The notes below the pieces were generated by a model. That model had not been told where the DNA came from and searched no databases. It saw only the letters and a list, made by a program, of their open reading frames with translations. From positions 42,608 to 106,607 of the forward strand of contig CAWAOY010000003.1 in assembly GCA_963783755.1 (NCBI GenBank): a DNA stretch of 64,000 nt. Reading direction: 5' to 3'. Source of the DNA: an uncultured archaeon. GTDB taxonomy: Archaea > Thermoproteota > Nitrososphaeria > Nitrososphaerales > Gagatemarchaeaceae. This document shows positions 1-64,000 of the stretch, piece after piece; the first letter of the stretch is position 1, and each line of letters starts with the position of its first letter. The translations under genes were made by a program, and so were the position numbers.

Positions 1-921
1 CCCGTTTCGAAGAAGGAAGTCTATCTCGTTCCTCAGGTTGGTCAGCAGCATCTCCGGCCCGTCGGTGTTTATCGTGTACTTGACCTTGCATTCGTTCAGC
101 TGCCGGAAGACCCGCTTCATGTCCCCAACCCCCTTCAGGACGCGGGTGTTGAGGTTCGACGAGGGGCAGAGCTCGAGGGTGACGCCCCGCTCGCGCAGCA
201 TCTCCAGGGTCTCCGCGTCCTCCGTCGCCCGGACCCCGTGGCCTATCCTCTGGGGCTCGAGGTGCTCGAGCACCTGCCGGACGGAGTTGTGCCCCTCGTC
301 TTCGCCGGCGTGGACCGTCAGCCCGAGCCCTTCTTTGCGCGCCCTCCTATAGAGGCCCTTGCAATCGGAGTAGTGGAAGCCCTTCCTCGCCGAGCCCGCG
401 ATGTCTATCCCCACCACGCCCCTGTTCTTGTACTTCAGGGCCTTCTCGAGGAGAATCTCATTGAGGTGGCTGTCGAAGGTCCTGTCCAGGCAGATGATTA
501 TCCCCGACTTTACTGGATACTCCGCCGACGCCCTGTCGAGGCCCCTCCCCGCGGCCATCATGATCTGGTCGAGGTCCCTCTCCCCGCCCCTGTTCCTTTT
601 CATCGGGTTGAACCTCAGCTCGATGAGCGTGATGTTGTTCTTGCGGTATGCCCCTGCTATCGTGTGGTATACGGAGTTCTCTATCGCGAGTGGGCTCGAC
701 TGGATGAGCTCGGTCCAGTGGAAGAGGTCAAGGTAGTCCTCGAACGACTTCACCTTCCGTGGGTTGACCGTTATCATGTCTACGAACCGCCAGTAGTCCT
801 TCGTGGGTAGCCTGATCCCCTGCGCGTGGGCTATCTCCCACATCACCGCCGGGTCGACAGAGCTCCCAAGGTGGACGTGGAGCTCCGCGAGCTGTGTGTG
901 CGGGCCTAGGAACTCGGGCAA
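1..921 (-). CDS. add: adenosine deaminase; 3' end runs off the left edge of the window
   Basis: My own minus-strand translation; absent from the ORF track because there is no stop inside the window. Reads LPEFLGPHTQLAELHVHLGSSVDP...GLTVHAGEDEGHNS...LELCPSSNLNT...YTINTDGPEM, with the HxH and HAGE metal-site motifs of the adenosine deaminase family. Frame is continuous from about 921 to 1. TTG start candidates at 921 and 933. Confidence 0.8.
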   Translation of the reverse strand, partial: MPEFLGPHTQLAELHVHLGSSVDPAVMWEIAHAQGIRLPTKDYWRFVDMITVNPRKVKSFEDYLDLFHWTELIQSSPLAIENSVYHTIAGAYRKNNITLIELRFNPMKRNRGGERDLDQIMMAAGRGLDRASAEYPVKSGIIICLDRTFDSHLNEILLEKALKYKNRGVVGIDIAGSARKGFHYSDCKGLYRRARKEGLGLTVHAGEDEGHNSVRQVLEHLEPQRIGHGVRATEDAETLEMLRERGVTLELCPSSNLNTRVLKGVGDMKRVFRQLNECKVKYTINTDGPEMLLTNLRNEIDFLLRNG

Positions 922-933
922 GCTATCAACCAA

Positions 934-2565
934 TCACTGGGGCTCTATCGTCGCGGGGGGCTTCGAAGAGATGGAGTATGCGACGCTGACGACCCCGTCG
1001 ACCTCATTGGTTATCCGGCTCGAGATTCTTTCCATCACGGCGTGGGGCATGCGGTACCAGTCTGCGGTCATCGCGTCGACGGACTCGACCGCCCTGACCG
1101 TGACCTGCGCCCCGACCGTCCGCTCGTCTCCCAGCACGCCGGTGACCCGGTCGTCGCCGAGGTATGCGAAGGCCTGCCAGACCTTGTCGTAGAGCTTCTC
1201 CTCCTTCATCACCCTCTCGACGATCGCGTTCGCGCCTCTGCACATGCGGACCTTCTCGGGCGTGACCTCCCCGATGATCCTGACCGCGAGACCGGGGCCG
1301 GGGAAGGGGTGGCGCCTCAGGACCTCCGGCGGGAGGCCGAGCAGAGACCCCAGCGCCCTCACCTCGTCCTTGTAGAGCTCCCTGAGGGGCTCGATGAGCT
1401 CCAGCTTCAGGTCCTTGGAGAGGCCCCCGACGTTGTGGTGAGTCTTGATGACCGAGGCGGGCGCGCTCGTCTGTCCGCTCTCTATCACGTCCGGATAGAG
1501 CGTCCCCTGCGCGAGGTACCTGAAAGGCCCCTTCTTCCTTGCATACTCCTCGAACTCCTCCGCGAAGACCTTCCCGATGATCTTCCTCTTCTTCTCCGGG
1601 TCTGAGACGCCCTTCAGGGCGTCCAAGAACCTCTTCGAGGCGTCAATTGACTCGAGTGGGACACCTAGGTCTCCCTTGAGGAACTTGGAGACCTCTGCGC
1701 CCTCTCCCTCTCTGAGGAGACCGGTGTCGATGAAGACGCACTGCAGCCTCTCGTGCAGTGCCTTGTTTAACAGGACGGAGGTCACGGAGGAGTCCACCCC
1801 TCCCGAGACGGCGCACAGCACCCTTCCCTCAGGAGTTTCCCTGAGCTCGCCCATTGTCTCCTCGAGGAAGCCTTCCATGCTCCACCTCTTCTCGGCGCGG
1901 CAGACGCCGAAGACGAAGTTGGAAAGTACCTCGCCCCCGTGCTCGGTGTGGACCACCTCCGGGTGGAACTGGACGCCGAACTGGAGGCCGTCGGATGAGC
2001 GGATTGCCGCGAAGGGAGAGTTGTCGCTGGTGGCCATCGGGACGAGGTCGCGGGGAAGCTTCGTCGCAGAGTCTCCGTGGCTCATCCAGCAGGTGATGCT
2101 GCTGTCGTCGATCCCCCTGAAGATGCTCGTGCGGTCGGTGATCCTGAGGCTGGACTTGCCGTACTCCCGTCTCGACGCTCGCTTGACCTCGCCGCCGTGC
2201 GCCTGGACCAACAGCTGGTACCCATAGCAGATTCCTAGGACGGGGATGGCCCCCGAGAAGATTGCCTTGTCGGGGTGAGGCGCTCCAGCGCCATACACGC
2301 TCGATGGGCCACCTGACAGGACGACGCCCTTGACCCCCGTCTCTTTCAGCGCGGACATGGGCGTGTCGAACGGGAGGAGTGCAGAGTAGACCCCAAGCCC
2401 CCTTATCCGCCTGGCGATGAGATGAGAGTATTGCCCTCCAAAGTCGAGCACGGCTATCCCGCCGCGGAGAAGGTTGAGGTCCTTCCTTGCGCTCCGGCCC
2501 CTCGCCGGCTGTGACGCGCTCGCGGGGTTTCTTGTCGTCGTCTGGGTCATGCTGGACGCGCGCAA
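934..2565 (-). CDS. guaA: GMP synthase (glutamine-hydrolysing), single-chain form with GATase and ATP-pyrophosphatase domains
   Basis: Intact 543-aa ORF. GATase part: VLDFGGQYSHLIARRIR, ICYGYQLL, FHPEV. ATP-PPase part: CAVSGGVDSSV P-loop, KTHHNVGGL, C-terminal SSKPPATIEPQ. The ATG at 2549 (MTQTTTRNP) is a likelier start than the track's TTG at 2565. Confidence 0.95.
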   Translation of the reverse strand: MRASSMTQTTTRNPASASQPARGRSARKDLNLLRGGIAVLDFGGQYSHLIARRIRGLGVYSALLPFDTPMSALKETGVKGVVLSGGPSSVYGAGAPHPDKAIFSGAIPVLGICYGYQLLVQAHGGEVKRASRREYGKSSLRITDRTSIFRGIDDSSITCWMSHGDSATKLPRDLVPMATSDNSPFAAIRSSDGLQFGVQFHPEVVHTEHGGEVLSNFVFGVCRAEKRWSMEGFLEETMGELRETPEGRVLCAVSGGVDSSVTSVLLNKALHERLQCVFIDTGLLREGEGAEVSKFLKGDLGVPLESIDASKRFLDALKGVSDPEKKRKIIGKVFAEEFEEYARKKGPFRYLAQGTLYPDVIESGQTSAPASVIKTHHNVGGLSKDLKLELIEPLRELYKDEVRALGSLLGLPPEVLRRHPFPGPGLAVRIIGEVTPEKVRMCRGANAIVERVMKEEKLYDKVWQAFAYLGDDRVTGVLGDERTVGAQVTVRAVESVDAMTADWYRMPHAVMERISSRITNEVDGVVSVAYSISSKPPATIEPQ

Positions 2566-2571
2566 GCACTC

Positions 2572-3672
2572 TCACTTCAAGGTCAGAGAATGGACTCCGA
2601 GCTCGGTGGTGCCCTGCGGGGAGACGTATCCGAACGAGGCGACGCTCCAGAGGTCCTGGACGCTCCTCGCGCCCGAGTAGCCGAACGACGCCTTCAACCC
2701 GTTCTCCATCTTCGCGACCACGTCGGCGGCCTTGCCCGAGTAGGCTACGTACGCCTCCACGCCCTCCTCGAGCCCCTTGGCGGGGACGCTGTACCTGTCG
2801 AGCGCGAACCTGACGTTCCTCGCAGCCGCGCTGGCCATCCCTCTGTGGACCTTCATCTTCCTGCCGTCCTTGACGACCAGCTTCGAGGGAGACTCGTCGG
2901 CTCCCGCCAGCATCGAGCCCAGCATCACGGTGGACGCCCCCGCGGCGAGGGCGAGCGAGGCGTCCCCCGCGCCGCGTATCCCGCCGTCCGCGATTATCGG
3001 CACGTCTGAGTTGAGCTCGCTCACCGCGGTCGCCACCTCTGAGACCGCAAAGAGCGTCGGCGCCCCCACGCGCGTCACCTCGGAGGTGATGCAGACCGAG
3101 CCTGAGCCGATCCCCACCCTGAACCCGTCGACCCGGGGGAGTTCGCTGATAATGTCGCGCACCGCCCTCCTCGTCCCGATGTTGCCGGCGATGAAGTCCT
3201 TGCTGAGGTTGGGGAGGAGCCTGGCGGTGACCTTCAGCAGGTTCGAGTTGTGGAAGTGCGCGACGTCCGAGACCAGAAAGTCCGCGACCCTGTCCAATGC
3301 CTCGCACCGCTTCGTGTCGAGGGGCGAGACCGAGGCGCCCACGAGCGGCCTGCCCTTCGCATCAGCGGTCTTCGCCTCCACCTTCGCGGACTTGGCCTTC
3401 TTCACCTGCTCAACTTGCGTCTCAATGCTCATGTTTCGGTGTATCACCCCCACCGCGCCTATCCTCGCGAGCTCGGCCGCCATCCTCCACTCGGTCACCG
3501 TGTCCATGGGGGACGAGACCAGGGGCAGACTGAGCTTGATTTTCTTGGTCAGGTTGGAGGCGAGGTCGATGTCCTTCGGCTCCACCTCGCTCCGGCCAGG
3601 AAGGAGGATGAAGTCTCGAAAAGTGTAAGCTTGAGACGCGTTCTTGAGCTTCGTGACAAAACTTAGTGGCAA
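2572..3672 (-). CDS. IMP dehydrogenase family protein lacking the CBS (Bateman) subdomain
   Basis: Intact 366-aa ORF. Motifs: FRDFILLPG, SSPMDTVTE, catalytic loop GIGSGSVCITSEV, IIADGGIRGAGD, MLGSMLAG, HRGMAS. A short linker (KSAKVEAKTADAKGRP) sits where the ~120-aa CBS pair normally lies. TTG start. Confidence 0.8.
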   Translation of the reverse strand: MPLSFVTKLKNASQAYTFRDFILLPGRSEVEPKDIDLASNLTKKIKLSLPLVSSPMDTVTEWRMAAELARIGAVGVIHRNMSIETQVEQVKKAKSAKVEAKTADAKGRPLVGASVSPLDTKRCEALDRVADFLVSDVAHFHNSNLLKVTARLLPNLSKDFIAGNIGTRRAVRDIISELPRVDGFRVGIGSGSVCITSEVTRVGAPTLFAVSEVATAVSELNSDVPIIADGGIRGAGDASLALAAGASTVMLGSMLAGADESPSKLVVKDGRKMKVHRGMASAAARNVRFALDRYSVPAKGLEEGVEAYVAYSGKAADVVAKMENGLKASFGYSGARSVQDLWSVASFGYVSPQGTTELGVHSLTLK

Positions 3673-3762
3673 GGAATCAATCGACCCTTACCAAAGGGCG
3701 CACCCCGCAGTGATATAATAAGCGTTTCGAGTCGGAGACGGAACTAGACGTCTTTGAGGCCT

Positions 3763-4479
3763 GTCACGGCATCGGTCCCTGCCGCGCCTTCAGCTCGCTC
3801 TCCGCCTCCTGGATGTCCTTGACGGAGTCGACCAACGACCAGAAGCCCCTGTAGGGGTAGGCCATGACCTGGCCGGAGGCTGCGAGCCTGGGGAACGTCT
3901 CCCTCTCGATGTCTCCCTTTTCTGGGAGGTCTTTCAGAGAGCCTCCTTGCGTTCCCGACGTATATCCCCCCGTTTATCCAGACGTCAGGGAAGACCGGCT
4001 TCTCCTCGAAGGACTTTACAAAGCTCTTCGCTTGTCGATGTGGACGATGCCAAACCTCGACTTGTAGGGGACCAGGAGGAGCGTGATGGCGGGAGAAGGC
4101 TTCGCCGACCTCTGGGCTGCCACCATGTCCCCGAGCTTCAGGTCGGTGATGATGTCCCCGTTCAGCATGGCGACGTCTTCGTCGCCGATGCCCTTCTCCA
4201 CGATGGCCTTCCGAAAGGCGCCGCCCGTGCCTAGGGGCGTGTCCTCGACGCTGTAGTCTACCTTGACCCCGTGGTAGTCGTCTCCGAAGTGCTCCTTGAG
4301 CCGCTCCCACTTCCAGCCGCAGAGGAAGACCACCTTCTCGAGGTCGACGTTGCCCGGAGCCAGTCTAGCTGCCACTCCGCGATGGGCTTCCCGGCCACCC
4401 CGACGAGAGGCTTCGGCTTGTCGTCCGTGAACGGCCTCAGCCTGAGGCCCTTGCCACCGGCGAGGATGAGAGCCTTCAA
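3763..4479 (-). CDS. sugar-1-phosphate nucleotidylyltransferase (NTP_transferase family), at least 3 apparent frameshifts
   Basis: N-terminus [26 protein letters not shown]. It continues in other frames: [74 protein letters not shown]. Reconstructed stop at 3763-3765. Confidence 0.75.
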
Positions 4480-4560
4480 GGAGCCAAGAACCCCGTAGGC
4501 TCAGGAGTAGAGTCAGGCAAGGATAGCTTGGCTGAGGCGCCTTCGGACGATATTTAGCTC

Positions 4561-5437
4561 TTAGTCGAGGATGAACCGCGCGAGCTCGGGTTTGCCCCTG
4601 GTCGAGACGTAGACCCCGGGGAGGCCGCTCTCCCGCATCTTCTCCACCACCATCTTGGACTCCTTGATCAGCCTCGCCTCTCCCCCCTCCACGGCGAGCC
4701 TGTCCGCCACGTCCGGGATCTTCCAGCCGAAGCGCGCCCTGCACGCGTCGATGTCCTCCTTGTCCCGGAACGGGAAGACGTTGAGCAGGACGCTCGGCCT
4801 GAGCCCCTTGGCGTCGAGGAGTCGCAGGTGCTCCGGGAAGGAGACCGAGACGTCTGAGGTGGGCGGCTGCGCCAGGAGGCAGTCTGCCCCGCTCTCCAGG
4901 CGGGACGACGCTATCGAGGCCCCCTTCTTGGTTTCAAGGGCCGCGACGTTGACGGGGGCGAGTATCGTGGCGCTGACGTTCGCCCTGTCCGCGAGGGCCC
5001 TCATCTCTTTGATCGCCTCAGAGAGCGAGGGGTAGTCGTAGACGTTCGCGGAGCCCTCGCCGTCGTTGTATCGGTCCCCCCAGACCAGCATCACCGAGTC
5101 TAGGCCGTAGGAGAGGGCGGTCAGGAAGAGGGTCCTCACGCCCAGAGCGGTTGGTGTCCCTCACCGCGATGACGGGAATGACCTCCGTGTCGAGCTCCTG
5201 CTTCAGCATCGCCGCGGTGTAGATGCTCGATAGCTTCAGCCTCCCGAGGTCCTTCATGTCGGCCACGACGAAGCAGTCGACGAGGTTCTCCACCTTCTTG
5301 ACCCTCGAGACGACGTCCTGGGTCTTCTGCCTCAGCCCGAGGAGCGGCTCCTTCGCGGTCTCAGCGCTGAAGTTGGGCGGGAAGATCTCCACGACGGTGG
5401 TGAAGATGCCCCTCTTCAGCCGCTCCGCTAGCCTCAA
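4561..5437 (-). CDS. methylenetetrahydrofolate reductase-like (MetF family) protein, 1 apparent frameshift near 5140-5160
   Basis: Two ORF pieces, 5018..5437 and 4561..5139. Text: TVVEIFPPNF...CFVVADMKD...IPVIAVRDTNR then LFLTALSYGLDSVMLVWGDRY...CLLAQPPTSD. The layout resembles MTHFR (E-x-FPP, RD-x-N, GD, QP). TTG start at 5437, directly after the upstream TGA. Confidence 0.5.
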
Positions 5438-5745
5438 TCACTCTATCACTTTCTGGCGGTAGGACTGGGTCCCGGACAGCGATCGACGCCTCCGCCCTTC
5501 CGAGCTCCAGCGTCAGGTAGGAGAGGTGCCTGCGGCTCAGTCCAAGCGAGTCCGCCTCGTCGTTCAGGGTCTGGAAGAGCCGCTCGGCGGACTTGGAGCG
5601 GTACCGCTTCTTCGCGACGTGGTCGTAGGTGTAGTAGGTGACGACGATCTCCTTGGTCTCCCTGCTGACCGAGACCAGGAAGTAGCCGCCGGGGTCGTAC
5701 TCCTTCGCGGTGAGGTGGGAGGCCGAGGCCTCTTCCGGCCTCGCC
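5438..5745 (-). CDS. small alpha/beta-domain protein, tentatively DUF4346-like; start unresolved, frameshift near the 3' end
   Basis: Minus-strand frame reads AKEYDPGGYFLVSVSRETKEIVVTYYTYDHVAKKRYRSKSAERLFQTLNDEADSLGLSRRHLSYLTLELGRAEASIA. A 1-nt shift gives ...GTQSYRQKVIE and a stop at 5438-5440. The family assignment is from memory of DPxGYF and YLGxELxKAE patterns only. No start codon is visible in this frame, so it may be fused to, or mis-joined with, the upstream MetE paralogue. Confidence 0.3.
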
Positions 5746-6698
5746 GAAGCAGGCGTCGTCCCTGGCGAGGGCGAGCACGACGTTCTTCTCGTAGGCGACC
5801 TCGCGGTTGAGGTTCCTCTGCCCGCAGTGCGGGTGGACGAACTGGATCCTGTCCTTCCCGAGCCTGGCCTCCGCGAAGGCGATGAGGCGCTTCGTCTCGT
5901 CGACGGTCTCGACCCTCAGTGCTCTGGCTGTCGGTGCAGCCCGAGCCCTATCTTCTGGTCGTAGCTCTTCTTGCTCGCCTCCTCGAAGAGCTTCGGGTAG
6001 TGGTAGAAGTCGAGGGAGATGGTGTCGACCTTAGTCTTGGTGAGCAGCGAGGAGAAGATCCTCGACCGCGTCGCCGCAGGCATGGACGACGACCGGGAGC
6101 TTCGCGACGGACGCGATCTCCTCGTAGAGGCCCAGGATGTAGTCCGGGGTCGAACGACTCGGCCGCGAGGGTCGGCGAGTCGAGCTGGATCCACGAGACG
6201 CGCCTTCGAGTCCTGCAGGTCCTCGATCTCCGGTATGATCGATCTTCCTGTTGATCTCGCGGGCGAGCTCCCTCGTGTCGGCGTAGCTGCCGGTGTTGAT
6301 CTTCGCGAACCGGGCGAGGGTGTACGCGTCGGTGATCGGCTCCTTCAGCTCGTAGTGCGACGGGGAGCACGCTCCTCGCGTGGAGGACGTCGGCCAGCCT
6401 GTATCGAGCCCGACCCTCGAATCTTCCCGTTGACGTAGGCGTCGGCTCCCTGCCACGTGATCCCCTTGACGAACTTCGGGTCGAGGAAGAGAGAGTAGAG
6501 GTCTCCTCTGCGACTGGCCGGTCGAGGGGACGTCGACGCCCGCGGAGGTGAAGTCCTTGAGCGCCTCCTCCATCGACCAGAGGTAGGGGTCGACGACCTC
6601 CTCCCCCAGGCCGTGCCGCGATATCGTGTAGTAGTACTCGACGTCCTCGGCTCGGGGAACGTCGGGTAGCTCCCGATGGTCGTGACCCGCGGGATCAA
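5746..6698 (-). CDS. cobalamin-independent methionine synthase family protein (MetE C-terminal-domain type), paralogue 2, heavily frameshifted (at least 5)
   Basis: Pieces in three frames: IPRVTTIGSYPTFPEP, VVDPYLWSMEEALKDFTSAGVDV, DLYSLFLDPKFVKGITWQGADAYVNGKI, YELKEPITDAYTLARFAKINTGSYADTRELAREINRKI, YILGLYEEIASVAKLPVVVHACGD, VDTISLDFYHYPKLFEEASKKSYDQKIGLG, VETVDETKRLIAFAEARLGKDRIQFVHPHCGQRNL. The TTG start overlaps the upstream stop (TTGA). Confidence 0.65.
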
Positions 6699-7893
6699 CC
6701 GGACTTGCGCCTCGCGAGCTCGGCGCCCCCGACCACGAGGTCGAGCATCTTCTGCGCTATCTCGGGGCGCCTGGTGCGAAGGCCGCAGTCGGGGTTGACG
6801 TAGAGGTTCTCAGGCGGCGAGGTCGGTCACCTTCGCCGAGTACAGCATGCGGTCCCTGACCACCTCGACGCTGGGGAGCGTGTCGGTGTGGATGTGGATG
6901 ACGCCCACCCCGAGCTCCTTCTTGTACCCGTACTCCTTGAAGAGCTTGAGGTCCTCGAACCCGACCCTCGACTTGGCGTCGAGGCCCCTCGTCGAAGGTG
7001 TCTCGGTTGCCGTACTCGAAGCGAGAAGCGCTCGCACTTCTTCATCTCCAGGAGGTGGGGGAAGAGGATCCCGTAGCCCAGGCTCGGGAGGGAAGCAGCT
7101 GTGGACGCTGAACGTGGCGTCGAGCCCCTTGGTGGTCTCGTTGAACGACTCCGCGACGAGCTTGATGTCGTCCTCGGACTGGTACTGGGTCGCGGCCGGG
7201 ATGTCTATCTGGACCTCCTCGACGCCCTTCTCGATGAGCTCGCGGATGACCCTCCTGATTATCTTGGCGAGCTCCAGGGTGAACTCGCGCCTGGCGCTGA
7301 AGCTCCTCTTCGCCGGGGGGAGCCCCGCCTTCTTCGCCCACTTGCCGGTGTAGTAGTTGTTGTCGGACCACGCCATTATCGTGATGGCGTCGGTCACGGG
7401 GACCTTGACCTTCCGCTCGGCGTGCTTCTGGGTGAAGAGCAGCTCGTCGAGGTGGTAGTTCTCCTTGTACTTGGGGGCGGACCTGATCGAGGCCATCCTC
7501 CAGTACTTGTTGTCGAAGCTCCTCACCCTGCCCGACGAACTCGAAGCCTTCGATGTTGGAGACGGGGGTCTCGTACATCTCGGTCCTCGCCTGCTCGCCG
7601 CTCCAGACCAGGTCGAGCCCGGGCTCCTTCGCGACGCCCTGGCCGGCGGTCTCGCACATCCTTATCGCGTAGAGGAGGGAGAAGTCGACGATGGTCTTCT
7701 TCTCCTCGTCGCTGAAGGAGTAGCGCTTCGAGAGCAGCCTGTAGAGGTCTGTCCTCCCGTCCACCTGGAGCCGGTCGCCCCACTCCCTCGCGGCCTCGAG
7801 GTCGTCGTCGGTGAGCGCCATCAGCCTGAAAGGCTTGGTCCTCCAGCCGAACTTCGGGAGGCTGCCTATCTCCTGCGTGGGGAAGGCCTTCAC
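6695..7893 (-). CDS. metE: cobalamin-independent methionine synthase family protein (MetE C-terminal-domain type), paralogue 1, about 3 frameshifts
   Basis: Text: KAFPTQEIGSLPKFGWRTKP...VWSGEQARTEMYETPVSNIEGFEF, then SFDNKYWRMASI...VQIDIPAATQ...FSVHSCFPP, then LEYGNRDTF (other frame), GVGVIHIHTD, and finally ENLYVNPDCGLRTRRPEIAQKMLDLV. The GTG start overlaps the upstream stop (GTGA). Confidence 0.75.
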
Positions 7894-8912
7894 TTCGCTC
7901 CCCTCCTCGAGGATGCCTTCGCCTTCTGCGGGGCGCCTCCTCTCCGCACCCTCGCTCTGAGCCTACCCAGGAGCTCGAGCTTCTCGTCGGCGCTGACCCG
8001 GGGGATGTACCTGAGGTCGGAAGAGGGCGCGAGAGTGAGCGTCTTGGTGCCCGTCCGGTCCACCACCGCCTCGACGCGGGCGGCGAGCGACTCCACGTCC
8101 TCGAGGTATGTCGTGCGCGAGTCGACCAGTCCGGCTATGACCCCCTTGTTGGTCGCCGAGAGCGAAGAGTCGTCGGTCTGCGTAAGGTCGACGCCCACGT
8201 CGTCGGTCGGGATCGCGTCGAAGAGCTCTGGGAGGTAGGGGAGGCGTCCCCGAAGAACGGGTAGAACCCGCTCCTCAAGCGAGACCCCTTTCAGCGCGCT
8301 CCTGACGGCCTCGCCGAGCTGGCCGAGCTCTGAGCGCGAGAACGGCTTCTGCTTGAGCCTGTAGACCAGGCTGGGGGCTGAGAACTGCACGTACTTTACA
8401 CCCGAGGGACGAGAGGGTCCGCAGCTCCCCCGTATGGCGTCGGCGTAGGCGAACTGCAGCTTCTCCTTGCTCCCGTAGTGCCTGTCCTCCGCGAGCTCCG
8501 CGAACGTTAGCGGGTCGGGGAGGATTATCTTCAGCGAGGAGCCGTGATCGACGAACCTCCTCTCTATGACCTTCGAGAGGACCTTGCCGTCGCTCGAGAT
8601 CGCCCCCTTCACGATGGGCGTGTAGAAGAAAGTGTTGGTGTTGAACCACCTCACCATCGGCCCGGGCTCGAGCCCCTCGAACCCCGAGCTTATCGGCCGG
8701 AAGAGGTCCTGCCAGGCGAGCGTGATCTGCCCGTCGGTGATGTATTCCGCCCCGACGTGCCTCTGGAGCTCGACGAGCGACTCGCAGTCCTTGTCGAAGG
8801 ACTCCTTCAGCGTCACCTCGTTGATCCTGCTCCTCTCCCAATCCTGGGTGGCCTGGATGGTCCTCTCGTTCCTCGCGTGAAGACCGGTCAATGAAACCTG
8901 GTATTCTGTCAA
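7890..8912 (-). CDS. MetE N-terminal-domain-like protein (Meth_synt_1-like), stand-alone
   Basis: 340-aa ORF. Text: GLHARNERTIQATQDWE...ITDGQITLAWQDLFRPI...MVRWFNTNTFFYTPIV...IILPDPLTFAEL...VKYVQFSAPSLV. It resembles the non-catalytic N-terminal barrel of two-domain MetE, with no His/Cys zinc motif. The extreme C-terminus (RRGGAPQKAKASSRRGAK) may be affected by an indel. Confidence 0.6.
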   Translation of the reverse strand: MTEYQVSLTGLHARNERTIQATQDWERSRINEVTLKESFDKDCESLVELQRHVGAEYITDGQITLAWQDLFRPISSGFEGLEPGPMVRWFNTNTFFYTPIVKGAISSDGKVLSKVIERRFVDHGSSLKIILPDPLTFAELAEDRHYGSKEKLQFAYADAIRGSCGPSRPSGVKYVQFSAPSLVYRLKQKPFSRSELGQLGEAVRSALKGVSLEERVLPVLRGRLPYLPELFDAIPTDDVGVDLTQTDDSSLSATNKGVIAGLVDSRTTYLEDVESLAARVEAVVDRTGTKTLTLAPSSDLRYIPRVSADEKLELLGRLRARVRRGGAPQKAKASSRRGAK

Positions 8913-9001
8913 CTCCAGGCGCCTCCCAAAGTGCGGGGTAAAAGCTTCGCCAAGAGTCCGAGCGAATTATTCATATCTTATAAGTTGTTCTGACGCGGTT
9001 A

Positions 9002-9036
9002 TTCCTTCGCTCATTATCTAAGGTGAGGCGAAGGAA
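9002..9036 (-). terminator. perfect 9-bp inverted repeat (TTCCTTCGC, 17-nt loop, GCGAAGGAA) downstream of the dehydrogenase gene region
   Basis: Read directly at 9002-9010 and 9028-9036. It lies about 19 nt beyond the stop of the minus-strand ORF ending at 9055 and upstream of the metE-like operon. Function is unproven. Confidence 0.25.
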
Positions 9037-9146
9037 CGCGGGGCAAGGTAGTGGCTACTTGCGCTGCTTCGCGACTACCAGTTGCGGGACCGGCGGCGGG
9101 GCTTCCGCGCTCTGGGCGGCCGACATCTTGGAGATGGCAGACAGCA

Positions 9147-10110
9147 TCACTTCAAAGTCCTCGAACTCGAGCTCTTCGCAATCGCACATGTCATCTTGAA
9201 AAGCGGCGCCCCGCGATATATACGGATTTCGTCCTTTAACCCTCGGCTCGTCAATTGCTCGATCGCGGTCAACAGGGCCTGCGTCCCGACGTCTCCGAGG
9301 CCCTCCTCCTCGAGCTGGGTGTAGAGCCCGTGGACTAGCGCCGTCGCCGGGAGAGGGCGCGTCGAGGTCGTTCGCCGTCTCGAGCACGTATCGGAGGTCC
9401 TTTTGCAGGAGCTTCACCTTGAAGCCCGGCGCGAAGTCCCGCCTCGCCATCCTCGGCCCGAGGTTGACCAGGCTCCATGACGAGGCCGCCCCGGCCGAGA
9501 GCGAGTCGATGACCTTCCCGACGTCCAGGCCGGCCTTCTTCGCGAAGTTGAGGCACTCGCAGACGCCGACCATGTTGCATGCGACGAGGATCTGGTTGGC
9601 GAGCTTGGTCAGCTGACCGGAGCCGGCCCGCCCATGTGCACGACCTTCTTTCCCAGCACCTGGAGGATGGGCAGGCACTCCTCGAAGACGGCGACGTCGC
9701 CTCCAACCATGATGGTGAGGGTGCCTTCTCGGGCGCCGGTGTCGCCGCCGCTCACGGGGGCGTCGAGCATCCTCACGCCCTTGGCCGCCAGCGACGCGGA
9801 GACGCTCCTCGTCACGCTAGGGGAGATGGTGCTCATGTCGATGAGGACTAGCCCGCCGTGCGCGCCCTCGATTACGCCTCCGGGTCCCAGGACCACCTCT
9901 TTGACCGCCTCGGAGTCGGTGACCATTGTGATCACGACGTCGCTGCGTTCCGCGACTGCCTTCGGGGATGCGGCGCGCGCGGCCCCCGACGAGACTAGGA
10001 GGTCGACGGCAGGCTTGTCCTGTTGTAGACCGTCACCTGGAATCCAGCCTTGAGGAGGTTCTGAGCCATGGGGCGGCCCATTATCCCGAGCCCGATGAAA
10101 CCGATCCGGG
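9147..10110 (-). CDS. NAD(P)-dependent 3-hydroxyisobutyrate / 2-hydroxy-3-oxopropionate reductase-family dehydrogenase, about 3 frameshifts; 3' end uncertain
   Basis: Text: [35 protein letters not shown] (Rossmann fold), then [20 protein letters not shown]...LIDMSTISP...[24 protein letters not shown], then [34 protein letters not shown]...[12 protein letters not shown]. True stop is somewhere in 9055-9240. Confidence 0.75.
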
Positions 10111-10138
10111 GGTTCTTCATGTCGCCTGGCCAGCGCTG

Positions 10139-11715
10139 ATGGCCGATATAATTTCGATGCCGCCGAACGCGCTTTTTATGACCGGGCGGGCGATGGTCGC
10201 CGTCCTCTCCTTGTCCGACAAGGTACTGGTCTCCAAGGAGTGCTCCATCGCGACCGAGCACCCTCTCGCCTCGCTGGCGGGGTCCGACGCGATGCGTGCG
10301 GGAGGGAACGCCTTCGACGCTGCCGTCGCGGCGAGCTTCGCGCTCTCGGTGGTGCTACCACACCTCAACGGCCTGGGCGGCGATTTTTTCGCCCTCTTCT
10401 ACGAGGGTAAGACAGGGAAAGTCCGATGCCTGAACGCGCAGCGGTTGGGCGCCATCCGGCGCGACGGTCGAGTCGCTCCGCGCACAAGGGCGGGACGGAG
10501 ATGCCCACGTTCGGCCCCAAGAGCGTCGTGGTCCCGGGGATGGTCGGCGGGGTCGAGGAGCTGCACCGCAGTTTCGGGAGGGCGGAGTTCGCCCCTCTTC
10601 TGGGGAAGGCGGTCGGACTCGCGGAGGGAGGGTTCCCGGTCTCGCGCTGGGCTCGCAAGGGCACTCGGCAGGACACCGGGGGAGCCTCACCGCGCGAAGC
10701 GCTCCTCGCCCTCGGGGTCGACGGCATGGGGCCAGAGCCTGGGGACGACCTTCGGCAGAGGAGCCTCGCAGAGACGTCTGAAGGAGATAGCCGTGGGCGG
10801 CTCGGAGGCGTTCTACGGAGGCGCGCCGCGGAAGAGATGCAGGCAGCGCTCGGAGCGGGGGGGTGGAGCGTTGAGGGGGACGACCTTGCGTTCAGTCCCC
10901 GAATGGGTGGAGCCGCTGGAGGTCGAGTATCGAGGACACCGCAGGTCTTCGAGATTCCCCCGAACAGCATGGGCGCCGCTGCCTTGATGATTCTCAAGGA
11001 GATCGAGGGCGGGGAGCCGCCCGCCCCCGACTCTCTAGAGAGGGTGACCCGGGTGACCGAGGCGACCAAGGTCGCATTGGGTGCGAAGGACGAGTTCATC
11101 GGCGACCCGAGGTTCGTCGGTTTCGACCTCCGAGCCTTCCTAGGCTCCAGGCTGGCGCCCCGCCGGTCTTCCGTGGCCGAAGGCGACACGACCTACTTCG
11201 CGGTGGCGGACGGCGACGGGAACCTGCTCTCGTGCATCCAGAGCCTCTTCCATCCGTTCGGCTCAAGGGTCTACCTCAAGGGCTCGGGCTTCTTCCTGAA
11301 CAACAGGGCCTCGGCGTTCAAGCTCGAAGGGCCCAACAAGCTGGCCCCGAGGAAGAGGCCGGTGCACACTCTCTCCGCCCTCCTGCTCTCGAAGAGGCGA
11401 GGCGAACCCCCGTACCTCGCCATGGGGACGAGCGGGGGCGAGCTCCGCCCGCAGCTGCACGCGCTCTTCGTCTCCAACGTCGTCGACTACTCGATGGACG
11501 TAGAAGGAGCTCTGGGCTACCCCCGCTTCGTCTGGGACGGGGAGAGAGGACGTCGTCGAGAGAGGATACAGGCTGACGAGGGAAGCGCCGACCGATGTCC
11601 GTGTGGTTGAATATCCCGTCTCGCCATGGCGTCGCGCAGGGGATCGAGCTGACGCCGGCCAGGGAAGAAGGCGGTCTGCGACATCCGTGGAGACGGGGCG
11701 CCCGCGGGGTTCTAG
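10139..11715 (+). CDS. ggt: gamma-glutamyltranspeptidase family protein, at least 4 frameshifts
   Basis: Text: [51 protein letters not shown]. The autoprocessing/nucleophile site is [25 protein letters not shown]. Further: [25 protein letters not shown]-terminus in another frame: GVAQGIELT...RGDGAPAGF, stop at 11713-11715. Confidence 0.85.
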
Positions 11716-11918
11716 GTGACGGAGAGTAGGATCAGGCGCTGTCTCGTTCTGCATGCACGCCACCTTCCTGTAAGAGCAGCAAGTGCAGCGAGAGCAGGAG
11801 ACGGTGTTCAGGTGCTTGCAGACGTTGCAGATGCAATTGGCATGGCAGGACATCTCTCCTTTCTGAACCAATCTGCTCTCTGGCGCTCGGCGGCCTCAGA
11901 CGCTCTTCGAAGGCCGTA

Positions 11919-12365
11919 TCATGAGGATGACCCTTTTCTCATTCGGGTCCCGACCTCTTGTATTTCGGCTCTCCCCGTGTACTTCATGGAGAGCTTGTCG
12001 ATGTGGTCGTCCGCGGCCTTGCCCGTCACCTTCTTCACGACCTTGCCGCTGATCGAGACGTAGTCGTATGGGTTGGAGAGGTCGAAGACTCCGACGGTCA
12101 CCCTGGGATCCCTGGTCACGTTCTTGGCCTTCTGCCTCCCCAGCGCAGTATTGACGAGGACGTTCTCGCCGTCGGTGTCGACCCAGGTCGGGGTGAGCTG
12201 GGGCGTGCCGTCTTTGTTCACGGTCGCGACGAAGGCGAAGTTCTTGCCCTTCAAGAGCTTCTTCGCCTTCTCTGATAGCTCGGCCAAGGTCGAGAGCCTC
12301 GGCTCCGCGAGGGAGAGATAACCGTTTCCCTCCGAGAGGTGGCCGGTCGTCTGCGAACCCGCCAA
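11919..12365 (-). CDS. pyridoxamine 5'-phosphate oxidase-family (PPOX-class, possibly F420-dependent) protein
   Basis: Intact 148-aa ORF. Text: LLKGKNFAFVATVNKDGTPQLTPTWVDTDGENVLVNTALGRQKAKNVTRDPRVTVGVFD...YVSISGKV...HIDKLSMKYTG. Confidence 0.7.
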   Translation of the reverse strand: MAGSQTTGHLSEGNGYLSLAEPRLSTLAELSEKAKKLLKGKNFAFVATVNKDGTPQLTPTWVDTDGENVLVNTALGRQKAKNVTRDPRVTVGVFDLSNPYDYVSISGKVVKKVTGKAADDHIDKLSMKYTGRAEIQEVGTRMRKGSSS

Positions 12366-12765
12366 GCCTTATCAGGGGGAAGGGGCCTCAATCGTCCGCT
12401 CTTGCCGGTCCCTAGGAAGGTCTCTCTGGGCGAGTCTCAGGTGACCATCGAGTGGAGCGACGGCCACAGGAGCGTCCACTCCAACATGAGGCTGCGAGAG
12501 GCGTGCCCCTGCGCCATGTGCCAGGGAGAGCCTCCCGCGATCGGCGTGAGCCGAGTCATCCCGCTCATGGTGGCCGCGCCCGAAGGGATCTGTCGCCGAG
12601 AGATACTCCATGGTCGGCCGGTACGCGATCTCGTTCGCCTGGTCGGACGGCCACAGCACGGGCATCTACCCGTACGATTACCTCCTGGAGATGTGCGAAT
12701 GCGAGGCGTGCGCCGCCGAGGCCGCGACGAAGGTCGGGCAGGGCGGATTAATATCAAGAGGATGA
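12339..12765 (+). CDS. DUF971 (gamma-butyrobetaine hydroxylase-like N-terminal domain) protein, 1 frameshift near 12590
   Basis: Text: VTIEWSDGHRSVHSNMRLREACPCAMCQGEP. A second half-repeat appears after a frame change: YAISFAWSDGHSTGIYPYDYLLEMCECEACAAEA. Stop at 12763-12765. The real start is probably internal (TTG near 12393), because the track start overlaps the divergent PPOX gene. Confidence 0.6.
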
Positions 12766-12774
12766 GAGTGATGC

Positions 12775-15647
12775 ATGGTGGTTCGCATGGAAGGGATTGA
12801 GGTCTTCGACTCGCTCGCCGACCCGGTGAAGGCCCTCCTCGAGGAGAGCGGGATCACGCTCGCCGACGCCTCCGCAGATGGAGGCGATCCCCTTGATCGC
12901 GAACGGCGCAGAACGTGCTCATAGTCGCGCCCACCGGGTCGGGGAAGACCGAGGCGGCGATCCTCCCGCTCCTGAGCAACCTGGTGCAGCCGCGGCCCCA
13001 GGCACGGGATATCGCTGCTCTACATCACGCCGCTCCGCGCCCTGAACAGGGACATGCTCAGGCGGCTCCAGTTCTGGTGCGGGAAGCTCTCGCTCACGCT
13101 CGACGTCCGGCACGGGGACACGCCGCAGGCGCAGAGGCAGCGCCAGTCGAGGAACCCCCCGGACGTGCTGGTCACCACACCCGAGACGCTCCAGGCCATG
13201 CTCCCGGGAGCAGGATGCGCGAGAGCCTCGCGGGCGTCAAGGCGGTGGTCGTGGACGAGCTGCACAACCTCGTCGAGAGCAAGAGGGGCGTCCAGCTCAC
13301 GGTCGGGCTGCAGCGCCTCAGGAAGGTCGCCGGGGACTTCCAGGTCGTCGCCCTCTCCGCCACGATCGGGAGCCCCGGAGACCGCGGCGAGCTTCATCTT
13401 CGGCGGGCGACGCACACGCATAGTGCGGGCCCCGGCGCCGAAGCAGGTCGGCTACTTCGTGGAGTACCCGACGCCCAAGCCTGAGGACGGCGCGGTCTCG
13501 AGGGAGATCTTCACGACGATCGACCTCGCGGCCAGGCTCGCCAGGATGAGCGACCTGATCTCGTCGCACAAGTCGACGCTCGTCTTCGTGAACAGCAGGA
13601 CGACCGCCGAGATGCTGGGCGAGAAGCTCAACAGGATGCGGGGCGACGTCGGGGTCCACCACGGCTCGCTACCCCGCGAGGAGCGGGAGAGGGTGGAGAC
13701 CGCGTTCAGGACTGGAGAGATCAAGGCGCTGGTCTGCACCTCGACGCTGGAGCTGGGCATCGACATCGGGGCGGTCGACCTCGTGGTCCAGTACATGTCC
13801 CCGAGGCAGGTGACCTCCCTAATCCAGAGGGTCGGGAGGTCGGGGCACAGCCTCAGGCGGGTCTCGAAGGGCGTCCTCCTCACCGTTGGCGCCGACGACA
13901 TACTGGAGTCCACCGCCGCCGTCTCAGAGGCGCTCCGAGGGGAGGATGGAGGAGACGCAGCCCTACGAGAAGAGCCTCGACGTCCTCGCGCACCAGATCG
14001 CCGGGTACCTCATGGACTACGAAGTCGTCGAGAGCTGCGACGCTCCTCCAGGAGTTCAGGTCGTGCCACCCGTACAGGGACCTCGACGCGGAGACGATGG
14101 AGAGGGTGGTCGTCATACCTCGGCGAGCTGCGGAAGCTCAGGAGGGACGGAGGGAAGCTCGTCAGGACGAGGGGGACGAGGGAGTACTACTACCAGAACC
14201 TCTCCACCATCCCCGACGAGACGCGGTACTTCGTCATCGACGTGGCGAACAACCAGACCGTCGGGATACTCGGGGAGGAGTTCGTGCATGCTCCAGGCCA
14301 AGGTGGGGCTGCACTTCATCCTGAAGGGGAGGATCTGGCAGATGGAGAAGATAGCCGAACGACAGGAAGATCTACGTCACTTCGGTCGAGGACCCGCTCG
14401 CCGCGGTCCCGGGGTGGGACGGCGAGATGCTGCCCGTCCCATACGGGCTCGCGCAGAGGAGCGGCGAGCTGAGGAGGAGGGTCGGGGCGCTGGTGTCCGG
14501 GTCGTCCCCAGAGGCGGCTGCCCGCGCGCTCAGCGAGGAGCTCCCCGTGACCGAGGCCGCGATGAAGCTGGTCGCGGACGACGATCGACGAGCACGTCAA
14601 GACGGGCGCCCCCCTCCCGTGCGACGACCTCATCCTCCTGGAGGGGTGGCAGAAGTACCTGGTCGTCCACTCGTGCTTCGGGGAGAAGGTCAACCGCCTC
14701 CTCGCCTACACCTTCGAGGAGGTGCTTTCGAGGAGGGGGCTCATCAGGCTCTGGTACATGGACGGATACAGGATACTGATCGAGCTGACCACGGACGCCG
14801 TCGGAGCTCGACCTGAAGGCAGCTCTCGAAGGACCTCTTCGGGATGACGCCGGAGGAGTTCGAGGAGACCTACGCGGTCGCCGCCCAGAGGAACTTCCCC
14901 TTCCCCACGCGGGTGAAGCAGGTCGCCGAGAGGTTCGGGGCGCTCCGCAGAGGCCAGTTCATCGCGCACCCCAACCTGTGCTCGCTGCCCACCAGGTTCG
15001 AGAACACCCCGATCTTCGAGGAGGCGGTCCAGGAGACCGGGAGGGACATGATAGACATGCCCAGGGCGAAGGAGCTCCTCGTCGAAGGTGGCGAGCGGGG
15101 AGGTCAGCGGTGGAGACCTTCCTCTCCGAGGAGAGGCCCACCCCGATAGCCTACAACATCCTCTACAAGTACCTCGAGGTGCCCGAGCTCGTCGCGCCGG
15201 ACTCGCTGGCCAAGTCGACGGTCGAGAAGATGAGGCTCAGCATCTACGGCACGTCGGTGGAGCTGGTCTGCATGAAGTGCGGCGAGGGCCAGGGCCGCAC
15301 GACGATAGGCGAGCTCGCCGAGGAGCCCGTCTGCAGACGGTGCGGCTCCGGGCTGCTGGCCCCCAGCTTCTGGACTCGGGCAAGGTCTCCGAGCTGGTGA
15401 GGAGGAAGCTCGCCCGGCGCGAGCGCCCCTGAGCGAGGACGAGAGGTCGGAGCTGGCAAAGGCGAGGAGGGCAGCGGACCTTGTCCTCTCATACGGGAGG
15501 AGGGCGGTCATCGCCCAGGCGGTCTACGGCATCGGGCCGCAGACCGCGGCGAGGATCCTCGCGCGGATGCACGAGGACGAGGAGAGGTTCTACAAGGAGC
15601 TGCTCGAAGCGAAGCTGAAGTTCATCGAGACCCGGCCGTTCTGGTAG
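12775..15647 (+). CDS. lhr: Lhr-type DEAD/DEAH-box ATP-dependent helicase, at least 8 frameshifts
   Basis: Motif I VAPTGSGKTEAA. Further: LYITPLRALNRDM, VVVDELHNLVESKRG (motif II), VALSATIGSP, TLVFVNSRTTAE, VHHGSLPREERE, LVCTSTLELGIDIG, QRVGRSGH. The C-terminal DEAD/H-associated region ends KLKFIETRPFW, stop at 15645-15647. Confidence 0.85.
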
Positions 15648-15653
15648 CGGAGC

Positions 15654-16247
15654 CTACGGCCTCATCGCGTTCAGGAAGAACGACGTGATGACGTCGCCCT
15701 TCCTCTCGATGTCCAGCGACTTTGAGAAGTGGATCTTCTGGAAGAGGACGTGGTTGAGCATCCCGATGAGGCAGTCCGCGGCCTCCTCGGCCTCGACGTT
15801 GCGGAAGTCGCCCGACCTCATCCCCTTCTGGACGATCGACGTCGGCGATCGTCTGGACCTCGTCGAGCTGCCTGCTCACCACCTCCGGCGCTCCGGTTGT
15901 CGAGCTTGGCGGTCTCCCTCATGTAGAGGCCTGGGTCGAAGGCGGCTCTGCGGGAAGGCGGTGAGGTAGATCTTCGACGAAGGACGCCACCGCCTTCGGG
16001 ACGTCCTTGGTCGCGGACGTCTCGCTCAGCCGGGAGATGAACTGCGCGCGAGGCTGAGCTTGTCGCTCACCGCCGCCCTGAAGAGGCCCTTCTTGTCCTT
16101 GAAGTAGTAGTAGATCATCGGGGCGCTGGTCTTGGCCTCCTTGCAGACGTCCCTTATCGAGACGTTCGAGTAGCCCCTCTCGGCGAAGAGCCGCGCGGCC
16201 ACGGCGAGGATCTCGTTCGGCCCGGGCTTGCTCTTCTGCACCTGCAT
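15654..16247 (-). CDS. TetR/AcrR family transcriptional regulator, 2-3 frameshifts
   Basis: N-terminal HTH: ILAVAARLFAERGYSNVSIRDVCKEAKTSAPMIYYYFKDKKGLF. C-terminal ligand domain in other frames: GMRSGDFRNVEAEEAADCLIGMLNHVLFQKIHF...ITSFFLNAMRP. ATG at 16245-16247. Confidence 0.8.
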
Positions 16248-16272
16248 GCGCGCTCTCTCGAATCGAGACTCC

Positions 16273-16288
16273 AACGTTATTAACGGTT
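16273..16288. promoter_or_regulatory. imperfect palindrome AACGTTATTAACGGTT in the TetR / membrane-protein divergent intergenic region; candidate operator
   Basis: Read directly. A second small palindrome, AACGA-GCGT-TCGTT, lies at about 16361-16374, followed by CCTTAAATC (TATA-like) about 15-20 nt before the ATG at 16397. Confidence 0.25.
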
Positions 16289-16396
16289 GTGCAGGAATTC
16301 CGGAGCAGAGACCGGGCCTCGGCCGGTCCGGCCCCGAAAGACTAGCGAGGAGCCAACCTAACGAGCGTTCGTTAACCCTTAAATCGCGTTCGCAGA

Positions 16397-16952
16397 TGCC
16401 GCAATGCCGTTTGGCAGCCAGCACGAGGAGAATCGCCCTCGGCGGCCTCTTCGGCGTGATTGATCCTCGTGATGAATGGATTCATCCCGGCGCCGACGTC
16501 TGACTTCTTCATTGTCTTCCAGTCGCTCTTCCTCGCGCTGAGCTACCTCGTCGTCGGGAGGGGAGGCGCGACCTACGTGGGCGTCGTCAGCGGCGCTGCT
16601 CATCACCTTCCGTGAAGGTCGGGCTTCTTCCCCGTCGACCTCGTCTTCGCGACTCATGTTCGGAGTGCTGGTGGACGTCCTGGCGACGGCCTTGCGCGTC
16701 CAAGGAGGATGGGAGGGCGAGGACCTCGAGGCTGAGTGGTCTGCATGATGATCAGCACTGGCGTGGTGGGCTTGGCCGCGTTCTACGTGAGCGTGATACT
16801 CTTCCCGAGCGCCTTCACGGCTGTTCCCCACGACCCCATCACCGACTTGACCATCCTCGATCTTCGGGGTGGTCAGCGGCGCGATCGCCGGAGCCATCGC
16901 CGCGCGCCTCTGGAACCGCAACCTGATGGCCAGGTTCTATAACAGGTACTGA
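16397..16952 (+). CDS. hypothetical polytopic membrane protein, about 4 frameshifts
   Basis: Hydrophobic segments recovered across frames: IALGGLFGVI, LILVMNGFIPAPTSDFFIVFQSLFLALSYLVVG, MFGVLVDVLATAL, MMISTGVVGLAAFYVSVILFPSAF, IFGVVSGAIAGAIAARLW...RFYNRY. Stop at 16950-16952. Divergent from the TetR gene. No family recognised. Confidence 0.4.
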
Positions 16953-16998
16953 GCCGTCGAACAGCTTTAATGCGGTAGGGGCCCGGGCAGGGCAGCCC

Positions 16999-18099
16999 TT
17001 GAGAATCAGGCGGATGTTCGACGGCTTCGACGCATACGGCTGGGAGACCCCGAGCCACGAGATAGCCGAGAAGGTCGGATTGAGGACCGAGCAGATCGTC
17101 AGGCTCGACACGAACACCTCGCCGTTCGCGCCGCTCTCCGAGCTCAGGCTCCTCTCGAAGGTGGCGCAGACGCTGGAGGTCAACCAGTACCCCGACACGA
17201 CCTACCTCGACCTCAGGGAGGGCCTCGCCGCATACTGCGGCGCTAGGGGTCGACCGCTTCGTGGTGACGAACGGCGCCGACGAAGGGCCTGGACATAATC
17301 GCAAAGACCCTCCTGGACAACGGGGACGAGGTCGTCGTCCCCGTCCCGACGTACTCCATGTTCAGGGTCGTCTCCGAGCTGATGGGGGCGCGCATGCGGT
17401 ACGTGAAGAGGAGCCCAGACGACTACTCGATCGGAGCGGACGAGGTTCTCGGAGCGGTCACGCCCAAGACGAAGGTGATATTCCTCTGCAACCCCAACAG
17501 CCCGACGGGCAACCCGATGCCCCTCCCGGAGGTCGAGAGGGTGGCGAAGGAGGCCAGGGCAGCGGTCGCGGTCGACGAGGCGTACTACGAGTTCTGGGGG
17601 AAGACGGCGCTGGGGCTCACCGAGAGATACGACAACCTGGTGGTGTGCAGGACGTTCTCGAAGGCGTTCTCGATGGCGGGGGTGAGGGTGGGGTACCTTG
17701 TCGCCAAGCGCGAGACGGTCGACCAGCTCAACCTTGTCAGGCCTCCGAACAGCGTGAGCGTCATCTCGCTGTTTCTCGCCGAGGCGGCCCTCCGCAACCT
17801 CGGGGAGATGCGGGGCAACGTCAGGAAGGTGGTGGGCGAGAGGAGGAGGGTCTTCAAGGCGCTCAAGAAGATAGGCTCGGTCGAGCGCGTTCCCGAGCGA
17901 GACGAACTTCGTCCTGTTCAGGGTCGACGGCGGGGCCGACGAAGGCGAAGAGGCTGCACGAGGCGCTGATGAGGAAGCGGGTTTGTCCTTCGGAGCTACT
18001 CCAAGGCCAGCGGAGTGGGCGACTGCCTCCGCCTCACGATAGGGACGCGGGAGGTGAACGACCGCGTTCCTCTCCGCCCTCAGCGAAGCCGCAAGATAG
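16999..18099 (+). CDS. hisC: histidinol-phosphate aminotransferase, about 3 frameshifts
   Basis: Text: IVRLDTNTSPFAP...QYPDTTY...VVTNGADEGLDIIAKTLLDNGDEVVVPVPTYSMF...VIFLCNPNSPTG...VAVDEAYYEF...VVCRTFSKAFSMAGVRVGY (PLP lysine)...ETNFVLFRV...LRLTIGTREVNDR. Reconstructed stop at 18097-18099. Confidence 0.85.
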
Positions 18100-18157
18100 A
18101 AGCGGCCATGCACAGCAACGTATATTCGCCCGAGGACGTGGGGAGAGAGCCTCACTC

Positions 18158-18625
18158 ATGAAGCTGGAGCGCGGAGAGGTCGGGATCGTCGTCGTCCAGT
18201 TCGCCGCACTCGTCGCCGTGGTCCTGCTGCTCTCGAACTTCTCGCCTGGCCAGAGCGCGCAGTCCACCCCCGTCATCACTCGGTCTACTGGGGCACCTCC
18301 GAGCCAGGGGGTCGCTCTGGCCGCCGGTAAGCTCACGACGGTCGCCCAGAACGAGAGCGTCGTGACGGCGTATTTCACGGTCGCGTTCTCGACCCAGGTC
18401 TCCGCGGTCTCTGGCTCGCGTCTGTGCACCGGGCCGAATTCTAGCTTGGGCGAGTCGACGACATATACCATCATCCCGTTCACCTACGAGAAATCGAAGG
18501 GCTCAGGGACGATACCGCTTTCCCCCACCGGCCAGCCGGCAGGGTGGGTCTGCACATACACTATCAAGGTCACCGACAGCCTCTCACAGACCACCACGTG
18601 GCTAGGCTCGGTCGAACTCACCTGA
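18158..18625 (+). CDS. hypothetical membrane-anchored or secreted protein
   Basis: ATG at 18158. N-terminal hydrophobic anchor IVVVQFAALVAVVLLLSNF, followed by a Ser/Thr-rich, beta-rich ectodomain (TVAQNESVVTAYFTVAFSTQV...WVCTYTIKVTDSL). No family recognised. Confidence 0.5.
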   Translation: MKLERGEVGIVVVQFAALVAVVLLLSNFSPGQSAQSTPVITRSTGAPPSQGVALAAGKLTTVAQNESVVTAYFTVAFSTQVSAVSGSRLCTGPNSSLGESTTYTIIPFTYEKSKGSGTIPLSPTGQPAGWVCTYTIKVTDSLSQTTTWLGSVELT

Positions 18626-18634
18626 AGCCCGGCC

Positions 18635-18808
18635 TCATCCTCCTCGCAGCTCGATCCTGCACTGCGGGCATGCCGGCTTCTTGAAGAGAAACCCTACCTT
18701 GTCCTTGGCGCACCTCTCGCAGTATAGGTGCTGACACGTCGAGCATCTCCAAGCGGGAGGTTTGAAGAGCCCGCCTATCTCCTTCCCGCACTTGAAACAG
18801 AACCCTCT
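18635..18808 (-). CDS. small zinc-ribbon protein (about 57 aa)
   Basis: My own translation: (TTG)TRGFCFKCGKEIGGLFKPPAWRCSTCQHLYCERCAKDKVGFLFKKPACPQCRIELRGG, with four CxxC pairs. The track's 18618..18947 ORF is a different, compositionally odd frame. Confidence 0.4.
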   Translation of the reverse strand, partial: RGFCFKCGKEIGGLFKPPAWRCSTCQHLYCERCAKDKVGFLFKKPACPQCRIELRGG

Positions 18809-18908
18809 CGTCAACCCCGCCGCTTCCCCGCTCGAATTGGGAGCCGAGATTTAAGCGGCAACGCGCCCAGGCGGATAGGATAAAGGGAGCTTCGCACGAA
18901 GAGAGCTC

Positions 18909-19451
18909 GTGACGCCCGAGAGCCTTCAAGAGAGATATGCGCCCCACAGCGTCTGCTTCGGTTGCGGCCCGGACAACGAGGAAGGCCTGAGGATTCGCAG
19001 CGTTGTGGAAGGAGAATCAGTCGTCGCAAGGTGGACGCCGAAGCCATACCATCACGCGTTCGGAGATTTCCTCAGCGGGGGCATCATCTCGACCGTCCTC
19101 GATTGTCACAGCAACTGGACCGGCGCGTACTCGCTGATGGTCGAGACGAGGGCAGAGGCCCCTCCGCCGACCGTGACGGCCTCTATCTTCGTGGAATTCC
19201 TAAAGCCGACTCCCATCGGACCGCTTCTCCTCGAGGCCAGGCCGAAGGAGGTCGCAGGCCGCAGGGTCGTCGTTGAGTCGACGCTCAAGGCGAGAGGAGT
19301 GGTCACTGCCACTCTGCGGGGGACCTTCGTCTCGGTGAGGGCGGGCCACCCGGCGGCGAGACGGTGGCAGGCGGGCCGGAGAACGACCGCGAGGGCGGAC
19401 TTGAACGCGAGTCAGCCCTTAGGCTTGGCGCTCTTCGAGAACCTTCGGTAA
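18909..19451 (+). CDS. PaaI-type hotdog-fold thioesterase family protein
   Basis: Text: CFGCGPDNEEGLRIR...ARWTPKPYHHAFGDFLSGGIISTVLDCHSNWTGAY...TASIFVEFLKPTPIG...RRVVVESTLKARGVVTATLRGTFV. The last ~35 aa (Arg/Ala-rich) look like read-through after an indel. Confidence 0.65.
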   Translation: MTPESLQERYAPHSVCFGCGPDNEEGLRIRSVVEGESVVARWTPKPYHHAFGDFLSGGIISTVLDCHSNWTGAYSLMVETRAEAPPPTVTASIFVEFLKPTPIGPLLLEARPKEVAGRRVVVESTLKARGVVTATLRGTFVSVRAGHPAARRWQAGRRTTARADLNASQPLGLALFENLR

Positions 19452-19561
19452 GCGATAACGAAGAAGACCTCCGCGACGACCAGAACGACGAGCCCGAGGG
19501 CGCGCGAGAACGCTAGCGTGAGAACCCCGACAAAGGCAAGGGCCGCGAAGATGATTAGCAT
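19414..19561 (-). CDS. possible small membrane protein (about 48 aa)
   Basis: My own translation: MLIIFAALAFVGVLTLAFSRALGLVVLVVAEVFFVIAYRRFSKSAKPKG. Two hydrophobic helices and a basic tail. Below the track's size cut-off. Confidence 0.25.
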
Positions 19562-19717
19562 CCTTCTGACGCCCTTTTGGTCGACCGAAGGCGGGGAGGC
19601 GTTGCGGAGCCCATCTATCCTTTCGTCCCGGTCGTGCTCTGGTTGCGGTTATATCCGTTCCCATCCCGGCTCGGGGAAAAGTTTAGAAAAATGAGGCGGG
19701 AGCGATGAAAACGGCCA

Positions 19718-20179
19718 TTGAATACTCCCCCGAAGCGGATTTACAACTCAGCCAGCGTCCCCCAAGAGGATTGCATCTTCTGCAAGATCGTGGGTGGGAA
19801 GCTTCCGTCCTACAGGGTCTACGAGGACGAGCGCCACGTCGCCTTTCTGGACATCAACCCCTTCTCCGCGGGGCACACGCTCGTCTGCCCCAGGCGGCAC
19901 GGTGAGACCCTCTGGGACATGGACGAGAAGGAGATAGCGGAGGTCTTCAAGGTCGCTTCGAAGGTCTCGATGGGAGTGGTCGCAGCGACGAAAGCGGACG
20001 GCTTCAGGATCATGCAGAACAACGGCGAGGCGGCAAACCAAGCGGTCGCTCACATCCATGTCCACGTGATCCCGAACAAGCTCGAGGACAAGGGCAAGTT
20101 CAACAGGATGAAGCTGACCGACAGGGAGATGGCCGCGGTCGCCGAATCGATAAGGACAGAGATCGCAAAGCTCGCATGA
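19718..20179 (+). CDS. HIT (histidine triad) family nucleotide hydrolase
   Basis: Intact ORF. Text: DCIFCKIVGGKLPSYRVYEDERHVAFLDINPFSAGHTLVCPRRH, with the histidine triad AVAHIHVHVIPN. Confidence 0.9.
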   Translation: MNTPPKRIYNSASVPQEDCIFCKIVGGKLPSYRVYEDERHVAFLDINPFSAGHTLVCPRRHGETLWDMDEKEIAEVFKVASKVSMGVVAATKADGFRIMQNNGEAANQAVAHIHVHVIPNKLEDKGKFNRMKLTDREMAAVAESIRTEIAKLA

Positions 20180-20236
20180 ATCGAGCATTGGCCGGAGGGT
20201 CGCGAGCGGCGCTCTGGCCTCCTCGAGCTCTGACGC

Positions 20237-20410
20237 CTATGCGTGAAGCAGTGTAAAGAAGAAGAAGTACAGCGGGAGCAGAAACAAGGGGATGAGCAGG
20301 ACGAGGGTGAAGACGAGCTTCAACAGCCTCTTGATGAGGTCTTCCACGTTCGAGACCTTGAAGACCTTGAAGAGCGGCCTGAGGACGGGCGACAGCCTTT
20401 GCTCCATCAT
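20237..20410 (-). CDS. possible small membrane protein (57 aa)
   Basis: My own translation: MMEQRLSPVLRPLFKVFKVSNVEDLIKRLLKLVFTLVLLIPLFLLPLYFFFFTLLHA. The overlapping plus-strand track ORFs are acidic low-complexity and look like shadow frames. Confidence 0.3.
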   Translation of the reverse strand: MMEQRLSPVLRPLFKVFKVSNVEDLIKRLLKLVFTLVLLIPLFLLPLYFFFFTLLHA

Positions 20411-20541
20411 CGCAGCGGGAGACTTTCCAGGAGGCCTATTTTTGTTTTACCTAGAGAGTTCGACTCGGGCCGTGGCCGAACCCCAGCCCGGGGCGTCCCT
20501 GCAAACTCTCCCCACTTCACCTTTAAACGGGCCGGCTTGGG

Positions 20542-21460
20542 ATGCCGAGGTGCAGGTTAATCTTGAGCTTCGGCGGCGGGACTGGAAGGACGCGCTCCGG
20601 GACGAAGGGATTCTCGAGCAAAGAGAAGAAGCAGAAGAGGAAGAAGCAGGACTATCACATTCACAAGAGGGCGCACTTCCAGGAGACGGAGCGCCCCGAC
20701 CCGGAGGAGGTGAGGAAGAGGACGATCCTGGCACTCGAGAGGCTGGGCCATCAGGTCCTGTCGTCGGAGCCGGGAGGGTACGACCTAGAGGACTGGATGA
20801 GGAGCCTCAATTCGCTGCTCGAGGACTTTGAGGAGAAGGTCGGGGACGGGGTCGTGGGGGACGAGTTTCGCGCGCGGAGCCAGCAGGCCCTGGGCCGCCT
20901 GGTCCCCTCGTCCTCCGCGAAGGAAATCGACCAAGAGATAGAGAAGACCACTGAAGAGCAGGCGGCCGCGAGCGCGGCGGTAGACGAAGCGGAGAGGAGG
21001 GCGTCGGCCAGGCTCGCTTCGCTGAGGGAGGAGCGAGATGCCTGCGTAAAGGAGCTCAAGAAGGAGAAAGAGAAGCTCGCCGAGATCAAGGAGGCGAGGC
21101 AGTCCCGCCAGTTCTTCTCACGCATCCTCCGTGCGGGGCCTTCCACAGAGCAGGCCGAGGCGAGCGTCGCGGAGCTCGAATCGAAGCTGAAGAGGACTAG
21201 AGGACGAGATCGAACGCATGCGGAAGGCCCGCTCGGTTGCGGGAGGGGGCGTCTCCGGCCAGGGCGACCCCGCGTACGTCGAGGCCCAGCAGAGATTCGA
21301 GGCCGCCCGCAGAAGCTGCTCGAGCCTGCAATCCTCTAGGCAGAACATTCTGCAGCTCGCTCGTGAGCGCGAGGCGGCGACCCAGACGCTATCACAGATG
21401 ATCTCGGCCTTGGAGCTGGGCAGGCCCGCCTCGAGCGATGCTGACTCGCCAGGATGGGTA
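20542..21460 (+). CDS. coiled-coil protein, 1-2 frameshifts; no stop separates it from the next feature
   Basis: Heptad-like charged text: EEQAAASAAVDEAERRASARLASLREERDACVKELKKEKEKLAEIKEARQ...ELESKLKR(L)EDEIERMRKA...QRFEAARRSCSSLQSSRQNILQLAREREAATQTLSQMISALE. It runs in the same frame into a TM helix at about 21480. Confidence 0.4.
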
Positions 21461-22226
21461 GTGTTGGAAACGCGCGCCCGAATCGGCGTTTCGAGGGTCG
21501 CGCTGGCCGCCGCCTTGGTGGCGGTCGTCGCGTTAGCGGGAGTCGCGGCCTACGTTGCCATCGCGCCGTCGGGGCAAGCGACCTCGACGCGCACGTCGTC
21601 GACAACCTCCGACCACTTCCACCTCGCCGCCCCGCCGAGCGTCACCGTGACGGCGTTCCCCTTCGCCGCTGATATCTCCGGGGGAGACCCAGAACTACTC
21701 CTCGATCCGAGGTCTCGGCCGCGGATGCCAGGGCTCAACGGGACGCTGACGGTCAGGGCGTTCCCACCCAGCGGACTCTCGCTTGGCCTTGAACCAGACG
21801 TCGGTCCCGCTTGCTGAGGGTTGCCCAGTCGATACCGATCGTGCTGAAGGCCTCTGCCGGGCATCTCTCCCGGGAACTACACTGTGACCATCGAGACCAG
21901 CTCGAGCGCCGTTGCGGCCAGCGAACCAGACGTTCACGGTCCAGGTGGTGCCGATGCTGGTCATCATGCAGAACCTCGCGTTCCACCCGCGGCAACATCA
22001 CGGTCGCAAGGGGGACGCCGGTCACTTGGCTGAACCTGGACTCGAACATCGGCTGCTGCGACCCGGGGTACCACACCGTCAGCTTCCTGTCGGGCGCGAA
22101 CGCGACTTCGCCCGATACTGAAGAGGTTCGATTCGTGGAGCTACACCTTCGGCACCGACGGGCTGGTGGACTACTACTGCACCATCCACCCCTATCATGA
22201 AGGGGCAGGTCACGGTCAACGGCTGA
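21461..22226 (+). CDS. membrane-anchored type-1 copper (cupredoxin, amicyanin/halocyanin-like) protein, about 4 frameshifts
   Basis: TM segment VALAAALVAVVALAGVAAYVAI, then a Ser/Thr linker and an Ig-like stretch (GNYTVTIETSSS...QTFTVQVVP). Cupredoxin text: VIMQNLAFHPGNITVARGTPVTWLNLD...GYHTVSF...DYYCTIHPYMKGQVTVNG, with His...Cys-x2-His-x2-Met copper ligands as in amicyanin CTPHPFM. Stop at 22224-22226. Confidence 0.7.
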
Positions 22227-22259
22227 AGGCGAGTCGCCTCCGGCAAGCTCTCGGTCGCT

Positions 22260-25200
22260 CAGTACTTCCAGGGAGCCTTTCCGCTGCGCAGCGAGTAGGC
22301 CGCGAGCAGGATCCCGACCACCGCGACGACCAGCGCGAGGTAGACCAGGTCTGCCATGCCAGTTGACGGTCGTTCTGCATGCTGGAGACGCTGCTGTCCG
22401 CCGTGCTCAAGCTCGCGCTGAGAGAACTGATGGTCTTGTTAGCCGTGGCGAGGTCGCTGTTCAAGGCATAAAGCTGGTTGTGAGTCACGAAGGACACGCT
22501 CGCCGTGGTGGCCATAAGGTCGGACTGGACGGCCGTCACGGTGAGGGTGTGCGTGCCGTCCGGCATCGAGGTCGTGTTGAGCGGATACGAGAGGGACTGG
22601 CCCGCGGAGGCGTTTCCCGGGACGGAGTGCAGCAAGGCTCCCGTCAAGGAAGAACGTGACGGCCGTGATTCCGGTGCCCTTCAAAGCCACTTGCGCGTTA
22701 ACCTCCCCCGCGTAGCTCGCGTTCGCGGCGGGCGAGGAGATCGTCACGGACAGGCAGCGCCGGGGTGATGCTCTTGACGGACGAGGCATGGTCGATCGAG
22801 CCGGTGGCAGCCGTCCCGAACACGAGCGACGACAAGGCGCTGTGCTGGAGGTCCACGATGGCGTTTGGTCGCCACGACGTTGCCTCCCGTCACTCCGTTC
22901 AGGGTGGTCTGCCCGTTCTCGAGGTTCAGGGTCCCGTTCACCGTCGACGAGGCGATGGTCACGTCGGAGCCGGATACGGTGTCGTTCCCCACGAAGTAGT
23001 CGTCGGCCAGGGTGAGTGGGGACGAACCTGCACGGACGGTGACGTTCCAGAGCGCCAGCCGAGACGTCTGCTGCGGGTCCGTCACGACCTGGTTGGAGGT
23101 GTAGACGTATGGCTGGACGTAGAAGGGCTTCTGGGCGGAGAGGGTGGAGGCCGTCGGCACGCCCGTCGGCGGAGAGCCCCGAGACGTAGACGTCGTACGG
23201 GCCTCCGTAGTATTCGGCGTTCGCGTTTATGGACGAGACCAAGGAGGAGTCGTATGGCGATGGCATCGTCGCGCTTCCGGTCCACATGCCGGTCTTGGCG
23301 TCGAAGGTCAAGGGCACAAGGGCGAAGGCGGCATAGGCCGAGTGCATGACAGAAGAGTAGTCGTTCTGCGCGGTCTCCGGATAGATCAGGGCGGTGTAGA
23401 TTCCGTTCGTCACTTCTTTTCCGTCGGGGGAGGTGATGCTGGCGGTGATCGAGGCGTTCTCGCCTTCGAAGAGGGTCGAAGGACCCACCGAGATCTTCGG
23501 CACGGAGAGGCCGGGGGAGACGTAGACCTGCCCGAAGTAGCTCCCGGTGTAGTTGTTGCCCGTCGTCTCGTCGTTGTATCCTCGCGTTCAGCACGACGGT
23601 GTAGAGCCCGGGGGAGGCGTTGGCCGGGATCGTCAGGTAGCCGTTTATGAGCGTAAGACCCGCCCCGCAGACCCTGAGAGCCTGCGCGCAGGCTTGGTCT
23701 ACGAGCGGAGACGTTCTCGACGCTTGTGCCCTGAAGGGCTGACCAGGGTGGCGGTCACGTTCGCTCCCTCTGCCATGGTCGCCCCGAGCGGTGGTGCCGG
23801 TCGCGAGGGACTGGGTGAGGTAGATGTTCTCGGGGGCGGTCACTGTCGCCACGATCGTGAGCGACTGACCCGGAGCAACCGAGCCGGGCTCCGCCACCAC
23901 CTCAGGGTAGATGTCGGAGCTCAGGAGGCTTATCCCGCTCACGAACGGGAGGTAACCCGCGACCGGCCCCTGAGTGACGAGGGCGCGTCGGGCCGCTTGG
24001 AGAGGCTCTCGTTGAGTGTGGCCTGGAAGAAGCTGTCGGCGGACGAATAGTAGAGCTCCGCCGAAGTCGTCGGCGTGTACGTGTTCGAGAGTATCGAGTA
24101 GTTCTCGAAGACCACCTGCGTCGAGTTGAACGGCGCGTTGTTCCCGAAGAGGTCGGTGATCGAAATCGCCGTCTGAAGCCCTGTGAGATAGGTCCATGGA
24201 TACGGGGCGAGCGGCTCGACGAAGTTCGCGAGGTATCCCGACGAACGCCGTGGCGAACCCCTCTCCGCTTTGGCCTGCGTCGCTTCCAGCGACGTTGATG
24301 TCGGCCACTCCCGGACTCGCTTCCCACCGTGATTGCCCCCGCCCATCCGCCGGCGGTCGCGTTGTAGGTCAGGGGCACGGACTGCGTGCTGCCGCCGAGC
24401 GTCTGGAGGCTCGCGTTGAACGCTCCCGTGACCACCGGTGAGCCTCCCGGGGTGGTGACGGTCGCGACTACGTTCATGGTCTGGCCTGGAGTGAAGTCGG
24501 TGAAGTTAGTACTTCCGGGGTTGGCCACCTCCACGTTCACGCTCAGCGCGGAGGAAGAGCCCACTGAGCCGTAGAGCCCCGCGATCTCTCCGATGTTGGG
24601 GGCGCCCCAGCCCGTCGCGAGGTTGTAGCCGAAGCTCGACACCCACGGGATGGTGTATCCGAACGTTATCGGGGTGAAGGCCTTCTGGTAGGTGCCGGAG
24701 TTCCCGGCCATCTGGTACAGGGCCGGGTTGAGCAGGCCCAGGCTCCCCTTCTCGGCGCCCATCAACAGCGTCAGCAGCCCCGCGAAGAGCGGGCTGGCCT
24801 CGCTCGTCCCGCCGGTGGAGATGGGCGAGCCGTGGTAGGATGATGAGTATGCCGGGAGTGCCGCTCGCGTCAAGCGAGAGGTCGGGGACCATCCGCCCGT
24901 CGGGGAACGAAGCGGGCACCTTCAGGGACGACTGGTACCAGGGTGTGGGCTCCATCACGCTTACGCCGCCTCCGCTCCCGCCCTCGTTGACGAAGTAGGG
25001 GACGAACCCAATGTTCGACCACGCCGTCTGGTTGAAGCTCAGCGTCCCGCTCGCGGTCGTGGAGATGTAGGTGCTCGTCCCTCCTAGCGCGGTAACGAAC
25101 GGAGAGGAGCTTGGGTACTCCGCCCCTCCCTCGGGTCCGGCGCTGAAGCCGCTCCCGCCTCCGTCTCCGGAGGAAGCGAGGAAGGTCATGCCCATGGCGG

Positions 25201-26330
25201 AGCCGAGCATGTAGTAGTCGTCGGCGAAGACCGAGTTGAACAGGTAGGAAGTCGCTCCTGACTCGTAGTACTCCCACTCGGGGAGCCCGAAGCTCTGGGA
25301 GACGACGTTCGCCTTCCCGTCCTGGACTACCGCCGCCACTGCCGCCGAGAGGGAGAGCGCGCCGTTCGCTGCGTAGAGGACTGATGTTCGCCCCGGGCGC
25401 CATCGCGTGGGAGGACTGGACGTCGAGGTCGATCTCGCCGTCCCACCCCAGGGCCGAGCCGAGGTTTGGGTTGTAGGGCCCGATGGGAGAGACCTTGAAG
25501 CTCGGGGGCGCCGGGTAGCCGTACGTAGAGTCGAATTGGGCAAGGTCTTGGGCTACGAGAGGGTAGCCGTAGAAGTCGAGCAATCCAACCGTGTATCCCG
25601 TCCCGTTGATACCCTTCGAGAGGAGGCCCGTGGAGTTGTAGACGGTCCGCAGGAGGCTGGAGGCCTGGCCGCCTTCCGTGAACGTCACGTTGGCGCTCGG
25701 TATGGCGCCGGACGCCGCGCCCCCCGACCTGATGAGGTCAGGGCGCATCAGGAGGCCGGTCGAGTTCGAGGCGAAGGAGTACGCCCCGGGAAGGGTGGAC
25801 GGCCCGGTGGTCTGGTAGTAGGAGTACGTCCCGTTGGTGTAGAGGTCGACGCCCTGGCCGAGGGACTGGGTAACCTGGGCGGCCGTCCCGCGCACCGTAA
25901 TCATCGAGTTGAGCGACGAGGACACCACCGTGAACCCCTTCAAGGTGAGGTAGTCGAGGACGGATTGATACTGCGCCTGCGTTGGGAGGAACATCTGGCT
26001 TACCTGGCCGTAGGTCAGGAAGTGCCGGAAGCCCGCCGAGCTCGGGTCGGACGACTCCTTGACGAGCGAGCTGAGCAGCGGTAGGTTCCTCAGAGGGATG
26101 GCGACGGAGACAAGGACAGACATGCTCGGGTCCGCGGCGCCCAGGCTCTTGTAGCTCGAGAGCGCGGTGGGCGTCGAAAGAGGCGGGAGCTGCGCAGAGG
26201 CGCTTTGAACCCGCGAGGGCGCGCCCACGAAGCCGTGAGGGCCGAGGACAGAGAACGACGGCAACAGCAGGAGGAGCGCGACGGCGCAAGCGATAGAAGG
26301 AGTTACCACTCTGCGGGCAAAAAAACGCAA
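22260..26330 (-). CDS. very large (about 1350 aa) cell-surface sedolisin: S53 propeptide and S53 peptidase, then Ig-like/beta-rich repeats, coiled-coil stalk and C-terminal TM anchor; at least 7 frameshifts
   Basis: Signal peptide MRFFARRVVTPSIACAVALLLLLPSFSV. Pro-kumamolisin-type activation domain (FRHFLTYGQVSQMFLPTQAQYQSVLDYLTLKGFTVV). S53 core (GYTVGLLDFYGYP...WDGEIDLDVQSSHAMAPGANI...FLASSGDGGGS...catalytic GGTSEASPLFAG). Downstream segments: LTIVATVTAPE, YTVVLNA, GTHTLTVTAVQS. Stalk: NQLYALNSDLATANKTISSLSASLSTADSSVSSMQN. Anchor: LVYLALVVAVVGILLAAYSLRSGKAPWKY, stop at 22260-22262. Confidence 0.8.
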
Positions 26331-26661
26331 GTATCCTACTCGAACTCCTTCTGGGGAATTAAAAGCTTGTTATGCGTCAAGGCATCCAAGCACCAATGTA
26401 GCCCTCGGCAGAGTCCGTCTTTCCCCTCTTCTCCTCATCGTTGACTCGTTCTGCGACCTAGGACGAGGCTCGCACACTTAATGGGTTATGGTGCAAGCAT
26501 CTAATCTGGATTGTGTGGAGGTGTCCGTGGCGCCTCCCGTCCGCAGTCAGTACAAGAGGTTCTTCGGCTTCGCGAATTCACTTCCCCGCCGAGATATCGC
26601 CAAAGAGGCCGAGAGAGGCTCTAGCTTAATAAATCACGCAAAGTCGGCCTGAACGACAAGG

Positions 26662-26841
26662 ATGCCAGAAGGGTTCTCGCTCTCGCACTGCACGTCATGC
26701 AACAGGCCTATTCTTCCGGGCACGAAAGCGGTGAGGTTCAACTGTCCGAACTGCCATCAGGTGCTGATCTGGCGTGACGAGCTCTGCAGAAAGTTCTCCC
26801 GCAGATACAAGTGCGTCAACTGCGGGTTCGAAGGCCCATAG
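26662..26841 (+). CDS. small Zn-ribbon RNA-binding protein (COG2888/DUF1610-like, 59 aa)
   Basis: My own translation, one residue below the track cut-off: MPEGFSLSHCTSCNRPILPGTKAVRFNCPNCHQVLIWRDELCRKFSRRYKCVNCGFEGP. The four Cys pairs and GFEGP end are typical of this archaeal family. A TATA-like CTTAATAAAT at 26625-26634 lies about 30 nt upstream. Confidence 0.65.
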   Translation: MPEGFSLSHCTSCNRPILPGTKAVRFNCPNCHQVLIWRDELCRKFSRRYKCVNCGFEGP

Positions 26842-26908
26842 CTGTTTCCTCGAGCCGGTGTCAGCCTTTCGCGGAGCCCGCGGGGTTCGGGGCGGAGGCG
26901 CTTGTGCC

Positions 26909-27304
26909 TCAGGCGAAACTTGTGTGCCTGACCTCGTTGGAGTTGATTATCTCGGTGATCTTGGAGTTGGCCCTGAAGCTGAGGACTGAGAAGGGAATCG
27001 AGACGGCGAGAAAGACCAGGTAGAGGTACGGGGAAGTGGTCTTGGGCGAGACGTAGGTGAGCAACAAGAGGGCGAGGGCCGGGGCGAGGGTCGCCATGCT
27101 GATGAAGGTCGATACGCCCATCCTTCTCTTCAGCGAAACATACTGCGCAAGCGTCGCCTTCTCCTTGAACTCAAGCCCGTCATAGACGAGCGCTGGAGAA
27201 CTCGGCAAGTGTTTCGTCATTCCCGAAAGGGCCTGGGTAATACGTTTTCGCCTTAGCGCATGTCTTCCGCCTTGTGCTCGGAGTGAGGCGGACAACAGGT
27301 CCAC
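26909..27304 (-). CDS. hypothetical membrane protein
   Basis: 131-aa ORF with two clear TM helices (VSTFISMATLAPALALLLLTYV, YLYLVFLAVSIPFSVLSF). The real start may be the internal MTKHL. It sits where rps10 often follows tuf in other archaea. Confidence 0.45.
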   Translation of the reverse strand: MDLLSASLRAQGGRHALRRKRITQALSGMTKHLPSSPALVYDGLEFKEKATLAQYVSLKRRMGVSTFISMATLAPALALLLLTYVSPKTTSPYLYLVFLAVSIPFSVLSFRANSKITEIINSNEVRHTSFA

Positions 27305-27356
27305 AGCCCCGGCTGACCGGAGACAAAAATCGGAAGGGAATATGGGAGGCGGCAGT

Positions 27357-28683
27357 CTACTGCTTCGCGACTGCCTTCTCTACTTGGCCCTTAATCGTGA
27401 CTTCACGAACGATTCCTGCGGCCACTGTCGAGCCCATGTCTCGCAGGGCGAACCTGCCGAGCTCAGGGAACTCCTTGAAAGTCTCGAGCACTAGCGGCCT
27501 GAGAGGCGTGATCTTCACGATCGCCGAGTCGCCGGTCTTGATCGTCTTGGGCTTCTCTTCCGTCGGCTGACCCGTCCTCGGGTCGATCTTCGCAACGATC
27601 TCGGTGATCGTCGCCGCGACCTGCGCCGTGTGCGCGTGCAGCACGGGCGTGTATCCCGCCGCGATCGCAGTTGGGTGGAAGACGACTATGATCTGCGCCA
27701 GGAACTCCTTGGCGATCGTCGGAGGGTTGGACGGGGGCCCGAGGACCGAGCCTCTGTGGAAGTCGGTCTTCGAGACGCCTCTGAGGTTGAACCCGATGTT
27801 GTCTCCCGCCAACGCCTCCTGCATCGGGGTGTGGTGGGTCTCGATGGACTTGATTTCAGCGGGGAGGCCCTCGGGCATGATGATGACCGGGTCGCCGACC
27901 TTCATCTTGCCGGTCTCTACCCTTCCCACCGGGACCGTGCCGACGCCCGTGATGGTGTAGACGTCCTGGATCGGGACGCGGAGCGGCTTCTCGATCGGCT
28001 TTGGAGGCTCGGTGAACTCGTCGAGCGCCTGGAGCAGAGTCGGGCCCTTGTACCAGGGCATGTTCGTGCTCGGCTTTGCGAGGTTCTCGCCCGTCCAGCC
28101 GGAGATCGGGATGAACCTGATCTTTGTCATGTTGTATCCGACGGTCTTCAGGAGGTTCGAGACGTCCTCCTTCGCCTCGTTGAACCTCGCCTCGGAGTAC
28201 TTCACCGTCTGGTCGTCCATCTTGTTGATGCAGACGACGATCTGGTTGACTCCGAGAGTCTTTAGCAGGAAGGCGTGCTCCCTCGCCTGGCCTCCAGGGC
28301 CCAGCGCCGTGTCCTCCTCTCCCTTCTTCGCGGAGACGATGAGCGACTGCCGCGTCGGCCTCTGAGGCGCCGGTGATCATGTTCTTGATGAAGTCGCGGT
28401 GCCCGGGAGCGTCGATCAGCGTGTAGAAGTACTTCTGCGTCTCGAACTTTTGGAAGGCGAGGTCGATGGTGACTCCTCTCTCCCTCTCGTCCTTCAGCTG
28501 GTCGAGGACCCAGGCGTACTTGAAAGAGTCCCCAGCGCCGGTCTTCTCGCTCTCCTTCGCGTACTCCTCGATCGTCCTCTCGTCTACTGCTCCAAGGTCG
28601 AAGAGGAAGTGACCCATGCTGGTGCTCTTTCCGTGGTCTACGTGACCAGTAACAATCAGGTTCAGGTGTGGTTTGTCTGCCAT
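27357..28683 (-). CDS. tuf: translation elongation factor EF-1 alpha, 1 frameshift (extra G near 28347)
   Basis: Text: [21 protein letters not shown]...[22 protein letters not shown]...[25 protein letters not shown], then in the next frame LIVSAKKGE...INKMD...[10 protein letters not shown]...[24 protein letters not shown]...[17 protein letters not shown]. Confidence 0.97.
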
Positions 28684-28720
28684 TACGCATTAACTCGGTA
28701 TACGAAAAGACCTCTTCGAG

Positions 28721-28733
28721 ATATTATTTAAGG
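28721..28733 (-). promoter_or_regulatory. TATA-like element (minus strand CCTTAAATAATAT) upstream of tuf
   Basis: The only AT-rich block in the tuf upstream region, 38-50 nt before the ATG at 28683. Assignment rests on position and composition only. Confidence 0.3.
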
Positions 28734-29137
28734 TTTAACCGTGGGAACCGAGTTAGAAAGCCCCAAGAGAGGACAAAGTCACCCTCAGACAGTCATTTAC
28801 ACCTGAAAACTTTCCTTTACGGGTCTTTAGAGGGCGTTTCCACCCCAATTTTCAAGGCTAGTCGGAGTGCTCCGAGCAGGCAGGGCGCCGAGAGAGCGAC
28901 CCGGCGCGGGACCGCCGGAAGGCGATTCCGAGGCCTCCCGCCTTCGCGTCTCGCAGGATCTCGACGTCTTGTCCCTTTAGCTCAGGGGATTGGTCGACTG
29001 GGCTAAACTTATACCGAAGTGTCCGGGCGACCGCCAACAGGCGCGTAACCTTGCATCAGACTCTAGGCTGCGCTTCGAGACCTCGAGCGTTTGCCGTCAC
29101 TCGAGGAAGGCCGACCTGCTAGGCGGGCTCGAAGAGC

Positions 29138-29968
29138 TTGACGACGATGCTCGAGACCCTGAAGATAATGGTCGGGAGGCGCTGGCGCCTCGCGACGGCG
29201 CTCTTCGTCGTCGAGATCGGCGCGATCATCGTCATCTCCAACATGCCCTTCTTCCCCGGAGAATTCTCATTCACACAGAATCAGTACAATAGCATCAAAC
29301 CGATCATTAACCAGTCCGCCGTAGGCCAGCTTGCGGGCATCTTCGTCAACAACTTCATGGTGGTGCTGAGGGAGCTGGTCCCAGTCATCGGGCCGGCAGT
29401 CTTCGCCCTTTCAATCTACGAGACAGCGAGAATCGTCGAGGTGATCGCCATCGCCAATGGGGATGGGGTGGGGGCGGCTCTCGGGACCCTCTTCCTCCTG
29501 CCCCACACGTATCTGGAGCTCCCCGCTTACGCGATCGCAGTGACGGAGAGCGGGTACCTGGTTTACGCGGTCGCCGCCGGGTTCAGCAGAGGATGGGCGA
29601 GATTCGTGAGGGAGCTCCGGTTTCTCGTAGTGAGCGTGGTGCTCATCGCCGGCGTTCTCGTCGTCGCCGCAATCTTCGAGGTCACAGAGATACAGATCGA
29701 GGTCCTGACCCAAGCGCCCGCTCCCCCTATAGAAGGGGCTTTGGTGTTCCTGACTTGGATTCCGTTCGCCTTGGTGTTCGCCGGTGCGCTGTCCTTCTGG
29801 AGAAAGGCGAAAAGTGAAGCACCAGAGCTGGAAGCAAAGGAGGCCGAAGAAGCGAGACGGCAGGCGGACGCCTTGTTGGGCGTGGGTGCCCAGGCCCCGC
29901 CGCAGACGCAGGATGAAAAAGATGCGGCCGGTAGCCCGACTTCGGGAGAAGGCGGGGCTACTGCCTAG
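29138..29968 (+). CDS. SpoIIM-family (stage II sporulation protein M-like, DUF95) integral membrane protein with an acidic, low-complexity C-terminal tail
   Basis: Intact 276-aa ORF with about 5 TM segments and a family-like block, LFLLPHTYLELPAYAIAVTESG. The tail is EAKEAEEARRQADALLGVGAQAPPQTQDEKD. Confidence 0.5.
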   Translation: MTTMLETLKIMVGRRWRLATALFVVEIGAIIVISNMPFFPGEFSFTQNQYNSIKPIINQSAVGQLAGIFVNNFMVVLRELVPVIGPAVFALSIYETARIVEVIAIANGDGVGAALGTLFLLPHTYLELPAYAIAVTESGYLVYAVAAGFSRGWARFVRELRFLVVSVVLIAGVLVVAAIFEVTEIQIEVLTQAPAPPIEGALVFLTWIPFALVFAGALSFWRKAKSEAPELEAKEAEEARRQADALLGVGAQAPPQTQDEKDAAGSPTSGEGGATA

Positions 29969-30164
29969 ACATGAAGCTCCAGAGCATCACGCCGACCAGC
30001 ATCACGATTGAGCTCGCGAGCCCCGTGATCAGCGCTCCTGCCACGTCCGCGCTGATCCCGAGGGTCATGACCCAATTGACGACCGGTGCCCTTACGAGCC
30101 AGGCGAAGAAGCCCAGAGCATAGCCGACCAACCAGAATCCGAACAGTACGATTTTTCGTCCCAT
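29958..30164 (-). CDS. small two-helix membrane protein (68 aa)
   Basis: MGRKIVLFGFWLVGYALGFFAWLVRAPVVNWVMTLGISADVAGALITGLASSIVMLVGVMLWSFMSRQ, taken from the internal ATG at 30162-30164. The upstream 90 aa of the track ORF (29958..30434) look non-coding. Confidence 0.4.
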   Translation of the reverse strand: MGRKIVLFGFWLVGYALGFFAWLVRAPVVNWVMTLGISADVAGALITGLASSIVMLVGVMLWSFMSRQ

Positions 30165-30556
30165 TATTGGATTACCTGAACATGATGCGACGAGGCGTCG
30201 GTAAATGGGGCGAGAATAGTATTTCTCGACACAGAGGTCGAATTCCGTAGACGAAGCGCGGGCGTCTAGATCAGGTGGTACAGGCCCGCGAGGTAGAGGG
30301 TGAGCCCGCTCGCGGCCATGCCGGAGGCGAAGACGACCGCGGTCGAAAGGCGTCTCGCGGGACGCCTGTCTATGCTCGTCGCTCACGCAGCAGTTCATCA
30401 GCCAGCCGAAGAAACTCATCGGCTCCTGGGGCATGTTCTCGGCTTAAGTGAAGCACGACGGTATATTAACGGTGTGAAAGCTCCGATTTTTCACTGCGGC
30501 GAGCCCTGCGTTTTCGCAGTAGAAGCGGATAATACCCAGAGAAATTTGGAGGTGGA

Positions 30557-31290
30557 ATGATGAGCGCGGAGAAGCGAGGGGCCGCACGAGCGGTCGAAGA
30601 GAAGACGGTGGACGTCGGCGAGTACAAGGTCAACGTGGCTTCGGCGGGGGCGGGGCCTGCGGTCGTGATGCTTCATGGTGAAGACAGGCAGCCGAGCTGG
30701 AAGGACTGGGAGGGCTTCCTAGGCCTCGCGGACGAGCTATCGGCTGATAATTCCAGACCTCGTAGGGTTCGGCAGGTCGTCCCGGCCCGGCGAGACTCCC
30801 GATTATCGCGCCCAGGCCAGGGTCGTGCACGAGCTGCTCGACGTCCTGAAGGTCGATAGGGCGACGCTGGCAGGCTATTCCTGGGGCGGGCAGGTGGCGC
30901 TCGAGGTGGCCATAGACTGGCCCGAGAGGGTGGAGAGCCTGATCCTCGTGGCGAGCACCTACGACAAGGGCCAGCTGCCGAAGCTCTCGAAGATGCGGCA
31001 GACCGAGCCTCGTGGTCTGGGCGGAGGACGACCTTGTCACCCAGCTGAAGGCCGGCTACCTCCTTAGGGACGCGATACGCACGTCGAGGCTCGAGGTGCT
31101 CGCCCCCGTGGCGAAGGACCCCAAGTACGATTTCACCATCGCCCACAGGCTGCTCGTCTCGAGGAGGGAGGAGCTCCTCAGGCTCTTCCGCGCGTTCCTC
31201 GCATCGCCGTCCTCTGCGACGGCCGAGCCGCCCGAGCTGGAGAAGGAGCTCAGGGGGATGGCGATGAAGCAGGACTCTGAGAAGCCCTAG
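30557..31290 (+). CDS. alpha/beta-fold hydrolase, 2 frameshifts
   Basis: Text: VNVASAGAGPAVVMLHG...YRLIIPDLVGFGRSS...LAGYSWGGQVALEVA (G-x-S-x-G nucleophile elbow)...LILVAST...VVWAEDDLV... Confidence 0.7.
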
Positions 31291-31322
31291 AGAGCCGTCG
31301 AAGAAGGCCTTGGCCTACCTTG

Positions 31323-31925
31323 AGGCCATGGCGATTCTTTCTTGCTCGTTCTTCCGCTTGACGGCGAAGCTGTTCGAGTCGCCGCTCGACGCCGCGATTA
31401 TCTCGTCGGCGAGCACCTCCTCCACCGATCGCGTCGATCTTGAAGGTCGCTTCCCTCACGCCCTCGGATATCGACCTCAGCGCAAGGTCCATCCTCCGCA
31501 TCGGCGAGATGTCCACCGAGATGTGGTAGACCACTCCTCCGTAGCTCATGCGGGTGGTGTCCTCGTTCGGAGACGAGTTCTCGATCGCCTTCACTAGAAG
31601 CTGGACCGGATTTTGACCGGTCTTGATCTGGATTATCTCAAAAGCCGTCCGCACGATGGCCATCGCCTTTTGCTTCTTCCCTCCCATCCTCCCCGTGTTC
31701 TTGGCGTGCTTCTTGCCGAAGTGCATCAGCTGGTTGACCGAGCCTCTCGACCACGTTGACCTTGGTCTTCGAGAACTTCTGGTGCTCGTGCCTGCCTCCT
31801 GAGTGAGGGATCAGCATCGGCCTCAAGTCGATGACGCTCGCCAGCCCCTGGTCCTCGACCTTGACGTGGGTCATGTCCCACTTGTTCCAGAGGAGGAGGT
31901 TGGGATATTCCAGCTTGGTGCTCAT
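31323..31925 (-). CDS. rps7: 30S ribosomal protein S7, 2 frameshifts
   Basis: Text: [34 protein letters not shown]...[15 protein letters not shown], then [15 protein letters not shown]...[32 protein letters not shown]...[16 protein letters not shown], then [35 protein letters not shown]. Stop at 31323-31325. Confidence 0.93.
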
Positions 31926-31930
31926 GCCGT

Positions 31931-32359
31931 CTATCTCCTGGGTTTCTCCTTCCTTCCGTAGACCATCTCGTTGAGCGAAACGCCGTTCACCTTCGAGACC
32001 TGCCATCTGACTCCAGGGATGTCACCCATGGCGCGCCCCATCGAGCCCCCGATTCCCTCGAGGGTGACCTCGTCGTGCTCGTCGACGAAGTTGAGTGCGC
32101 CGTCGCCTGGGAGGAACGCCGTGACTTGCTTCCCGTTCTTGACAATCTGGACGCGGACGCACTTCCTGATCGCAGAGTTGGGCTGCTTCGACTCTATGCC
32201 CACCTTCTCCAAGACGATACCGCGCGCCTGCGGGGAGCCCTCGAACGGGTCGGCCTTTACGTCGAGGCCGAGGATCTTCCTCTTGTAGTACTTGTTGCTC
32301 CAGCGTAGCTTCTGCCTGTGCTGGCTAATCTGCCGAGCCGCGAACTCTCCGCTGGGCAT
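31931..32359 (-). CDS. rps12: 30S ribosomal protein S12
   Basis: Intact 142-aa ORF. Text: [58 protein letters not shown]...[16 protein letters not shown]. Confidence 0.97.
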
Positions 32360-32434
32360 TCTTCAACGTCGTGCCCGGCGTTGTGTATAAAAGGGTTGAG
32401 AGGGCGGGAGGGGTTCAGCTTCGCCGGATGCCGT

Positions 32435-33568
32435 TCATCTCTCAAATGCCGGCCTGGCCTCTCTTGCCCTTCTCGACACCAACGCGACCGTCGCCACGGC
32501 CACCAGCGCTATGAATGCGAGGGAAGCCGTCGGGAATTCCGGTACGGTGGAAGAAGTTGAGGAAACCGAAGCCGCGGAGATGACGGAGACGGTGTCGCCG
32601 CCGTTGTTGGCCGCGAACACCTCGCCTCTTCCCGCGTCGTAGTCGACGCCAGACGGGGCGCTACCGACGTTCACCGTCGCGACCACGGTGTTCGTGGCGT
32701 CTGAGATGACGGAGACGGTGTTGTTGGCGGCGTTGGTCACGAACACCTGGCCTGTCATGGAGTCGTATGCGACGTCCGTGGGATGAGTCCCCACCTTCAC
32801 CGTCGCGACCACGGTGTTGGTGGCGTCTGAGATGACGGAGACGGTGCTCCCCAGATAGTTGGCCACGAACACTTCTCCCTTCGCCAGGTCGTAGGCGCTT
32901 CCAGTGGGGCCGCCGCCCACGCCGACCGTCGCGACCAGCGCGTTCGTGGCGTCGGAGATTACTGAAGTAGCGTTGTCGAGGGCGTCGGTCACGAATACCT
33001 CTCCCTTGGAGGGGTCGTAGATGGGGGCGTACGGATAATGCCCTACGGCCACGGTCGCGACGACGGAATTCGTCGAATCTGAGATTACGGAGACGGTGTC
33101 GCCCAGATAATTGGCCACGAAGACCTCTCCCTTAGCAGGGTCGACCGCAACTCCGGTGGGACCGCCTCCTACGTTCACCGTCGCCACGACCGCGTCGCTC
33201 GAGTCCGAGATCACCGACGTGGTGTTGTCGAGCGCGTTGGTCACGAACACCTCGCCTCTGGAAGGGTCGTACGCGTCGCCTGCGGGGTCGCTCCCGACTT
33301 TCACCGTCGCGACCACGGTGTTGGTTACGTCTGAGATTACCGAGACGGATTTGTTGAGCAGATCGGTCACAAAGACCTCACCCTTGGCTTGGTCGTAGGC
33401 GACCCCGGCTGGACCGTGCCCCACGCCCACCGTTGCGACCGCCTGCTGAGGCTGCACCTGCGCGCGTGCAGAGGGTGCGAGGGGCGCGGACGCGAGGACG
33501 ACGGCGGCGAGAACGAAGGCCTGTGCCATGGCAAGACGGAGACGGTGGCGTTTGCGCACTCGTGACAC
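32435..33568 (-). CDS. secreted YVTN-type beta-propeller repeat protein with a PEF-CTERM-like sorting signal
   Basis: Intact 377-aa ORF. Signal peptide (MAQAFVLAAVVLASAPLAPSARA). Seven roughly 42-aa repeats of the pattern VATV-VG-xP-G-AYD-GEVFVTN-TVSVISD-TN-VV. C-terminus SSTVPEFPTASLAFIALVAVATVALVSRRAR, that is PEF, a TM helix and a basic tail. Confidence 0.85.
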   Translation of the reverse strand: MSRVRKRHRLRLAMAQAFVLAAVVLASAPLAPSARAQVQPQQAVATVGVGHGPAGVAYDQAKGEVFVTDLLNKSVSVISDVTNTVVATVKVGSDPAGDAYDPSRGEVFVTNALDNTTSVISDSSDAVVATVNVGGGPTGVAVDPAKGEVFVANYLGDTVSVISDSTNSVVATVAVGHYPYAPIYDPSKGEVFVTDALDNATSVISDATNALVATVGVGGGPTGSAYDLAKGEVFVANYLGSTVSVISDATNTVVATVKVGTHPTDVAYDSMTGQVFVTNAANNTVSVISDATNTVVATVNVGSAPSGVDYDAGRGEVFAANNGGDTVSVISAASVSSTSSTVPEFPTASLAFIALVAVATVALVSRRAREARPAFER

Positions 33569-33645
33569 CGTTCTGAACGCGCGGGCAGCTTACATCAACC
33601 TTCCTGAGGCGCCCGGTACGCCTGGAGCGAAAAGGAGTTCTTCTG

Positions 33646-34090
33646 CTAGAACGCTGTCGTTATCTGGACGTTGGCGATGTCGAAGTACTTCTTGGCGATC
33701 AGGCGCACCTTCTCGGCGTTCTTGCCTCCGCTCCCTAGGACCGCGCCCTTCCTTCTGGGGTCGACGATGACCGACATGCTCTTCGAGCCGTCGAGCCTGT
33801 CGGTGAGCCTGACCTCCTGGACGCACGCTGGGGTCGAGCGCGTTGCGGATCATCTCGGCGGGGTCGTCCGACCACTCGACCACCTCGATCGGCTTCTTCA
33901 CCACCCTCTCGATGTTCTGGATGGTCGCCCCCTTCTTGCCGATGGCCAGGCCCATCTGCCCCTTGTTGACGATGAAGATCAGCCGGCCTCCCTTTTCGTC
34001 GACGATGCAGTCCCGCACCGTCGCGCCGCTCATGTTCTGGAAGATCGAGATGAGCCCGAGCTGGTCTGATGAGAGCTTGATCGCTGGCAA
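33646..34090 (-). CDS. nusA: archaeal NusA-like transcription termination/antitermination factor (two KH domains), 1-2 frameshifts
   Basis: Text: LSSDQLGLISIFQNMSGATVRDCIVDEKGGRLIFIVNKGQMGLAIGKKGATIQNIERVVKKPIEVVEWSDDP, then VRLTDRLDGSKSMSVIVDPRRKGAVLGSGGKNAEKVRLIAKKYFDIANVQI. Stop at 33646-33648. TTG start. Confidence 0.85.
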
Positions 34091-34094
34091 GCTT

Positions 34095-34464
34095 TCACGC
34101 TGATGCCTTGGCAGGTTGCGACGGCGAGCCCACGAGCTGCCTGAAGTCGCCCTCAGCCACGACTCGCAGGGCTATCGCCGAGACCCTGAACGGCCTTCCG
34201 AGCATCCTTCCTAGCTGGGCCGAGGACTTGTCGATCATGACGATGGGGACCTTGTTCTTCTCTGCCTCGCATCACGAGGCCTCCCTCTTCCGAGTCCCCG
34301 CCGGAGATTGTGCTCGCGGCGATGACCATCTTCGAGCTCTTCAGCTCGGAGATGACCTCCTTGGTGCCGATGGTGTACTTGCCGCCCTTCATCGCCTCCT
34401 TCAGGACCCGTGCGAGCACCTGCTGGTCTCCTAACGCGGTCGTTGGCTTTGTCTTTGTGACCAT
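34095..34464 (-). CDS. rpl30e: 50S ribosomal protein L30e, about 2 frameshifts
   Basis: Text: MVTKTKPTT...VLKEAMKGGKYTIGTKEVISELKSSKMVIAASTIS, then KNKVPIVMIDKSSAQLGRMLGRPFRVSAIALRVV. The position between rpoA'' and nusA is the conserved archaeal one. Confidence 0.8.
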
Positions 34465-34481
34465 TTGTTGCAACTCTTGTG

Positions 34482-35650
<1,169 letters not shown>

Positions 35651-38285
35651 CTCGGCCGAGCCGATGACCCTGTCCAGGTTCACCGGCCTGCCGTGGTCGG
35701 ACTTGGCCGGGTCGATGCCGTCCTCTCCGTAGAGGAACTGGATGACGTTGCCGTGTGGGGTCCCTGACGGTGAGGTCGTACTCCACGCGGAGGTGCTCCA
35801 TCGCGTTGACGAGCCTCCTCTGCATGTAGCCGCTCTGCTGCGTCCTGACCGCCGTGTCGACGAGCCCTTCCCTGCCTCCCATCGCGTGGAAGAAGAACTC
35901 GGTCGGGGTCAGCCCGTCCCTGTAGTTTCTCTTGACGAAGCCCTTGGCCTCGGGGGCAGAGGTCGTCCAGGGGGAAGTGGCTGAGCGACCTCCCGCGGAG
36001 GCCCTTCTCGATCCTCTTCCCTCTGACCGATTGCTGCCCGAGGGCGGCGGTCATCTGCCCGAGGTTGAGGCTCGAGCCCCTCGCGCCGGTGCGGGCCATG
36101 ATCACTCCCGAGTTCTCTGTGGAGAACGACCTGTCGGCTATCCTGCCCGCCCTGTCTCTTGCCTTTGACGAGCTCGTTCACGATGTAGAACTCGAGGGAG
36201 CCCTCAGGCGAGAGGCCTCTGGTGAGCGGGAGCGTGCCCGCTCTTGTACTTCTTGATGAGGTCGTTGCACGTTGTCGTATGCTTCCTTGAGCGTGTCGGC
36301 GATCTTGCCCATCGCGTCCTCGGAGAGCTTGAGCTCGTCGTATCCGTAGCTGAATCCCCGCCTGGTGATGTATGTCCTTGAGGACCGAGAGTATGGAGTT
36401 GAGGAAGCGCCTCGCCTCGTCGTTGCCGTAGTCCTTGGCGATCGCGGTGGAGCAGGCTGTCTGGCTCCTCTGCGCCGATGGCCGCCTTGTCGATGACTCC
36501 GGAGATGAGCTCGCCGTCCTTGATGACGACGTCGTTGGCCTGCCCGGTCTTGCGCCTTGCCCCACTTTGAGGTGAGCACGAAGTTCATGTCCTTCGGGAG
36601 GAAGAGCGAGAAGAGCTGCTTGCCCGTGTACATCGGGTTGGCGCCCTTGATCTTCGGCTCGGGGAGGTCGCCGTGCGTATCCGCCCTGCGAGGGCGAGGT
36701 TCGAGAACTGCTCGGGCGTGAGCATGGTCTCGTCTCGCGTGAGCAGGTAGGCGCCGGTGAGGAAGTCCCTGATCGCGCCGATGATGGGCCCGCCGTACCT
36801 GGGCGAGAGTATCTGGTCCTGGACGCGCATCAGCATGAGCGCCTCGGACCTCGACTCCTCGCTCTGAGGGACGTGGAGGTTCATCTCGTCGCCGTCGAAG
36901 TCCGCGTTGTAAGGAGGGCAGACGGACGGGTGGAGCCTGAAGGTCCTGTAGGGGAGCACCCTGACGGAGTGCGCCATGACCGACATTCTGTGGAGGGACG
37001 GCTGCCTGTTGAAGAGGACGATGTCCCCGTCCATCAGGTGCCTCTCGACGATGTACCCTGGAGCGAGCGAGTCGGCGAGCGCCTTCCTGTCGCTCGCGAA
37101 GTCGAGCCTGATCTTGACGCCGTCGGGGCGGATGACGTAGTTTGCGCCTGGGTGCTCGAACGGGCCCTTGATGACCAGCTTCTTGAGCGACTCGATGTTC
37201 CACGCGGAGACCTTCTCCGGGATGGTGAGCTTCTTGGCGACCTCGAACGGGATCCCGACCTCGCCGATGTCAAGGCTCGGGTCAGGGCTGATGACCGTCC
37301 TGCTGGAGAAGTCGACCCTCTTGCCCGAGAGCGAACCCCTGAACCTGCCCTCCTTCCCCTTGAGCCTCTGGCTGAGCGTCTTGAGCGGCCTCCCGGAGCG
37401 GTGGTGCGCCTGAGGGATGCCCGAGACCTCGTTGTCGAAGTAGGTCGTGACGTGGTAGTGGAGCAGGTCCACGAGGTCCTGGACGATGAGGTGCGGCGTG
37501 CCGGACTCCTTCGCTCTCCCTGACCCTCTGGTTGACCCTGAGGATGTCGACTATCTTGTGGGTGAGGTCGTCCTCGGACCTGATGCCCGACTCTAGCGTG
37601 ATCGATGGCCTGACGGTGAGCGGCGGGACCGGGAGGACCTGGAGGACGAACCACTCGGGCCGCGCGACCTTGGGGTTGTAGCCGAGCAGCTCGAGGTCCT
37701 CGTTGGTGATCCTCTCGAGCCGCTCCCTGATCGCGCCCGGGAGGAGCCGCGTCGCTCCGCCTTCCTCCGTGATCTCGTGGAAGATGGTCGGCTTTGTGAG
37801 CTCGATCTGGTACTGCTGCTTGCCGCAGTGGGGGCAGAGCTTGACCTTCTTCGCCTTTGTGAGTATCTCCTTCGCGATCTCCTCCTTCATCGTGGGGGTG
37901 AACTCGGTGATGTTCTGGAGCCTGACGCCTGTAGGCGTCGAGCTCCTGCTGGGAGAGGAGGATCCTGCCGCAAGTCCTGCAGGTCGCCTGGATCATCTTG
38001 TTGATGTCGGAGACGAACGCCATGTGGAGGACGGGCTCGGCCAGCTCGACGTGCCCAAAGTGGCCAGGGCACCTCGACGCCGTGTTCCCGCACGTCCCGC
38101 ACTTCTGTCCTGGCTCGAGGGTCCCGAGCCGCGAGTCCATCAGGCCGCCCTGGACGGGCATCCCGTCCTCGTCGTAGGTCTCGGGCTGGGTTATCTCCGC
38201 GACCGAGTACTTTCGTGATCTCGGTCGGCGAGAGCAGGGCGAAGTCGATCGCGCGTATCGTTCTTAGAGCTTCTTCCATGGCCAT
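35651..38285 (-). CDS. rpoA1: DNA-directed RNA polymerase subunit A' (Rpo1N), at least 7 frameshifts; 3' boundary approximate
   Basis: Text: [62 protein letters not shown] (Zn site), [59 protein letters not shown]...[17 protein letters not shown] (catalytic NADFDGD), [46 protein letters not shown]. Confidence 0.95.
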
Positions 38286-38302
38286 CTTATTTCACCAACC
38301 CC

Positions 38303-41300
38303 CTACACCGCGTCCTTCAGCCTGAGCCGTGGGCGCGATGTTCAGGCTCATCATCTCCTGGAGCAGGAGCTTGAACGCGTAGGCCACGACGACCGTGGAT
38401 ATCTTCGCCTGGTCTCCGTCGATCTTGCAGGCGTACTTGCGCTGCTTGGCGTCGTAGTAGGCGATGAGCCCGCACTTTTCGCAGACGTTGATCTCGGTCT
38501 TGTCGGCCTCGTCGAGGAGCCTGTCCTTCAGGACCATCGAGGCGCCGTAGGCGATGAGGCAGTCCCTCTCCATCTCTCCGAACCTGAGGCCTCCTCCCCG
38601 CGCCCTGCCCTCGGTGGGCTGCTTCGTGAGCATCTGGACCTGGCCCCTCGCCCTGGCGTGGATCTTGTCCGCGACCATGTGGTGGAGCTTCTGGTAGTAG
38701 ACGACGCCGATGAAGACGTCGACCGCGAACTTCTTCCCGGTCTTTCCGTCGTAGAGGACCTCCCTTCCGGTCGGCTCGAAGCCCGCTCTCTGCGAGGATC
38801 TTGCTCATCTCCTCGGGCGTCTCGCCCGCGAAGCCCGGTGCCGTCGGCCGAGAAGCCTCTCAGCGAGGCGGCCTTGCCCGCGATCGACTCGATGAACTGG
38901 CCGACGGTCATCCTCGAAGGGAACGCGTGCGGGTTGATTATGACGTCGGGGACGACGCCGTCCGCGGTGTAGGGCATGTCCTCCTGGGGGACGACCAGTC
39001 CGACCACTCCCTTCTGCCCGTGGCGTGACGCGAACTTGTCCCCTATCTCGGGGGTCCTCATGTCGCTGCACCCTGACCTTGTACATCTTGCCGCCTTCGA
39101 CGTTCTCGGTCATGAAGACGGAGTCGACGACGCCCGTCTCGGTGGGCCTGACCGCGACCGACGTGTCGCGCCTGTACGGGCCCTTGATCTCGAACTCCTT
39201 GTACTCCTCCATGAACCTCGGAGGGCTCGTCCTGCCGATGACCGACGTCTCCGCCGGTGACCTGTGGCCTCGTGCATGACGACGCCGTCGCCTTCGAGGA
39301 GGCGGTAGAACTTCTCTCCGCTGTAGCCCCTGATGTTGGACTCGGCCGAGGGGACCTCGAAGGTGTCCCGCATCCCGCCCAGGTACTGCTTCGACTCGGC
39401 CTCGTAGAGCCTGTAGAAGAAGGAGCGAGCGAACCCGCGCTCGATGCTGGACTTGTTCATGATGATGGCGTCCTCGATGTTGTAGCCCTCGAACGAGAGG
39501 ACTGCGACCACGGCGTTGGTGCCGAACGGCCTCTCGTCGATGTTGAGCAGCTCGGTGCGTCTTGGTCTTGACCATCGGGGACTGCGGGTTGACCAGCAGG
39601 TGCTGCCTCACGAATGTCGAGAGCGGGAACGTGGGGGTGGAGAAGCCGAGGCTCTGCTTCGCCATCGCGGACTCGTAGGTGTTCCTCGGCGACTGGTTGT
39701 GCTCAGGATAGGGGATGATCGATGCGGCGATCCCGAACATGGCTCCCGGGTAGAGCTCGAGGTGGGTGTGCTTGCGTGGTGGCCTCCTCTGGCGACATCG
39801 CGACGAGGCAGTTCTCCTCCTCGTTGGCGTCGATGCAGCTCGACGATGCCCCTCTCGACGAGGTCCCTCCAGGTGAGCTCGTCCGGCGGCGACCTTCGTC
39901 GATCATCTCCTGGGTGAGGAGGGGCTTGCCGTTCTCGACGACGATGAGCGGCCGCATGACCCTGCCCGCGCTCAGGCTGATGTAGAGCCGCGAGTAGCCC
40001 TTCTTGTTCGTCGGCGCGTAGTAGCAGGACGCTCGCGCTCGGGTTGATCTGGCCCTCCCTGCGGAGCTTCCTGAATGCCTTGGCGAGCCGTTCCCCGTCG
40101 TCCACGTAACCGATGAACCTCCCGTCCATGAATATCTTGCAGCCCTCGAGCGCGAGCTTCTCAGGGATGTCGCGGATCGGCTTGGCGCCGAGCTCCCAGA
40201 GTCTCTCCTCGACCTCCGCGGGCGGGACGCTGACCGAGATGGTCGCGGAGAGGGCCAGGTTCTTGACGAGCCCGCAGTTGACGCCCTCAGGCGTCTCCGA
40301 GGGGCAGATCCTCCCGAAGTGGGTCGCGTGGAGGTCTCTCGCCTCGAAGTTCGGCTGCGACCTGCTCAGCGGCGACTGGATCCTCCTGAGGTGGCTGAGG
40401 GTGCTGCAGGTAGTTGGTCCTGTCCAGGAGCTGGGTGACTCCGACCTTGCCCCTTCCCCAGTTGCCCGTCGCGATGGCGTTGTTGAGCTTGTCGGTGATG
40501 ATGCCCGTCCTGATGGCGGCGCCGACCACGTTGCCGCCCCTCTTCTGGCCTGCCCTCTCGAGCTGGTACTTCATGTCCCGGACGAGGTTCCTGAACGAGG
40601 TGCGGAAGAGGTCGGCGAGCATCTGGCCTGCGAACTTGATTACCTTGTTGCCGTAGTGGTCCTTGTCGTCCGGCTCGATCCAGCCCAGCCTCAGCTCGAG
40701 GAGCTTGCAGACGGCCTCGCCGAGGAACATCGCCTTGTCGTACCTCTTGTCGTCGGACTTGCCGAGGTGCGGGAGGAAGCCCCAGTCGAGCATCGACTGG
40801 GCGCGCTTGATCCTGAACTCCTCGAGCATGCCGTGGGCGACCCTGTTGCCGATGTAGACGAGCGCGTCCTTCTCCGTGGGCGCCTCGTTCGCCTTGTCGA
40901 AGGAGACCTCGAGCAGGTCCTGGATCTCCGGCTTTGGAGAGACCGCGTTGGCGATGTCCTTGTCGGACTTGAAGCCGAGCGCCCGCATGATTATCACGAA
41001 CGGGAGGTCGACCGGGCAGCTCGGGCATCTTGACGTTGATCGAGCCGTCCTGCTTCAGCGTCGCCTCGAGCTTCGACCTGTAGCCGACCACCGAGGAGTA
41101 GACTCTTGCCTTGTAGGTGGCGACGCCGCCGGCCTTCTCCATGTCGACGAGGATCTTGTTCGGGGAGAGGTCCTCCAGCCCGACGATGACCCTCTCCGAA
41201 CCGTTGATGATGAAGTAGCCTCCTGGGTCGTTCGGGTCCTCGCTGGACATCGACCAGCTGCTCCTTGGTCATCTTGGAGAGCTGGCAGAGGTCGGACTTT

Positions 41301-41674
41301 ACCATGACGGGCAGGTCGCCGATGTGCTGCCGCGTCGCCTCCCGCGACATGCCCTCCTCCTCGATGGTCATGTCCAGGTAGATCGGCGAAGAGTAGGAGA
41401 GGTTCCTGAGGCGGGCCTCCATCGGGAAGATGTTGCTGACGGAGCCGTCGATCTCGACGATCCTCGGCCTGCCGAGCTCGACCCTTCCGAACTTGACCTT
41501 GTACGGAGTGCTGACCGTCTCGATCTCCGTCTCGCTGATCTCGTCTATGATCGACTGCAGCCCCTTCGCTATGAACTCGTTGTAGCTGTTGAGGTGCTGC
41601 CTGGCGACTCCCTCCCTCTGGAGGATGTCCTGCAGGACTGCCCAGGAGTCAAGCTGCTTTGTTGTTATCGCCAT
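38303..41674 (-). CDS. rpoB: DNA-directed RNA polymerase subunit B (Rpo2), unsplit single gene, at least 8 frameshifts
   Basis: Text: [129 protein letters not shown]...[51 protein letters not shown]...C. B''-type and B'-type segments are contiguous, with no internal stop/start junction. The likely true C-terminus [12 protein letters not shown] needs a 1-nt correction (stop at 38303-38305). Confidence 0.95.
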
Positions 41675-41680
41675 TACTCT

Positions 41681-41965
41681 CTATGCCTCCACCACGTACC
41701 TGTAGTAGACGGTCTCGCCTGCGGTCTCGCTCGCTCTCGTGACCTTCAGGAAATCCCCAGGCTTCGCCCCGATCGACTTGGCGGCCGGGTCGGTGGAGAG
41801 GACGAACGGGAACTCGTGCGGAGACGAGTTGTACTTCTTGAGGATGGCCGCCGCCTCTTCAGGGGGCATCAGCTCGTGCTTCGGCACAAGAAGATGGTCT
41901 GTTATCTTGAAGGGAAGTTCCTCTTCCTTCTTCTTTGCCCTCGTAGTCTTTGCTTTCGTTGGCAC
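41681..41965 (-). CDS. rpoH: DNA-directed RNA polymerase subunit H (Rpo5)
   Basis: Intact 94-aa ORF. Text: ITDHLLVPKHELMPPEEAAAILKKYNSSPHEFPFVLSTDPAAKSIGAKPGDFLKVTRASETAGETVYYRYVV. It has a Lys-rich N-terminal extension and a GTG start. Confidence 0.9.
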   Translation of the reverse strand: MPTKAKTTRAKKKEEELPFKITDHLLVPKHELMPPEEAAAILKKYNSSPHEFPFVLSTDPAAKSIGAKPGDFLKVTRASETAGETVYYRYVVEA

Positions 41966-42125
41966 TAGAAAGCCACGTCTCCATTCATATTTGACCCTAA
42001 GATAGGTCTAGAATACACTCTAAAGGACCCAAAAAAAGCATGATTGCCGGAGTTATTTAAGAATTTTGACCGTGGCTCCGAAGGAAAACGACCTCCACCG
42101 AGCGCGAAGGGCTTCGCCGGGCGGG

Positions 42126-44873
42126 TCATCCGGAAAGCCGGTTCAGCACGTAGGAAAGGACGCCTCCGCTCTCGAAGTAGCCCATTTCGGCCGTGTTGTC
42201 GATCCTAGCCTTTAGCTTGAACTTGACCTCCCTCCCTGCCGACCTCGCCGTCGCGTCGAGGGTCGCGCCCGGCTTGAGTCCCTTCATCCCGGTGATCTCG
42301 AAGACCTCGTCTCCCTTCAGGCCCAGCGCCTTCGCCCCCTCCCCTGGCGCGAATTCTAGGGGAAGGACGCCCATGGCGACGAGGTTGCTCCTGTGGATCC
42401 TCTCGAAGCTCTCGGCGATCACCGCCTTCACCCCGAGGAGCTTAGGCGCCTTCGCGGCCCAGTCGCGGGAACTCCCTCCGCCATACTGCTTCCCCGCGAT
42501 GACCACGAGTGGGACTCCTTTCTCCTGGTACCTCACAGAGGCATCGTAGATGGAGACTATCTCGCCGCTGGGGAAGTGCTTGGTGTAGCCGCCGACCTTC
42601 CCGTCCGCGAGTAGGTTCTTGAGGCGCACGTTGCTGAAGCCGCCCCTCACCATGACCTCGTGGTTCCCCCTCCTGCTCCCATAGGTGCTGAAGTGGACGT
42701 AGTCGACGCCGTGCTCTTGCAGGTACCTTGCCGCAGGGCTGTCGACCTGTATCGCGCCGGCCGGCGAGATGTGGTCCGTGGTTATCTTGTCTTCGAGGAG
42801 CGCGAGAACGCGCGCGTCCACGATGTCGTCGTGCGCAAGCTTCTTGGGGTCCCTCTCCTTGGACGTGAACCATGGTGGGTTCCTGACGTACGTCGACGAG
42901 TCGTCCCATGGGAAGGTCGCGCTCGACCTCGCCGAGAGCATTCCCCACTTCTCGTCGCCGACCAGCGCCTCGGCGTACCTCTTCTTGTAGAGGTCGCGGC
43001 TCAGGGACTTCTCCGCCACCTCCTTGATCTCCTTGAGGCTAGGCCAGAGGTCCTTCAGGTACACCGGCTTGCCATCGTCCCTTCCCGTGCCGAGCGGCTG
43101 CTTGAAGAAGTCAAAGTCGATGTTCCCGGCGAGGGCGTAGGCCACGACGAGCATCGGGGACATCAGGAAGGCTCCCTTGGCGAGAGGGTTGATGCGCCCG
43201 TCGAAGTTCCTGTTGCCGCTCAGCGCGGCAACGACGTAGAGCTCGTTGTCCGTGATCGCCGTCTCGACGGCAGGCGAGAGCGGGCCACTGTTGCCGATGC
43301 AGGTCGTGCACCCGTACCCGACGAGGTAGAAGCCGAGCTGGTCGAGGTAGGTCAGGAGCCCCGACCCATCGAGGTAGTCCTTCACGACCGTGGAGCCGGG
43401 GGCGAGGCTGCACTTGACGAACGGCTTGGGCGCGAGGCCTTTCCGGACCGCGTTGCGCGCCAGCAGGGCGGCCCCGATCATCACCGTGGGGTTCGAGGTG
43501 TTGGTGCAGCTCGTGATAGCGGCTATGATCACCGAGCCGTCGGAGAGCCCTTCGGCGCTCTGCCTGGGCACCTCCTGGTGAAGCATTAGCTGGCCTTCGA
43601 GCTGTGCCGCCCCGCCGCCTCCGGGGGGCCGAGCCGCGCCGGGATTGGTCGCCGCCCTCCGCGCCTTCGCCTGTTCAGCGGCCAGAGACCTCGCCAAGGA
43701 GGGGACGTCCCTCAGGGCACGCCTCTCCTCTGGATTCCTCGGGCCTGCGACCGAAGGCTCGATCTTGGCCATGTCCACCTCCAGGACCTCCGAGTAGCGG
43801 GGGTCGAGCGACTCGGGAGTGAGGAAGAGGCCCTGCAGCCTGCAGTACTCTTCAACCATCTTGACGAGCGCCTCCTCCCTGCCCGTGTCGAAGAGGTAGC
43901 GCATGGTGGCCTTGTCCACCGGCGAGAACCCGACGGTGGCGCCGTACTCGGGGGACATGTTCCCCAGAGTCGCCCGGTCTGGGACAGAGAGCCGCAAGTA
44001 CCCCTCTCCGAAATACTCGACGAAGGCGTCGACCACGTTCTTGCTCCTCAGGAGCTCCGTGACAGCGAGGACGAGGTCGGTGGTGGTCGCCCCCTCCTGG
44101 AGCTCCCCCTTGAGCCTCACCCCTACGACCCGGGGGATTGGGATGTGACAAGGCTCGCCCAGCATGGCAGCCTCGGCCTCCATCCCACCGACCCCCCAGC
44201 CCAGGACTCCCAGGCCGTTGACCATCGGCGTGTGGGAGTCTGTCCCGACGACCGTGTCGGGACAGGCGAAGCGCCTCCCGTCCCTCTCGCCCACGGCCAC
44301 GACCGTCGAGAGGTACTCGAGGTTTACCTGATGGCAGATCCCCTTGCCCGGAGGGAAGACCCGCATGTTCTTGAAAGAATCCTGAGCCCACTTTAACAGG
44401 GCATACCTCTCGGAGTTCCTCTCGTATTCCTTCTCGATGTTGTACTCGAAGGCAGCGGCGCTCCCCCACCCGTCCACCTGGACGGAGTGGTCGATGACCA
44501 GGTCGAGCGGCGCGATTGAGTTGATCCTGCCAGGGTCCTTGCCCCTCCTCGAAATCTCGTCCCTCATGGCGGCGAGGTCCACTATCAGGGGGACGCCCGT
44601 GTAGTCTTGGAGGAGGACCCTGTAAGGGACGAATGGGAACTCCGAGCCTACGCTCCTCGGCCACTCGAGGAGCCGGTTGGCAGCCTCGCTCGCGCCCTCC
44701 ACGGTCTTCGAGTGCCGGATGGCGTTCTCGAGGAGTATCTTTATCGAGTATGGGAGGCGGCTAATGTCGTGCCCCCTCTCGGAGACCTTCCTCAGGTTGT
44801 AAAAGTCCGCCCTGCCCTTGTAGGTCTCGAGCCTGTCAACGGCAAAATCGAAGGACCTCTCGCCGCCCGTCAT
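42126..44873 (-). CDS. acnA: aconitate hydratase (AcnA/IRP type), intact 915 aa
   Basis: Text: RLPYSIKILLENAIR, LLQDYTGVPLIVDLAAMRD, DLVIDHSVQVD, ICHQVNLEYL, VVGTDSHTPMVNGLG, TSCTNTSNP, GCTTCIGNSGPL (Fe-S cysteines), SGNRNFDGRI, AGKQYGGGSSRDWAA, ERIHRSNLVAMGVLPL. Confidence 0.97.
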   Translation of the reverse strand: MTGGERSFDFAVDRLETYKGRADFYNLRKVSERGHDISRLPYSIKILLENAIRHSKTVEGASEAANRLLEWPRSVGSEFPFVPYRVLLQDYTGVPLIVDLAAMRDEISRRGKDPGRINSIAPLDLVIDHSVQVDGWGSAAAFEYNIEKEYERNSERYALLKWAQDSFKNMRVFPPGKGICHQVNLEYLSTVVAVGERDGRRFACPDTVVGTDSHTPMVNGLGVLGWGVGGMEAEAAMLGEPCHIPIPRVVGVRLKGELQEGATTTDLVLAVTELLRSKNVVDAFVEYFGEGYLRLSVPDRATLGNMSPEYGATVGFSPVDKATMRYLFDTGREEALVKMVEEYCRLQGLFLTPESLDPRYSEVLEVDMAKIEPSVAGPRNPEERRALRDVPSLARSLAAEQAKARRAATNPGAARPPGGGGAAQLEGQLMLHQEVPRQSAEGLSDGSVIIAAITSCTNTSNPTVMIGAALLARNAVRKGLAPKPFVKCSLAPGSTVVKDYLDGSGLLTYLDQLGFYLVGYGCTTCIGNSGPLSPAVETAITDNELYVVAALSGNRNFDGRINPLAKGAFLMSPMLVVAYALAGNIDFDFFKQPLGTGRDDGKPVYLKDLWPSLKEIKEVAEKSLSRDLYKKRYAEALVGDEKWGMLSARSSATFPWDDSSTYVRNPPWFTSKERDPKKLAHDDIVDARVLALLEDKITTDHISPAGAIQVDSPAARYLQEHGVDYVHFSTYGSRRGNHEVMVRGGFSNVRLKNLLADGKVGGYTKHFPSGEIVSIYDASVRYQEKGVPLVVIAGKQYGGGSSRDWAAKAPKLLGVKAVIAESFERIHRSNLVAMGVLPLEFAPGEGAKALGLKGDEVFEITGMKGLKPGATLDATARSAGREVKFKLKARIDNTAEMGYFESGGVLSYVLNRLSG

Positions 44874-44892
44874 GAAAATCCCGGGCCGACCG

Positions 44893-44962
44893 GGAGTATT
44901 TAACGCGTGAGCCGAGCGCGTCGACCCTTTCCGTGCCTCCTGTGTCTAATCCTTTTATTTCC
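44893..44962. promoter_or_regulatory. divergent promoter region with two TATA-like boxes, each 23-30 nt from its ATG (suggesting leaderless or short-leader mRNAs)
   Basis: TTAAATA (minus strand, 44897-44903) lies 24-30 nt upstream of the acnA ATG at 44873. TTTTATTT (44953-44960) lies 23-30 nt upstream of the ATG at 44983. Assignment rests on position and composition only. Confidence 0.3.
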
Positions 44963-44982
44963 TCGAAAAGGCGCAGAGGGCC

Positions 44983-45300
44983 ATGGCCGGCGGAGACTGG
45001 GAAGTCAGGGGGCTCTTCGGAAACGAGTATGCGCTTGAGCGCGCGGTGGACGAGATCAAGAAGATGGACAAGGCGCCTGAGTTCGCGGTCCTCGACCGGA
45101 GGAACCTCAAGGTCGTCCTTTCCAAGAACGATTCCGAGACGAAGATGCTCGTAAGGAACATCATCACGATAGCACATGGCTTCGTGGAGAGCGACGCCCC
45201 CCTCGGCGCGTTCGACAAGATGAAGGCCGAGCAGAAGGCCAAGAAGCTCAAGGCCGCGGAAGAGAAGAGGAAGAGGGAAAGGGCGAACGCCCAGCACTAG
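44983..45300 (+). CDS. hypothetical protein (105 aa) with a Lys/Glu-rich tail
   Basis: ATG-initiated ORF with ordinary composition: MAGGDWEVRGLFGNEYALERAVDEIKKMDKAPEFAVLDRRNLKVVL...KAEQKAKKLKAAEEKRKRE. No family recognised. Its stop overlaps the kdpC stop (convergent). Confidence 0.45.
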   Translation: MAGGDWEVRGLFGNEYALERAVDEIKKMDKAPEFAVLDRRNLKVVLSKNDSETKMLVRNIITIAHGFVESDAPLGAFDKMKAEQKAKKLKAAEEKRKRERANAQH

Positions 45301-45771
45301 GCCGTATAGTTCGCGTAGACCGCGGGGAACTGCCCTATCAGGACTAGGTTCACCTTCTGGGCGTTCACGTACGGGCTGCCGAACACCCACCAAACCCCCT
45401 CGACGTTTTGGTTGACGATCCCCTGAAGCGTCGAGGCCGGTATCCCCGTGGCGTTGCTTATTCCTGGGATCTGGGATAGGGCGTCCTGAAGCGTGATGTC
45501 GGGGTCGAACCCGGAGGCCGAGTCGTTCCTGAGGTGGAAGAAGACGGGCTGCGTGTAGTCGGTCGAGTTGACCGCGATCACCGAGCCCACCGTGTGTCCG
45601 TTGAGGGAGGCGAGCTCGCCGTTGGCCTGGTAGGGGAAGGCGAGCTGAGCCACTCCCGTCACCACGAGCGGGAAGAGTAGTGCCGCAGAGCAAGAGCGAG
45701 ACCACGGCGACGGCGACTATCGGCCTCAGGTGGCTTGACTTCTTGTTCTGGTTCTTGTTCGATTCTGCCAT
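45297..45771 (-). CDS. kdpC: potassium-transporting ATPase subunit C, 1 frameshift near 45665
   Basis: N-terminal TM segment (HLRPIVAVAVVSLLLCGTTLP), then VVTGVAQLAFPYQANGEL...SASGFDPDITLQDALSQIPGISNATGIP...GSPYVNAQKVNLVL, matching the KdpC pattern SGLDPHIS...A..Q..R. Confidence 0.8.
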
Positions 45772-45781
45772 TCTTTTTCAC

Positions 45782-47895
45782 CTATAGGGCCGAGATCAGC
45801 AGGTCGATGAGCTTGATTCCCGCGAACGGGACGACGACGCCCCCTATGCCGTAGATCATGACGTTCCTCAGGAAGATGGTCATGGTGTCCGCGGGCTTGA
45901 AGGCGACGCCCCTCATCGCGAGCGGGATCAGGAGCGGTATGATGATGGCGTTGAATATCAGCGCCGAGAGGACAGCCGTGTGCAGCCCCAGCCCGAGGAT
46001 GTTCAGGGCCTCGAGCTGCGGGATGGTCGAGGCGAAGAGCACGGGCATGATCGCGAAGTACTTCGCGACGTCGTTGGCGATGCTGAAGGCGGTGACCGCG
46101 CCGCGCGTCATGAGGAGCTGCTTCCCCAGCATGACGACGTCGATTATCTTCGCGGGGTTCGACTCCAGGTCCACCATGTTCGCGGCCTCCTTCGCAGCCT
46201 CCGTCCCCGAGTTCATGGCCAGTCCCACGTCGGCCACGGCTAGCGCCGGGGCGTCGTTAGTCCCGTCCCCTATCATGGCGACGATCCTCGACTGGGCCTG
46301 CTCCTTCTTCACGATCTCGAACTTGTCCTCTGGCTTCGCGCGTGGGACGTACTCCGTCGATCCCGACCTCCGCCGCGATCGATCTTTGCAGTCAGTGGCT
46401 GGTCGCCGGTTATCATCACCGGCCGGATGCCCAAGGTCTTCACGGCCTGAATCTTCTCCTTGATCCCCTCCTTCATCACGTCCTTCAGCCTGATTATCCC
46501 GATCGCCTCGCCGTTGCGGGCAATCGCCATCGGGCGTCTCTCCGGCTGACGCGATGGTGTTCACCGTCGGGTCGAAGTCGGCGGGGACCGACGCCTACCG
46601 AGCCCTTTATCGCGTCGGGGGCGCCCTTGGTGATGTCGAGCTCGCCCCGGAGCCGTTCTCCTCGCTCCCGCTCGCGTACTTCCGGCTGAACCTCATCCTC
46701 GCCTCTCCCGACTTGTCGGCCTTTGCGGGGACGAAGCCCATCCCTCGCATAATCTTCACTCCGCTCGTCCGGGTGCTCGCAGAGAACTCCTGGAACTCGG
46801 AGAGCGCGAGCGTGTTGAGCTCTCGGGGCACGAAGCCCCGCTCGTAGGCCAGGCTGATGATGCTCCGGCCCTCAGGAGTGTCGTCGTTCCACGAGGAGAG
46901 GAATGCCGCCTCGCCCACCTCCCTCTCGGTGTGCCCTGCTAACGGGAGGAACTCGATCGCCCGCCTGTTCCCCACTGTGATGGTGCCCGTCTTGTCGAGG
47001 AGGATGACGTCGGCGTCCCCAGCGGTCTCGATCGCCTTGCCCGACTTTGCGACGATCTTCCGTGCAGGTAGAGCCTGGATATCCCCGAGAGGCCGATGGC
47101 GGGAAGGAGGGCGCCGATCGTGGTCGGGAGGAGGCAGACATAGAGCGCGATCAGGACGGAGAGGTCTGCGCCCAGGTCGAGCGTGATTGAGAGGCCGAGG
47201 AGTGACCCGATGATGATGGTGAAGATCGCGGTCAGCCCGATGAGGACCATCGTCACTGCCTGCTCGTTCGGCGTCTTCGGCCTCTTCGAGGACTCGACCA
47301 TCCTGATCATCTGGTCGACATAGGTCTCGCCCGGGTTGGCCGTGACCCTCGCCGTCAGGGTGTCGCTCACCACCCGCGAACCGCCGATCAGAGCGTCGCC
47401 CGGAGCCTTCTTGACCGGGGCGGACTCGCCGGTCAGGAGCGACTCGTCGACCATCGCGATGCCCTCCAGCACCTCGGCGTCCATCGGGACGAGGTCGTCC
47501 TTCTCCAGCAGGATGAGGTCGCCCTTCCGGAGGTCCTTCGAGGACGTCTGCGATTATCGTCCTGAGTCCATCCTGTCCCTTACCACCTTCTTGCTGGGGA
47601 CTTCGGTCTCGAGCTTCCTGAGGCTGCTCGCGGTGTTCTTCGCCTGCTGCTCGGCGAGCGAGTCGGAGAGGGTGCTGAACCAGACCGTGATGAGGAGTAT
47701 GATGGCGATCTCGACGTAGAAGAGCCTCTCGCTCGGCGCTGGCGACGGAGACGAAGCCTTGCGGGTAGACGGCCATCGCAGCGACGATGAAGAAGGTGAT
47801 CTCGACGATCAGCATCACAGGGTTCGAGACCAGCCGGGATCGGGCTGAGCCTGACCACGGAGTCAGCAAGGACCTTGCCCCGAGACGATGGACAT
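45782..47895 (-). CDS. kdpB: potassium-transporting P-type ATPase subunit B, at least 7 frameshifts
   Basis: Text: [114 protein letters not shown] (phosphorylation site), [86 protein letters not shown]. Confidence 0.93.
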
Positions 47896-47947
47896 TTGAC
47901 GGCGGCGGCTGACTACCTCTGGCGCCCCGCCGCCCTTCGCGCTCTCG

Positions 47948-49612
47948 CTACCCAAGGCCATTCACGTTCCCCTGGAAGTACGAGAGTATCGGCCCGAGCG
48001 CCAAGAACGGGAGGAAGGTCAGCACGACGAGGATGAGGATGCTCCCGACGAGCACCAGCGAGAAGGTGAGGCTGTCGGTCTTCAGGCCTCCGGCCTCGTT
48101 GCTCCTCTTCCTGCCTATCACCGAGCCTGCGAGCGCGAGCATCAGCCCTATGGGGGCGTATCGCCCGATGAATATGACCGCGGCCGTCGAGACGTTGAAG
48201 AACAGGGTGTTCCCCGACGCGCCGAGGAAGTCCGAGCCGTTGTTCGCGGCGGCGGTGGTGAACTCGTAGAGCACTTGCGTGAACCCGATGGAATTGCCGG
48301 ACAGCCCGATGGCCGCTGCGGCTCCCGAGGCGTATGCAAGGATCGTCGGGACGAGTATTATGATCGGATGAATCAGGAACGCCACAAGGACGATCTTCAC
48401 ATCGCGCGAGTTGATCTTGATGCCCAGATACTCGGGGGTTCTGCCGGACATCAGCCCGACTATGAAGACGGTGATGACGATGTACATGATCATGTAGGCA
48501 AGACCGACCCCCTTTCCTCCGGGGGTCGACTGGATCAGCATCCCCATGAACCCCCCGAGGATCACCAGGGGGTGCATCCCGGAGAGCGCGGAGTTGACCG
48601 ACCCGGTCGTGACAGCCGTCGTCACCACCGTCCAGAAGGCGGACATGAAGCCGCCGAATCCTGGTCTCCATGCCCGGGCCCACTTGGGGCATCTGGGGAT
48701 GAACGCAATCGCTAGGTCGATGATGAAGAGCAGGTAGGCGCCGATGAGCACGGGCCTCGACTCGCGCTTCTTGCCCGAGCAGCTGGCCGAAGACGAAGAC
48801 GAGGGCCGTCGGAAGGAGGAGCATCAGGCAGATCTCGAGGATGTCCGACTGCGGGCTGGGGTTCATGAAGGGATGGCGGAGTTCGCCCCGTAGTATCCGC
48901 CTCCGTTCGTCCCCAGCTGCATGATCGAGACGAGCGAGGCCACAGGCCCCACGAGGACCGAGCCGGTGCCGCCCCTTCGACGGTCTTGATCGGGACATAC
49001 CCGCCGATGGTCTGGGGGACCCCCATCCAGACGAGGATCAGCGCGGCCACGAAGCAGAAGGGGATCAGGAGCCTAGTGAGCGACCTGACGAAGTCGACGT
49101 AGAAGTTCCCCATGTCCTTCGCCCCGATCGACAGCCCGCGCACCATCGCGACCCCCATGCAGATGCCCGTCGCGGCGGAGGTGAACTGGAGGAACTGGAT
49201 CGCGCCCATCTGGCTGAGGTACGAGAGGGTCGTCTCGCCGTTGTAGTGCTGTAGGTTGGTGTTGGTCGCGAACGAGACCACCGTGTTGAGCGCGAGGTCC
49301 CAGTCAGCCCCCCGAAGCCCATCGGGTTCAGGGGGAGCGCTCCTTGGAGGGTGAGGATGGCGAAGGCGATCGCCATCTGGACGATGTTGACGAGCAGGGC
49401 GCGCGAAGAAGTACTCCTTCCAGCCCATCCCGTGGGCGGGGTCGGTCCCCGTCAGCCTGTAGATCCCGTTCTCGATCGGGTTCGAGGAACCGGTCCAGGC
49501 GGCTCGGGGCCTTCGTGTAGATGCCGGTGATGAAGGGCGAGATGAGCCACGCTACGGCCATGGTGCCTCCGAGAATAAGGAATACAGTGACTAGTTGTGG
49601 TATGTCTATCAT
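47948..49612 (-). CDS. kdpA: potassium-transporting ATPase subunit A, about 4 frameshifts
   Basis: Text: MIDIPQLVTVFLILGGTMAVAWLISPFITGIY, NTVVSFATNTNLQHYNGETTLSYLSQMGAIQFLQFTSAATG, GPVASLVSIMQLGTNGGGY (other frame), NSALSGMHPLVILGGFMGMLIQSTPGGKG, GRTPEYLGIKI, YEFTTAAANNGS. The end is LALGPILSYFQGNV. No kdpF-like mini-ORF was recognised upstream. Confidence 0.9.
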
Positions 49613-49661
49613 TTTCTTTCACATTGTCATCCCATGCAGGCGAGACCGCCTGCGGTCCCGC

Positions 49662-49973
49662 CTACTGACGCGATGGCTTGGCTTTCTGCGGCTCGCTGAC
49701 CTTGTCCTGCTCGTCGAGGCACCGGGGACCCTTGTAGGCCTTCAGGACGACGGAGCTCACGGTGCTCTTGACGCCCTTGATCTTCATGATCTTGTTCTTC
49801 AGGACGTCCCTGAACTCTTCGATGTCCTTGGCGGAGAGGAGGGTCACGATGTCGAACTCGCCCGTCACCTCGTAGAGCTCCTCGAGGTTCTCGAGCTTGA
49901 TCAGAGACTGCACTACGTCGTCCATCAGGGACGACTCCACGAAGATGTCCACGAACGCTAGAAATCGGGCCAA
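49662..49973 (-). CDS. stand-alone Lrp/AsnC-type ligand-binding (RAM) domain protein, no HTH
   Basis: Intact 103-aa ORF. Text: AFVDIFVESSLMDDVVQSLIKLENLEELYEVTGEFDIVTLLSAKDIEEFRDVLKNKIMKIKGVKSTVSSVVLKAY. TTG start. It lies 50 nt upstream of kdpA on the same strand. Confidence 0.7.
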   Translation of the reverse strand: MARFLAFVDIFVESSLMDDVVQSLIKLENLEELYEVTGEFDIVTLLSAKDIEEFRDVLKNKIMKIKGVKSTVSSVVLKAYKGPRCLDEQDKVSEPQKAKPSRQ

Positions 49974-50001
49974 CTTATTGCACGGTGATTTTCCAGCCCT
50001 T

Positions 50002-50048
50002 CGACGATTGTCTTATAAGGATTGCTGAGGAGCATACGACGATTGTCT
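50002..50048. promoter_or_regulatory. two perfect 12-nt direct repeats CGACGATTGTCT, 35 nt apart, flanking or overlapping a TATA-like CTTATAAG box upstream of the RAM-kdp genes
   Basis: Read directly at 50002-50013 and 50037-50048. Each is followed by (TAT)AAGG. TCTTATAAGG (50011-50020) lies about 40 nt upstream of the start at 49973. Confidence 0.35.
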
Positions 50049-50161
50049 AAGGTCGTGCAGGGAAAGAATCGACTCTTGCAGTAAGCACGCCGCGTCTCGT
50101 CCCGGGAGTCGCCAATCCGGCGCTCTCCTGCGATTCGCCGCAGGCTCTCGGCCTGTCGGGG

Positions 50162-52329
<2,168 letters not shown>

Positions 52330-52458
52330 TTCGACGCCTCCCCTAGGTCCGATTTGTTATAATCCCTTCGAGGGCTGCGGCGAGACGCCGCTCGGGCGCG
52401 AAGAGTGGGCCGGCGCAAAACTGTTAAGCGGAACTCAGGGCGGTTGGGGCGCAGGTGC

Positions 52459-52543
52459 GCGGGGGTCGCCAAGCCTGGTCAACGGCGTGGGGCTTAGGAC
52501 CCCATCCCTTAGGGGTTCGTGGGTTCGAATCCCACCCCCCGCA
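52459..52543 (+). tRNA. tRNA-Leu, anticodon TAG, class II (long variable arm), no encoded CCA
   Basis: Folded by hand. Acceptor GCGGGGG/CCCCCGC; D arm GCC-AAGCCTGGTCAAC-GGC; anticodon arm TGGGG-CTTAGGA-CCCCA; variable arm TCCCTTAGGGGTTC (CCC/GGG stem); T arm GTGGG-TTCGAAT-CCCAC; discriminator A. Confidence 0.9.
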
Positions 52544-52649
52544 CACATTTTGGGCGGAAATCCCTGATCATTCAGAATTTCGAGTCCATCTTGCAAAGGT
52601 TGTTCAACGTGCTATTCTTCTCGATTGAACAGTTGTATCCTTTAGCACG

Positions 52650-52907
52650 ATGTCCATCGATGAACTAGCATCAAGAGCAACCCCCTCCTATCGTGAATTC
52701 AGAAGATTGACCGCACATTGTCCTAAATATGGTGGAGGCATGATTCTCAAAATTGCCTCAAATCCAGCGAGACATGGTGGAAGAAAATTGAGCATAATAC
52801 TGAGTTGTAGCGAGAACTGCGATAGACAAATTTGGAATTCCGATGCAGACGAAACGGAGCTTACCCATTGGTGGCTCGATGGCTCAAGGAACCTTGTACG
52901 CCCGTGA
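52650..52907 (+). CDS. hypothetical protein (85 aa), possibly Cys-cluster / zinc-binding
   Basis: ATG ORF in low-GC DNA: ...RRLTAHCPKYGGGMILKIASNPARHGGRKLSIILSCSENCDRQIW... No family recognised. Confidence 0.3.
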   Translation: MSIDELASRATPSYREFRRLTAHCPKYGGGMILKIASNPARHGGRKLSIILSCSENCDRQIWNSDADETELTHWWLDGSRNLVRP

Positions 52908-53229
52908 AGTCTATCAATACGACAGACCGCCTTCCGACCACCTAAGCGTCGTGCCCAGAGGGGAGGTCAATCATATCTCCAGCACCGACCTTCCACTTTG
53001 GTCCATCATCCATCACCCCAGCCATTTGACCCGAGAGCACATACCCGACGTGATGGGCTTGGCAACTTTCTGTTTTGGCAATCGGCTTAACACATTCAGA
53101 CCACTCCAGCCAGCATAGTAAGTGCCCCGTCCAATCGTGAAGTACACCGACCTTAACGATTTCGAGCTTACCGTTGGGGAACTTTCTCGTCTCATCTGGA
53201 GTCTTTGCATTCTTCTTGCTTACGGCCAA
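52861..53229 (-). pseudogene. cupin-domain protein interrupted by an in-frame TAG at the position of a conserved Trp
   Basis: ORF 52942..53229 ends ...VGAGDMIDLPSGHDA-TAG. The same frame continues VVGRRSVVLIDFTGVQGS... to TAA at 52861-52863. Cupins of this type read GHDAWVVG...V.IDF, so GCT-TAG-GTG looks like TGG mutated to TAG. Confidence 0.6.
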
Positions 53230-53340
53230 TTTCTAACCTCCACTTTCCTTCTGCGATTCATATAAGCGTTATTTCACGAGAGATTCTGACCCAGCATTGG
53301 GAACACAAGCGATAAAAGATTGACTTGTTGAGCAAACGTC

Positions 53341-53592
53341 ATGCCAAGATACATCGATGTGCACAAGAACGTAAAAGGGGTCAAACTGAACGACGTGGCC
53401 GAGGCGCACGCCAAAGACCTCAAGGTGCAAGGAAAGTATGGGGTCAAATTCCAGAAATACTGGCTTGACGAAAAAGAGGGAACCATATTCTGCCTCTCTG
53501 ACGCACCAAACAAAGAAGCGATATCAAAGGCACACAAGGAAGCCCACGGTCTGCTGCCTCAAGAAACTTTTGAGGTTCAAGAAGGCAGCTAG
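53341..53592 (+). CDS. DUF4242-like small protein (83 aa)
   Basis: Text: MPRYIDVHKNVKGVKLNDVAEAHAKDLKVQGKYGVKFQKYWLDEKEGTIFCLSDAPNKEAISKAHKEAHGLLPQETFEVQ. It fits the remembered DUF4242 pattern (MPxYM..H...G.T...VA.AH..DL.VQ...GV....YW.D...G..FCL..AP......V H.EAHGL). Confidence 0.5.
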   Translation: MPRYIDVHKNVKGVKLNDVAEAHAKDLKVQGKYGVKFQKYWLDEKEGTIFCLSDAPNKEAISKAHKEAHGLLPQETFEVQEGS

Positions 53593-53658
53593 ACGCCCCA
53601 CACTTTCTTTTCTCAGACCGAACCACCAAGCATTTCCACCCAACATGCTTGGTCATCG

Positions 53659-53681
53659 TCCCACCCCCCCGCACACCTTTT
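53659..53681 (+). repeat. direct copy of the tRNA-Leu 3' end (att-like core)
   Basis: TCCCACCCCCCCGCACACCTTTT here, against TCCCACCCCCCGCACACATTTT at 52530-52550 in the tRNA and its flank. One extra C in the C-tract and one substitution downstream. Confidence 0.75.
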
Positions 53682-53687
53682 GACCTC

Positions 53688-54569
53688 TCAGCCGACCGAA
53701 CGCAACAGGATGTGGCGGACCGTGTACTCGTTGATTCTTGAAGGAGAGCCTTGAGTACTCGTCTCTTGCACCATGTGTTCGTCGAGGGTGGCTTTTCTGA
53801 CCCCGAGAGTGACCAAATCGACGTAGATGTCTCCCTTGTATTGGTCAACACCCTCCGTGACGCTCTCCTTACCGCTGGAATCTGGGATGACCATCTTGAC
53901 CTTGCTGTCGCCAGCGTCGTATCCGACCAGCGCGCAGGGAGCTCCATCGACAACACTGACTCCCTTCAATTCAAGGCTTACCTCGCCATTCTGAAAGGTA
54001 GATCCGGGCTTGATCTCATCGACGAACTTGACCGAAGCCTCGATGAAAGACGCGGGATGGACAATCCTTTGACCTATCTCCTTGAGGTCCTGGATTCCTT
54101 TTCCAAACTTCATCGGTCGTGTGAAAATGTCGTTGAAGCTATGGAAGTCAAGGAAATTGACGTAAGAAGCGTAGCGGATGCTGAAGGGTAACGCCTTCTC
54201 CTGATCGTCTGTTAGGTTAACGAATTTCTCTTGCGAGATGCCCCAGAGAGGCCCGCGTTCGTCTCCGGACAGTGTCGGGTTGAACGTGTAGGTCCAGTTT
54301 CTGAGTTGAGGGATGGTAACGGGCGAACTGTCATTGGTTTGTAACTGAAGTTCCGAGACCGCATATCGGTCAAAGTTTCCCGCCGGCGATGTCTTCGGGT
54401 CATAATGGAGGTTTAGGGTATAGGATTCTGTCCCGACTCTCCTTCCGTTCAACTGGAAATGGACATACCTTGTCTGCATACGGAAATCTTGGGCAATCCG
54501 CTTTCTGTCGAAGGAAAAGTCAAACGGACCTCTGAGATCTACGGGTGCCCAGTCCACTGTAGTCGTCAT
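53688..54569 (-). CDS. hypothetical protein (293 aa), apparently all-beta, no recognised family
   Basis: Intact ATG ORF with normal composition: MTTTVDWAPVDLRGPFDFSFDRKRIAQDFRMQTRYVHFQLNGRRVG...FQNGEVSLELKGVSVVDGAPCALVGYDAGDSKVKMVIPD... It is the only gene between two tRNA-end repeats. Confidence 0.55.
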   Translation of the reverse strand: MTTTVDWAPVDLRGPFDFSFDRKRIAQDFRMQTRYVHFQLNGRRVGTESYTLNLHYDPKTSPAGNFDRYAVSELQLQTNDSSPVTIPQLRNWTYTFNPTLSGDERGPLWGISQEKFVNLTDDQEKALPFSIRYASYVNFLDFHSFNDIFTRPMKFGKGIQDLKEIGQRIVHPASFIEASVKFVDEIKPGSTFQNGEVSLELKGVSVVDGAPCALVGYDAGDSKVKMVIPDSSGKESVTEGVDQYKGDIYVDLVTLGVRKATLDEHMVQETSTQGSPSRINEYTVRHILLRSVG

Positions 54570-54706
54570 TATCTCGTGGACAATTCATTCGTCGATTTCC
54601 CTTAATAAGAGAGGACGACAATTCTCATTCTTGAGAAAGGCGGGCATCTCGGCTCTTCGCACACACCCGCCAGCTTAAGGAAGAACGGCAATCAAGGTTA
54701 CTATCA

Positions 54707-54830
54707 GGTGGGATTTGAACTTAAAGTTCAGGTCGCACCCCCCGCACACCTTTCACATGAGATGGTCCGGAAATCGCGCAACCCGTTGGGATTTGAACTC
54801 AAGGTGCGGTTGCCCAACTCCGCCACTCAA
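54707..54830 (+). repeat. tRNA-end-derived structured repeat: one full unit (54707-54784) and a partial second unit (54785-about 54830) head to tail, 78-nt period
   Basis: Unit: GGTGGGATTTGAAC-TTAAA-GTTCAGGTC-GCA-C6-GCACAC-CTTTCACATGAGATGGTCCGGAAA... The next GGGATTTGAAC begins exactly 78 nt later. Confidence 0.8.
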
Positions 54831-54968
54831 ATCACCCCGGCTTCGTGCGTGATGTGCTACCGAGAAGACAGGCGCGACCCGCTCGGCAGTGAACGAGCCA
54901 CCACGCACCGAACTGGCAACGGCTGGGACAGTCCTTCGGGAGAGCGATAGCTGAGTTCGTTTCGCTTG

Positions 54969-55577
54969 CTATCGCGCCCGCGTCGGGGGGATTCTCCGAA
55001 CCACGACCCACCGACGCATCGCAATCTTGCGCACCTTCCGGAACCCCGTCTTCTCGAACATCCTCAAGGTCCCGCTGCACAGGAAGGAAGAGGAGGTCCT
55101 CTCCTCCGTGTAGTCCTCCGGATAAGCCTCGACCGTTCCGCCGCCGAGTTGGGCGATATATCGAAGCGCTTCGCGGAGGGCGAGGGTAGCAATACCTTCT
55201 CCCCGGCGTTCCCGGTCGATGAAGAAGCAGGTGATGCGCCAGTCTGGAAGTTTGAGCAGTCCCTCCTCGTAGGTCTTCTTGCTCCGTATGTTGGGGAGTT
55301 CCGCGGTAAGGCCGAACTGGCACCACCCGACCGCGTTCTGGCCGTCGAAGACGAGAGCGGCACGCGCCCGCCCTTCCCGCACTAACTCCTCTTTCATCGC
55401 TCGGTATGCCGCCGCACCATGTCTCGTTTCCCCGGGCTCGAGATGAAATGAGATGCACCAACACCCGCCGAAGATGCCGTTGTGCTTCTCCACCAGCCGA
55501 GCGAACGCCGGCCAGGTCTCAGGCGTAAGCTGCTTCGATGTGAGAGGCACGGGCCGCGAGGCGCATCGGTTATACAT
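54969..55577 (-). CDS. GNAT-family N-acetyltransferase
   Basis: The C-terminal 202 aa of track ORF 54969..56315, from ATG 55575-55577. Text: ...GGCWCISFH...ALVFDGQNAVGWCQFG...ITCFFIDRERRGEGIATLALREALRYIAQLGGGTVEAYPE...FEKTGFRKV, with the acetyl-CoA motif R-x-x-G-x-G/A. The upstream part of the track ORF is antisense to the next gene. Confidence 0.75.
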   Translation of the reverse strand: MYNRCASRPVPLTSKQLTPETWPAFARLVEKHNGIFGGCWCISFHLEPGETRHGAAAYRAMKEELVREGRARAALVFDGQNAVGWCQFGLTAELPNIRSKKTYEEGLLKLPDWRITCFFIDRERRGEGIATLALREALRYIAQLGGGTVEAYPEDYTEERTSSSFLCSGTLRMFEKTGFRKVRKIAMRRWVVVRRIPPTRAR

Positions 55578-55661
55578 AAGTTGTGAGCGCCCACTCGACG
55601 CTCCGTCTTCATCATCGTCGGTGCCACACGATTCAAGCAGAGATTTATGTAGGGAATACAT

Positions 55662-56375
55662 ATGAAAATCGTCATGGTCAGATTCGTGCTGATTCCAGGC
55701 GCGTGGTTGGGGGCGTGGACCTGGAAGGATGTGACCCCGAGCCTCGAGAAGAAGGGCCATTCTGTCTATCCGGTTACATTGACTGGGATGGGCGAAAGGG
55801 TTCACCTTGCCTCGAACGATGTCGGCATGGAGACGGCCACACAGGATGTCTTGAATGTGATAAAGTACAATGAACTCAACGATTTCGTGCTGGTGGGGCA
55901 CAGCTTCGCGGGTAAAGTGGCGGCCGCCGTGGCGGACCGCACACACGAAAAGGTGGAGAAGATCATTTACGTTGATGCGTTCCGGCCAGAGATTGTGAGG
56001 GACCCTCAAGGCGGATTCGACCCGACTCGCGAGTTCGGGCCACCACCTGGGGGCGGTAATGCGATTCCCCTCACCGAGGAAATTATCCACCGAATCGGTC
56101 GGGATGTCAAAGGCCGCAACCGGAAATGGATGATGTCCATGGCGACGCCCTGGCCAATCAAACTTGCGAAAGACCCGATCACTCTGTCGAAGAACTATGA
56201 CGCTATGAAGGAAAGGTATGTCTTTTGCAGTCTCAGCGGTGACTCGGTCGACGAGATCATCGCCGGGAAGTGGGGAAAGCTCAACGGTCCCTACAAGGTC
56301 ATAGAGACCGGCCACTGGCCGATGATTACTAAACCTGAAGAGCTGGCCAAGGATTTACTATCCCTGGCCAAATGA
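55662..56375 (+). CDS. alpha/beta-fold hydrolase (esterase-like)
   Basis: Intact 237-aa ORF. Text: FVLIPGAWLGAWTWKDVTPSLEKKGHSVYPVTLTGMGER...FVLVGHSFAGKVAAAVA (G-x-S-x-G)...IIYVDAF...IETGHWPMITKPEELAKDL. Confidence 0.8.
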   Translation: MKIVMVRFVLIPGAWLGAWTWKDVTPSLEKKGHSVYPVTLTGMGERVHLASNDVGMETATQDVLNVIKYNELNDFVLVGHSFAGKVAAAVADRTHEKVEKIIYVDAFRPEIVRDPQGGFDPTREFGPPPGGGNAIPLTEEIIHRIGRDVKGRNRKWMMSMATPWPIKLAKDPITLSKNYDAMKERYVFCSLSGDSVDEIIAGKWGKLNGPYKVIETGHWPMITKPEELAKDLLSLAK

Positions 56376-56403
56376 CATCCAGCAGAAATCAGCAAGCGTC
56401 TTT

Positions 56404-56461
56404 CAGCACAGTTTATTGTGCTGAAGTCGAGCCCCTTCTTGGCTTCATTGGCAAGAGGGGC
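56404..56461 (+). terminator. two consecutive stem-loops downstream of the hydrolase gene
   Basis: CAGCAC-AGTTTATT-GTGCTG at 56404-56423. GCCCCT(T)CTTG...CAAGAGGGGC at 56431-56461. They start 29 nt after the stop at 56375. Function is inferred from position only. Confidence 0.3.
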
Positions 56462-56474
56462 CAGGAGGATGAAT

Positions 56475-56645
56475 CGTGAGTTCGAATCCCATCCTGCACA
56501 TCTTTTGCATGAGCGAGGCGGAGAGTCACAGAATTCGGTGGGATTTGAACTCAAAGTTCGAGTTGCAACCCCCCCCGCATACCCTTCACATGAGACGGTC
56601 AGAAAGTTGCAGAATCCAGGGACTTGAGCATGAATCTCAGTGCTA
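56475..56645 (+). repeat. three head-to-tail tRNA-end-derived units: a diverged forward copy of the tRNA 3' end with its flank (56475-56536), a full structured unit (56537-56616) and a degenerate third (56617-about 56645)
   Basis: CGTGAGTTCGAATCCCATCCTGCACATCTTTT...GGCGGAGAG..CAGAATTCGG compares with tRNA CGTGGGTTCGAATCCCACCCCCCGCACACATTTT..GGCGGAAAT..CAGAATTTCG. Then GGTGGGATTTGAAC-TCAAA-GTTCGAGTT-GCAA-C8-GCATAC-CCTTCACATGAGACGGTCAGAAAG. Then GGGACTTGAGC, 79 nt after the previous GGGATTTGAAC. Confidence 0.8.
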
Positions 56646-56759
56646 GACAAAATACGAAACAAGGCAGCCCACAAATCATTGGTTCTCGCAATCTTTCTCT
56701 TTTGTCCCTATCGTTATGATTAATAGCCGGGGGCTTTCGAAAGAGTCGGCAATCCCCAA

Positions 56760-57163
56760 ATGAAGCCATCCGACATTGCCCCTGATCCGTTCAAGCCCCC
56801 GGCCGACCTAATAGTCGTGACGACGCCGTTCGTATCAGGGTATCATGTGACTCGGGTCGATTGGTGCGACGTTTGGACTAATCGTTAAGATCTCGGGGGC
56901 TTAGGGCAGAACATCTTCGCGTACTTCCGAGCTTGGGGTGGCGGAGAGATCAAGAGTATACACGAATCTCCTGGAGCAAGTGCGCCGCCAAGCCATCCAG
57001 CGGCTCGCCGAACATGCAAGAGGCCTTAGGAGCGAACGCTGTCGTCTCTGTCGGTTTTGACACGTCGGAGATGGGCGGGTCGATGACTGAGGTTCTCGCA
57101 TATGGCACTGCAGTGGTAGTGGAGCCCGATACTTCACCTGCACAGCCTGTCGCGCTCCACTGA
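56760..57163 (+). pseudogene. YbjQ/UPF0145-family (heavy-metal-binding-domain-like) protein, 2 frameshifts and an in-frame stop as assembled
   Basis: Text: MKPSDIAPDPFKPPADLIVVTTPFVSGYHVTRV, then (other frames) GQNIFAYFRAWGGGEIK, then ALGANAVVSVGFDTSEMGGSMTEVLAYGTAVVVEP, the hallmark C-terminal block of the family. It could be assembly error rather than true decay. Confidence 0.55.
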
Positions 57164-57170
57164 TATCTTG

Positions 57171-57285
57171 GCTTGCAATCTGAACTTAAAGTTAAGGTTG
57201 CAAACCCCCCCCCCGCACTAATTTCGTGGCCAAGGCTAACTCCCCACGCGGGTCGCTCCGCGAATCCCCGTTGGGAACCCCCAGC
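57171..57285 (+). repeat. most distal tRNA-end-derived structured unit, with extended hairpin and a C10 tract
   Basis: Text: GCTTGCAATCTGAAC-TTAAA-GTTAAGGTTGCAAA-C10-GCACTAATTTCG...CGCGAATCCCCGTTGGGAACC. The hairpin pairs 12 of 13 positions. The tail resembles GGAAATCGCGCAACCCGTTGGGATTTGAAC of the 54.7-kb unit. Confidence 0.7.
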
Positions 57286-57473
57286 GTGGGACATGGTTTT
57301 GAATTCCATAGCTCATTATATACCGCGGATGCTGTTTGGGGCACCGTCTCATGAGTCGTCCCGCCGACGGCCCCCGAGGAGCAATCGGAACGGGGTGCAG
57401 GATGTCGTGACCGGTGTCGAACCGCTTGAAAGCATTCGGCTAGGCAATCGGCGGGTCGAGGGGAGGCGCTGAC

Positions 57474-58875
57474 TTGAGATTCCAGAGCAAATCCGTGTCC
57501 TCGCTCATCCTTGCGAGCGCAATGTGCTCGGCGCTGCTACTTTCCGCGAACTCTTCGCATGCGGCGGCGTCGATTGTCCTCAGTCCGACTGACCCCGCCG
57601 TCGGCACGGCCTGTGCGAGCTTGGGGGGAGCATGGGACGGCTCGACCAAGTGTACTTTGGGCCGCGACCTGACTCTGAACCCGGGCGATTCTCTGGTTGT
57701 CGACCCCAACGCCAACCTCGCCGTGCCCGCGGGAATAACCCTCACCAACGGCGGGGCGATACAGGACTATGGCACTATCGAGACCGGGACTGGGGGATTC
57801 CTCACCAACTCCGGCAACATCACCGCCTTCATCGCAAACGGGACCCTCATCAACCAGGGGACGATGACTAACGAGCCCAAAGAATCCGTCAACGTCGAGC
57901 ACTCTGGGCAGACATCGGTCGAGGTCGGGGAATTCAACTTCACCAACACCGGGACCTCGACAACCTTGGGACGTTCGTCGATTATGGGAATTTCACGAAC
58001 GGCGCCAAAGCCACCATCACGAACTCGGGCAGTTTCAGCTTCTCGTCCGCCACGATAAACGTCGGGAACTTCAGCGCGCCTCTCGCGACCAACGCCGGGA
58101 CCTTCACAAATCTGCCGACGGGCACTTTCACCGTCGACGGGGCGACCTTCAACAACACCGGGACCTCACAAACCCTGGGGCAATCATAGAGACGCAGAAC
58201 GTCTTCAGCCTCATGGAGAACTTCGGGACGATAACGAGCAATGGGACTATAGCAGACACTAGCTTCATCCGCAACAACGGCACGGTGACCAATGCAGGCA
58301 CGATTGCCACCACCGTAGGCTGCGCTGTCGCCGCGTGCGGATCGCTCGTGAACAACGCCGCCCTCATCAACACTGTCGGAGGCACGATCGAGAACGGGGG
58401 CAACTTCGGAAACAACGTCAACGCGACCTTCACCAACTATGGCAACTTCACCAACGCGCGCGTGTTCATCAACAACCCTAACGCGACCGTCATCAACTCA
58501 GGCACGTTCGTAAGCACGGGCACGCTTACGAACCGCGCTTCGATTTACAACAACGCTTCGATCGCCATCTCGGGCATCGTCCTGAACTCGGGATACATCG
58601 GCAACAACCCCAACGGGACAATCACCAACTCGCGGACCATCACGAACACCGGGAGCATCGACAACCTGGGCGTCCTCACAAACGGTTGCGGAGGCGTGAT
58701 AGAAGGTCCAGGGACCATCTCAGGAAACCCGGTCACGAGTACGACTTCGTGCACGACCGCGACGACCAGCACGCCGGTGCCAGAGTTCCCGACCGAGATG
58801 CTCGTTCCCTTGATGCTTTCGATGTTGATCCTTGTCACATTCCTTACGAGGAAGGGTCTTGGCGGCTCGGCCTAG
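57474..58875 (+). CDS. secreted Asn/Gly/Thr-rich repeat protein (predicted beta-helix) with a PEF-CTERM-like sorting signal, 2 frameshifts
   Basis: Signal peptide MRFQSKSVSSLILASAMCSALLLSANSSHA. Dozens of short N-x-G-x-[IFL]-x-N type repeats (TNGGAIQDYGTIETGTGGFLTNSGNITAFIANGTLINQGTMTN...NNGTVTNAGTIAT...NYGNFTNARVFINNPNATVINSGTFVSTGTLTN). The end is TSTPVPEFPTEMLVPLMLSMLILVTFLTRKG. Confidence 0.75.
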
Positions 58876-58934
58876 CACTTGGGCGCCTTCGCGCTAAAGG
58901 GCTTCAGCGTGCAGAATAAAATGGAGAGAGGGAC

Positions 58935-59369
58935 CTAGGCGTCCTGCGCCTTCAGGTCCCTCATCATCTGGTCGAACTGGTCCTTGCTTATCTCTCCCTT
59001 CGCGTACCTCTGCCTCAGGATCTCAGTGGCGTCCTCGTAGTAGCGCCCGTAGCCGCGCCAGTACCCGCGCGAGTAGCCCCCCGCCAGCCCCAACCCCATC
59101 CCATCCCCCAGAAGAGCCACCGGACGACGAAGAAGATGACGAAGAAGAAGATCAGGAAGCCGAAGGGAAAGAAGAAGAACGGGAAGGGATAGTAGCGCGT
59201 ATGGCCTCGCCGGGAAGCCGAAGAGGAAGCGGGGACCACGAAGAGGCCCGCGAGCGAGTAGGATGACCAGTCCGCCGAGCAGCCAGCCCACAAACCCGCG
59301 CCCATGGCGCGTCTGATCGGAGGCCGTGCGTCGACGACGTTGCGTTTGTTGTTGGCTGTAGTTGTTCAT
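58935..59369 (-). CDS. membrane protein with a C-terminal SHOCT domain, 1-2 frameshifts
   Basis: C-terminus EILRQRYAKGEISKDQFDQMMRDLKAQDA (SHOCT pattern). The upstream hydrophobic or aromatic stretch appears in another frame (YYPFPFFFFPFGFLIFFFVIFFVVRWLFWGMGWGWG). Confidence 0.6.
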   Translation of the reverse strand: MNNYSQQQTQRRRRTASDQTRHGRGFVGWLLGGLVILLARGPLRGPRFLFGFPARPYALLSLPVLLLSLRLPDLLLRHLLRRPVALLGDGMGLGLAGGYSRGYWRGYGRYYEDATEILRQRYAKGEISKDQFDQMMRDLKAQDA

Positions 59370-59414
59370 GCCGCGTTTTCGCCGTCATCAGGCTGGAAGG
59401 CGCGGGTTATTGAA

Positions 59415-59456
59415 TATATCGGAAAACCGATATCGGAATAACCGATTCATTTATTA
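59415..59456. promoter_or_regulatory. two overlapping palindromes and a TATA-like box in the SHOCT / padR divergent intergenic region; candidate PadR operator and promoter
   Basis: ATATCGG-AAAA-CCGATAT (59415-59432) overlaps ATCGG-AATAA-CCGAT (59431-59445). TTTATTA (about 59449-59455) lies about 26-32 nt before the padR ATG at 59481. Confidence 0.4.
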
Positions 59457-59480
59457 GCGACCCTGCGGCCATGCTGGTAG

Positions 59481-59909
59481 ATGTGGCCGTTTCGATGGAT
59501 GATGCACAGGAAGCGCGGGCTCCGGATGGCGATAGTCACCATGCTCGCGTCATCCCCAAAGAACGGGGTAGAGTTGATGGACGAGATTGAGAGGATGACG
59601 CAGGGGTGGTGGAGGCCCTCTCCGGGCTCGGTCTACCCCGTGCTGGAGCAGCTCACGAACGACGGCATGGTGAAGAAGAGGGAGGACGGGAGATACGAGC
59701 TCACCGAGAAGGCCAGCGACGAGCTGGAGGGCTCGTTCGGGCACGCCTTCGGGAGGAGGGAGCGCTCGGTGGACGAGATGTTCGACGAGGTCAGCGGGAT
59801 GGTCTCATACATGGAGGAACTGGTAAAGTCCGACCCCGCCAAACTGAAGGAGCACCGGGAGCAGCTTCAAGCCCTCTCGGACAGGCTCTCGAGCATGCTC
59901 AAGGAGTAG
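59481..59909 (+). CDS. PadR-family transcriptional regulator
   Basis: Intact 142-aa ORF. Text: LRMAIVTMLASSPKNGVELMDEIERMTQGWWRPSPGSVYPVLEQLTNDGMVKKREDGRYELTEKA, with a C-terminal coiled segment. Confidence 0.85.
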   Translation: MWPFRWMMHRKRGLRMAIVTMLASSPKNGVELMDEIERMTQGWWRPSPGSVYPVLEQLTNDGMVKKREDGRYELTEKASDELEGSFGHAFGRRERSVDEMFDEVSGMVSYMEELVKSDPAKLKEHREQLQALSDRLSSMLKE

Positions 59910-59961
59910 GTCTTCACCGGGAACCCGGGGCGTTTTTCGATCCTGAGTTCAAAGTTATTAC

Positions 59962-60354
59962 TTGCCAGCAAAGAGAAGGCCCGTGGAAGGGCGTCTCATC
60001 AACGTCCGAAAGCTCGTCGCCTTGGATATCACGCTCCACGGTCCACGATTCATCATGGTCGAGTTCGGTGTCGGGACCCCGGCGATATTGGCGGTCGGGG
60101 GCTACTTGGCGGCGACAGGTCAGCTAGTCCTGGGAGTCTACCTTCTCCTCACTGGGATCAACTACATCCCGCTCCTGATCTACGCTGTGCTGATTGTGCG
60201 AGGGGGCACGGCGGCCGAGGAGGTCGCCGGTGGGTTGTCGCAAGACAGGCACTACGTAAGGAAGTACAGCACGCAGCAGCTCCTGATCTTCGTCCCCTTC
60301 GCTGTCATTCTGCTGACCGTGTTTCAAGAACTGACCGAACCGAGGCGGGCATGA
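59962..60354 (+). CDS. hypothetical membrane protein (130 aa, 3 TM segments)
   Basis: Text: FIMVEFGVGTPAILAVGGYLAATGQLVLGVYLLLTGINYIPLLIYAVLIV...LLIFVPFAVILLTVF. It lies downstream of padR on the same strand. Confidence 0.45.
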   Translation: MPAKRRPVEGRLINVRKLVALDITLHGPRFIMVEFGVGTPAILAVGGYLAATGQLVLGVYLLLTGINYIPLLIYAVLIVRGGTAAEEVAGGLSQDRHYVRKYSTQQLLIFVPFAVILLTVFQELTEPRRA

Positions 60355-60379
60355 CCCTGACGCCCGAAGCTCGTTTCGC

Positions 60380-62205
60380 TCATGCTGAGACTTGCTTAAT
60401 CAGGAACTCGACCGCCGCCGAGTAGCCCGCGATCCTGTTCTTCAGCTTGATCGAGCCCGTGGCCCTCGTCCTCGAACTTCATGAGGTGCGACCTCCCGCC
60501 CGTGCCTCTTGAGCGTCTCCGCGATCTGCTCCGCCTCGCCGATCGGGACGCGCGGGTCGTTAGTCCCGTGGATGATGAAGAGCGGGCGACTTGATGAGGT
60601 GGGCGTTGTTGTTGGGGGATATGCCCTCGAGGAACTCCTTGTCCGCCTCCGGGTCTCCGTACTCCGCTATCCTGAGCTTCCGCCTCCATGGGCCGGTGTT
60701 CTTGAGGAAGGTGACGAAGTTCGAGATCCCGACGATGTCCACCCCCGCCGCCCACATGCCCGGGTTCGAGTAGAGGCACGCAAGGACCATGAAGCCCCCG
60801 TAGCTCCCTCCCCACGCGGCGACCTTCCTCCTGTCGACGGGATACCTCTTCCAGGACGTGCCGGAGCGCGAACTCGGCGTCCTTGACCGTGTCCATCCTC
60901 CCCCTGACGTCGTCGAGGTGGGTGTACCGCCTCCCGTACCCGGTGCTCCCCCTGAAGTTGGTCGCGAGGACCCCGAAGCCGAGCTTCAGGAAGAACTGGA
61001 TGAGCGGGCTGAAACCCGGGCCTGAACTGCGGACTCTGGCCCGCCGTGCAGGAGGACGATGAGGGGGAAACGCGCGGCCGCCGTCTTTGGGAGGTAGAGG
61101 TACGAGGGGACCTCGAGTTCGTCGAAGGAGCGCGTCTTGACCAGATCGGGCTCGACGAAGCTCGACGCCGGGATCCCGCAGGTCGAAGAGGTCGTGACCC
61201 TCGAGAGGCTGCCGCGTGAGCGACCTCTTGTCATCGAACTCGAACACCCAGACGTCGGAGTTGGCCGACGAAGAGGAGAGCGAGAACGCGAGCTTCCTTC
61301 CGTCGTTCTGACCAGTCGAGCCCCCCGACCAGCCCCTTCGGCAGCGGCAGCTCCTTCTGGACGCTTGTTCGGAAGGTCCCAGACCATCAGCCGGGACGCG
61401 CCCCCTTCGTTCACGGTGAACGCGAGGGTCTCCTTGTCCTTCGTCGCGCGACAGGCCCTCGACGTCCCAGTCCTCGGCGTAGACGTACTCGAGCTCGTGG
61501 GACGCGACGTCTATCCTCGCGATCGCCGCGAACTCTCGGTCCTTGTCCGTGGCGCAATACACGAACCTCCCGGTGGCGTCGAAGGTGGGCGAGTAGAAAG
61601 CGGCGTCCCCGGCGTGCGGGGTGAGCAGGTCGGCGCTCTTGTCGTCAAGCTCAAGCAGGAAGAGGTCGTGGTTGAAGGGCGCGTGGGTCACCTCGAAGAG
61701 GATCTTGGAGCCGTCAGGGCTCCAGGTCACCGGATAGGCGTTCCCGTCGTAGCGGTAGACCAGTTCCGTGGACCGGTCGTCCAAGTCCTGGACGTAGATG
61801 TCGAAGTACTCCTGGCTCCTGGCGTTGGAGGAGAAGGTGATGGCGTTCTCGTCGGGAGACCAGTCTCCCCAGTTGTGGATCACGTTCGGCTCGTCGGTGA
61901 GCTTGACGACGGAGTCGCCTCCTCCCTCCAGCATGTGGATTTGGAATCGCTCGCTGCCGCCGCGGTCGATCCCGAAGGCTATCCTGTCGCTCTTTGGCGC
62001 GAAGCTGAGGAACCCGACCCTCTCGTCCTCCAGGGTGATCTGCTGAGGGCGCGTGGAAAGGCCGGTCATCCAGTCTGGGGACCCCGTGAGGTCGGAGAGG
62101 TAGGCGAGCCTCTTGCCGTCCGGGAGAATTCGGGCGAGTAGGCGACTTTATCGAGAGGTAGCGCTTGAGGCTGTACGCCAGTCCTCGGGGCTGGGATGGC
62201 TCCAA
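60380..62205 (-). CDS. S9-family serine peptidase (prolyl oligopeptidase / acylaminoacyl-peptidase type) with an N-terminal beta-propeller, at least 6 frameshifts
   Basis: Propeller text: FAPKSDRIAFGIDRGGSERFQIHMLE...WSPDENAITFSSNA...VTWSPDGSKILFEV. Hydrolase text: VLATNFRGSTGYGRRY, AAWGGSYGGFMVLA (nucleophile GxSxG), PLFIIHGTNDPRVP (other frame), FEDEGHGL. The likely true end IKLKNRIAGYSAAVEFLIKQVSA needs a 1-nt correction (stop at 60380-60382). Confidence 0.85.
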
Positions 62206-62808
62206 GGGCCGGTTGCCATTGGGGTGCTTAAAGCTCGACGGTGCGTTGCCGCTACATCAGGGGGCGGTCGCGACGACGCGCATTCGCATCTCCATCCCTG
62301 GGAGATAGACTATCGAGACGCTTTCGTAGACAGACGGGTTTCATCACGAAGAATGTCCGTTTCCGGTGTCGCTTGAACTCGCTGAGTGTCGTTGACCTGC
62401 GATCGGCACCGTCGCCATCTGGCCGCTGTTCTGGGCGCCTCGACGATGTAGTCGCCCATCAGCTGACTCCAGTCCGTCGCGTGCAGGTCACGCGTAGTCC
62501 CGTTCCCAGGCGCGACGATGAGCCAGCCGCTGCCGAACATCTGCCGTGCTGGACGAAGGCGATCGCCGGAGTCGCGTCTCGTTCATGCGCAGACGTCGTT
62601 GAGGCTCATGGTTCCATGTCGTGGTCGGTCTCCATCGTCGACCTCGTGCCTAGAGGACGAAACCGCTGCCGCACGCCAGAGGACCACGACCGTGACTCCG
62701 AAGACCGCCGTTGTGACCGCCCGGCGTTCACGAGTTTGATAGGAGCATCGGCGTTGTGGCGGCCAGAAAAATTCATTTATCGGTTTTTCAACCTTGCTTG
62801 CAGATTCG

Positions 62809-63124
62809 TTACAAATCTCGATTGAGGTCGAACTTGAGCTTCTGGCAGAGGTCGTCGAAATATCTCGATGTGCGCCTCCATCCAAGGAGTCAGGAAGTAG
62901 GTAAGCCCGTAGTGCTCCCCCGTCGAGTCGACGAGCGAGTTCTTCTTCAGCACCTCGATGTGGTGCTGGATGGTCCTGTACTCCACGCCGAGGCGCTTGG
63001 CGAGCTGGTTCATGTTGCCGGGTTGGGTGCGGAGCGCCTGGATCAGGCGCGCCCTCATCTCGCCACCCCTGGTCGCTCCCAGGAGATACCACAGGAGGCG
63101 GCGCAGGTCCTGGTTGTCCGGCAC
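62809..63124 (-). CDS. ArsR-type winged-helix transcriptional regulator, probable 1-nt indel near the 3' end
   Basis: Text: LRRLLWYLLGATRGGEMRARLIQALRTQPGNMNQLAKRLGVEYRTIQHHIEVLKKNSLVDSTGEHYGLTYFLTP. A corrected tail, EIFDDLCQKLKFDLNRDL, ends at 62809. The track frame ends at 62777. Confidence 0.7.
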
Positions 63125-63223
63125 GAGGGCCGAAATCCGCGACTCTATTTATCCGTGAGTGAGGGGAAATTGAAATATCCTTAATACTCCGGAAGAGCAG
63201 TCGCCCTGCGAGACTCGAGAAGA

Positions 63224-63505
63224 ATGGATCCGATGATGGATGTGGCGATCGTCTTCTCCGCGCTCAACGCTGCGCTCCTTGTCGTCCTGCTCTACGTGTT
63301 CGCGGGAATCGCGATCAGGAGCCGCGCATCGCACTCCGTCGGCCTGATGTTCTTCGCCTTGCTTCTTCTCGCGAACAGCCTTCTCACCGCATACTCCTAT
63401 GCGACCATGGCGCCATTCTTCGGGAGAGAGGCCCTCCCCTATCTTTCGACGATGTCCGTCCTCGAGTTCGTCGGGTTGGCGGTGCTCCTCAAGATCACGT
63501 TGTGA
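63224..63505 (+). CDS. hypothetical membrane protein (93 aa, 3 TM segments), divergent from the ArsR gene
   Basis: Text: VAIVFSALNAALLVVLLYVFAGIAI...VGLMFFALLLLANSLLTAYSY...LSTMSVLEFVGLAVLLKI. Confidence 0.45.
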   Translation: MDPMMDVAIVFSALNAALLVVLLYVFAGIAIRSRASHSVGLMFFALLLLANSLLTAYSYATMAPFFGREALPYLSTMSVLEFVGLAVLLKITL

Positions 63506-63509
63506 GCGG

Positions 63510-64000
63510 TCAGCTGGACGTGACGCCCACGTCGACGATGTGCGTAGCCCGTCGCCCCGCCCGGGAACGGGGCGGCCATGACCGCGGTCTGCACTGCCCC
63601 CGTCCCGTCGGTGGCCTCGGACCGCGATGGAGTAGTTGCCCGTGGCGGGCGGGTTCCAGTCTGCCGTCCAGAGCACCCACGTGTAGCCTGAGAGCGGGTC
63701 TTGCACGCTGGCCGTGGTCCAGGTGTTTCCCCCGTCGGTGCTCACCTCCACCTTCTCGATTCCCCTGTCCCCCGCGAAGGCCACCCCCGCGATGGGGGTC
63801 ATTCCCATGCGGCACGCTCGGGGCTCCCGCGATCCCGAAGCGGTCGGCCACCTGGGCCGCTCCCGGGGTCACTATCGAAAGAGCCCGTCTCGTACTGCGC
63901 CTCGTTGACCCACCCGCGGACCTGCCAGTACCCCTGGTAGGTCTCGGCGACCAGCTCGATGCTCGTCACCCACTTGCAGTTCATCATGCCGTAGTATCCC
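63510..64000 (-). CDS. sulfite-oxidase-family molybdopterin oxidoreductase, C-terminal (dimerisation / Ig-like) part; 5' end off the right edge, about 3 frameshifts
   Basis: Text: YGMMNCKWVTSIELVAETYQGYWQVRGWVNEAQYE, PIAGVAFAGDRGIEKVEVSTDGGNTWTTASVQDPLSGYTWVLWTADWNPPATGNYSIAVRA, GYAHIVDVGVTSS. Confidence 0.75.

Follow-up and report, generated by a model that had tools for sequence, protein, structure and literature searches.

A tRNA-Leu-anchored array of candidate gene cassettes in an uncultured peat archaeon

When copies of a tRNA gene's 3' end cut the DNA behind it into short gene segments, are these segments the worn-down remnants of integrated elements or units that can still be exchanged? 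We addressed this question at a tRNA-Leu(UAG) gene of an uncultured peat archaeon, using a 64-kb stretch of its DNA (the window) together with ten or so related loci, three of which (L024, L001 and L003) represent the same locus. Judged by sequence comparison, the segments appear to behave as discrete exchangeable cassettes and not as worn-down remnants.

A compositionally foreign island behind tRNA-Leu(UAG)

The tRNA gene that heads the array was placed at 52459-52544 by ARAGORN and at 52459-52543 by the Rfam RF00005 tRNA model (52.7 bits), and is intact, as the original prediction had it. Its 3' half is identical in the tRNA-Leu(UAG) and tRNA-Leu(UAA) genes heading sister arrays (L001, L008, L024, L005 and L009), and its end plays an attB/attI-like role in the array. 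The island DNA behind it is compositionally foreign, in line with the break that had been predicted: the ~4.7 kb from 52545 to 57226 have 53.2% GC relative to 63.2% outside, and the tetranucleotide distance from the backbone is z = 5.9-10 over 52-58 kb. Segments 1 to 4 have 47.8, 51.3, 57.9 and 54.4% GC, respectively, with the GNAT part of segment 3 at 62.1%.

All five predicted copies of the tRNA 3' end lie where they had been placed, and copies in the island are exclusively on the plus strand. What did not hold is their description as bare tRNA ends, as the repeats are composite structured junction modules of ~78-115 nt, built on ~78-nt units and accompanied by further elements (B' and a degenerate second palindrome, Table 1). 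In the module, a T-arm-derived palindrome is followed by a 12-14-nt core (CACCCCCCGCAYAC) and a conserved tail of ~35 nt, to which a second palindrome is often added. Exact or near-exact core copies lie at 53663-76, 54736-49 and 56569-82, and the repeat copies within C, unit D and unit E lie at 56487-56501 (TCCCATCCTGCACAT), 56564-56582 and 57203-57218. With up to two mismatches, CACCCCCCGCAYAC has five matches in the 64 kb, four of them on the plus strand within 52.5-56.6 kb, relative to a mean of 0.99 matches in shuffled sequence, where none of 100 shuffles reached five. The full ~78-nt units (nhmmer E 1e-21 to 1e-24) have no other occurrence in the window, and the module is found at nearly all junctions of five arrays and nowhere else in the 64 kb. 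Since the distal flanks differ, the tail is not the ancestral trailer of the tRNA. The palindromes are of a 14-5-14 form with adjacent arms of T-arm sequence (..TTTGAAC / GTTCAGG..); covariation in them is not significant, with paired cells at 76% in the real and the shuffled alignments alike, and their predicted folding energy is not exceptional. We consider them putative protein-binding sites. Finally, the array ends distally with unit E, and in L003 an E-like unit stands directly before DNA that aligns at 80% to window positions 57290-62271.

Table 1. Features of the tRNA-Leu(UAG) array in the window
Feature	Position	Strand	Remarks
tRNA-Leu(UAG)	52459..52543	+	Intact, CCA not encoded; array head
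Core CACCCCCCGCACAC	52533..52546	+	T-stem 3' end, acceptor 3' strand, discriminator and 3 further nt; probable crossover region
Segment 1	52547..53658		Three ORFs
Small Cys-containing ORF, segment 1	52650-52907	+
Cupin-like ORF, segment 1	52942-53229	-	Pfam cupin, weak (9e-4)
DUF4242/SCO4226-like gene, segment 1	53341-53592	+	Pfam 8.5e-22
Junction A	53659..53676	+	tRNA-type copy TCCCACCCCCCCGCACAC; no preceding palindrome
Segment 2 cargo	53677..54706	-	293-aa beta-barrel protein, gene 53688-54569
Unit B	54707..54784	+	Palindrome GGTGGGATTTGAAC-TTAAA-GTTCAGGTCGCACC, core 54736-49, tail CTTTCACATGAGATGGTCCGGAAATCGCGCAACCC; nhmmer E 3e-24
B'	54785..54821	+	Second palindrome with degenerate core, GTTGGGATTTGAAC-TCAAG-GTGCGGTTGCCCAAC; left-end structure of cassette 3
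Segment 3 cargo	54822..56475		GNAT acetyltransferase and alpha/beta hydrolase
GNAT acetyltransferase, segment 3	54969-55601	-	Pfam GNAT 1.2e-5
Alpha/beta hydrolase, segment 3	55662-56375	+	Pfam Abhydrolase_6 5e-17
C	56476..56536	+	Diverged tRNA T-arm/acceptor-end copy GAGTTCGAATCCCATCCTGCACAT with tail-like 35 nt
Unit D	56537..56617	+	Palindrome, C8 run, GCATAC, tail; nhmmer E 1e-21
Degenerate second palindrome AGGGACTTGAGCATGAATCTCAGTGC	56618..56645	+	Weakly indicated by position and likeness to GTTGGGACTTGAACTTAAAGTGCGGTGC of L001
Segment 4 cargo	56646..57171	+	YbjQ-family frame in pieces; PF01906 YbjQ_1 5.4e-10
Unit E	57172..57218	+	Terminal palindrome TTGCAATCTGAAC-TTAAA-GTTAAGGTTGCAA, C10 run, GCAC; nhmmer E 2e-5

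Two of the cargo genes had been described differently. The 293-aa protein of segment 2, taken for an orphan, has >160 homologues and a pI of 5.6, and is a passenger from a widespread beta-barrel family, not a recombinase; its AlphaFold model (pLDDT 92.6) gives weak matches to LmcA/DUF1329-like barrels (TM about 0.35). The YbjQ assignment of segment 4 stands, with the frame in pieces at 56760-56888 and 56933-57163, and the reading of the gene as broken is less certain because the assembly is indel-prone, so that the frameshifts may be sequencing or assembly errors. Pseudogene calls in this indel-rich assembly, the single one from which the cassette order of the window is known, are unsafe.

The original prediction had also described integration-type scars bounding segments too small for autonomy, with no integrase in the window, and the recombinase search supports this. 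A search of every stop-to-stop frame of 90 aa or more in the 64-kb window gave no match at E <= 1e-3 to tyrosine or serine recombinase families, Phage_integrase among them, or to transposase families, nor did the 35 small ORFs of the island yield recombinase or transposase families or integrase fragments. ORFs reading through the units had no Pfam or PHROG match, a search that very short or divergent int fragments could escape. Y1_Tnp and OrfB families were not found in the 64-kb window, and Y1/HUH and IntI families were absent from the window and from the neighbouring loci examined. Most related arrays with gene calls likewise have no recombinase family in the ±10 kb around them; one related array, L026, has a DDE transposase gene.

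Cassette order and breakpoints in related arrays

Related loci were recovered from NCBI (L001), ENA (L024) and JGI (L003-L014). The locus in L024, where the backbone has 90.4% substitution identity over 9.1 kb, carries behind its tRNA segment 3 (98.4%), segment 2 (97.5%), a PadR-ABC cassette and a 269-aa cassette. The 98.4% refers to window block 54733-56627, which in L024 is the cassette nearest to the tRNA. In L001 (backbone 87-88%) segment 2 is the sole cassette; it is 95.4% identical overall, with noncoding DNA at 94.9% and third codon positions at 92%, relative to 84-86% in the backbone. The right flank of L003 is common with the window and is preceded by other cassettes. Different cargo in relatives had been proposed as something to look for at this locus, and it is seen in L001 and L003, while L024 has the same segments reordered. 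Overall, cassettes found in more than one genome are ~95-98% identical, in their noncoding DNA as well, and are less diverged than the backbone. Segments 1 and 4 are absent from L001 and L024, and segment 1 is almost absent from four peat runs.

This sharing extends to a second tRNA gene. In another lineage (L009) segment 2 lies at an intron-bearing tRNA-Leu(UAA), adjoining PolX, with 94.6% identity, in an arrangement present in six independent JGI samples, and a 464-aa cassette common to L005 and L009 is 92.3% identical relative to 82-86% in the backbone. The presence of the same cassettes in different order in close relatives indicates that the cassettes move. Related archaea (L007, L015, L017/L018 and L025) also have analogous arrays at other tRNAs, with cores taken from other tRNA ends and with T-loop-derived palindromes of their own, and the cargo of some of these arrays includes homologues of the families described here.

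When the window is compared with L024, identity drops from 97-98% to about 80% at the cores. The palindrome of unit B travels with segment 2 in L001, L009 and L024, and the tail of unit B goes with segment 3 in L024 (33/35 identical), where B' is 37/37 identical and stands directly behind the tRNA plus tail. C is also kept together with segment 3 in L024. For unit D the palindrome is 30/32 identical to that of L024 but the tail only 28/35, which places the breakpoint at the core. The left side of segment 2 in L001, L009 and L024 consists of tail, second palindrome and core', relative to the tRNA-type junction lacking a palindrome in the window, and a crossover at core' explains junction A. An excised circle or an empty site within one population was not seen. 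Logan contigs do contain 'goes back' joints, which are explained by other strains with cassette orders like those of L024 and L009.

Possible routes of cassette movement

The reading that we favour, with somewhat better than even confidence, is that an unlinked site-specific recombinase uses the core to insert, remove and reorder integrase-less cassettes, giving an integron-like accretion array on a tRNA end. The trans-acting enzyme is an assumption, and its type and a circular intermediate are what we infer. A cassette has a left end made of the ~35-nt tail and second palindrome with its core-like remnant, a middle of 1-3 cargo genes, and a right end made of the T-arm-derived palindrome and the 12-14-nt core that it has in common with the tRNA-Leu 3' end. 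The recombinase would be encoded outside the array, most likely a tyrosine-type enzyme from a helper element or the host. Circularised cassettes could enter at the tRNA core or at that of any cassette already in place, and core-by-core recombination would remove them again, events that would restore an intact tRNA and yield co-oriented stacks. Recombination at the inner core' would in turn produce cassettes that lack a left end, as at junction A, and leave cargo-less 'solo' units over.

The segments could instead be passive scars of integrase-bearing elements that successively integrated at tRNA-Leu and lost their integrases, with RadA homologous recombination later reshuffling the strains, unit by unit (78-115 nt) or tRNA by unit, after DNA exchange among relatives. 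We regard this as possible but doubtful. Both tandem integration and the loss of integrases are known from archaea (PMC8371274; PMC6563490), tycheposon islands contain partial tRNAs and degenerate elements, and the length and similarity of the units suffice for some homologous recombination, as would fit the lack of recombinases near most arrays. However, no island ORF searched holds an integrase fragment, the ends of the same cassettes are exactly alike across four genomes and two different tRNA genes, and identity steps at the 12-14-nt core rather than across the unit. In addition, continuous identity between tRNA and unit at the UAG locus is 12-17 nt, short for homologous recombination, and both arms of the module are kept at every junction, unlike what random decay would leave. 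Note that the 78-115-nt units, being 80-95% identical, could support homologous recombination that mimics much of the shuffling, a point that counts against our own best reading.

Other enzymes are less probable as movers. Hijacking of the host Xer system, in which chromosomal XerA would move cassettes at palindromes acting as dif-like sites, as in IMEX or the pdif modules of Acinetobacter, is improbable: it needs no dedicated recombinase, dif modules are a precedent for small modules without one (PMC6449649), the palindrome, with inverted arms of ~11-14 nt flanking a short spacer, resembles the 11-6-11 layout of archaeal dif, and stem-loop att sites are bound by PaXerA (PMC8371274), but the spacer is 5 nt instead of 6, the crossover would fall in the C-run core adjoining the palindrome and outside the spacer, junction A is without any palindrome, and the sites are direct rather than alternating. 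Mobility as single strands, with folded palindromes read by an HUH (IS200/IS605-type) transposase or an integron-integrase-like enzyme and insertion 3' of the core, appears quite improbable even though it would account for sub-terminal palindromes at both cassette ends, insertion behind a fixed sequence, one-orientation stacking without target duplication, and cargo-less 78-nt units too small for double-stranded circles. Covariation at chance level, weak predicted folds, the lack of Y1/HUH and IntI families in the window and neighbouring loci and the unmatched attC signatures RYYYAAC and GTTRRRY all speak against it, and solo units could equally be footprints of core'-by-core excision. Finally, we give almost no credence to repeat-driven chimeric joining of unrelated contigs. 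The window assembly is indel-rich, and segments 1 and 4 with their junctions lack coverage in other data, but the same module and cassettes occur in independent assemblies from three sources, the L009 arrangement is repeated across its six samples, and Logan contigs contain the junction that joins segment 3 via C to unit D. Neither an assembly artefact nor a missing compositional break nor relatives with identical content lacking the repeats, each named beforehand as arguing against an integration island, was encountered.

Relation to known mobile systems

The array that we prefer to read as moved by an unlinked recombinase shares features with several known systems. It has the direct tRNA 3'-end repeats and intact tRNA of tRNA-targeting integrative elements and lacks their integrase gene or remnant. 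Very short or very divergent pieces aside, it also lacks the int(N) and int(C) fragments that border DNA captured by SSV-type 'suicidal' integration and overlap its att repeats, and it lacks the Y1_Tnp/OrfB genes and above-shuffle hairpin covariation of IS200/IS605-type elements or PATEs. Integrated elements of Thaumarchaeota, the same phylum, also target tRNA genes, intron-bearing ones included, have short att sites (median 17 bp) and reportedly integrate in tandem (Krupovic et al. 2019, PMC6563490). However, they comprise proviruses, casposons, ICEs and cryptic elements that measure at least several kb, most of them with an integrase, and a term search of that paper gave no description of arrays of sub-2-kb integrase-less cassettes whose junctions are structured modules. 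IMEX elements and the pdif modules of Acinetobacter plasmids (PMC6449649) are likewise small accessory modules without their own recombinase; they are bordered by short palindromic sites, and a host enzyme presumably shuffles them among replicons. In contrast to the alternating 28-bp XerC/XerD sites of plasmid pdif modules, the present sites are direct, tRNA-derived and chromosomal, and the crossover would lie beside the palindrome.

Integrons and CALINs, including archaeal ones, resemble the array in having small cassettes of mostly one or two genes, an imperfect palindrome followed by a crossover point, a single fixed stacking site, an order shuffled between relatives, and accessory-enzyme cargo with toxin-antitoxin pairs (here in sister arrays). 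Cassette order and content vary among the window, L024, L001 and L003, as in integrons, whereas no IntI gene was found in the window or in the Pfam annotation of related loci. Consensus boxes in the alignment also gave no attC architecture (R'' RYYYAAC, L'', L', R' GTTRRRY, 57-141 nt, extrahelical bases). Unlike attC, the present site mimics a tRNA 3' end, insertion occurs at the end of a tRNA gene instead of at attI, and genes lie in both orientations with no shared promoter logic.

Tandem accretion elements (CIMEs) and the tycheposons of Prochlorococcus (bioRxiv 10.1101/2020.12.28.424599) are similar in that co-oriented partial tRNA 3' ends bound the inserts, newcomers displace older inserts away from the tRNA, some members have no integrase, and content varies among close strains. 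The present arrays (about ten) differ from these by yielding no integrase or integrase fragment and by their units of 0.5-2.5 kb with 1-3 cargo genes. They also differ in that all junctions keep the palindrome-core-tail-palindrome module, and in that their cassettes are permuted and common to two tRNA genes, in an archaeal host.

Structure and composition of the tRNA-anchored array

The tRNA-Leu(UAG) gene at the head of the island is intact, archaeal in style, begins GCGGGGGTCGCCAAGCCTGG and has no encoded CCA. Archaeal information-processing genes identified with Pfam in the window include RNA polymerase Rpb1/Rpb2 domains, eEF1A and a NusA-like KH protein; the closest public relative of the window backbone is a MAG (locus L001), and the sequencing runs in which portions of the region occur come from peat metagenomes. 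The original prediction had proposed that the tRNA 3' end recurs at five places, and all five copies were found on the + strand exactly where they had been located. The core itself is over-represented, with 5 matches relative to a mean of 0.99 in shuffled sequence, where none of 100 shuffles reached 5. A profile built from the repeats and searched in the window recovered units of ~78 nt that are confined to the island and to the + strand, indicating that the repeats exceed bare tRNA ends. Each unit combines a palindrome, a core and a tail, as listed in the table together with the order of the array. The right arm of the palindrome repeats the tRNA T-loop/T-stem in direct orientation, with divergence, and the left arm repeats it inverted. 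The C-run in the core varies in length from 5 to 11. Most junctions are followed by a second palindrome with an intact or degenerate core.

Features of the tRNA-Leu(UAG) array and of related loci (positions are those of the window or of the locus named)
Feature	Position	Description
tRNA-Leu(UAG)	52459-52543/4	found by ARAGORN and Rfam
Array order, first half		tRNA and core; segment 1; junction A; segment 2; unit B; B'; segment 3
Array order, second half		C; unit D; degenerate palindrome; segment 4; unit E; backbone
Unit part (a), palindrome		GGTGGGATTTGAAC-TTAAA-GTTCAGGTYGCACC
Unit part (b), core		CCCCCCGCAYAC; acceptor 3' strand, discriminator and 3 further nt
Unit part (c), tail		~35 nt, conserved; CTTTCACATGAGAYGGTC.GRAAWT.G.GCAACC
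Junction A		core only, tRNA-type left side, no palindrome
Second palindrome B'	54785-54821	follows unit B
Poor second palindrome	56618-45
C		T-arm copy and tail
Unit E		palindrome and core
Block past last unit	57291-60398	PEF-CTERM-type repeat proteins, SHOCT protein, PadR
tRNA-Leu(UAA), L009	about 9800-9905	head of sister array, reverse strand
tRNA-Leu(UAA), L005	1176-1281	head of sister array
tRNA-Leu(UAA), L006	1002-1112	head of sister array
274-aa gene, L009	11129-11953	HTH and LAGLIDADG_3; also in L006/L010
293-aa family member, L020	8286-10903	with adjacent ABC_tran and ABC2_membrane pair
293-aa family member, L015	7679-10882	with adjacent ABC_tran and ABC2_membrane pair
293-aa family member, L024	10997-14485	with adjacent ABC_tran and ABC2_membrane pair
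Palindrome with different core, L002	100-270	GGTGGGATTTGAACTTAAAGTTCAGGTTAC fused to GCCCGGGGCAC
Cassette row, L007	2858, 3474, 4115	toxin-antitoxin and small-enzyme cassettes
Cassette row, L017	6686-11715	toxin-antitoxin and small-enzyme cassettes

The palindrome is genuine: sliding the partner lowers the share of paired cells from 76.1% to 24-50%. Covariation in the hairpin is no better than chance (76.1% of cells paired versus 75.5% in shuffles) and predicted single-strand DNA folds of the units are unremarkable (z-scores of -0.4 to -2.5), so we do not claim a folded site. Rfam and promoter/terminator scans added no further features. A MITE model of inverted repeats with a target duplication was rejected because the 5-nt spacers around a unit differ and junction A has no arms. 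The tail was also rejected as an ancestral tRNA trailer because distal flanks are not the same from array to array.

Computed over its whole length (52545 to ~57226), the island has 53.2% GC as compared to 63.2% in the backbone, and its tetranucleotide distance to the backbone reaches up to z = 6-10, which upholds the AT-richer composition first estimated from single lines. GC content also differs by segment, at 47.8%, 51.3%, 57.9% and 54.4% for segments 1 to 4, respectively. The 3.1 kb past the last unit lies between island and backbone in composition (59.5% GC, tetranucleotide z of 3-5). This block is common to the same-locus relative L003; a different block with an OFeT_1/TauE-like permease takes its place in L001 and in a further same-locus relative, L024, and a homologue of this permease also lies downstream of the arrays at the tRNA-Leu(UAA) loci L005 and L009.

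Island genes with Pfam support code for a DUF4242/SCO4226-like protein, a GNAT, an alpha/beta hydrolase and YbjQ, while the cupin is weak. The 293-aa protein of segment 2, which the original prediction called an orphan, has >160 homologues in MAGs labelled Nitrososphaerales and Bathyarchaeia, and no sequence match in PDB or Pfam. Its predicted model is confident (pLDDT 92.6) and shows a helix enclosed by a beta-barrel, a fold with only weak similarity to LmcA/DUF1329-type barrels (TM ~0.35). That it might be a hidden recombinase was rejected in view of its acidic pI (5.6), the beta-barrel model, the weak matches to lipid-binding barrels and the ordinary chromosomal settings of its distant homologues, which adjoin ABC-2 transporters. 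The 293-aa protein is cargo and no recombinase. Family members are repeatedly found beside an ABC_tran and ABC2_membrane pair, which hints at a functional tie to an ABC-2 exporter, perhaps as a lipid- or hydrophobic-ligand-binding partner.

Single-base indels are abundant between the window and L024: the 9.1 kb of backbone compared (window 43510-52550) contains 147 gap positions, whereas the low-GC cassettes (53668-56627) have nearly none, with 6 in segment 3 and 0 in segment 2. Such confinement to the backbone is consistent with sequencing error that depends on composition, in one assembly or in both, and the excess in high-GC backbone makes pseudogene calls there unreliable. The YbjQ gene of segment 4 had been described as broken; its identity stands in Pfam, and its status as a pseudogene is not safe given an assembly so rich in indels.

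Cassette exchange among related loci

Scans of large collections with one exact palindrome pattern, which may miss diverged units and an integrase-bearing 'master' element, recovered two loci in genomes and six in metagenomes, and further related loci were found through homologues of the cargo. The L024 backbone shares 90.4% substitution identity with window positions 43510-52550. After its tRNA-Leu(UAG), the L024 array carries the tail and B', segment 3 (98.4%), a second palindrome and segment 2 (97.5%), followed by a PadR-ABC-ABC2 cassette, a 269-aa cassette, a last unit and a right flank unlike that of the window. Segments 2 and 3 are thus in swapped order relative to the window, and segments 1 and 4 are absent. 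The L001 backbone is 87-88% identical, and its sole cassette is segment 2 at 95.4%, with 94.9% identity in the noncoding part; third codon positions are 92% identical in segment 2 as compared to 84-86% in backbone genes. L003 shares the right flank of the window (57290-62271) at 80% together with an E-like unit, and its cassettes are otherwise different. At locus L008 an APH-type kinase cassette lies behind tRNA-Leu(UAG).

The same units are also present at a second tRNA gene. In L005 and L009 they follow a tRNA-Leu(UAA) that has a 14-nt intron and adjoins a PolX gene. L009 carries segment 2 at 94.6%, in an arrangement repeated in six JGI samples, and L005 and L009 have in common a 464-aa cassette that is 92.3% identical relative to 82-86% for their backbone. 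One membrane-protein cassette is in part common to L003 and L005 (91%). Taken together, comparison of these loci indicates that the cassettes are discrete, exchangeable and younger than the DNA surrounding them. Excised or circular forms are not evidenced in Logan contigs, as the two joints that go back match the cassette orders of L009 and L024.

The intron of tRNA-Leu(UAA) follows position 37, and ARAGORN run in bacterial mode misses the gene. This tRNA-Leu(UAA) and the window tRNA-Leu(UAG) have identical 3' halves. A free-standing 274-aa gene lies between PolX and the tRNA in L009, and looks like a homing-endonuclease-like insertion 5' of the tRNA that heads the array. The same gap is only 44 nt in L005.

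Related archaea have further arrays with other tRNA-end cores and their own T-loop-derived palindromes. In L017/L018 the core is CTGGACGGGCTA, preceded by GGATTCGCACC-6-GGTGCGGACCC; in L015 and L025 it is TTCCCGTCGGGCCCGC, which in L025 lies behind an apparent intron-bearing tRNA, at a place where ARAGORN called none. The L025 array contains the esterase and GNAT homologues as separate cassettes, and toxin-antitoxin cassettes recur in L007 at ~620-640-nt spacing. The rows in L007 and L017 include RelE/RHH and PIN/VapB, each cassette being bordered by a 3'-end copy of a different tRNA, and have no recombinase gene within the stretches examined. In locus L002 the palindrome is the same as that of the window units and its core is different, indicating that one palindrome has been combined with another target; a copy of this core is found 110 nt upstream, beside an ArsR/oxidoreductase block.

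Breakpoints and candidate mechanisms

The breakpoints described here all fall in or beside the C-run/GCAC core. Specifically, the tail (33/35) and B' (37/37) travel with segment 3 between the window and L024, with the tRNA to their left in L024 and the segment 2 palindrome in the window. Unit D shares 30/32 palindrome positions with L024 and 28/35 in the following tail. The right palindrome and core of segment 2 are kept in all four genomes, beyond which the DNA differs; to its left are a tail, second palindrome and core' in L001, L009 and L024, as opposed to the palindrome-less, tRNA-type junction A in the window. The positions of these breakpoints suggest that a cassette consists of a tail, second palindrome and core', then the cargo, then a palindrome and core. 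Either core or core' would be the place of exchange, and the cargo-less 'solo' units may be leftovers of core'-by-core excision.

The absence of an integrase in the original prediction holds, with no recombinase or transposase family detected in stop-to-stop frames of at least 90 aa across the whole window, for which the family lists are complete. Pfam and PHROGs searches with 35 small ORFs of the island gave no recombinase or transposase match, and Pfam annotations of the arrays with other tRNA-end cores contain no tyrosine or serine recombinase. At L026, one of these loci, a DDE transposase gene is present near the array. A viral or plasmid donor with a matching attP was not found either: IMG/VR has no match to the palindrome, to core plus tail or to the tRNA end, and phage and plasmid collections have none.

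On balance we lean toward a mechanism in which an enzyme whose gene lies elsewhere would act on integrase-less cassettes by conservative site-specific recombination at the core. The phylum is known for short att sites and tandem integrations (PMC6563490, PMC8371274). The main rival, which we regard as unlikely, is that decayed elements left the units behind as passive scars, and that homologous recombination between units shuffled them afterwards. This has the merit of dispensing with an unseen enzyme, but it agrees poorly with four features: the breakpoints centre on the core, continuous identity to the tRNA extends over only 12-17 nt, a two-armed module is preserved at every junction and integrase debris is absent. 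Variants concerning the enzyme itself are a hijacked Xer recombinase, which we consider improbable, and a single-strand HUH or integron-like route, which seems marginally more improbable still; the spacer and crossover geometry and the covariation support neither of them. An assembly artefact is highly improbable given that independent assemblies contain these structures.

A broader and more tentative proposal, possible rather than probable in our judgement, is that of a dedicated tRNA-end gene-capture platform, equivalent to an integron in its task and assembled from other components, in peat Nitrososphaerota and, judging by the sister arrays, in several other archaeal lineages. The 3' end of the tRNA gene would serve as a fixed insertion site for a pool of integrase-less cassettes carrying a ~115-nt tRNA-mimicking site (palindrome, core, tail, palindrome). 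An unlinked putative recombinase would insert, excise and reshuffle these cassettes, with exchange between genomes and between different tRNA-Leu genes.

Implications and comparison with known systems

If the cassettes are actively moved, then archaea would possess a tRNA-end-based gene-collecting system that parallels integrons in function and whose enzyme is encoded at another place. Such a system would account for the swapping of small accessory genes (acetyltransferases, esterases, kinases, toxin-antitoxin pairs) at fixed chromosomal sites in uncultured soil and peat archaea, where no plasmid, virus or integrase is evident. A search for the recombinase has a concrete, testable substrate in the 12-14-nt core and the palindromes that flank it, and 'integrase-less islands' beside tRNA genes should not necessarily be annotated as dead remnants. 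If the units are mere scars reshuffled by homologous recombination, then the locus is an ordinary genomic islet, yet a tidy example of one.

In this Nitrososphaerota locus, cassettes with no integrase form an array that is anchored at a tRNA and has a composite junction module mimicking tRNA. It does not qualify as SSV-type capture or as an IS200/IS605 element, and it differs from self-sufficient tRNA-integrating elements in having no integrase. Its outcome is like that of an integron, although it has neither IntI nor attC, and it works in the manner of cis-mobilisable element accretion and of tycheposon islands.

Follow-up and report, generated by a model that had tools for sequence, protein, structure and literature searches.

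A tRNA-Leu(TAG) gene was predicted by ARAGORN at 52459-52544 on the forward strand of the window, the whole 64-kb stretch of DNA analyzed here, and was matched by the Rfam tRNA model with 52.7 bits. A low-GC island begins exactly at the end of this gene, with a G+C content of 53.4% in 52545-57300 versus 63.4% upstream. On one side, the array is bordered by the tRNA and a gene for a PALP-family (pyridoxal-phosphate) enzyme; on the other side, the neighboring genes encode a secreted repeat protein, a SHOCT-domain protein, and a PadR regulator. The last bases of the tRNA gene, CACCCCCCGCAC (52533-52544), form a core that recurs at every cassette border. Core copies lie at 52535 (in the tRNA), 53665, 54738, 56571, and 57209, and a further copy, at 56493, is decayed. 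Each of them is on the forward strand, and segment borders coincide with all copies downstream of the tRNA. The 3' end of the tRNA-Leu acts as an attB-like anchor of the array.

Segment 1 (52545-53661; G+C content about 49-52%) carries cargo, including an ORF without a Pfam family (52650-52907, forward), a weak cupin fragment (52942-53229, reverse), and an SCO4226-like ORF (53341-53592, forward). A comparison of its first 85 nt with a tail plus palindrome gave no significant resemblance (90/500 shuffles). Mobile cassette A runs from core to core (53666-54747) and has a palindrome and a core at its right end. Its left border is a core copy without a palindrome, CACCCCCCCGCACAC (53662-53676, forward), at which the homology of the window with the related loci L031, L096, and L121 begins. 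An unrelated perfect 9-bp hairpin, ACCAAGCAT...ATGCTTGGT (53626-53654, forward), ends 9 nt ahead of this core copy and folds as single-stranded DNA (ssDNA) with -8.5 kcal/mol (z -5.2). The single gene of cassette A (53688-54569, reverse) encodes a 293-aa beta-barrel cargo protein. Its AlphaFold model (pLDDT 92.3) matches lipid-binding-like beta-barrels, with no recombinase fold among the matches, and the most widespread cargo protein in the arrays is a beta-barrel, not a recombinase.

Mobile cassette B (54733-56582) contains, in order, a tail, a type-A palindrome, a GNAT acetyltransferase gene (54969-55562, reverse; Pfam), an alpha/beta hydrolase gene (55662-56375, forward; Pfam), a tRNA-like T-arm fragment, a tail, the palindrome of unit 2, and a core. 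Its left end consists of the tail of unit 1 and, at 54785-54835 (forward), the type-A palindrome copy GTTGGGATTTGAAC TCAAG GTGCGGTTGCCC, whose core has decayed. The T-arm fragment is a direct tRNA-like T-arm/3'-end copy with a decayed core, TCGTGAGTTCGAATCCCATCCTGCACATC (56474-56502, forward), and is followed by a tail-like stretch (56503-56536). An earlier note had listed a partial repeat unit at 56475, but this position holds no palindrome, only the direct T-arm copy (TCGTGAGTTCGAATCCCATCC). Segment 4 (56617-57171) carries cargo, a YbjQ-like gene split by a frameshift (56760-56888 and 56933-57163, forward; Pfam YbjQ_1, 5.4e-10). The last 65 nt before the conserved flank (57219-57283) hold a tail-like remnant, ..CGCGAATCCCCGTTGGGAAC.., whose resemblance to the tail is weak (34/500 shuffles), and the orthologous flank shared with locus L091 begins at about 57284. 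The cassettes range in size from 0.08 to 3.5 kb and have 0-3 genes. Cassette genes occur on both strands, some cassettes are multi-gene (GNAT plus hydrolase; ABC plus FtsX plus HTH regulator), and on inspection the cassette ends are not inverted repeats of each other.

A covariance model (CM) search with filters off found four repeat units and no more in the window (54703-54756, 54781-54835, 56533-56589, and 57168-57221). All four are on the tRNA strand within the low-GC island, with no copy outside the tRNA-linked array, and the runner-up match is the tRNA-Leu itself (16 bits). These are the three units and the degenerate neighbor at 54785 that had been described before, with the third unit now set at 57172-57218; another neighbor proposed at 56617 has no HMM or CM match. 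Unit 1 (54707-54784; 73.4 bits), an attP-like junction, comprises a 5' arm (54707-54720), a loop (54721-54725), a 3' arm (54726-54739), a core (54736-54749), and a tail (54750-54784). Unit 2 (56537-56616; 59.0 bits) comprises a palindrome (56537-56569), a C8 tract with GCATAC (56569-56582), and a tail (56583-56616). Unit 3 (57172-57218; 43.7 bits), the terminal palindrome and last site of the array, comprises a palindrome (57172-57204) and a C10 tract with GCAC (57205-57218). The copy at 54785 scores 44.4 bits. Three parts make up the palindrome: an inverted copy of the T-loop/T-stem of the tRNA, the sequence TTAAA, and a direct copy that has decayed. As the earlier note had stated, GGTGGGATTTGAAC in the 5' arm is reverse-complementary to GTTCGAATCCCACC in the tRNA (13/14), the loops are TTAAA or TCAAA, two of the three units have the tail CYTTCACATGAGAYGGTC, the period is 78 nt (54707 to 54785), and the units sit at gene-segment borders. 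The reported C-tracts of 6, 8, and 10 followed by GCAYAC were also recovered, but their exact lengths are unreliable because many core genes of the window are frameshifted, showing that the assembly is error-prone. The sequence GGGATTTGAAC occurs five times with at most one mismatch, versus 0.72 expected. A conserved tail of 37 nt opens most cassettes, often with a second co-oriented palindrome next to it, and a T-run (CTTT/CTTTT) is frequent just 3' of the core.

The units are present in at least 12 independent Nitrososphaerota assemblies from NCBI, ENA, and JGI. In the nine loci with an identifiable tRNA-Leu(-like) gene, all 30 units are downstream of and co-oriented with this gene, within 7 kb, and in five of these loci the first unit begins 35-39 nt past the tRNA. 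The flanks of 14 loci contain no unit copies outside the tRNA-linked arrays. The window and loci L121, L031, and L091 have the PALP-family gene beside the tRNA in common and carry different cassettes; likewise, L096 and L084 share the tRNA and NUDIX flanks with different cassettes between them. The backbone of L121 shares 88.96% identity with the window over 9134 bp, versus 98.1% for cassette B over 1898 bp (L121 9060-10954) and 97.5% for cassette A (1080 bp). The two cassettes are in opposite order: in L121, cassette B comes directly after the tRNA, and its tail and palindrome adjoin the tRNA there. Cassette A also shares 95.4% identity with L031, whose flanks are 86.3-86.7% identical, and 91.7% with L096, whose backbone shares 78% with the window. 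A third cassette, common to L096 and L084, is 92.2% identical over 1633 bp, with backbones at 81-83%. All four junctions of cassettes A and B fall inside CA-CCCCCC-GCAC, within CACCCCCCGCAC, and the sequence just upstream of them differs (tRNA T-arm versus palindrome 3' arm). In the third cassette, identity climbs only beyond the tail, from 77% to about 95% at the second palindrome, so not every breakpoint lies at the core. L082 and L096 remain 99.94% identical up to a point outside both core and palindrome, where they diverge; therefore, illegitimate deletion or replacement also shapes the arrays. These genome comparisons show that recombination within the core moves whole cassettes in, out, and between positions, and that lineages have exchanged cassettes recently.

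A search for a recombinase covered ORFs of the arrays, the larger ORFs of the window, and flanking ORFs of the related loci. No integrase, transposase, or recombinase family (including Phage_integrase and Phage_integr_3) was matched by the ORFs tested in any of these sets, nor did any tested ORF of the about 30 cassettes in at least 10 arrays match an integrase family. IntI, HUH/Y1 transposase (Y1_Tnp), and TnpB were likewise unmatched among the ORFs tested. A tblastn search with three integrases that target the same tRNA end recovered only the tRNA-derived stretch and no integrase remnants. A search of IMG/VR found no integrase-bearing element that has the palindrome-core-tail site; no element there has the palindrome or the tail. 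The same tRNA-Leu 3' end is an att site for archaeal tyrosine integrases, for example an SSV-type integrase of Aeropyrum pernix, whose ORF contains the att. Two Phage_integrase ORFs on contigs of IMG/VR are further examples.

The units are probably junction (attachment) sites of a tandem array of integrase-less cassettes at the tRNA-Leu 3' end. The order swap relative to L121 and the junctions within the core suggest that they are attP-like junctions between tandem cargo cassettes. A cassette-like recombination system had been one of the candidates raised before, and comparative genomics supports it strongly, through the tRNA-Leu anchoring, the variable content between conserved flanks, the reordered cassettes, and the core breakpoints. 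Each cassette ends in a near-palindrome and, after it, a core of 12-14 nt that matches the final bases of the tRNA, CACCCCCCGCAC, exactly; abutting cassettes give the joint palindrome-core-tail, the repeat unit first noticed. This joint has the appearance of attP (P arm, crossover core O, P' arm) after tandem site-specific integration, with the tRNA end supplying the chromosomal partner site (attB). Since neither the arrays nor their surroundings yielded a recombinase gene, the enzyme must act from elsewhere in the genome; both its action in trans and its class, most likely a tyrosine integrase or a Xer-type recombinase, are inferred. The 78-nt cargo-free modules may be 'solo' sites that remain when a cassette loses, by deletion, the cargo flanked by its two co-oriented palindromes. 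Against this explanation, circular intermediates, excision, and empty sites were not among the observations, and a hairpin precedes the core both in the tRNA (T-arm) and at 53665, which would fit recognition of a structure.

Recognition of the units as folded ssDNA hairpins, either as integron attC-like sites, where a tyrosine recombinase acts on one folded strand, or as IS200/IS605-like sites, is an unlikely alternative. In the latter version, an HUH (single-strand DNA endonuclease) transposase would insert 3' of a short target, the CCCCCCGCA end, which is preceded by a hairpin in the cassette as well as in the tRNA (T-arm). The reported paired hairpin held for units 1 and 3, which beat shuffles (-9.7 kcal/mol, z -3.2; -8.5 kcal/mol, z -2.9), and the stems are longer than described (13/14 paired in unit 1), but unit 2 reaches only z -1.7 and the ssDNA fold of the 54785 copy is no better than shuffles. 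The unrelated hairpin ahead of core 53665 and the T-arm directly ahead of the core in the tRNA also favor folding, as do arm changes that improve pairing in a few units (window 57172, L091_2017, L047) and cassettes that are small, cargo-only, and integrase-free, as in integrons. The alignment of 32 distinct units from 14 loci argues otherwise. Pairing is no better than chance (72.1% of cells versus 73.0 ± 0.9% in 500 column shuffles, 447 of which pair at least as well), and the covariation score is 0.142 versus 0.148 in shuffles, contrary to the selection on pairing with compensatory changes proposed earlier. About 18 of the 32 units form the hairpin and 14 do not. In sequence, the 5' arm and loop (GGGATTTGAACTTAAAGT) show conservation of at least 90%, the opposite of attC, and the inverted T-arm copy and tail are at least 90% conserved across lineages whose backbones are 11-22% apart. 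The AAC/GTT motifs lie beside the loop rather than at the stem base, and the extrahelical-base pattern was not seen. Mixed gene orientations, cassettes of 2-3 genes, and the lack of matches to IntI, HUH/Y1 transposase, or TnpB among the ORFs tested also count against it. The conserved property of the units is their sequence rather than their structure, and the claim that they are recognized as folded RNA or ssDNA was not upheld. Under the attachment-site explanation, the GGGATTTGAACTTAAAGT block, present on both sides of the core, would be a protein-binding site on double-stranded DNA, not a folded hairpin.

We consider it similarly improbable that no dedicated recombinase exists and that the 78-nt modules are portable homology for RadA recombination after DNA uptake, with general homologous recombination exchanging, deleting, and reordering the segments between modules. 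The modules are indeed repeated in direct orientation along the arrays, the step in identity of one shared cassette lies within the module instead of the core, one breakpoint that is not site-specific is known, and a recombinase gene was not found. However, four independent junctions of two cassettes all lie within the 12-14-nt core. The upstream neighbors of the core are unlike each other (tRNA T-arm, palindrome arm, unrelated DNA at 53650), so there is too little homology upstream of the core for efficient homologous exchange. Cassette reordering also requires excision and re-insertion, and the conservation of the inverted T-arm copy and tail would be left unexplained.

There is very little probability that the units are structured RNAs (tRNA-derived small RNAs, processing or termination signals) or a transposing tRNA-derived SINE/MITE, even though they are close in length to a tRNA, terminate as a tRNA 3' end does, could form hairpins, and often have a T-run just after the core. 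A known structured RNA family, including the tRNA-derived small RNA family suggested earlier, was not supported, as Rfam 15 matches only RF00005, the tRNA itself, in 52000-58000 with E up to 1, and the 32 units lack covariation. A 3'-processing role is inconsistent with neighboring genes that face either way. MITEs occur as many dispersed copies at unrelated sites and have terminal inverted repeats and target-site duplications, whereas dispersed SINE copies have an internal promoter and an A/T-rich tail. A MITE/SINE-like identity, also suggested earlier, was not supported either: neither the 64 kb nor the flanks of the 14 loci contain dispersed copies, the units are co-oriented with and downstream of the tRNA, the cassette ends are not mutual inverted repeats, and terminal inverted repeats and target duplications are absent, the shared core excepted. 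Mis-assembly or a collapsed repeat, which the error-prone assembly with its many frameshifted core genes might suggest, has a negligible probability, given that the same architecture recurs in 12 or more assemblies of independent origin, with cassettes that are nearly identical and have intact borders.

Tandem arrays integrated at tRNA or tmRNA genes via tyrosine recombinases are known from archaeal integrated elements (PMC6563490, PMC8371274), from the ssrA islands of Dehalococcoides (PMC3146451), and from the tycheposon islands of Prochlorococcus with partial tRNAs (bioRxiv 10.1101/2020.12.28.424599). Such elements encode an integrase of their own, either intact or as a remnant. Re-use of one tRNA site in tandem by tyrosine recombinases is documented, and Thaumarchaeota att sites are short, with a median of 17 bp (PMC6563490). 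The arrays described here resemble these elements in their anchoring at a tRNA 3' end, segments bounded by direct copies of the tRNA end, content that varies between conserved flanks, a base composition off the backbone, attP-like internal junctions, and breakpoints in the repeat between relatives. They differ in having no integrase match or remnant among the ORFs tested, tiny cassettes (0.08-3.5 kb), and one conserved composite site in place of a plain tRNA fragment.

Cis-mobilizable elements (CIMEs), which accrete site-specifically in streptococci, are att-flanked segments without their own integrase that rely on a recombinase from another element or from the host; they derive from and adjoin an ICE or IME that can be identified and whose integrase matches. 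The term CIME is used in PMC5704250 and PMC7563491. The cassettes share with CIMEs the att-like flanks, the lack of their own recombination genes, and the tandem arrangement at one site, with the A/B order swap as the sign of mobility. Unlike CIMEs, no integrase-bearing partner was found, and the arrays are archaeal and cargo-only. IMEX are integrase-less elements that use the host Xer at dif, for example in CTX/TLC arrays, where insertion regenerates the target. The cassettes would resemble IMEX as integrase-less elements inserted successively at a single chromosomal site; here, however, the target is a tRNA end, not dif, and the role of Xer is putative. IS200/IS605-type elements have subterminal hairpins at both ends and a Y1 HUH transposase, acting in cis or in trans, and insert 3' of a 4-5-nt target at many sites. 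A palindrome lies near both ends of most cassettes and insertion is 3' of a fixed sequence, which would fit this family, but there is one 12-nt target beside tRNA-Leu only, no Y1_Tnp or TnpB match among the ORFs tested, and no structural conservation of the hairpins.

An integron has an IntI tyrosine recombinase gene and an attI site beside its array. Integron cassettes usually carry one promoterless gene and are co-oriented, and in attC sites the structure is conserved, not the sequence, with R''-L''...L'-R' boxes (RYYYAAC / GTTRRRY) at the stem base and extrahelical bases. Like integrons, the arrays consist of ordered small accessory-gene cassettes, each ended by an imperfect palindrome near the crossover point, which are reshuffled and exchanged between lineages. 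A linked integrase is often missing, as in CALINs (clusters of attC sites lacking integron integrase). Unlike integrons, including archaeal integrons (Ghaly et al., 2022; PMC9668308), the arrays have no IntI gene among the ORFs tested and their insertion point is the tRNA end rather than attI. The site is conserved in sequence without covariation and lacks the R/L box layout; in the alignment, GAAC/GTTC flank the loop of the unit, not the stem base. Cassette genes are in both orientations and some cassettes are multi-gene. A tentative reading is that the arrays are an integron-equivalent, independently evolved gene-capture platform in a soil/peat Nitrososphaerota clade. If so, two different tRNA-Leu(-like) genes would serve as insertion sites for cargo-only cassettes with a composite site of roughly 115 nt imitating the T-arm and 3' end of the tRNA. 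Excision, capture, and reordering of the cassettes would be carried out by a recombinase encoded on the chromosome, which may be of a new type or a host enzyme put to a second use, and the cassettes could in this way spread between species. A published description of such cassette junctions in the same form was not found, and we regard the system as a form of tandem integration anchored at a tRNA, with integron-like behavior.

The low-GC region downstream of tRNA-Leu(TAG) (52459-52544, + strand) is a tRNA-Leu-anchored array of cargo-only cassettes that carry a conserved, tRNA-mimicking composite attachment (att) site and are mobile within and between species, with a putative recombinase. The G+C content drops from 63.4 to 53.4% directly after the tRNA gene, up to ~57300, and then returns to 61.6%. 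Inside this island, direct copies of the last bases of the tRNA (the core) were found on the same strand at 53665, 54738, 56571, and 57209, together with a decayed copy of the tRNA 3' end at 56493. The core copies divide the island into segments encoding three small ORFs (one SCO4226-like), a single 293-aa ORF, a GNAT acetyltransferase with an alpha/beta hydrolase, and a frameshifted YbjQ-like gene. Housekeeping genes in the window are often frameshift-split, including those for RNA polymerase subunits, a PALP-family pyridoxal-phosphate enzyme, and Cys/Met enzymes. At 27357-28220, 37034-41674, 50433-52329, and other places, core genes are truncated or spread over several ORFs (EF-1alpha, Rpb1/Rpb2 domains, the PALP-family enzyme, and a Cys/Met-metabolism enzyme). 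Such breaks suggest an indel-prone (long-read) assembly more than true pseudogenes; the YbjQ pseudogene call is therefore uncertain, and homopolymer lengths, e.g., those of C-tracts, are not to be trusted. Just past the array (57474-58875), a secreted repeat-rich protein with haemagglutinin-type repeats is split into two ORFs (57474-58058 and 58213-58875) and keeps 68% nucleotide identity in locus L091.

Units consisting of a palindrome and the core begin at 54707, 56537, and 57172. As described in the earlier note, they contain GGTGGGATTTGAAC, a TTAAA or TCAAA loop, a partly complementary 3' arm, a C-tract, and GCAYAC, with the tail CYTTCACATGAGAYGGTC in two units. The conserved block spans 18 nt, the core 12 nt, and the tail 37 nt. 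The covariance model proposed in that note was built from 32 distinct units and searched against the 64 kb with filters off. It gave four matches, including the copy at 54785: 54703-54756 (73.4 bits), 56533-56589 (59.0 bits), 54781-54835 (44.4 bits), and 57168-57221 (43.7 bits), scores that are high partly by construction because all four units are among the model sequences. The informative part of this search is the absence of other scoring sites in the 64 kb, the next match being the tRNA end at 16 bits. The repeats are real and non-random. Of two further neighbours in the note, that at 56475 has a direct tRNA-like T-arm copy and no palindrome, and no copy was detectable at 56617. The resemblance of 52545-52630 and 57219-57290 to tail plus palindrome was not significant. 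The core copy at 53662 is the sole one in the window without a family palindrome; a perfect 9-bp hairpin of unrelated sequence (53626-53654) lies 9 nt upstream of it, and in locus L096 a 6-bp hairpin (CAATCG..CGATTG) precedes a palindrome-less core at 7045. Such hairpins could reflect chance, be gene-end structures, or suggest some role of hairpins in themselves.

When one genome per species was scanned with an exact pattern, 63 matches were obtained, about as many as chance predicts, and only 5-6 of these are true relatives, in Nitrososphaerota, Nitrososphaerales, or Nitrososphaeria MAGs. Seven more contigs came from a metagenome scan and further ones from cargo-protein look-ups. Across the nine loci with a visible tRNA, the 30 units are without exception on the strand of the tRNA and no more than 7 kb downstream of it, and in five of these loci the first unit begins 35-39 nt past the tRNA. 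Two tRNA genes serve as anchors, tRNA-Leu(TAG) and a longer one (99-119 nt), and both end in CCCACCCCCCGCA. The longer gene was called by Rfam and not by ARAGORN; it is tRNA-Leu-like, being 78% identical to the window tRNA-Leu, with a presumed intron. A free-standing LAGLIDADG_3 homing-endonuclease-like gene (L096 11129-11953; L097 2316-3140) lies ~50 nt from the longer anchor and divergent to it, and is absent at the window tRNA-Leu(TAG). Cargo genes also live outside arrays, since six contexts of cargo homologues (L107, L108, L110, and L122-L124) contain no units. The 539-kb Nitrososphaerota contig L108 carries three tRNA 3' fragments that resemble T-arms and differ in their acceptor ends (2358, 3191, and 3567, - strand) among small ORFs (a cupin and unknowns), and may hold another tRNA-fragment-studded island.

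The mobility of the cassettes is seen in a close relative (L121), which has the same upstream order of Kdp potassium-transport genes, AsnC regulator, Cys/Met-metabolism enzyme, PALP enzyme, and tRNA-Leu(TAG). Its backbone shares 88.96% identity with the window over 9134 bp, compared with 98.1% over 1898 bp for cassette B (54733-56582; tail, palindrome, GNAT, hydrolase, and unit 2) and 97.5% over 1080 bp for cassette A (53666-54747; 293-aa gene). The two cassettes are in reversed order. In the window, the tRNA is followed by segment 1 (52545-53661), A, B, and YbjQ; in L121, it is followed by B, a 78-nt cargo-free solo module, A, a PadR-ABC cassette, and a 269-aa cassette. Cassette A is also 95.4% identical in L031 (flanks 86%), where it comes after a solo module and not segment 1, and 91.7% identical in L096, where it is located at the other tRNA gene. 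A third cassette shares 92.2% identity between L096 and L084, whose backbones share 81-83%. Arrays at the same chromosomal place otherwise carry unrelated cargo. At all four A and B junctions between the window and L121, identity begins or ends inside CA-CCCCCC-GCAC; immediately 5' of it, one genome has the genuine T-arm, and the other has either a palindrome arm or unrelated DNA. As read from these aligned genomes, crossover inside the core is shown. Judged in the same way, not all breakpoints are site-specific: between L096 and L084 identity rises only from the second palindrome, and L082 and L096 are 99.94% identical and then diverge at a point without any site. Plain homologous recombination would accommodate these last two breakpoints and, set beside the four core junctions, is improbable as the source of the exchanges.

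Most cassettes consist of a tail (~37 nt), a second, co-oriented (type-A) palindrome with a decayed core, the cargo, a palindrome, and the core. Because they start with a tail and end with palindrome and core, the joint of two cassettes reads palindrome-core-tail. Such a joint is expected between tandemly integrated elements, with attP (P-O-P') regenerated and the tRNA as the attB-like partner. At the far end of the array, the chromosomal flank begins again at ~57284, next to the last palindrome-core. The cargo-free modules, which account for the 78-nt period, would be solo sites that have lost the cargo between two co-oriented palindromes. Site-specific excision would leave joints exactly at CACCCCCCGCAC. 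We favour a tyrosine recombinase supplied in trans and acting on double-stranded DNA, in which the conserved 18-nt block to either side of the core would be bound by protein. In support, archaeal tyrosine integrases use this tRNA-Leu end as att (e.g., that of Aeropyrum pernix, an SSV-type enzyme whose ORF contains the att), and both short att sites and repeated use of a single tRNA site have been documented in Thaumarchaeota (PMC6563490).

No recombinase was found by Pfam, NCBIfam, PHROGs, PADLOC, and PDB-sequence searches of ~90 ORFs or by a crude tyrosine-recombinase motif regex, and tblastn with three integrases gave no remnants. A recombinase near the copies, as envisaged in the earlier note, was likewise absent: no integrase, transposase, or other recombinase family was detected among the tested array ORFs, the larger window ORFs, or the gene tables of 17-21-kb contexts. 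Split SSV-type integrase remnants around the core were not supported; the + frame through the units is open (..GFELKVQVAPPAHLSHE..), but showed no similarity to integrases. IMG/VR scans with the palindrome, the tail, or palindrome plus core gave chance matches only. The bare tRNA end retrieved integrase-bearing contigs of other archaea, one from Aeropyrum pernix, none with palindrome or tail. In three IMG/VR contigs, integrase ORFs overlap the tRNA-Leu 3' end sequence (GTTCAAATCCCACCCCCCGCA): L119 12231-13472, L117 3952-4902, and L120 8694-9623. The ORF in L119 corresponds to APE_0716.1, the SSV-type integrase of Aeropyrum pernix K1, whose att gives ..GWCGGWDLNP.. in antisense. WDLN is also encoded on the + strand by the 5' arm of the window palindrome, which may simply follow from the shared DNA.

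The earlier note had argued from compensatory changes for selection on a folded RNA or single-stranded DNA. Folding as single-stranded DNA was clearly stronger than in shuffled sequences for units 1 and 3 (z -3.2 and -2.9) and weakly so for unit 2 (z -1.7), with no gain for the 54785 copy. The palindrome is real and in the right register, because pairing falls to at most 47% when the partner is shifted. However, the pair-count test (32 distinct units from 14 loci, 14-pair hairpin, 3' letters shuffled within columns, 500 shuffles) showed no compensatory evolution: standard pairs occupy 72.1% of cells versus 73.0 ± 0.9% in shuffles, 447 of the 500 being at least as high, and the covariation score is 0.142 versus 0.148. 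Sequence conservation is at least 90% in the 5' arm and loop (GGGATTTGAACTTAAAGT); the 3' arm has drifted, chiefly by A-to-G opposite T, and the long stem forms in only ~18 of the 32 units. Recognition of the sites as single-stranded DNA hairpins, to which the folding of units 1 and 3 would lend itself, is thus unlikely. The recombination site of a cassette-like system proposed in the note is right in substance, though its structural argument fails. Its small-RNA candidate was rejected, as Rfam at permissive thresholds matched the tRNA alone in 52000-58000 and covariation was absent from the pair-count test, and so was a dispersed MITE/SINE-type repeat, since nhmmer and the covariance model found units only in tRNA-linked arrays across the whole window and all loci. 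A casposon-like origin, with terminal inverted repeats and a target duplication, was rejected by inspection, since cassette A does not end in mutual inverted repeats. The + frame is open through the units (54708-54950, 56418-56627, and 57173-57472) with a repeated peptide, GFELKV.VA.PPAH.SHE.VRK..NP, for which a homologue search was negative, with no sign of coding.

The cargo includes GNAT acetyltransferases, hydrolases, transporters, metal-related proteins, and many unknowns. The 293-aa protein of cassette A (53688-54569, - strand) has no match in Pfam, NCBIfam, PHROGs, or PADLOC. Nitrososphaerales and Bathyarchaeia have at least 161 homologues of it, which seem to form an uncharacterised family. 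In its AlphaFold model (pLDDT 92.3), a beta-barrel encloses a long helix and weakly resembles (TM ~0.3) LmcA, DUF1329, and lipovitellin/ApoB-type lipid-binding folds; a recombinase encoded by this most mobile cassette was rejected on that model. In L102 (7530-11005, - strand), an 85%-identical homologue is flanked by three direct copies of another tRNA-like 3' end (CCCGTCGGGCCCGCTA; three matches versus 0.11 expected; no palindrome). Here the same cargo apparently moves with att sites that differ in specificity. A 73%-identical homologue in L107 (2800-16400) lies in the context of a 13-kb run of ~20 small genes, rich in toxin-antitoxin pairs (PIN, MazE, and RHH) and located between two DUF6785 genes, with no family units or other regular repeats between genes.

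A non-exhaustive literature search yielded no account of such arrays or of a palindrome-core-tail site, and a paper on archaeal integrons does not mention tRNA genes or Nitrososphaeria (PMC9668308). If true, integrase-less tRNA-end cassettes moving between positions and species would be a dedicated accessory-gene route for non-marine Thaumarchaeota, which are abundant in soils and peat and whose gene-exchange mechanisms are poorly known. The site also illustrates how the T-arm of a tRNA gene can be duplicated in inverted form and serve for recognition in an attachment site of mobile DNA. Being short and well defined, it is usable as a metagenome probe for the cassette pool and as a substrate for recombinase fishing. 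Among known systems, the array has the defining features of tandem tRNA-site integration except an element-borne integrase. It behaves like an integron/CALIN (a cluster of attC sites lacking an integron integrase), but differs from integrons in having no IntI/attI, no attC architecture, and mixed gene orientation. The closest concepts are CIMEs (cis-mobilizable, integrase-less att-flanked elements), tRNA-anchored hypervariable islands of the kind that tycheposons build, and IMEX elements, which borrow a host recombinase.
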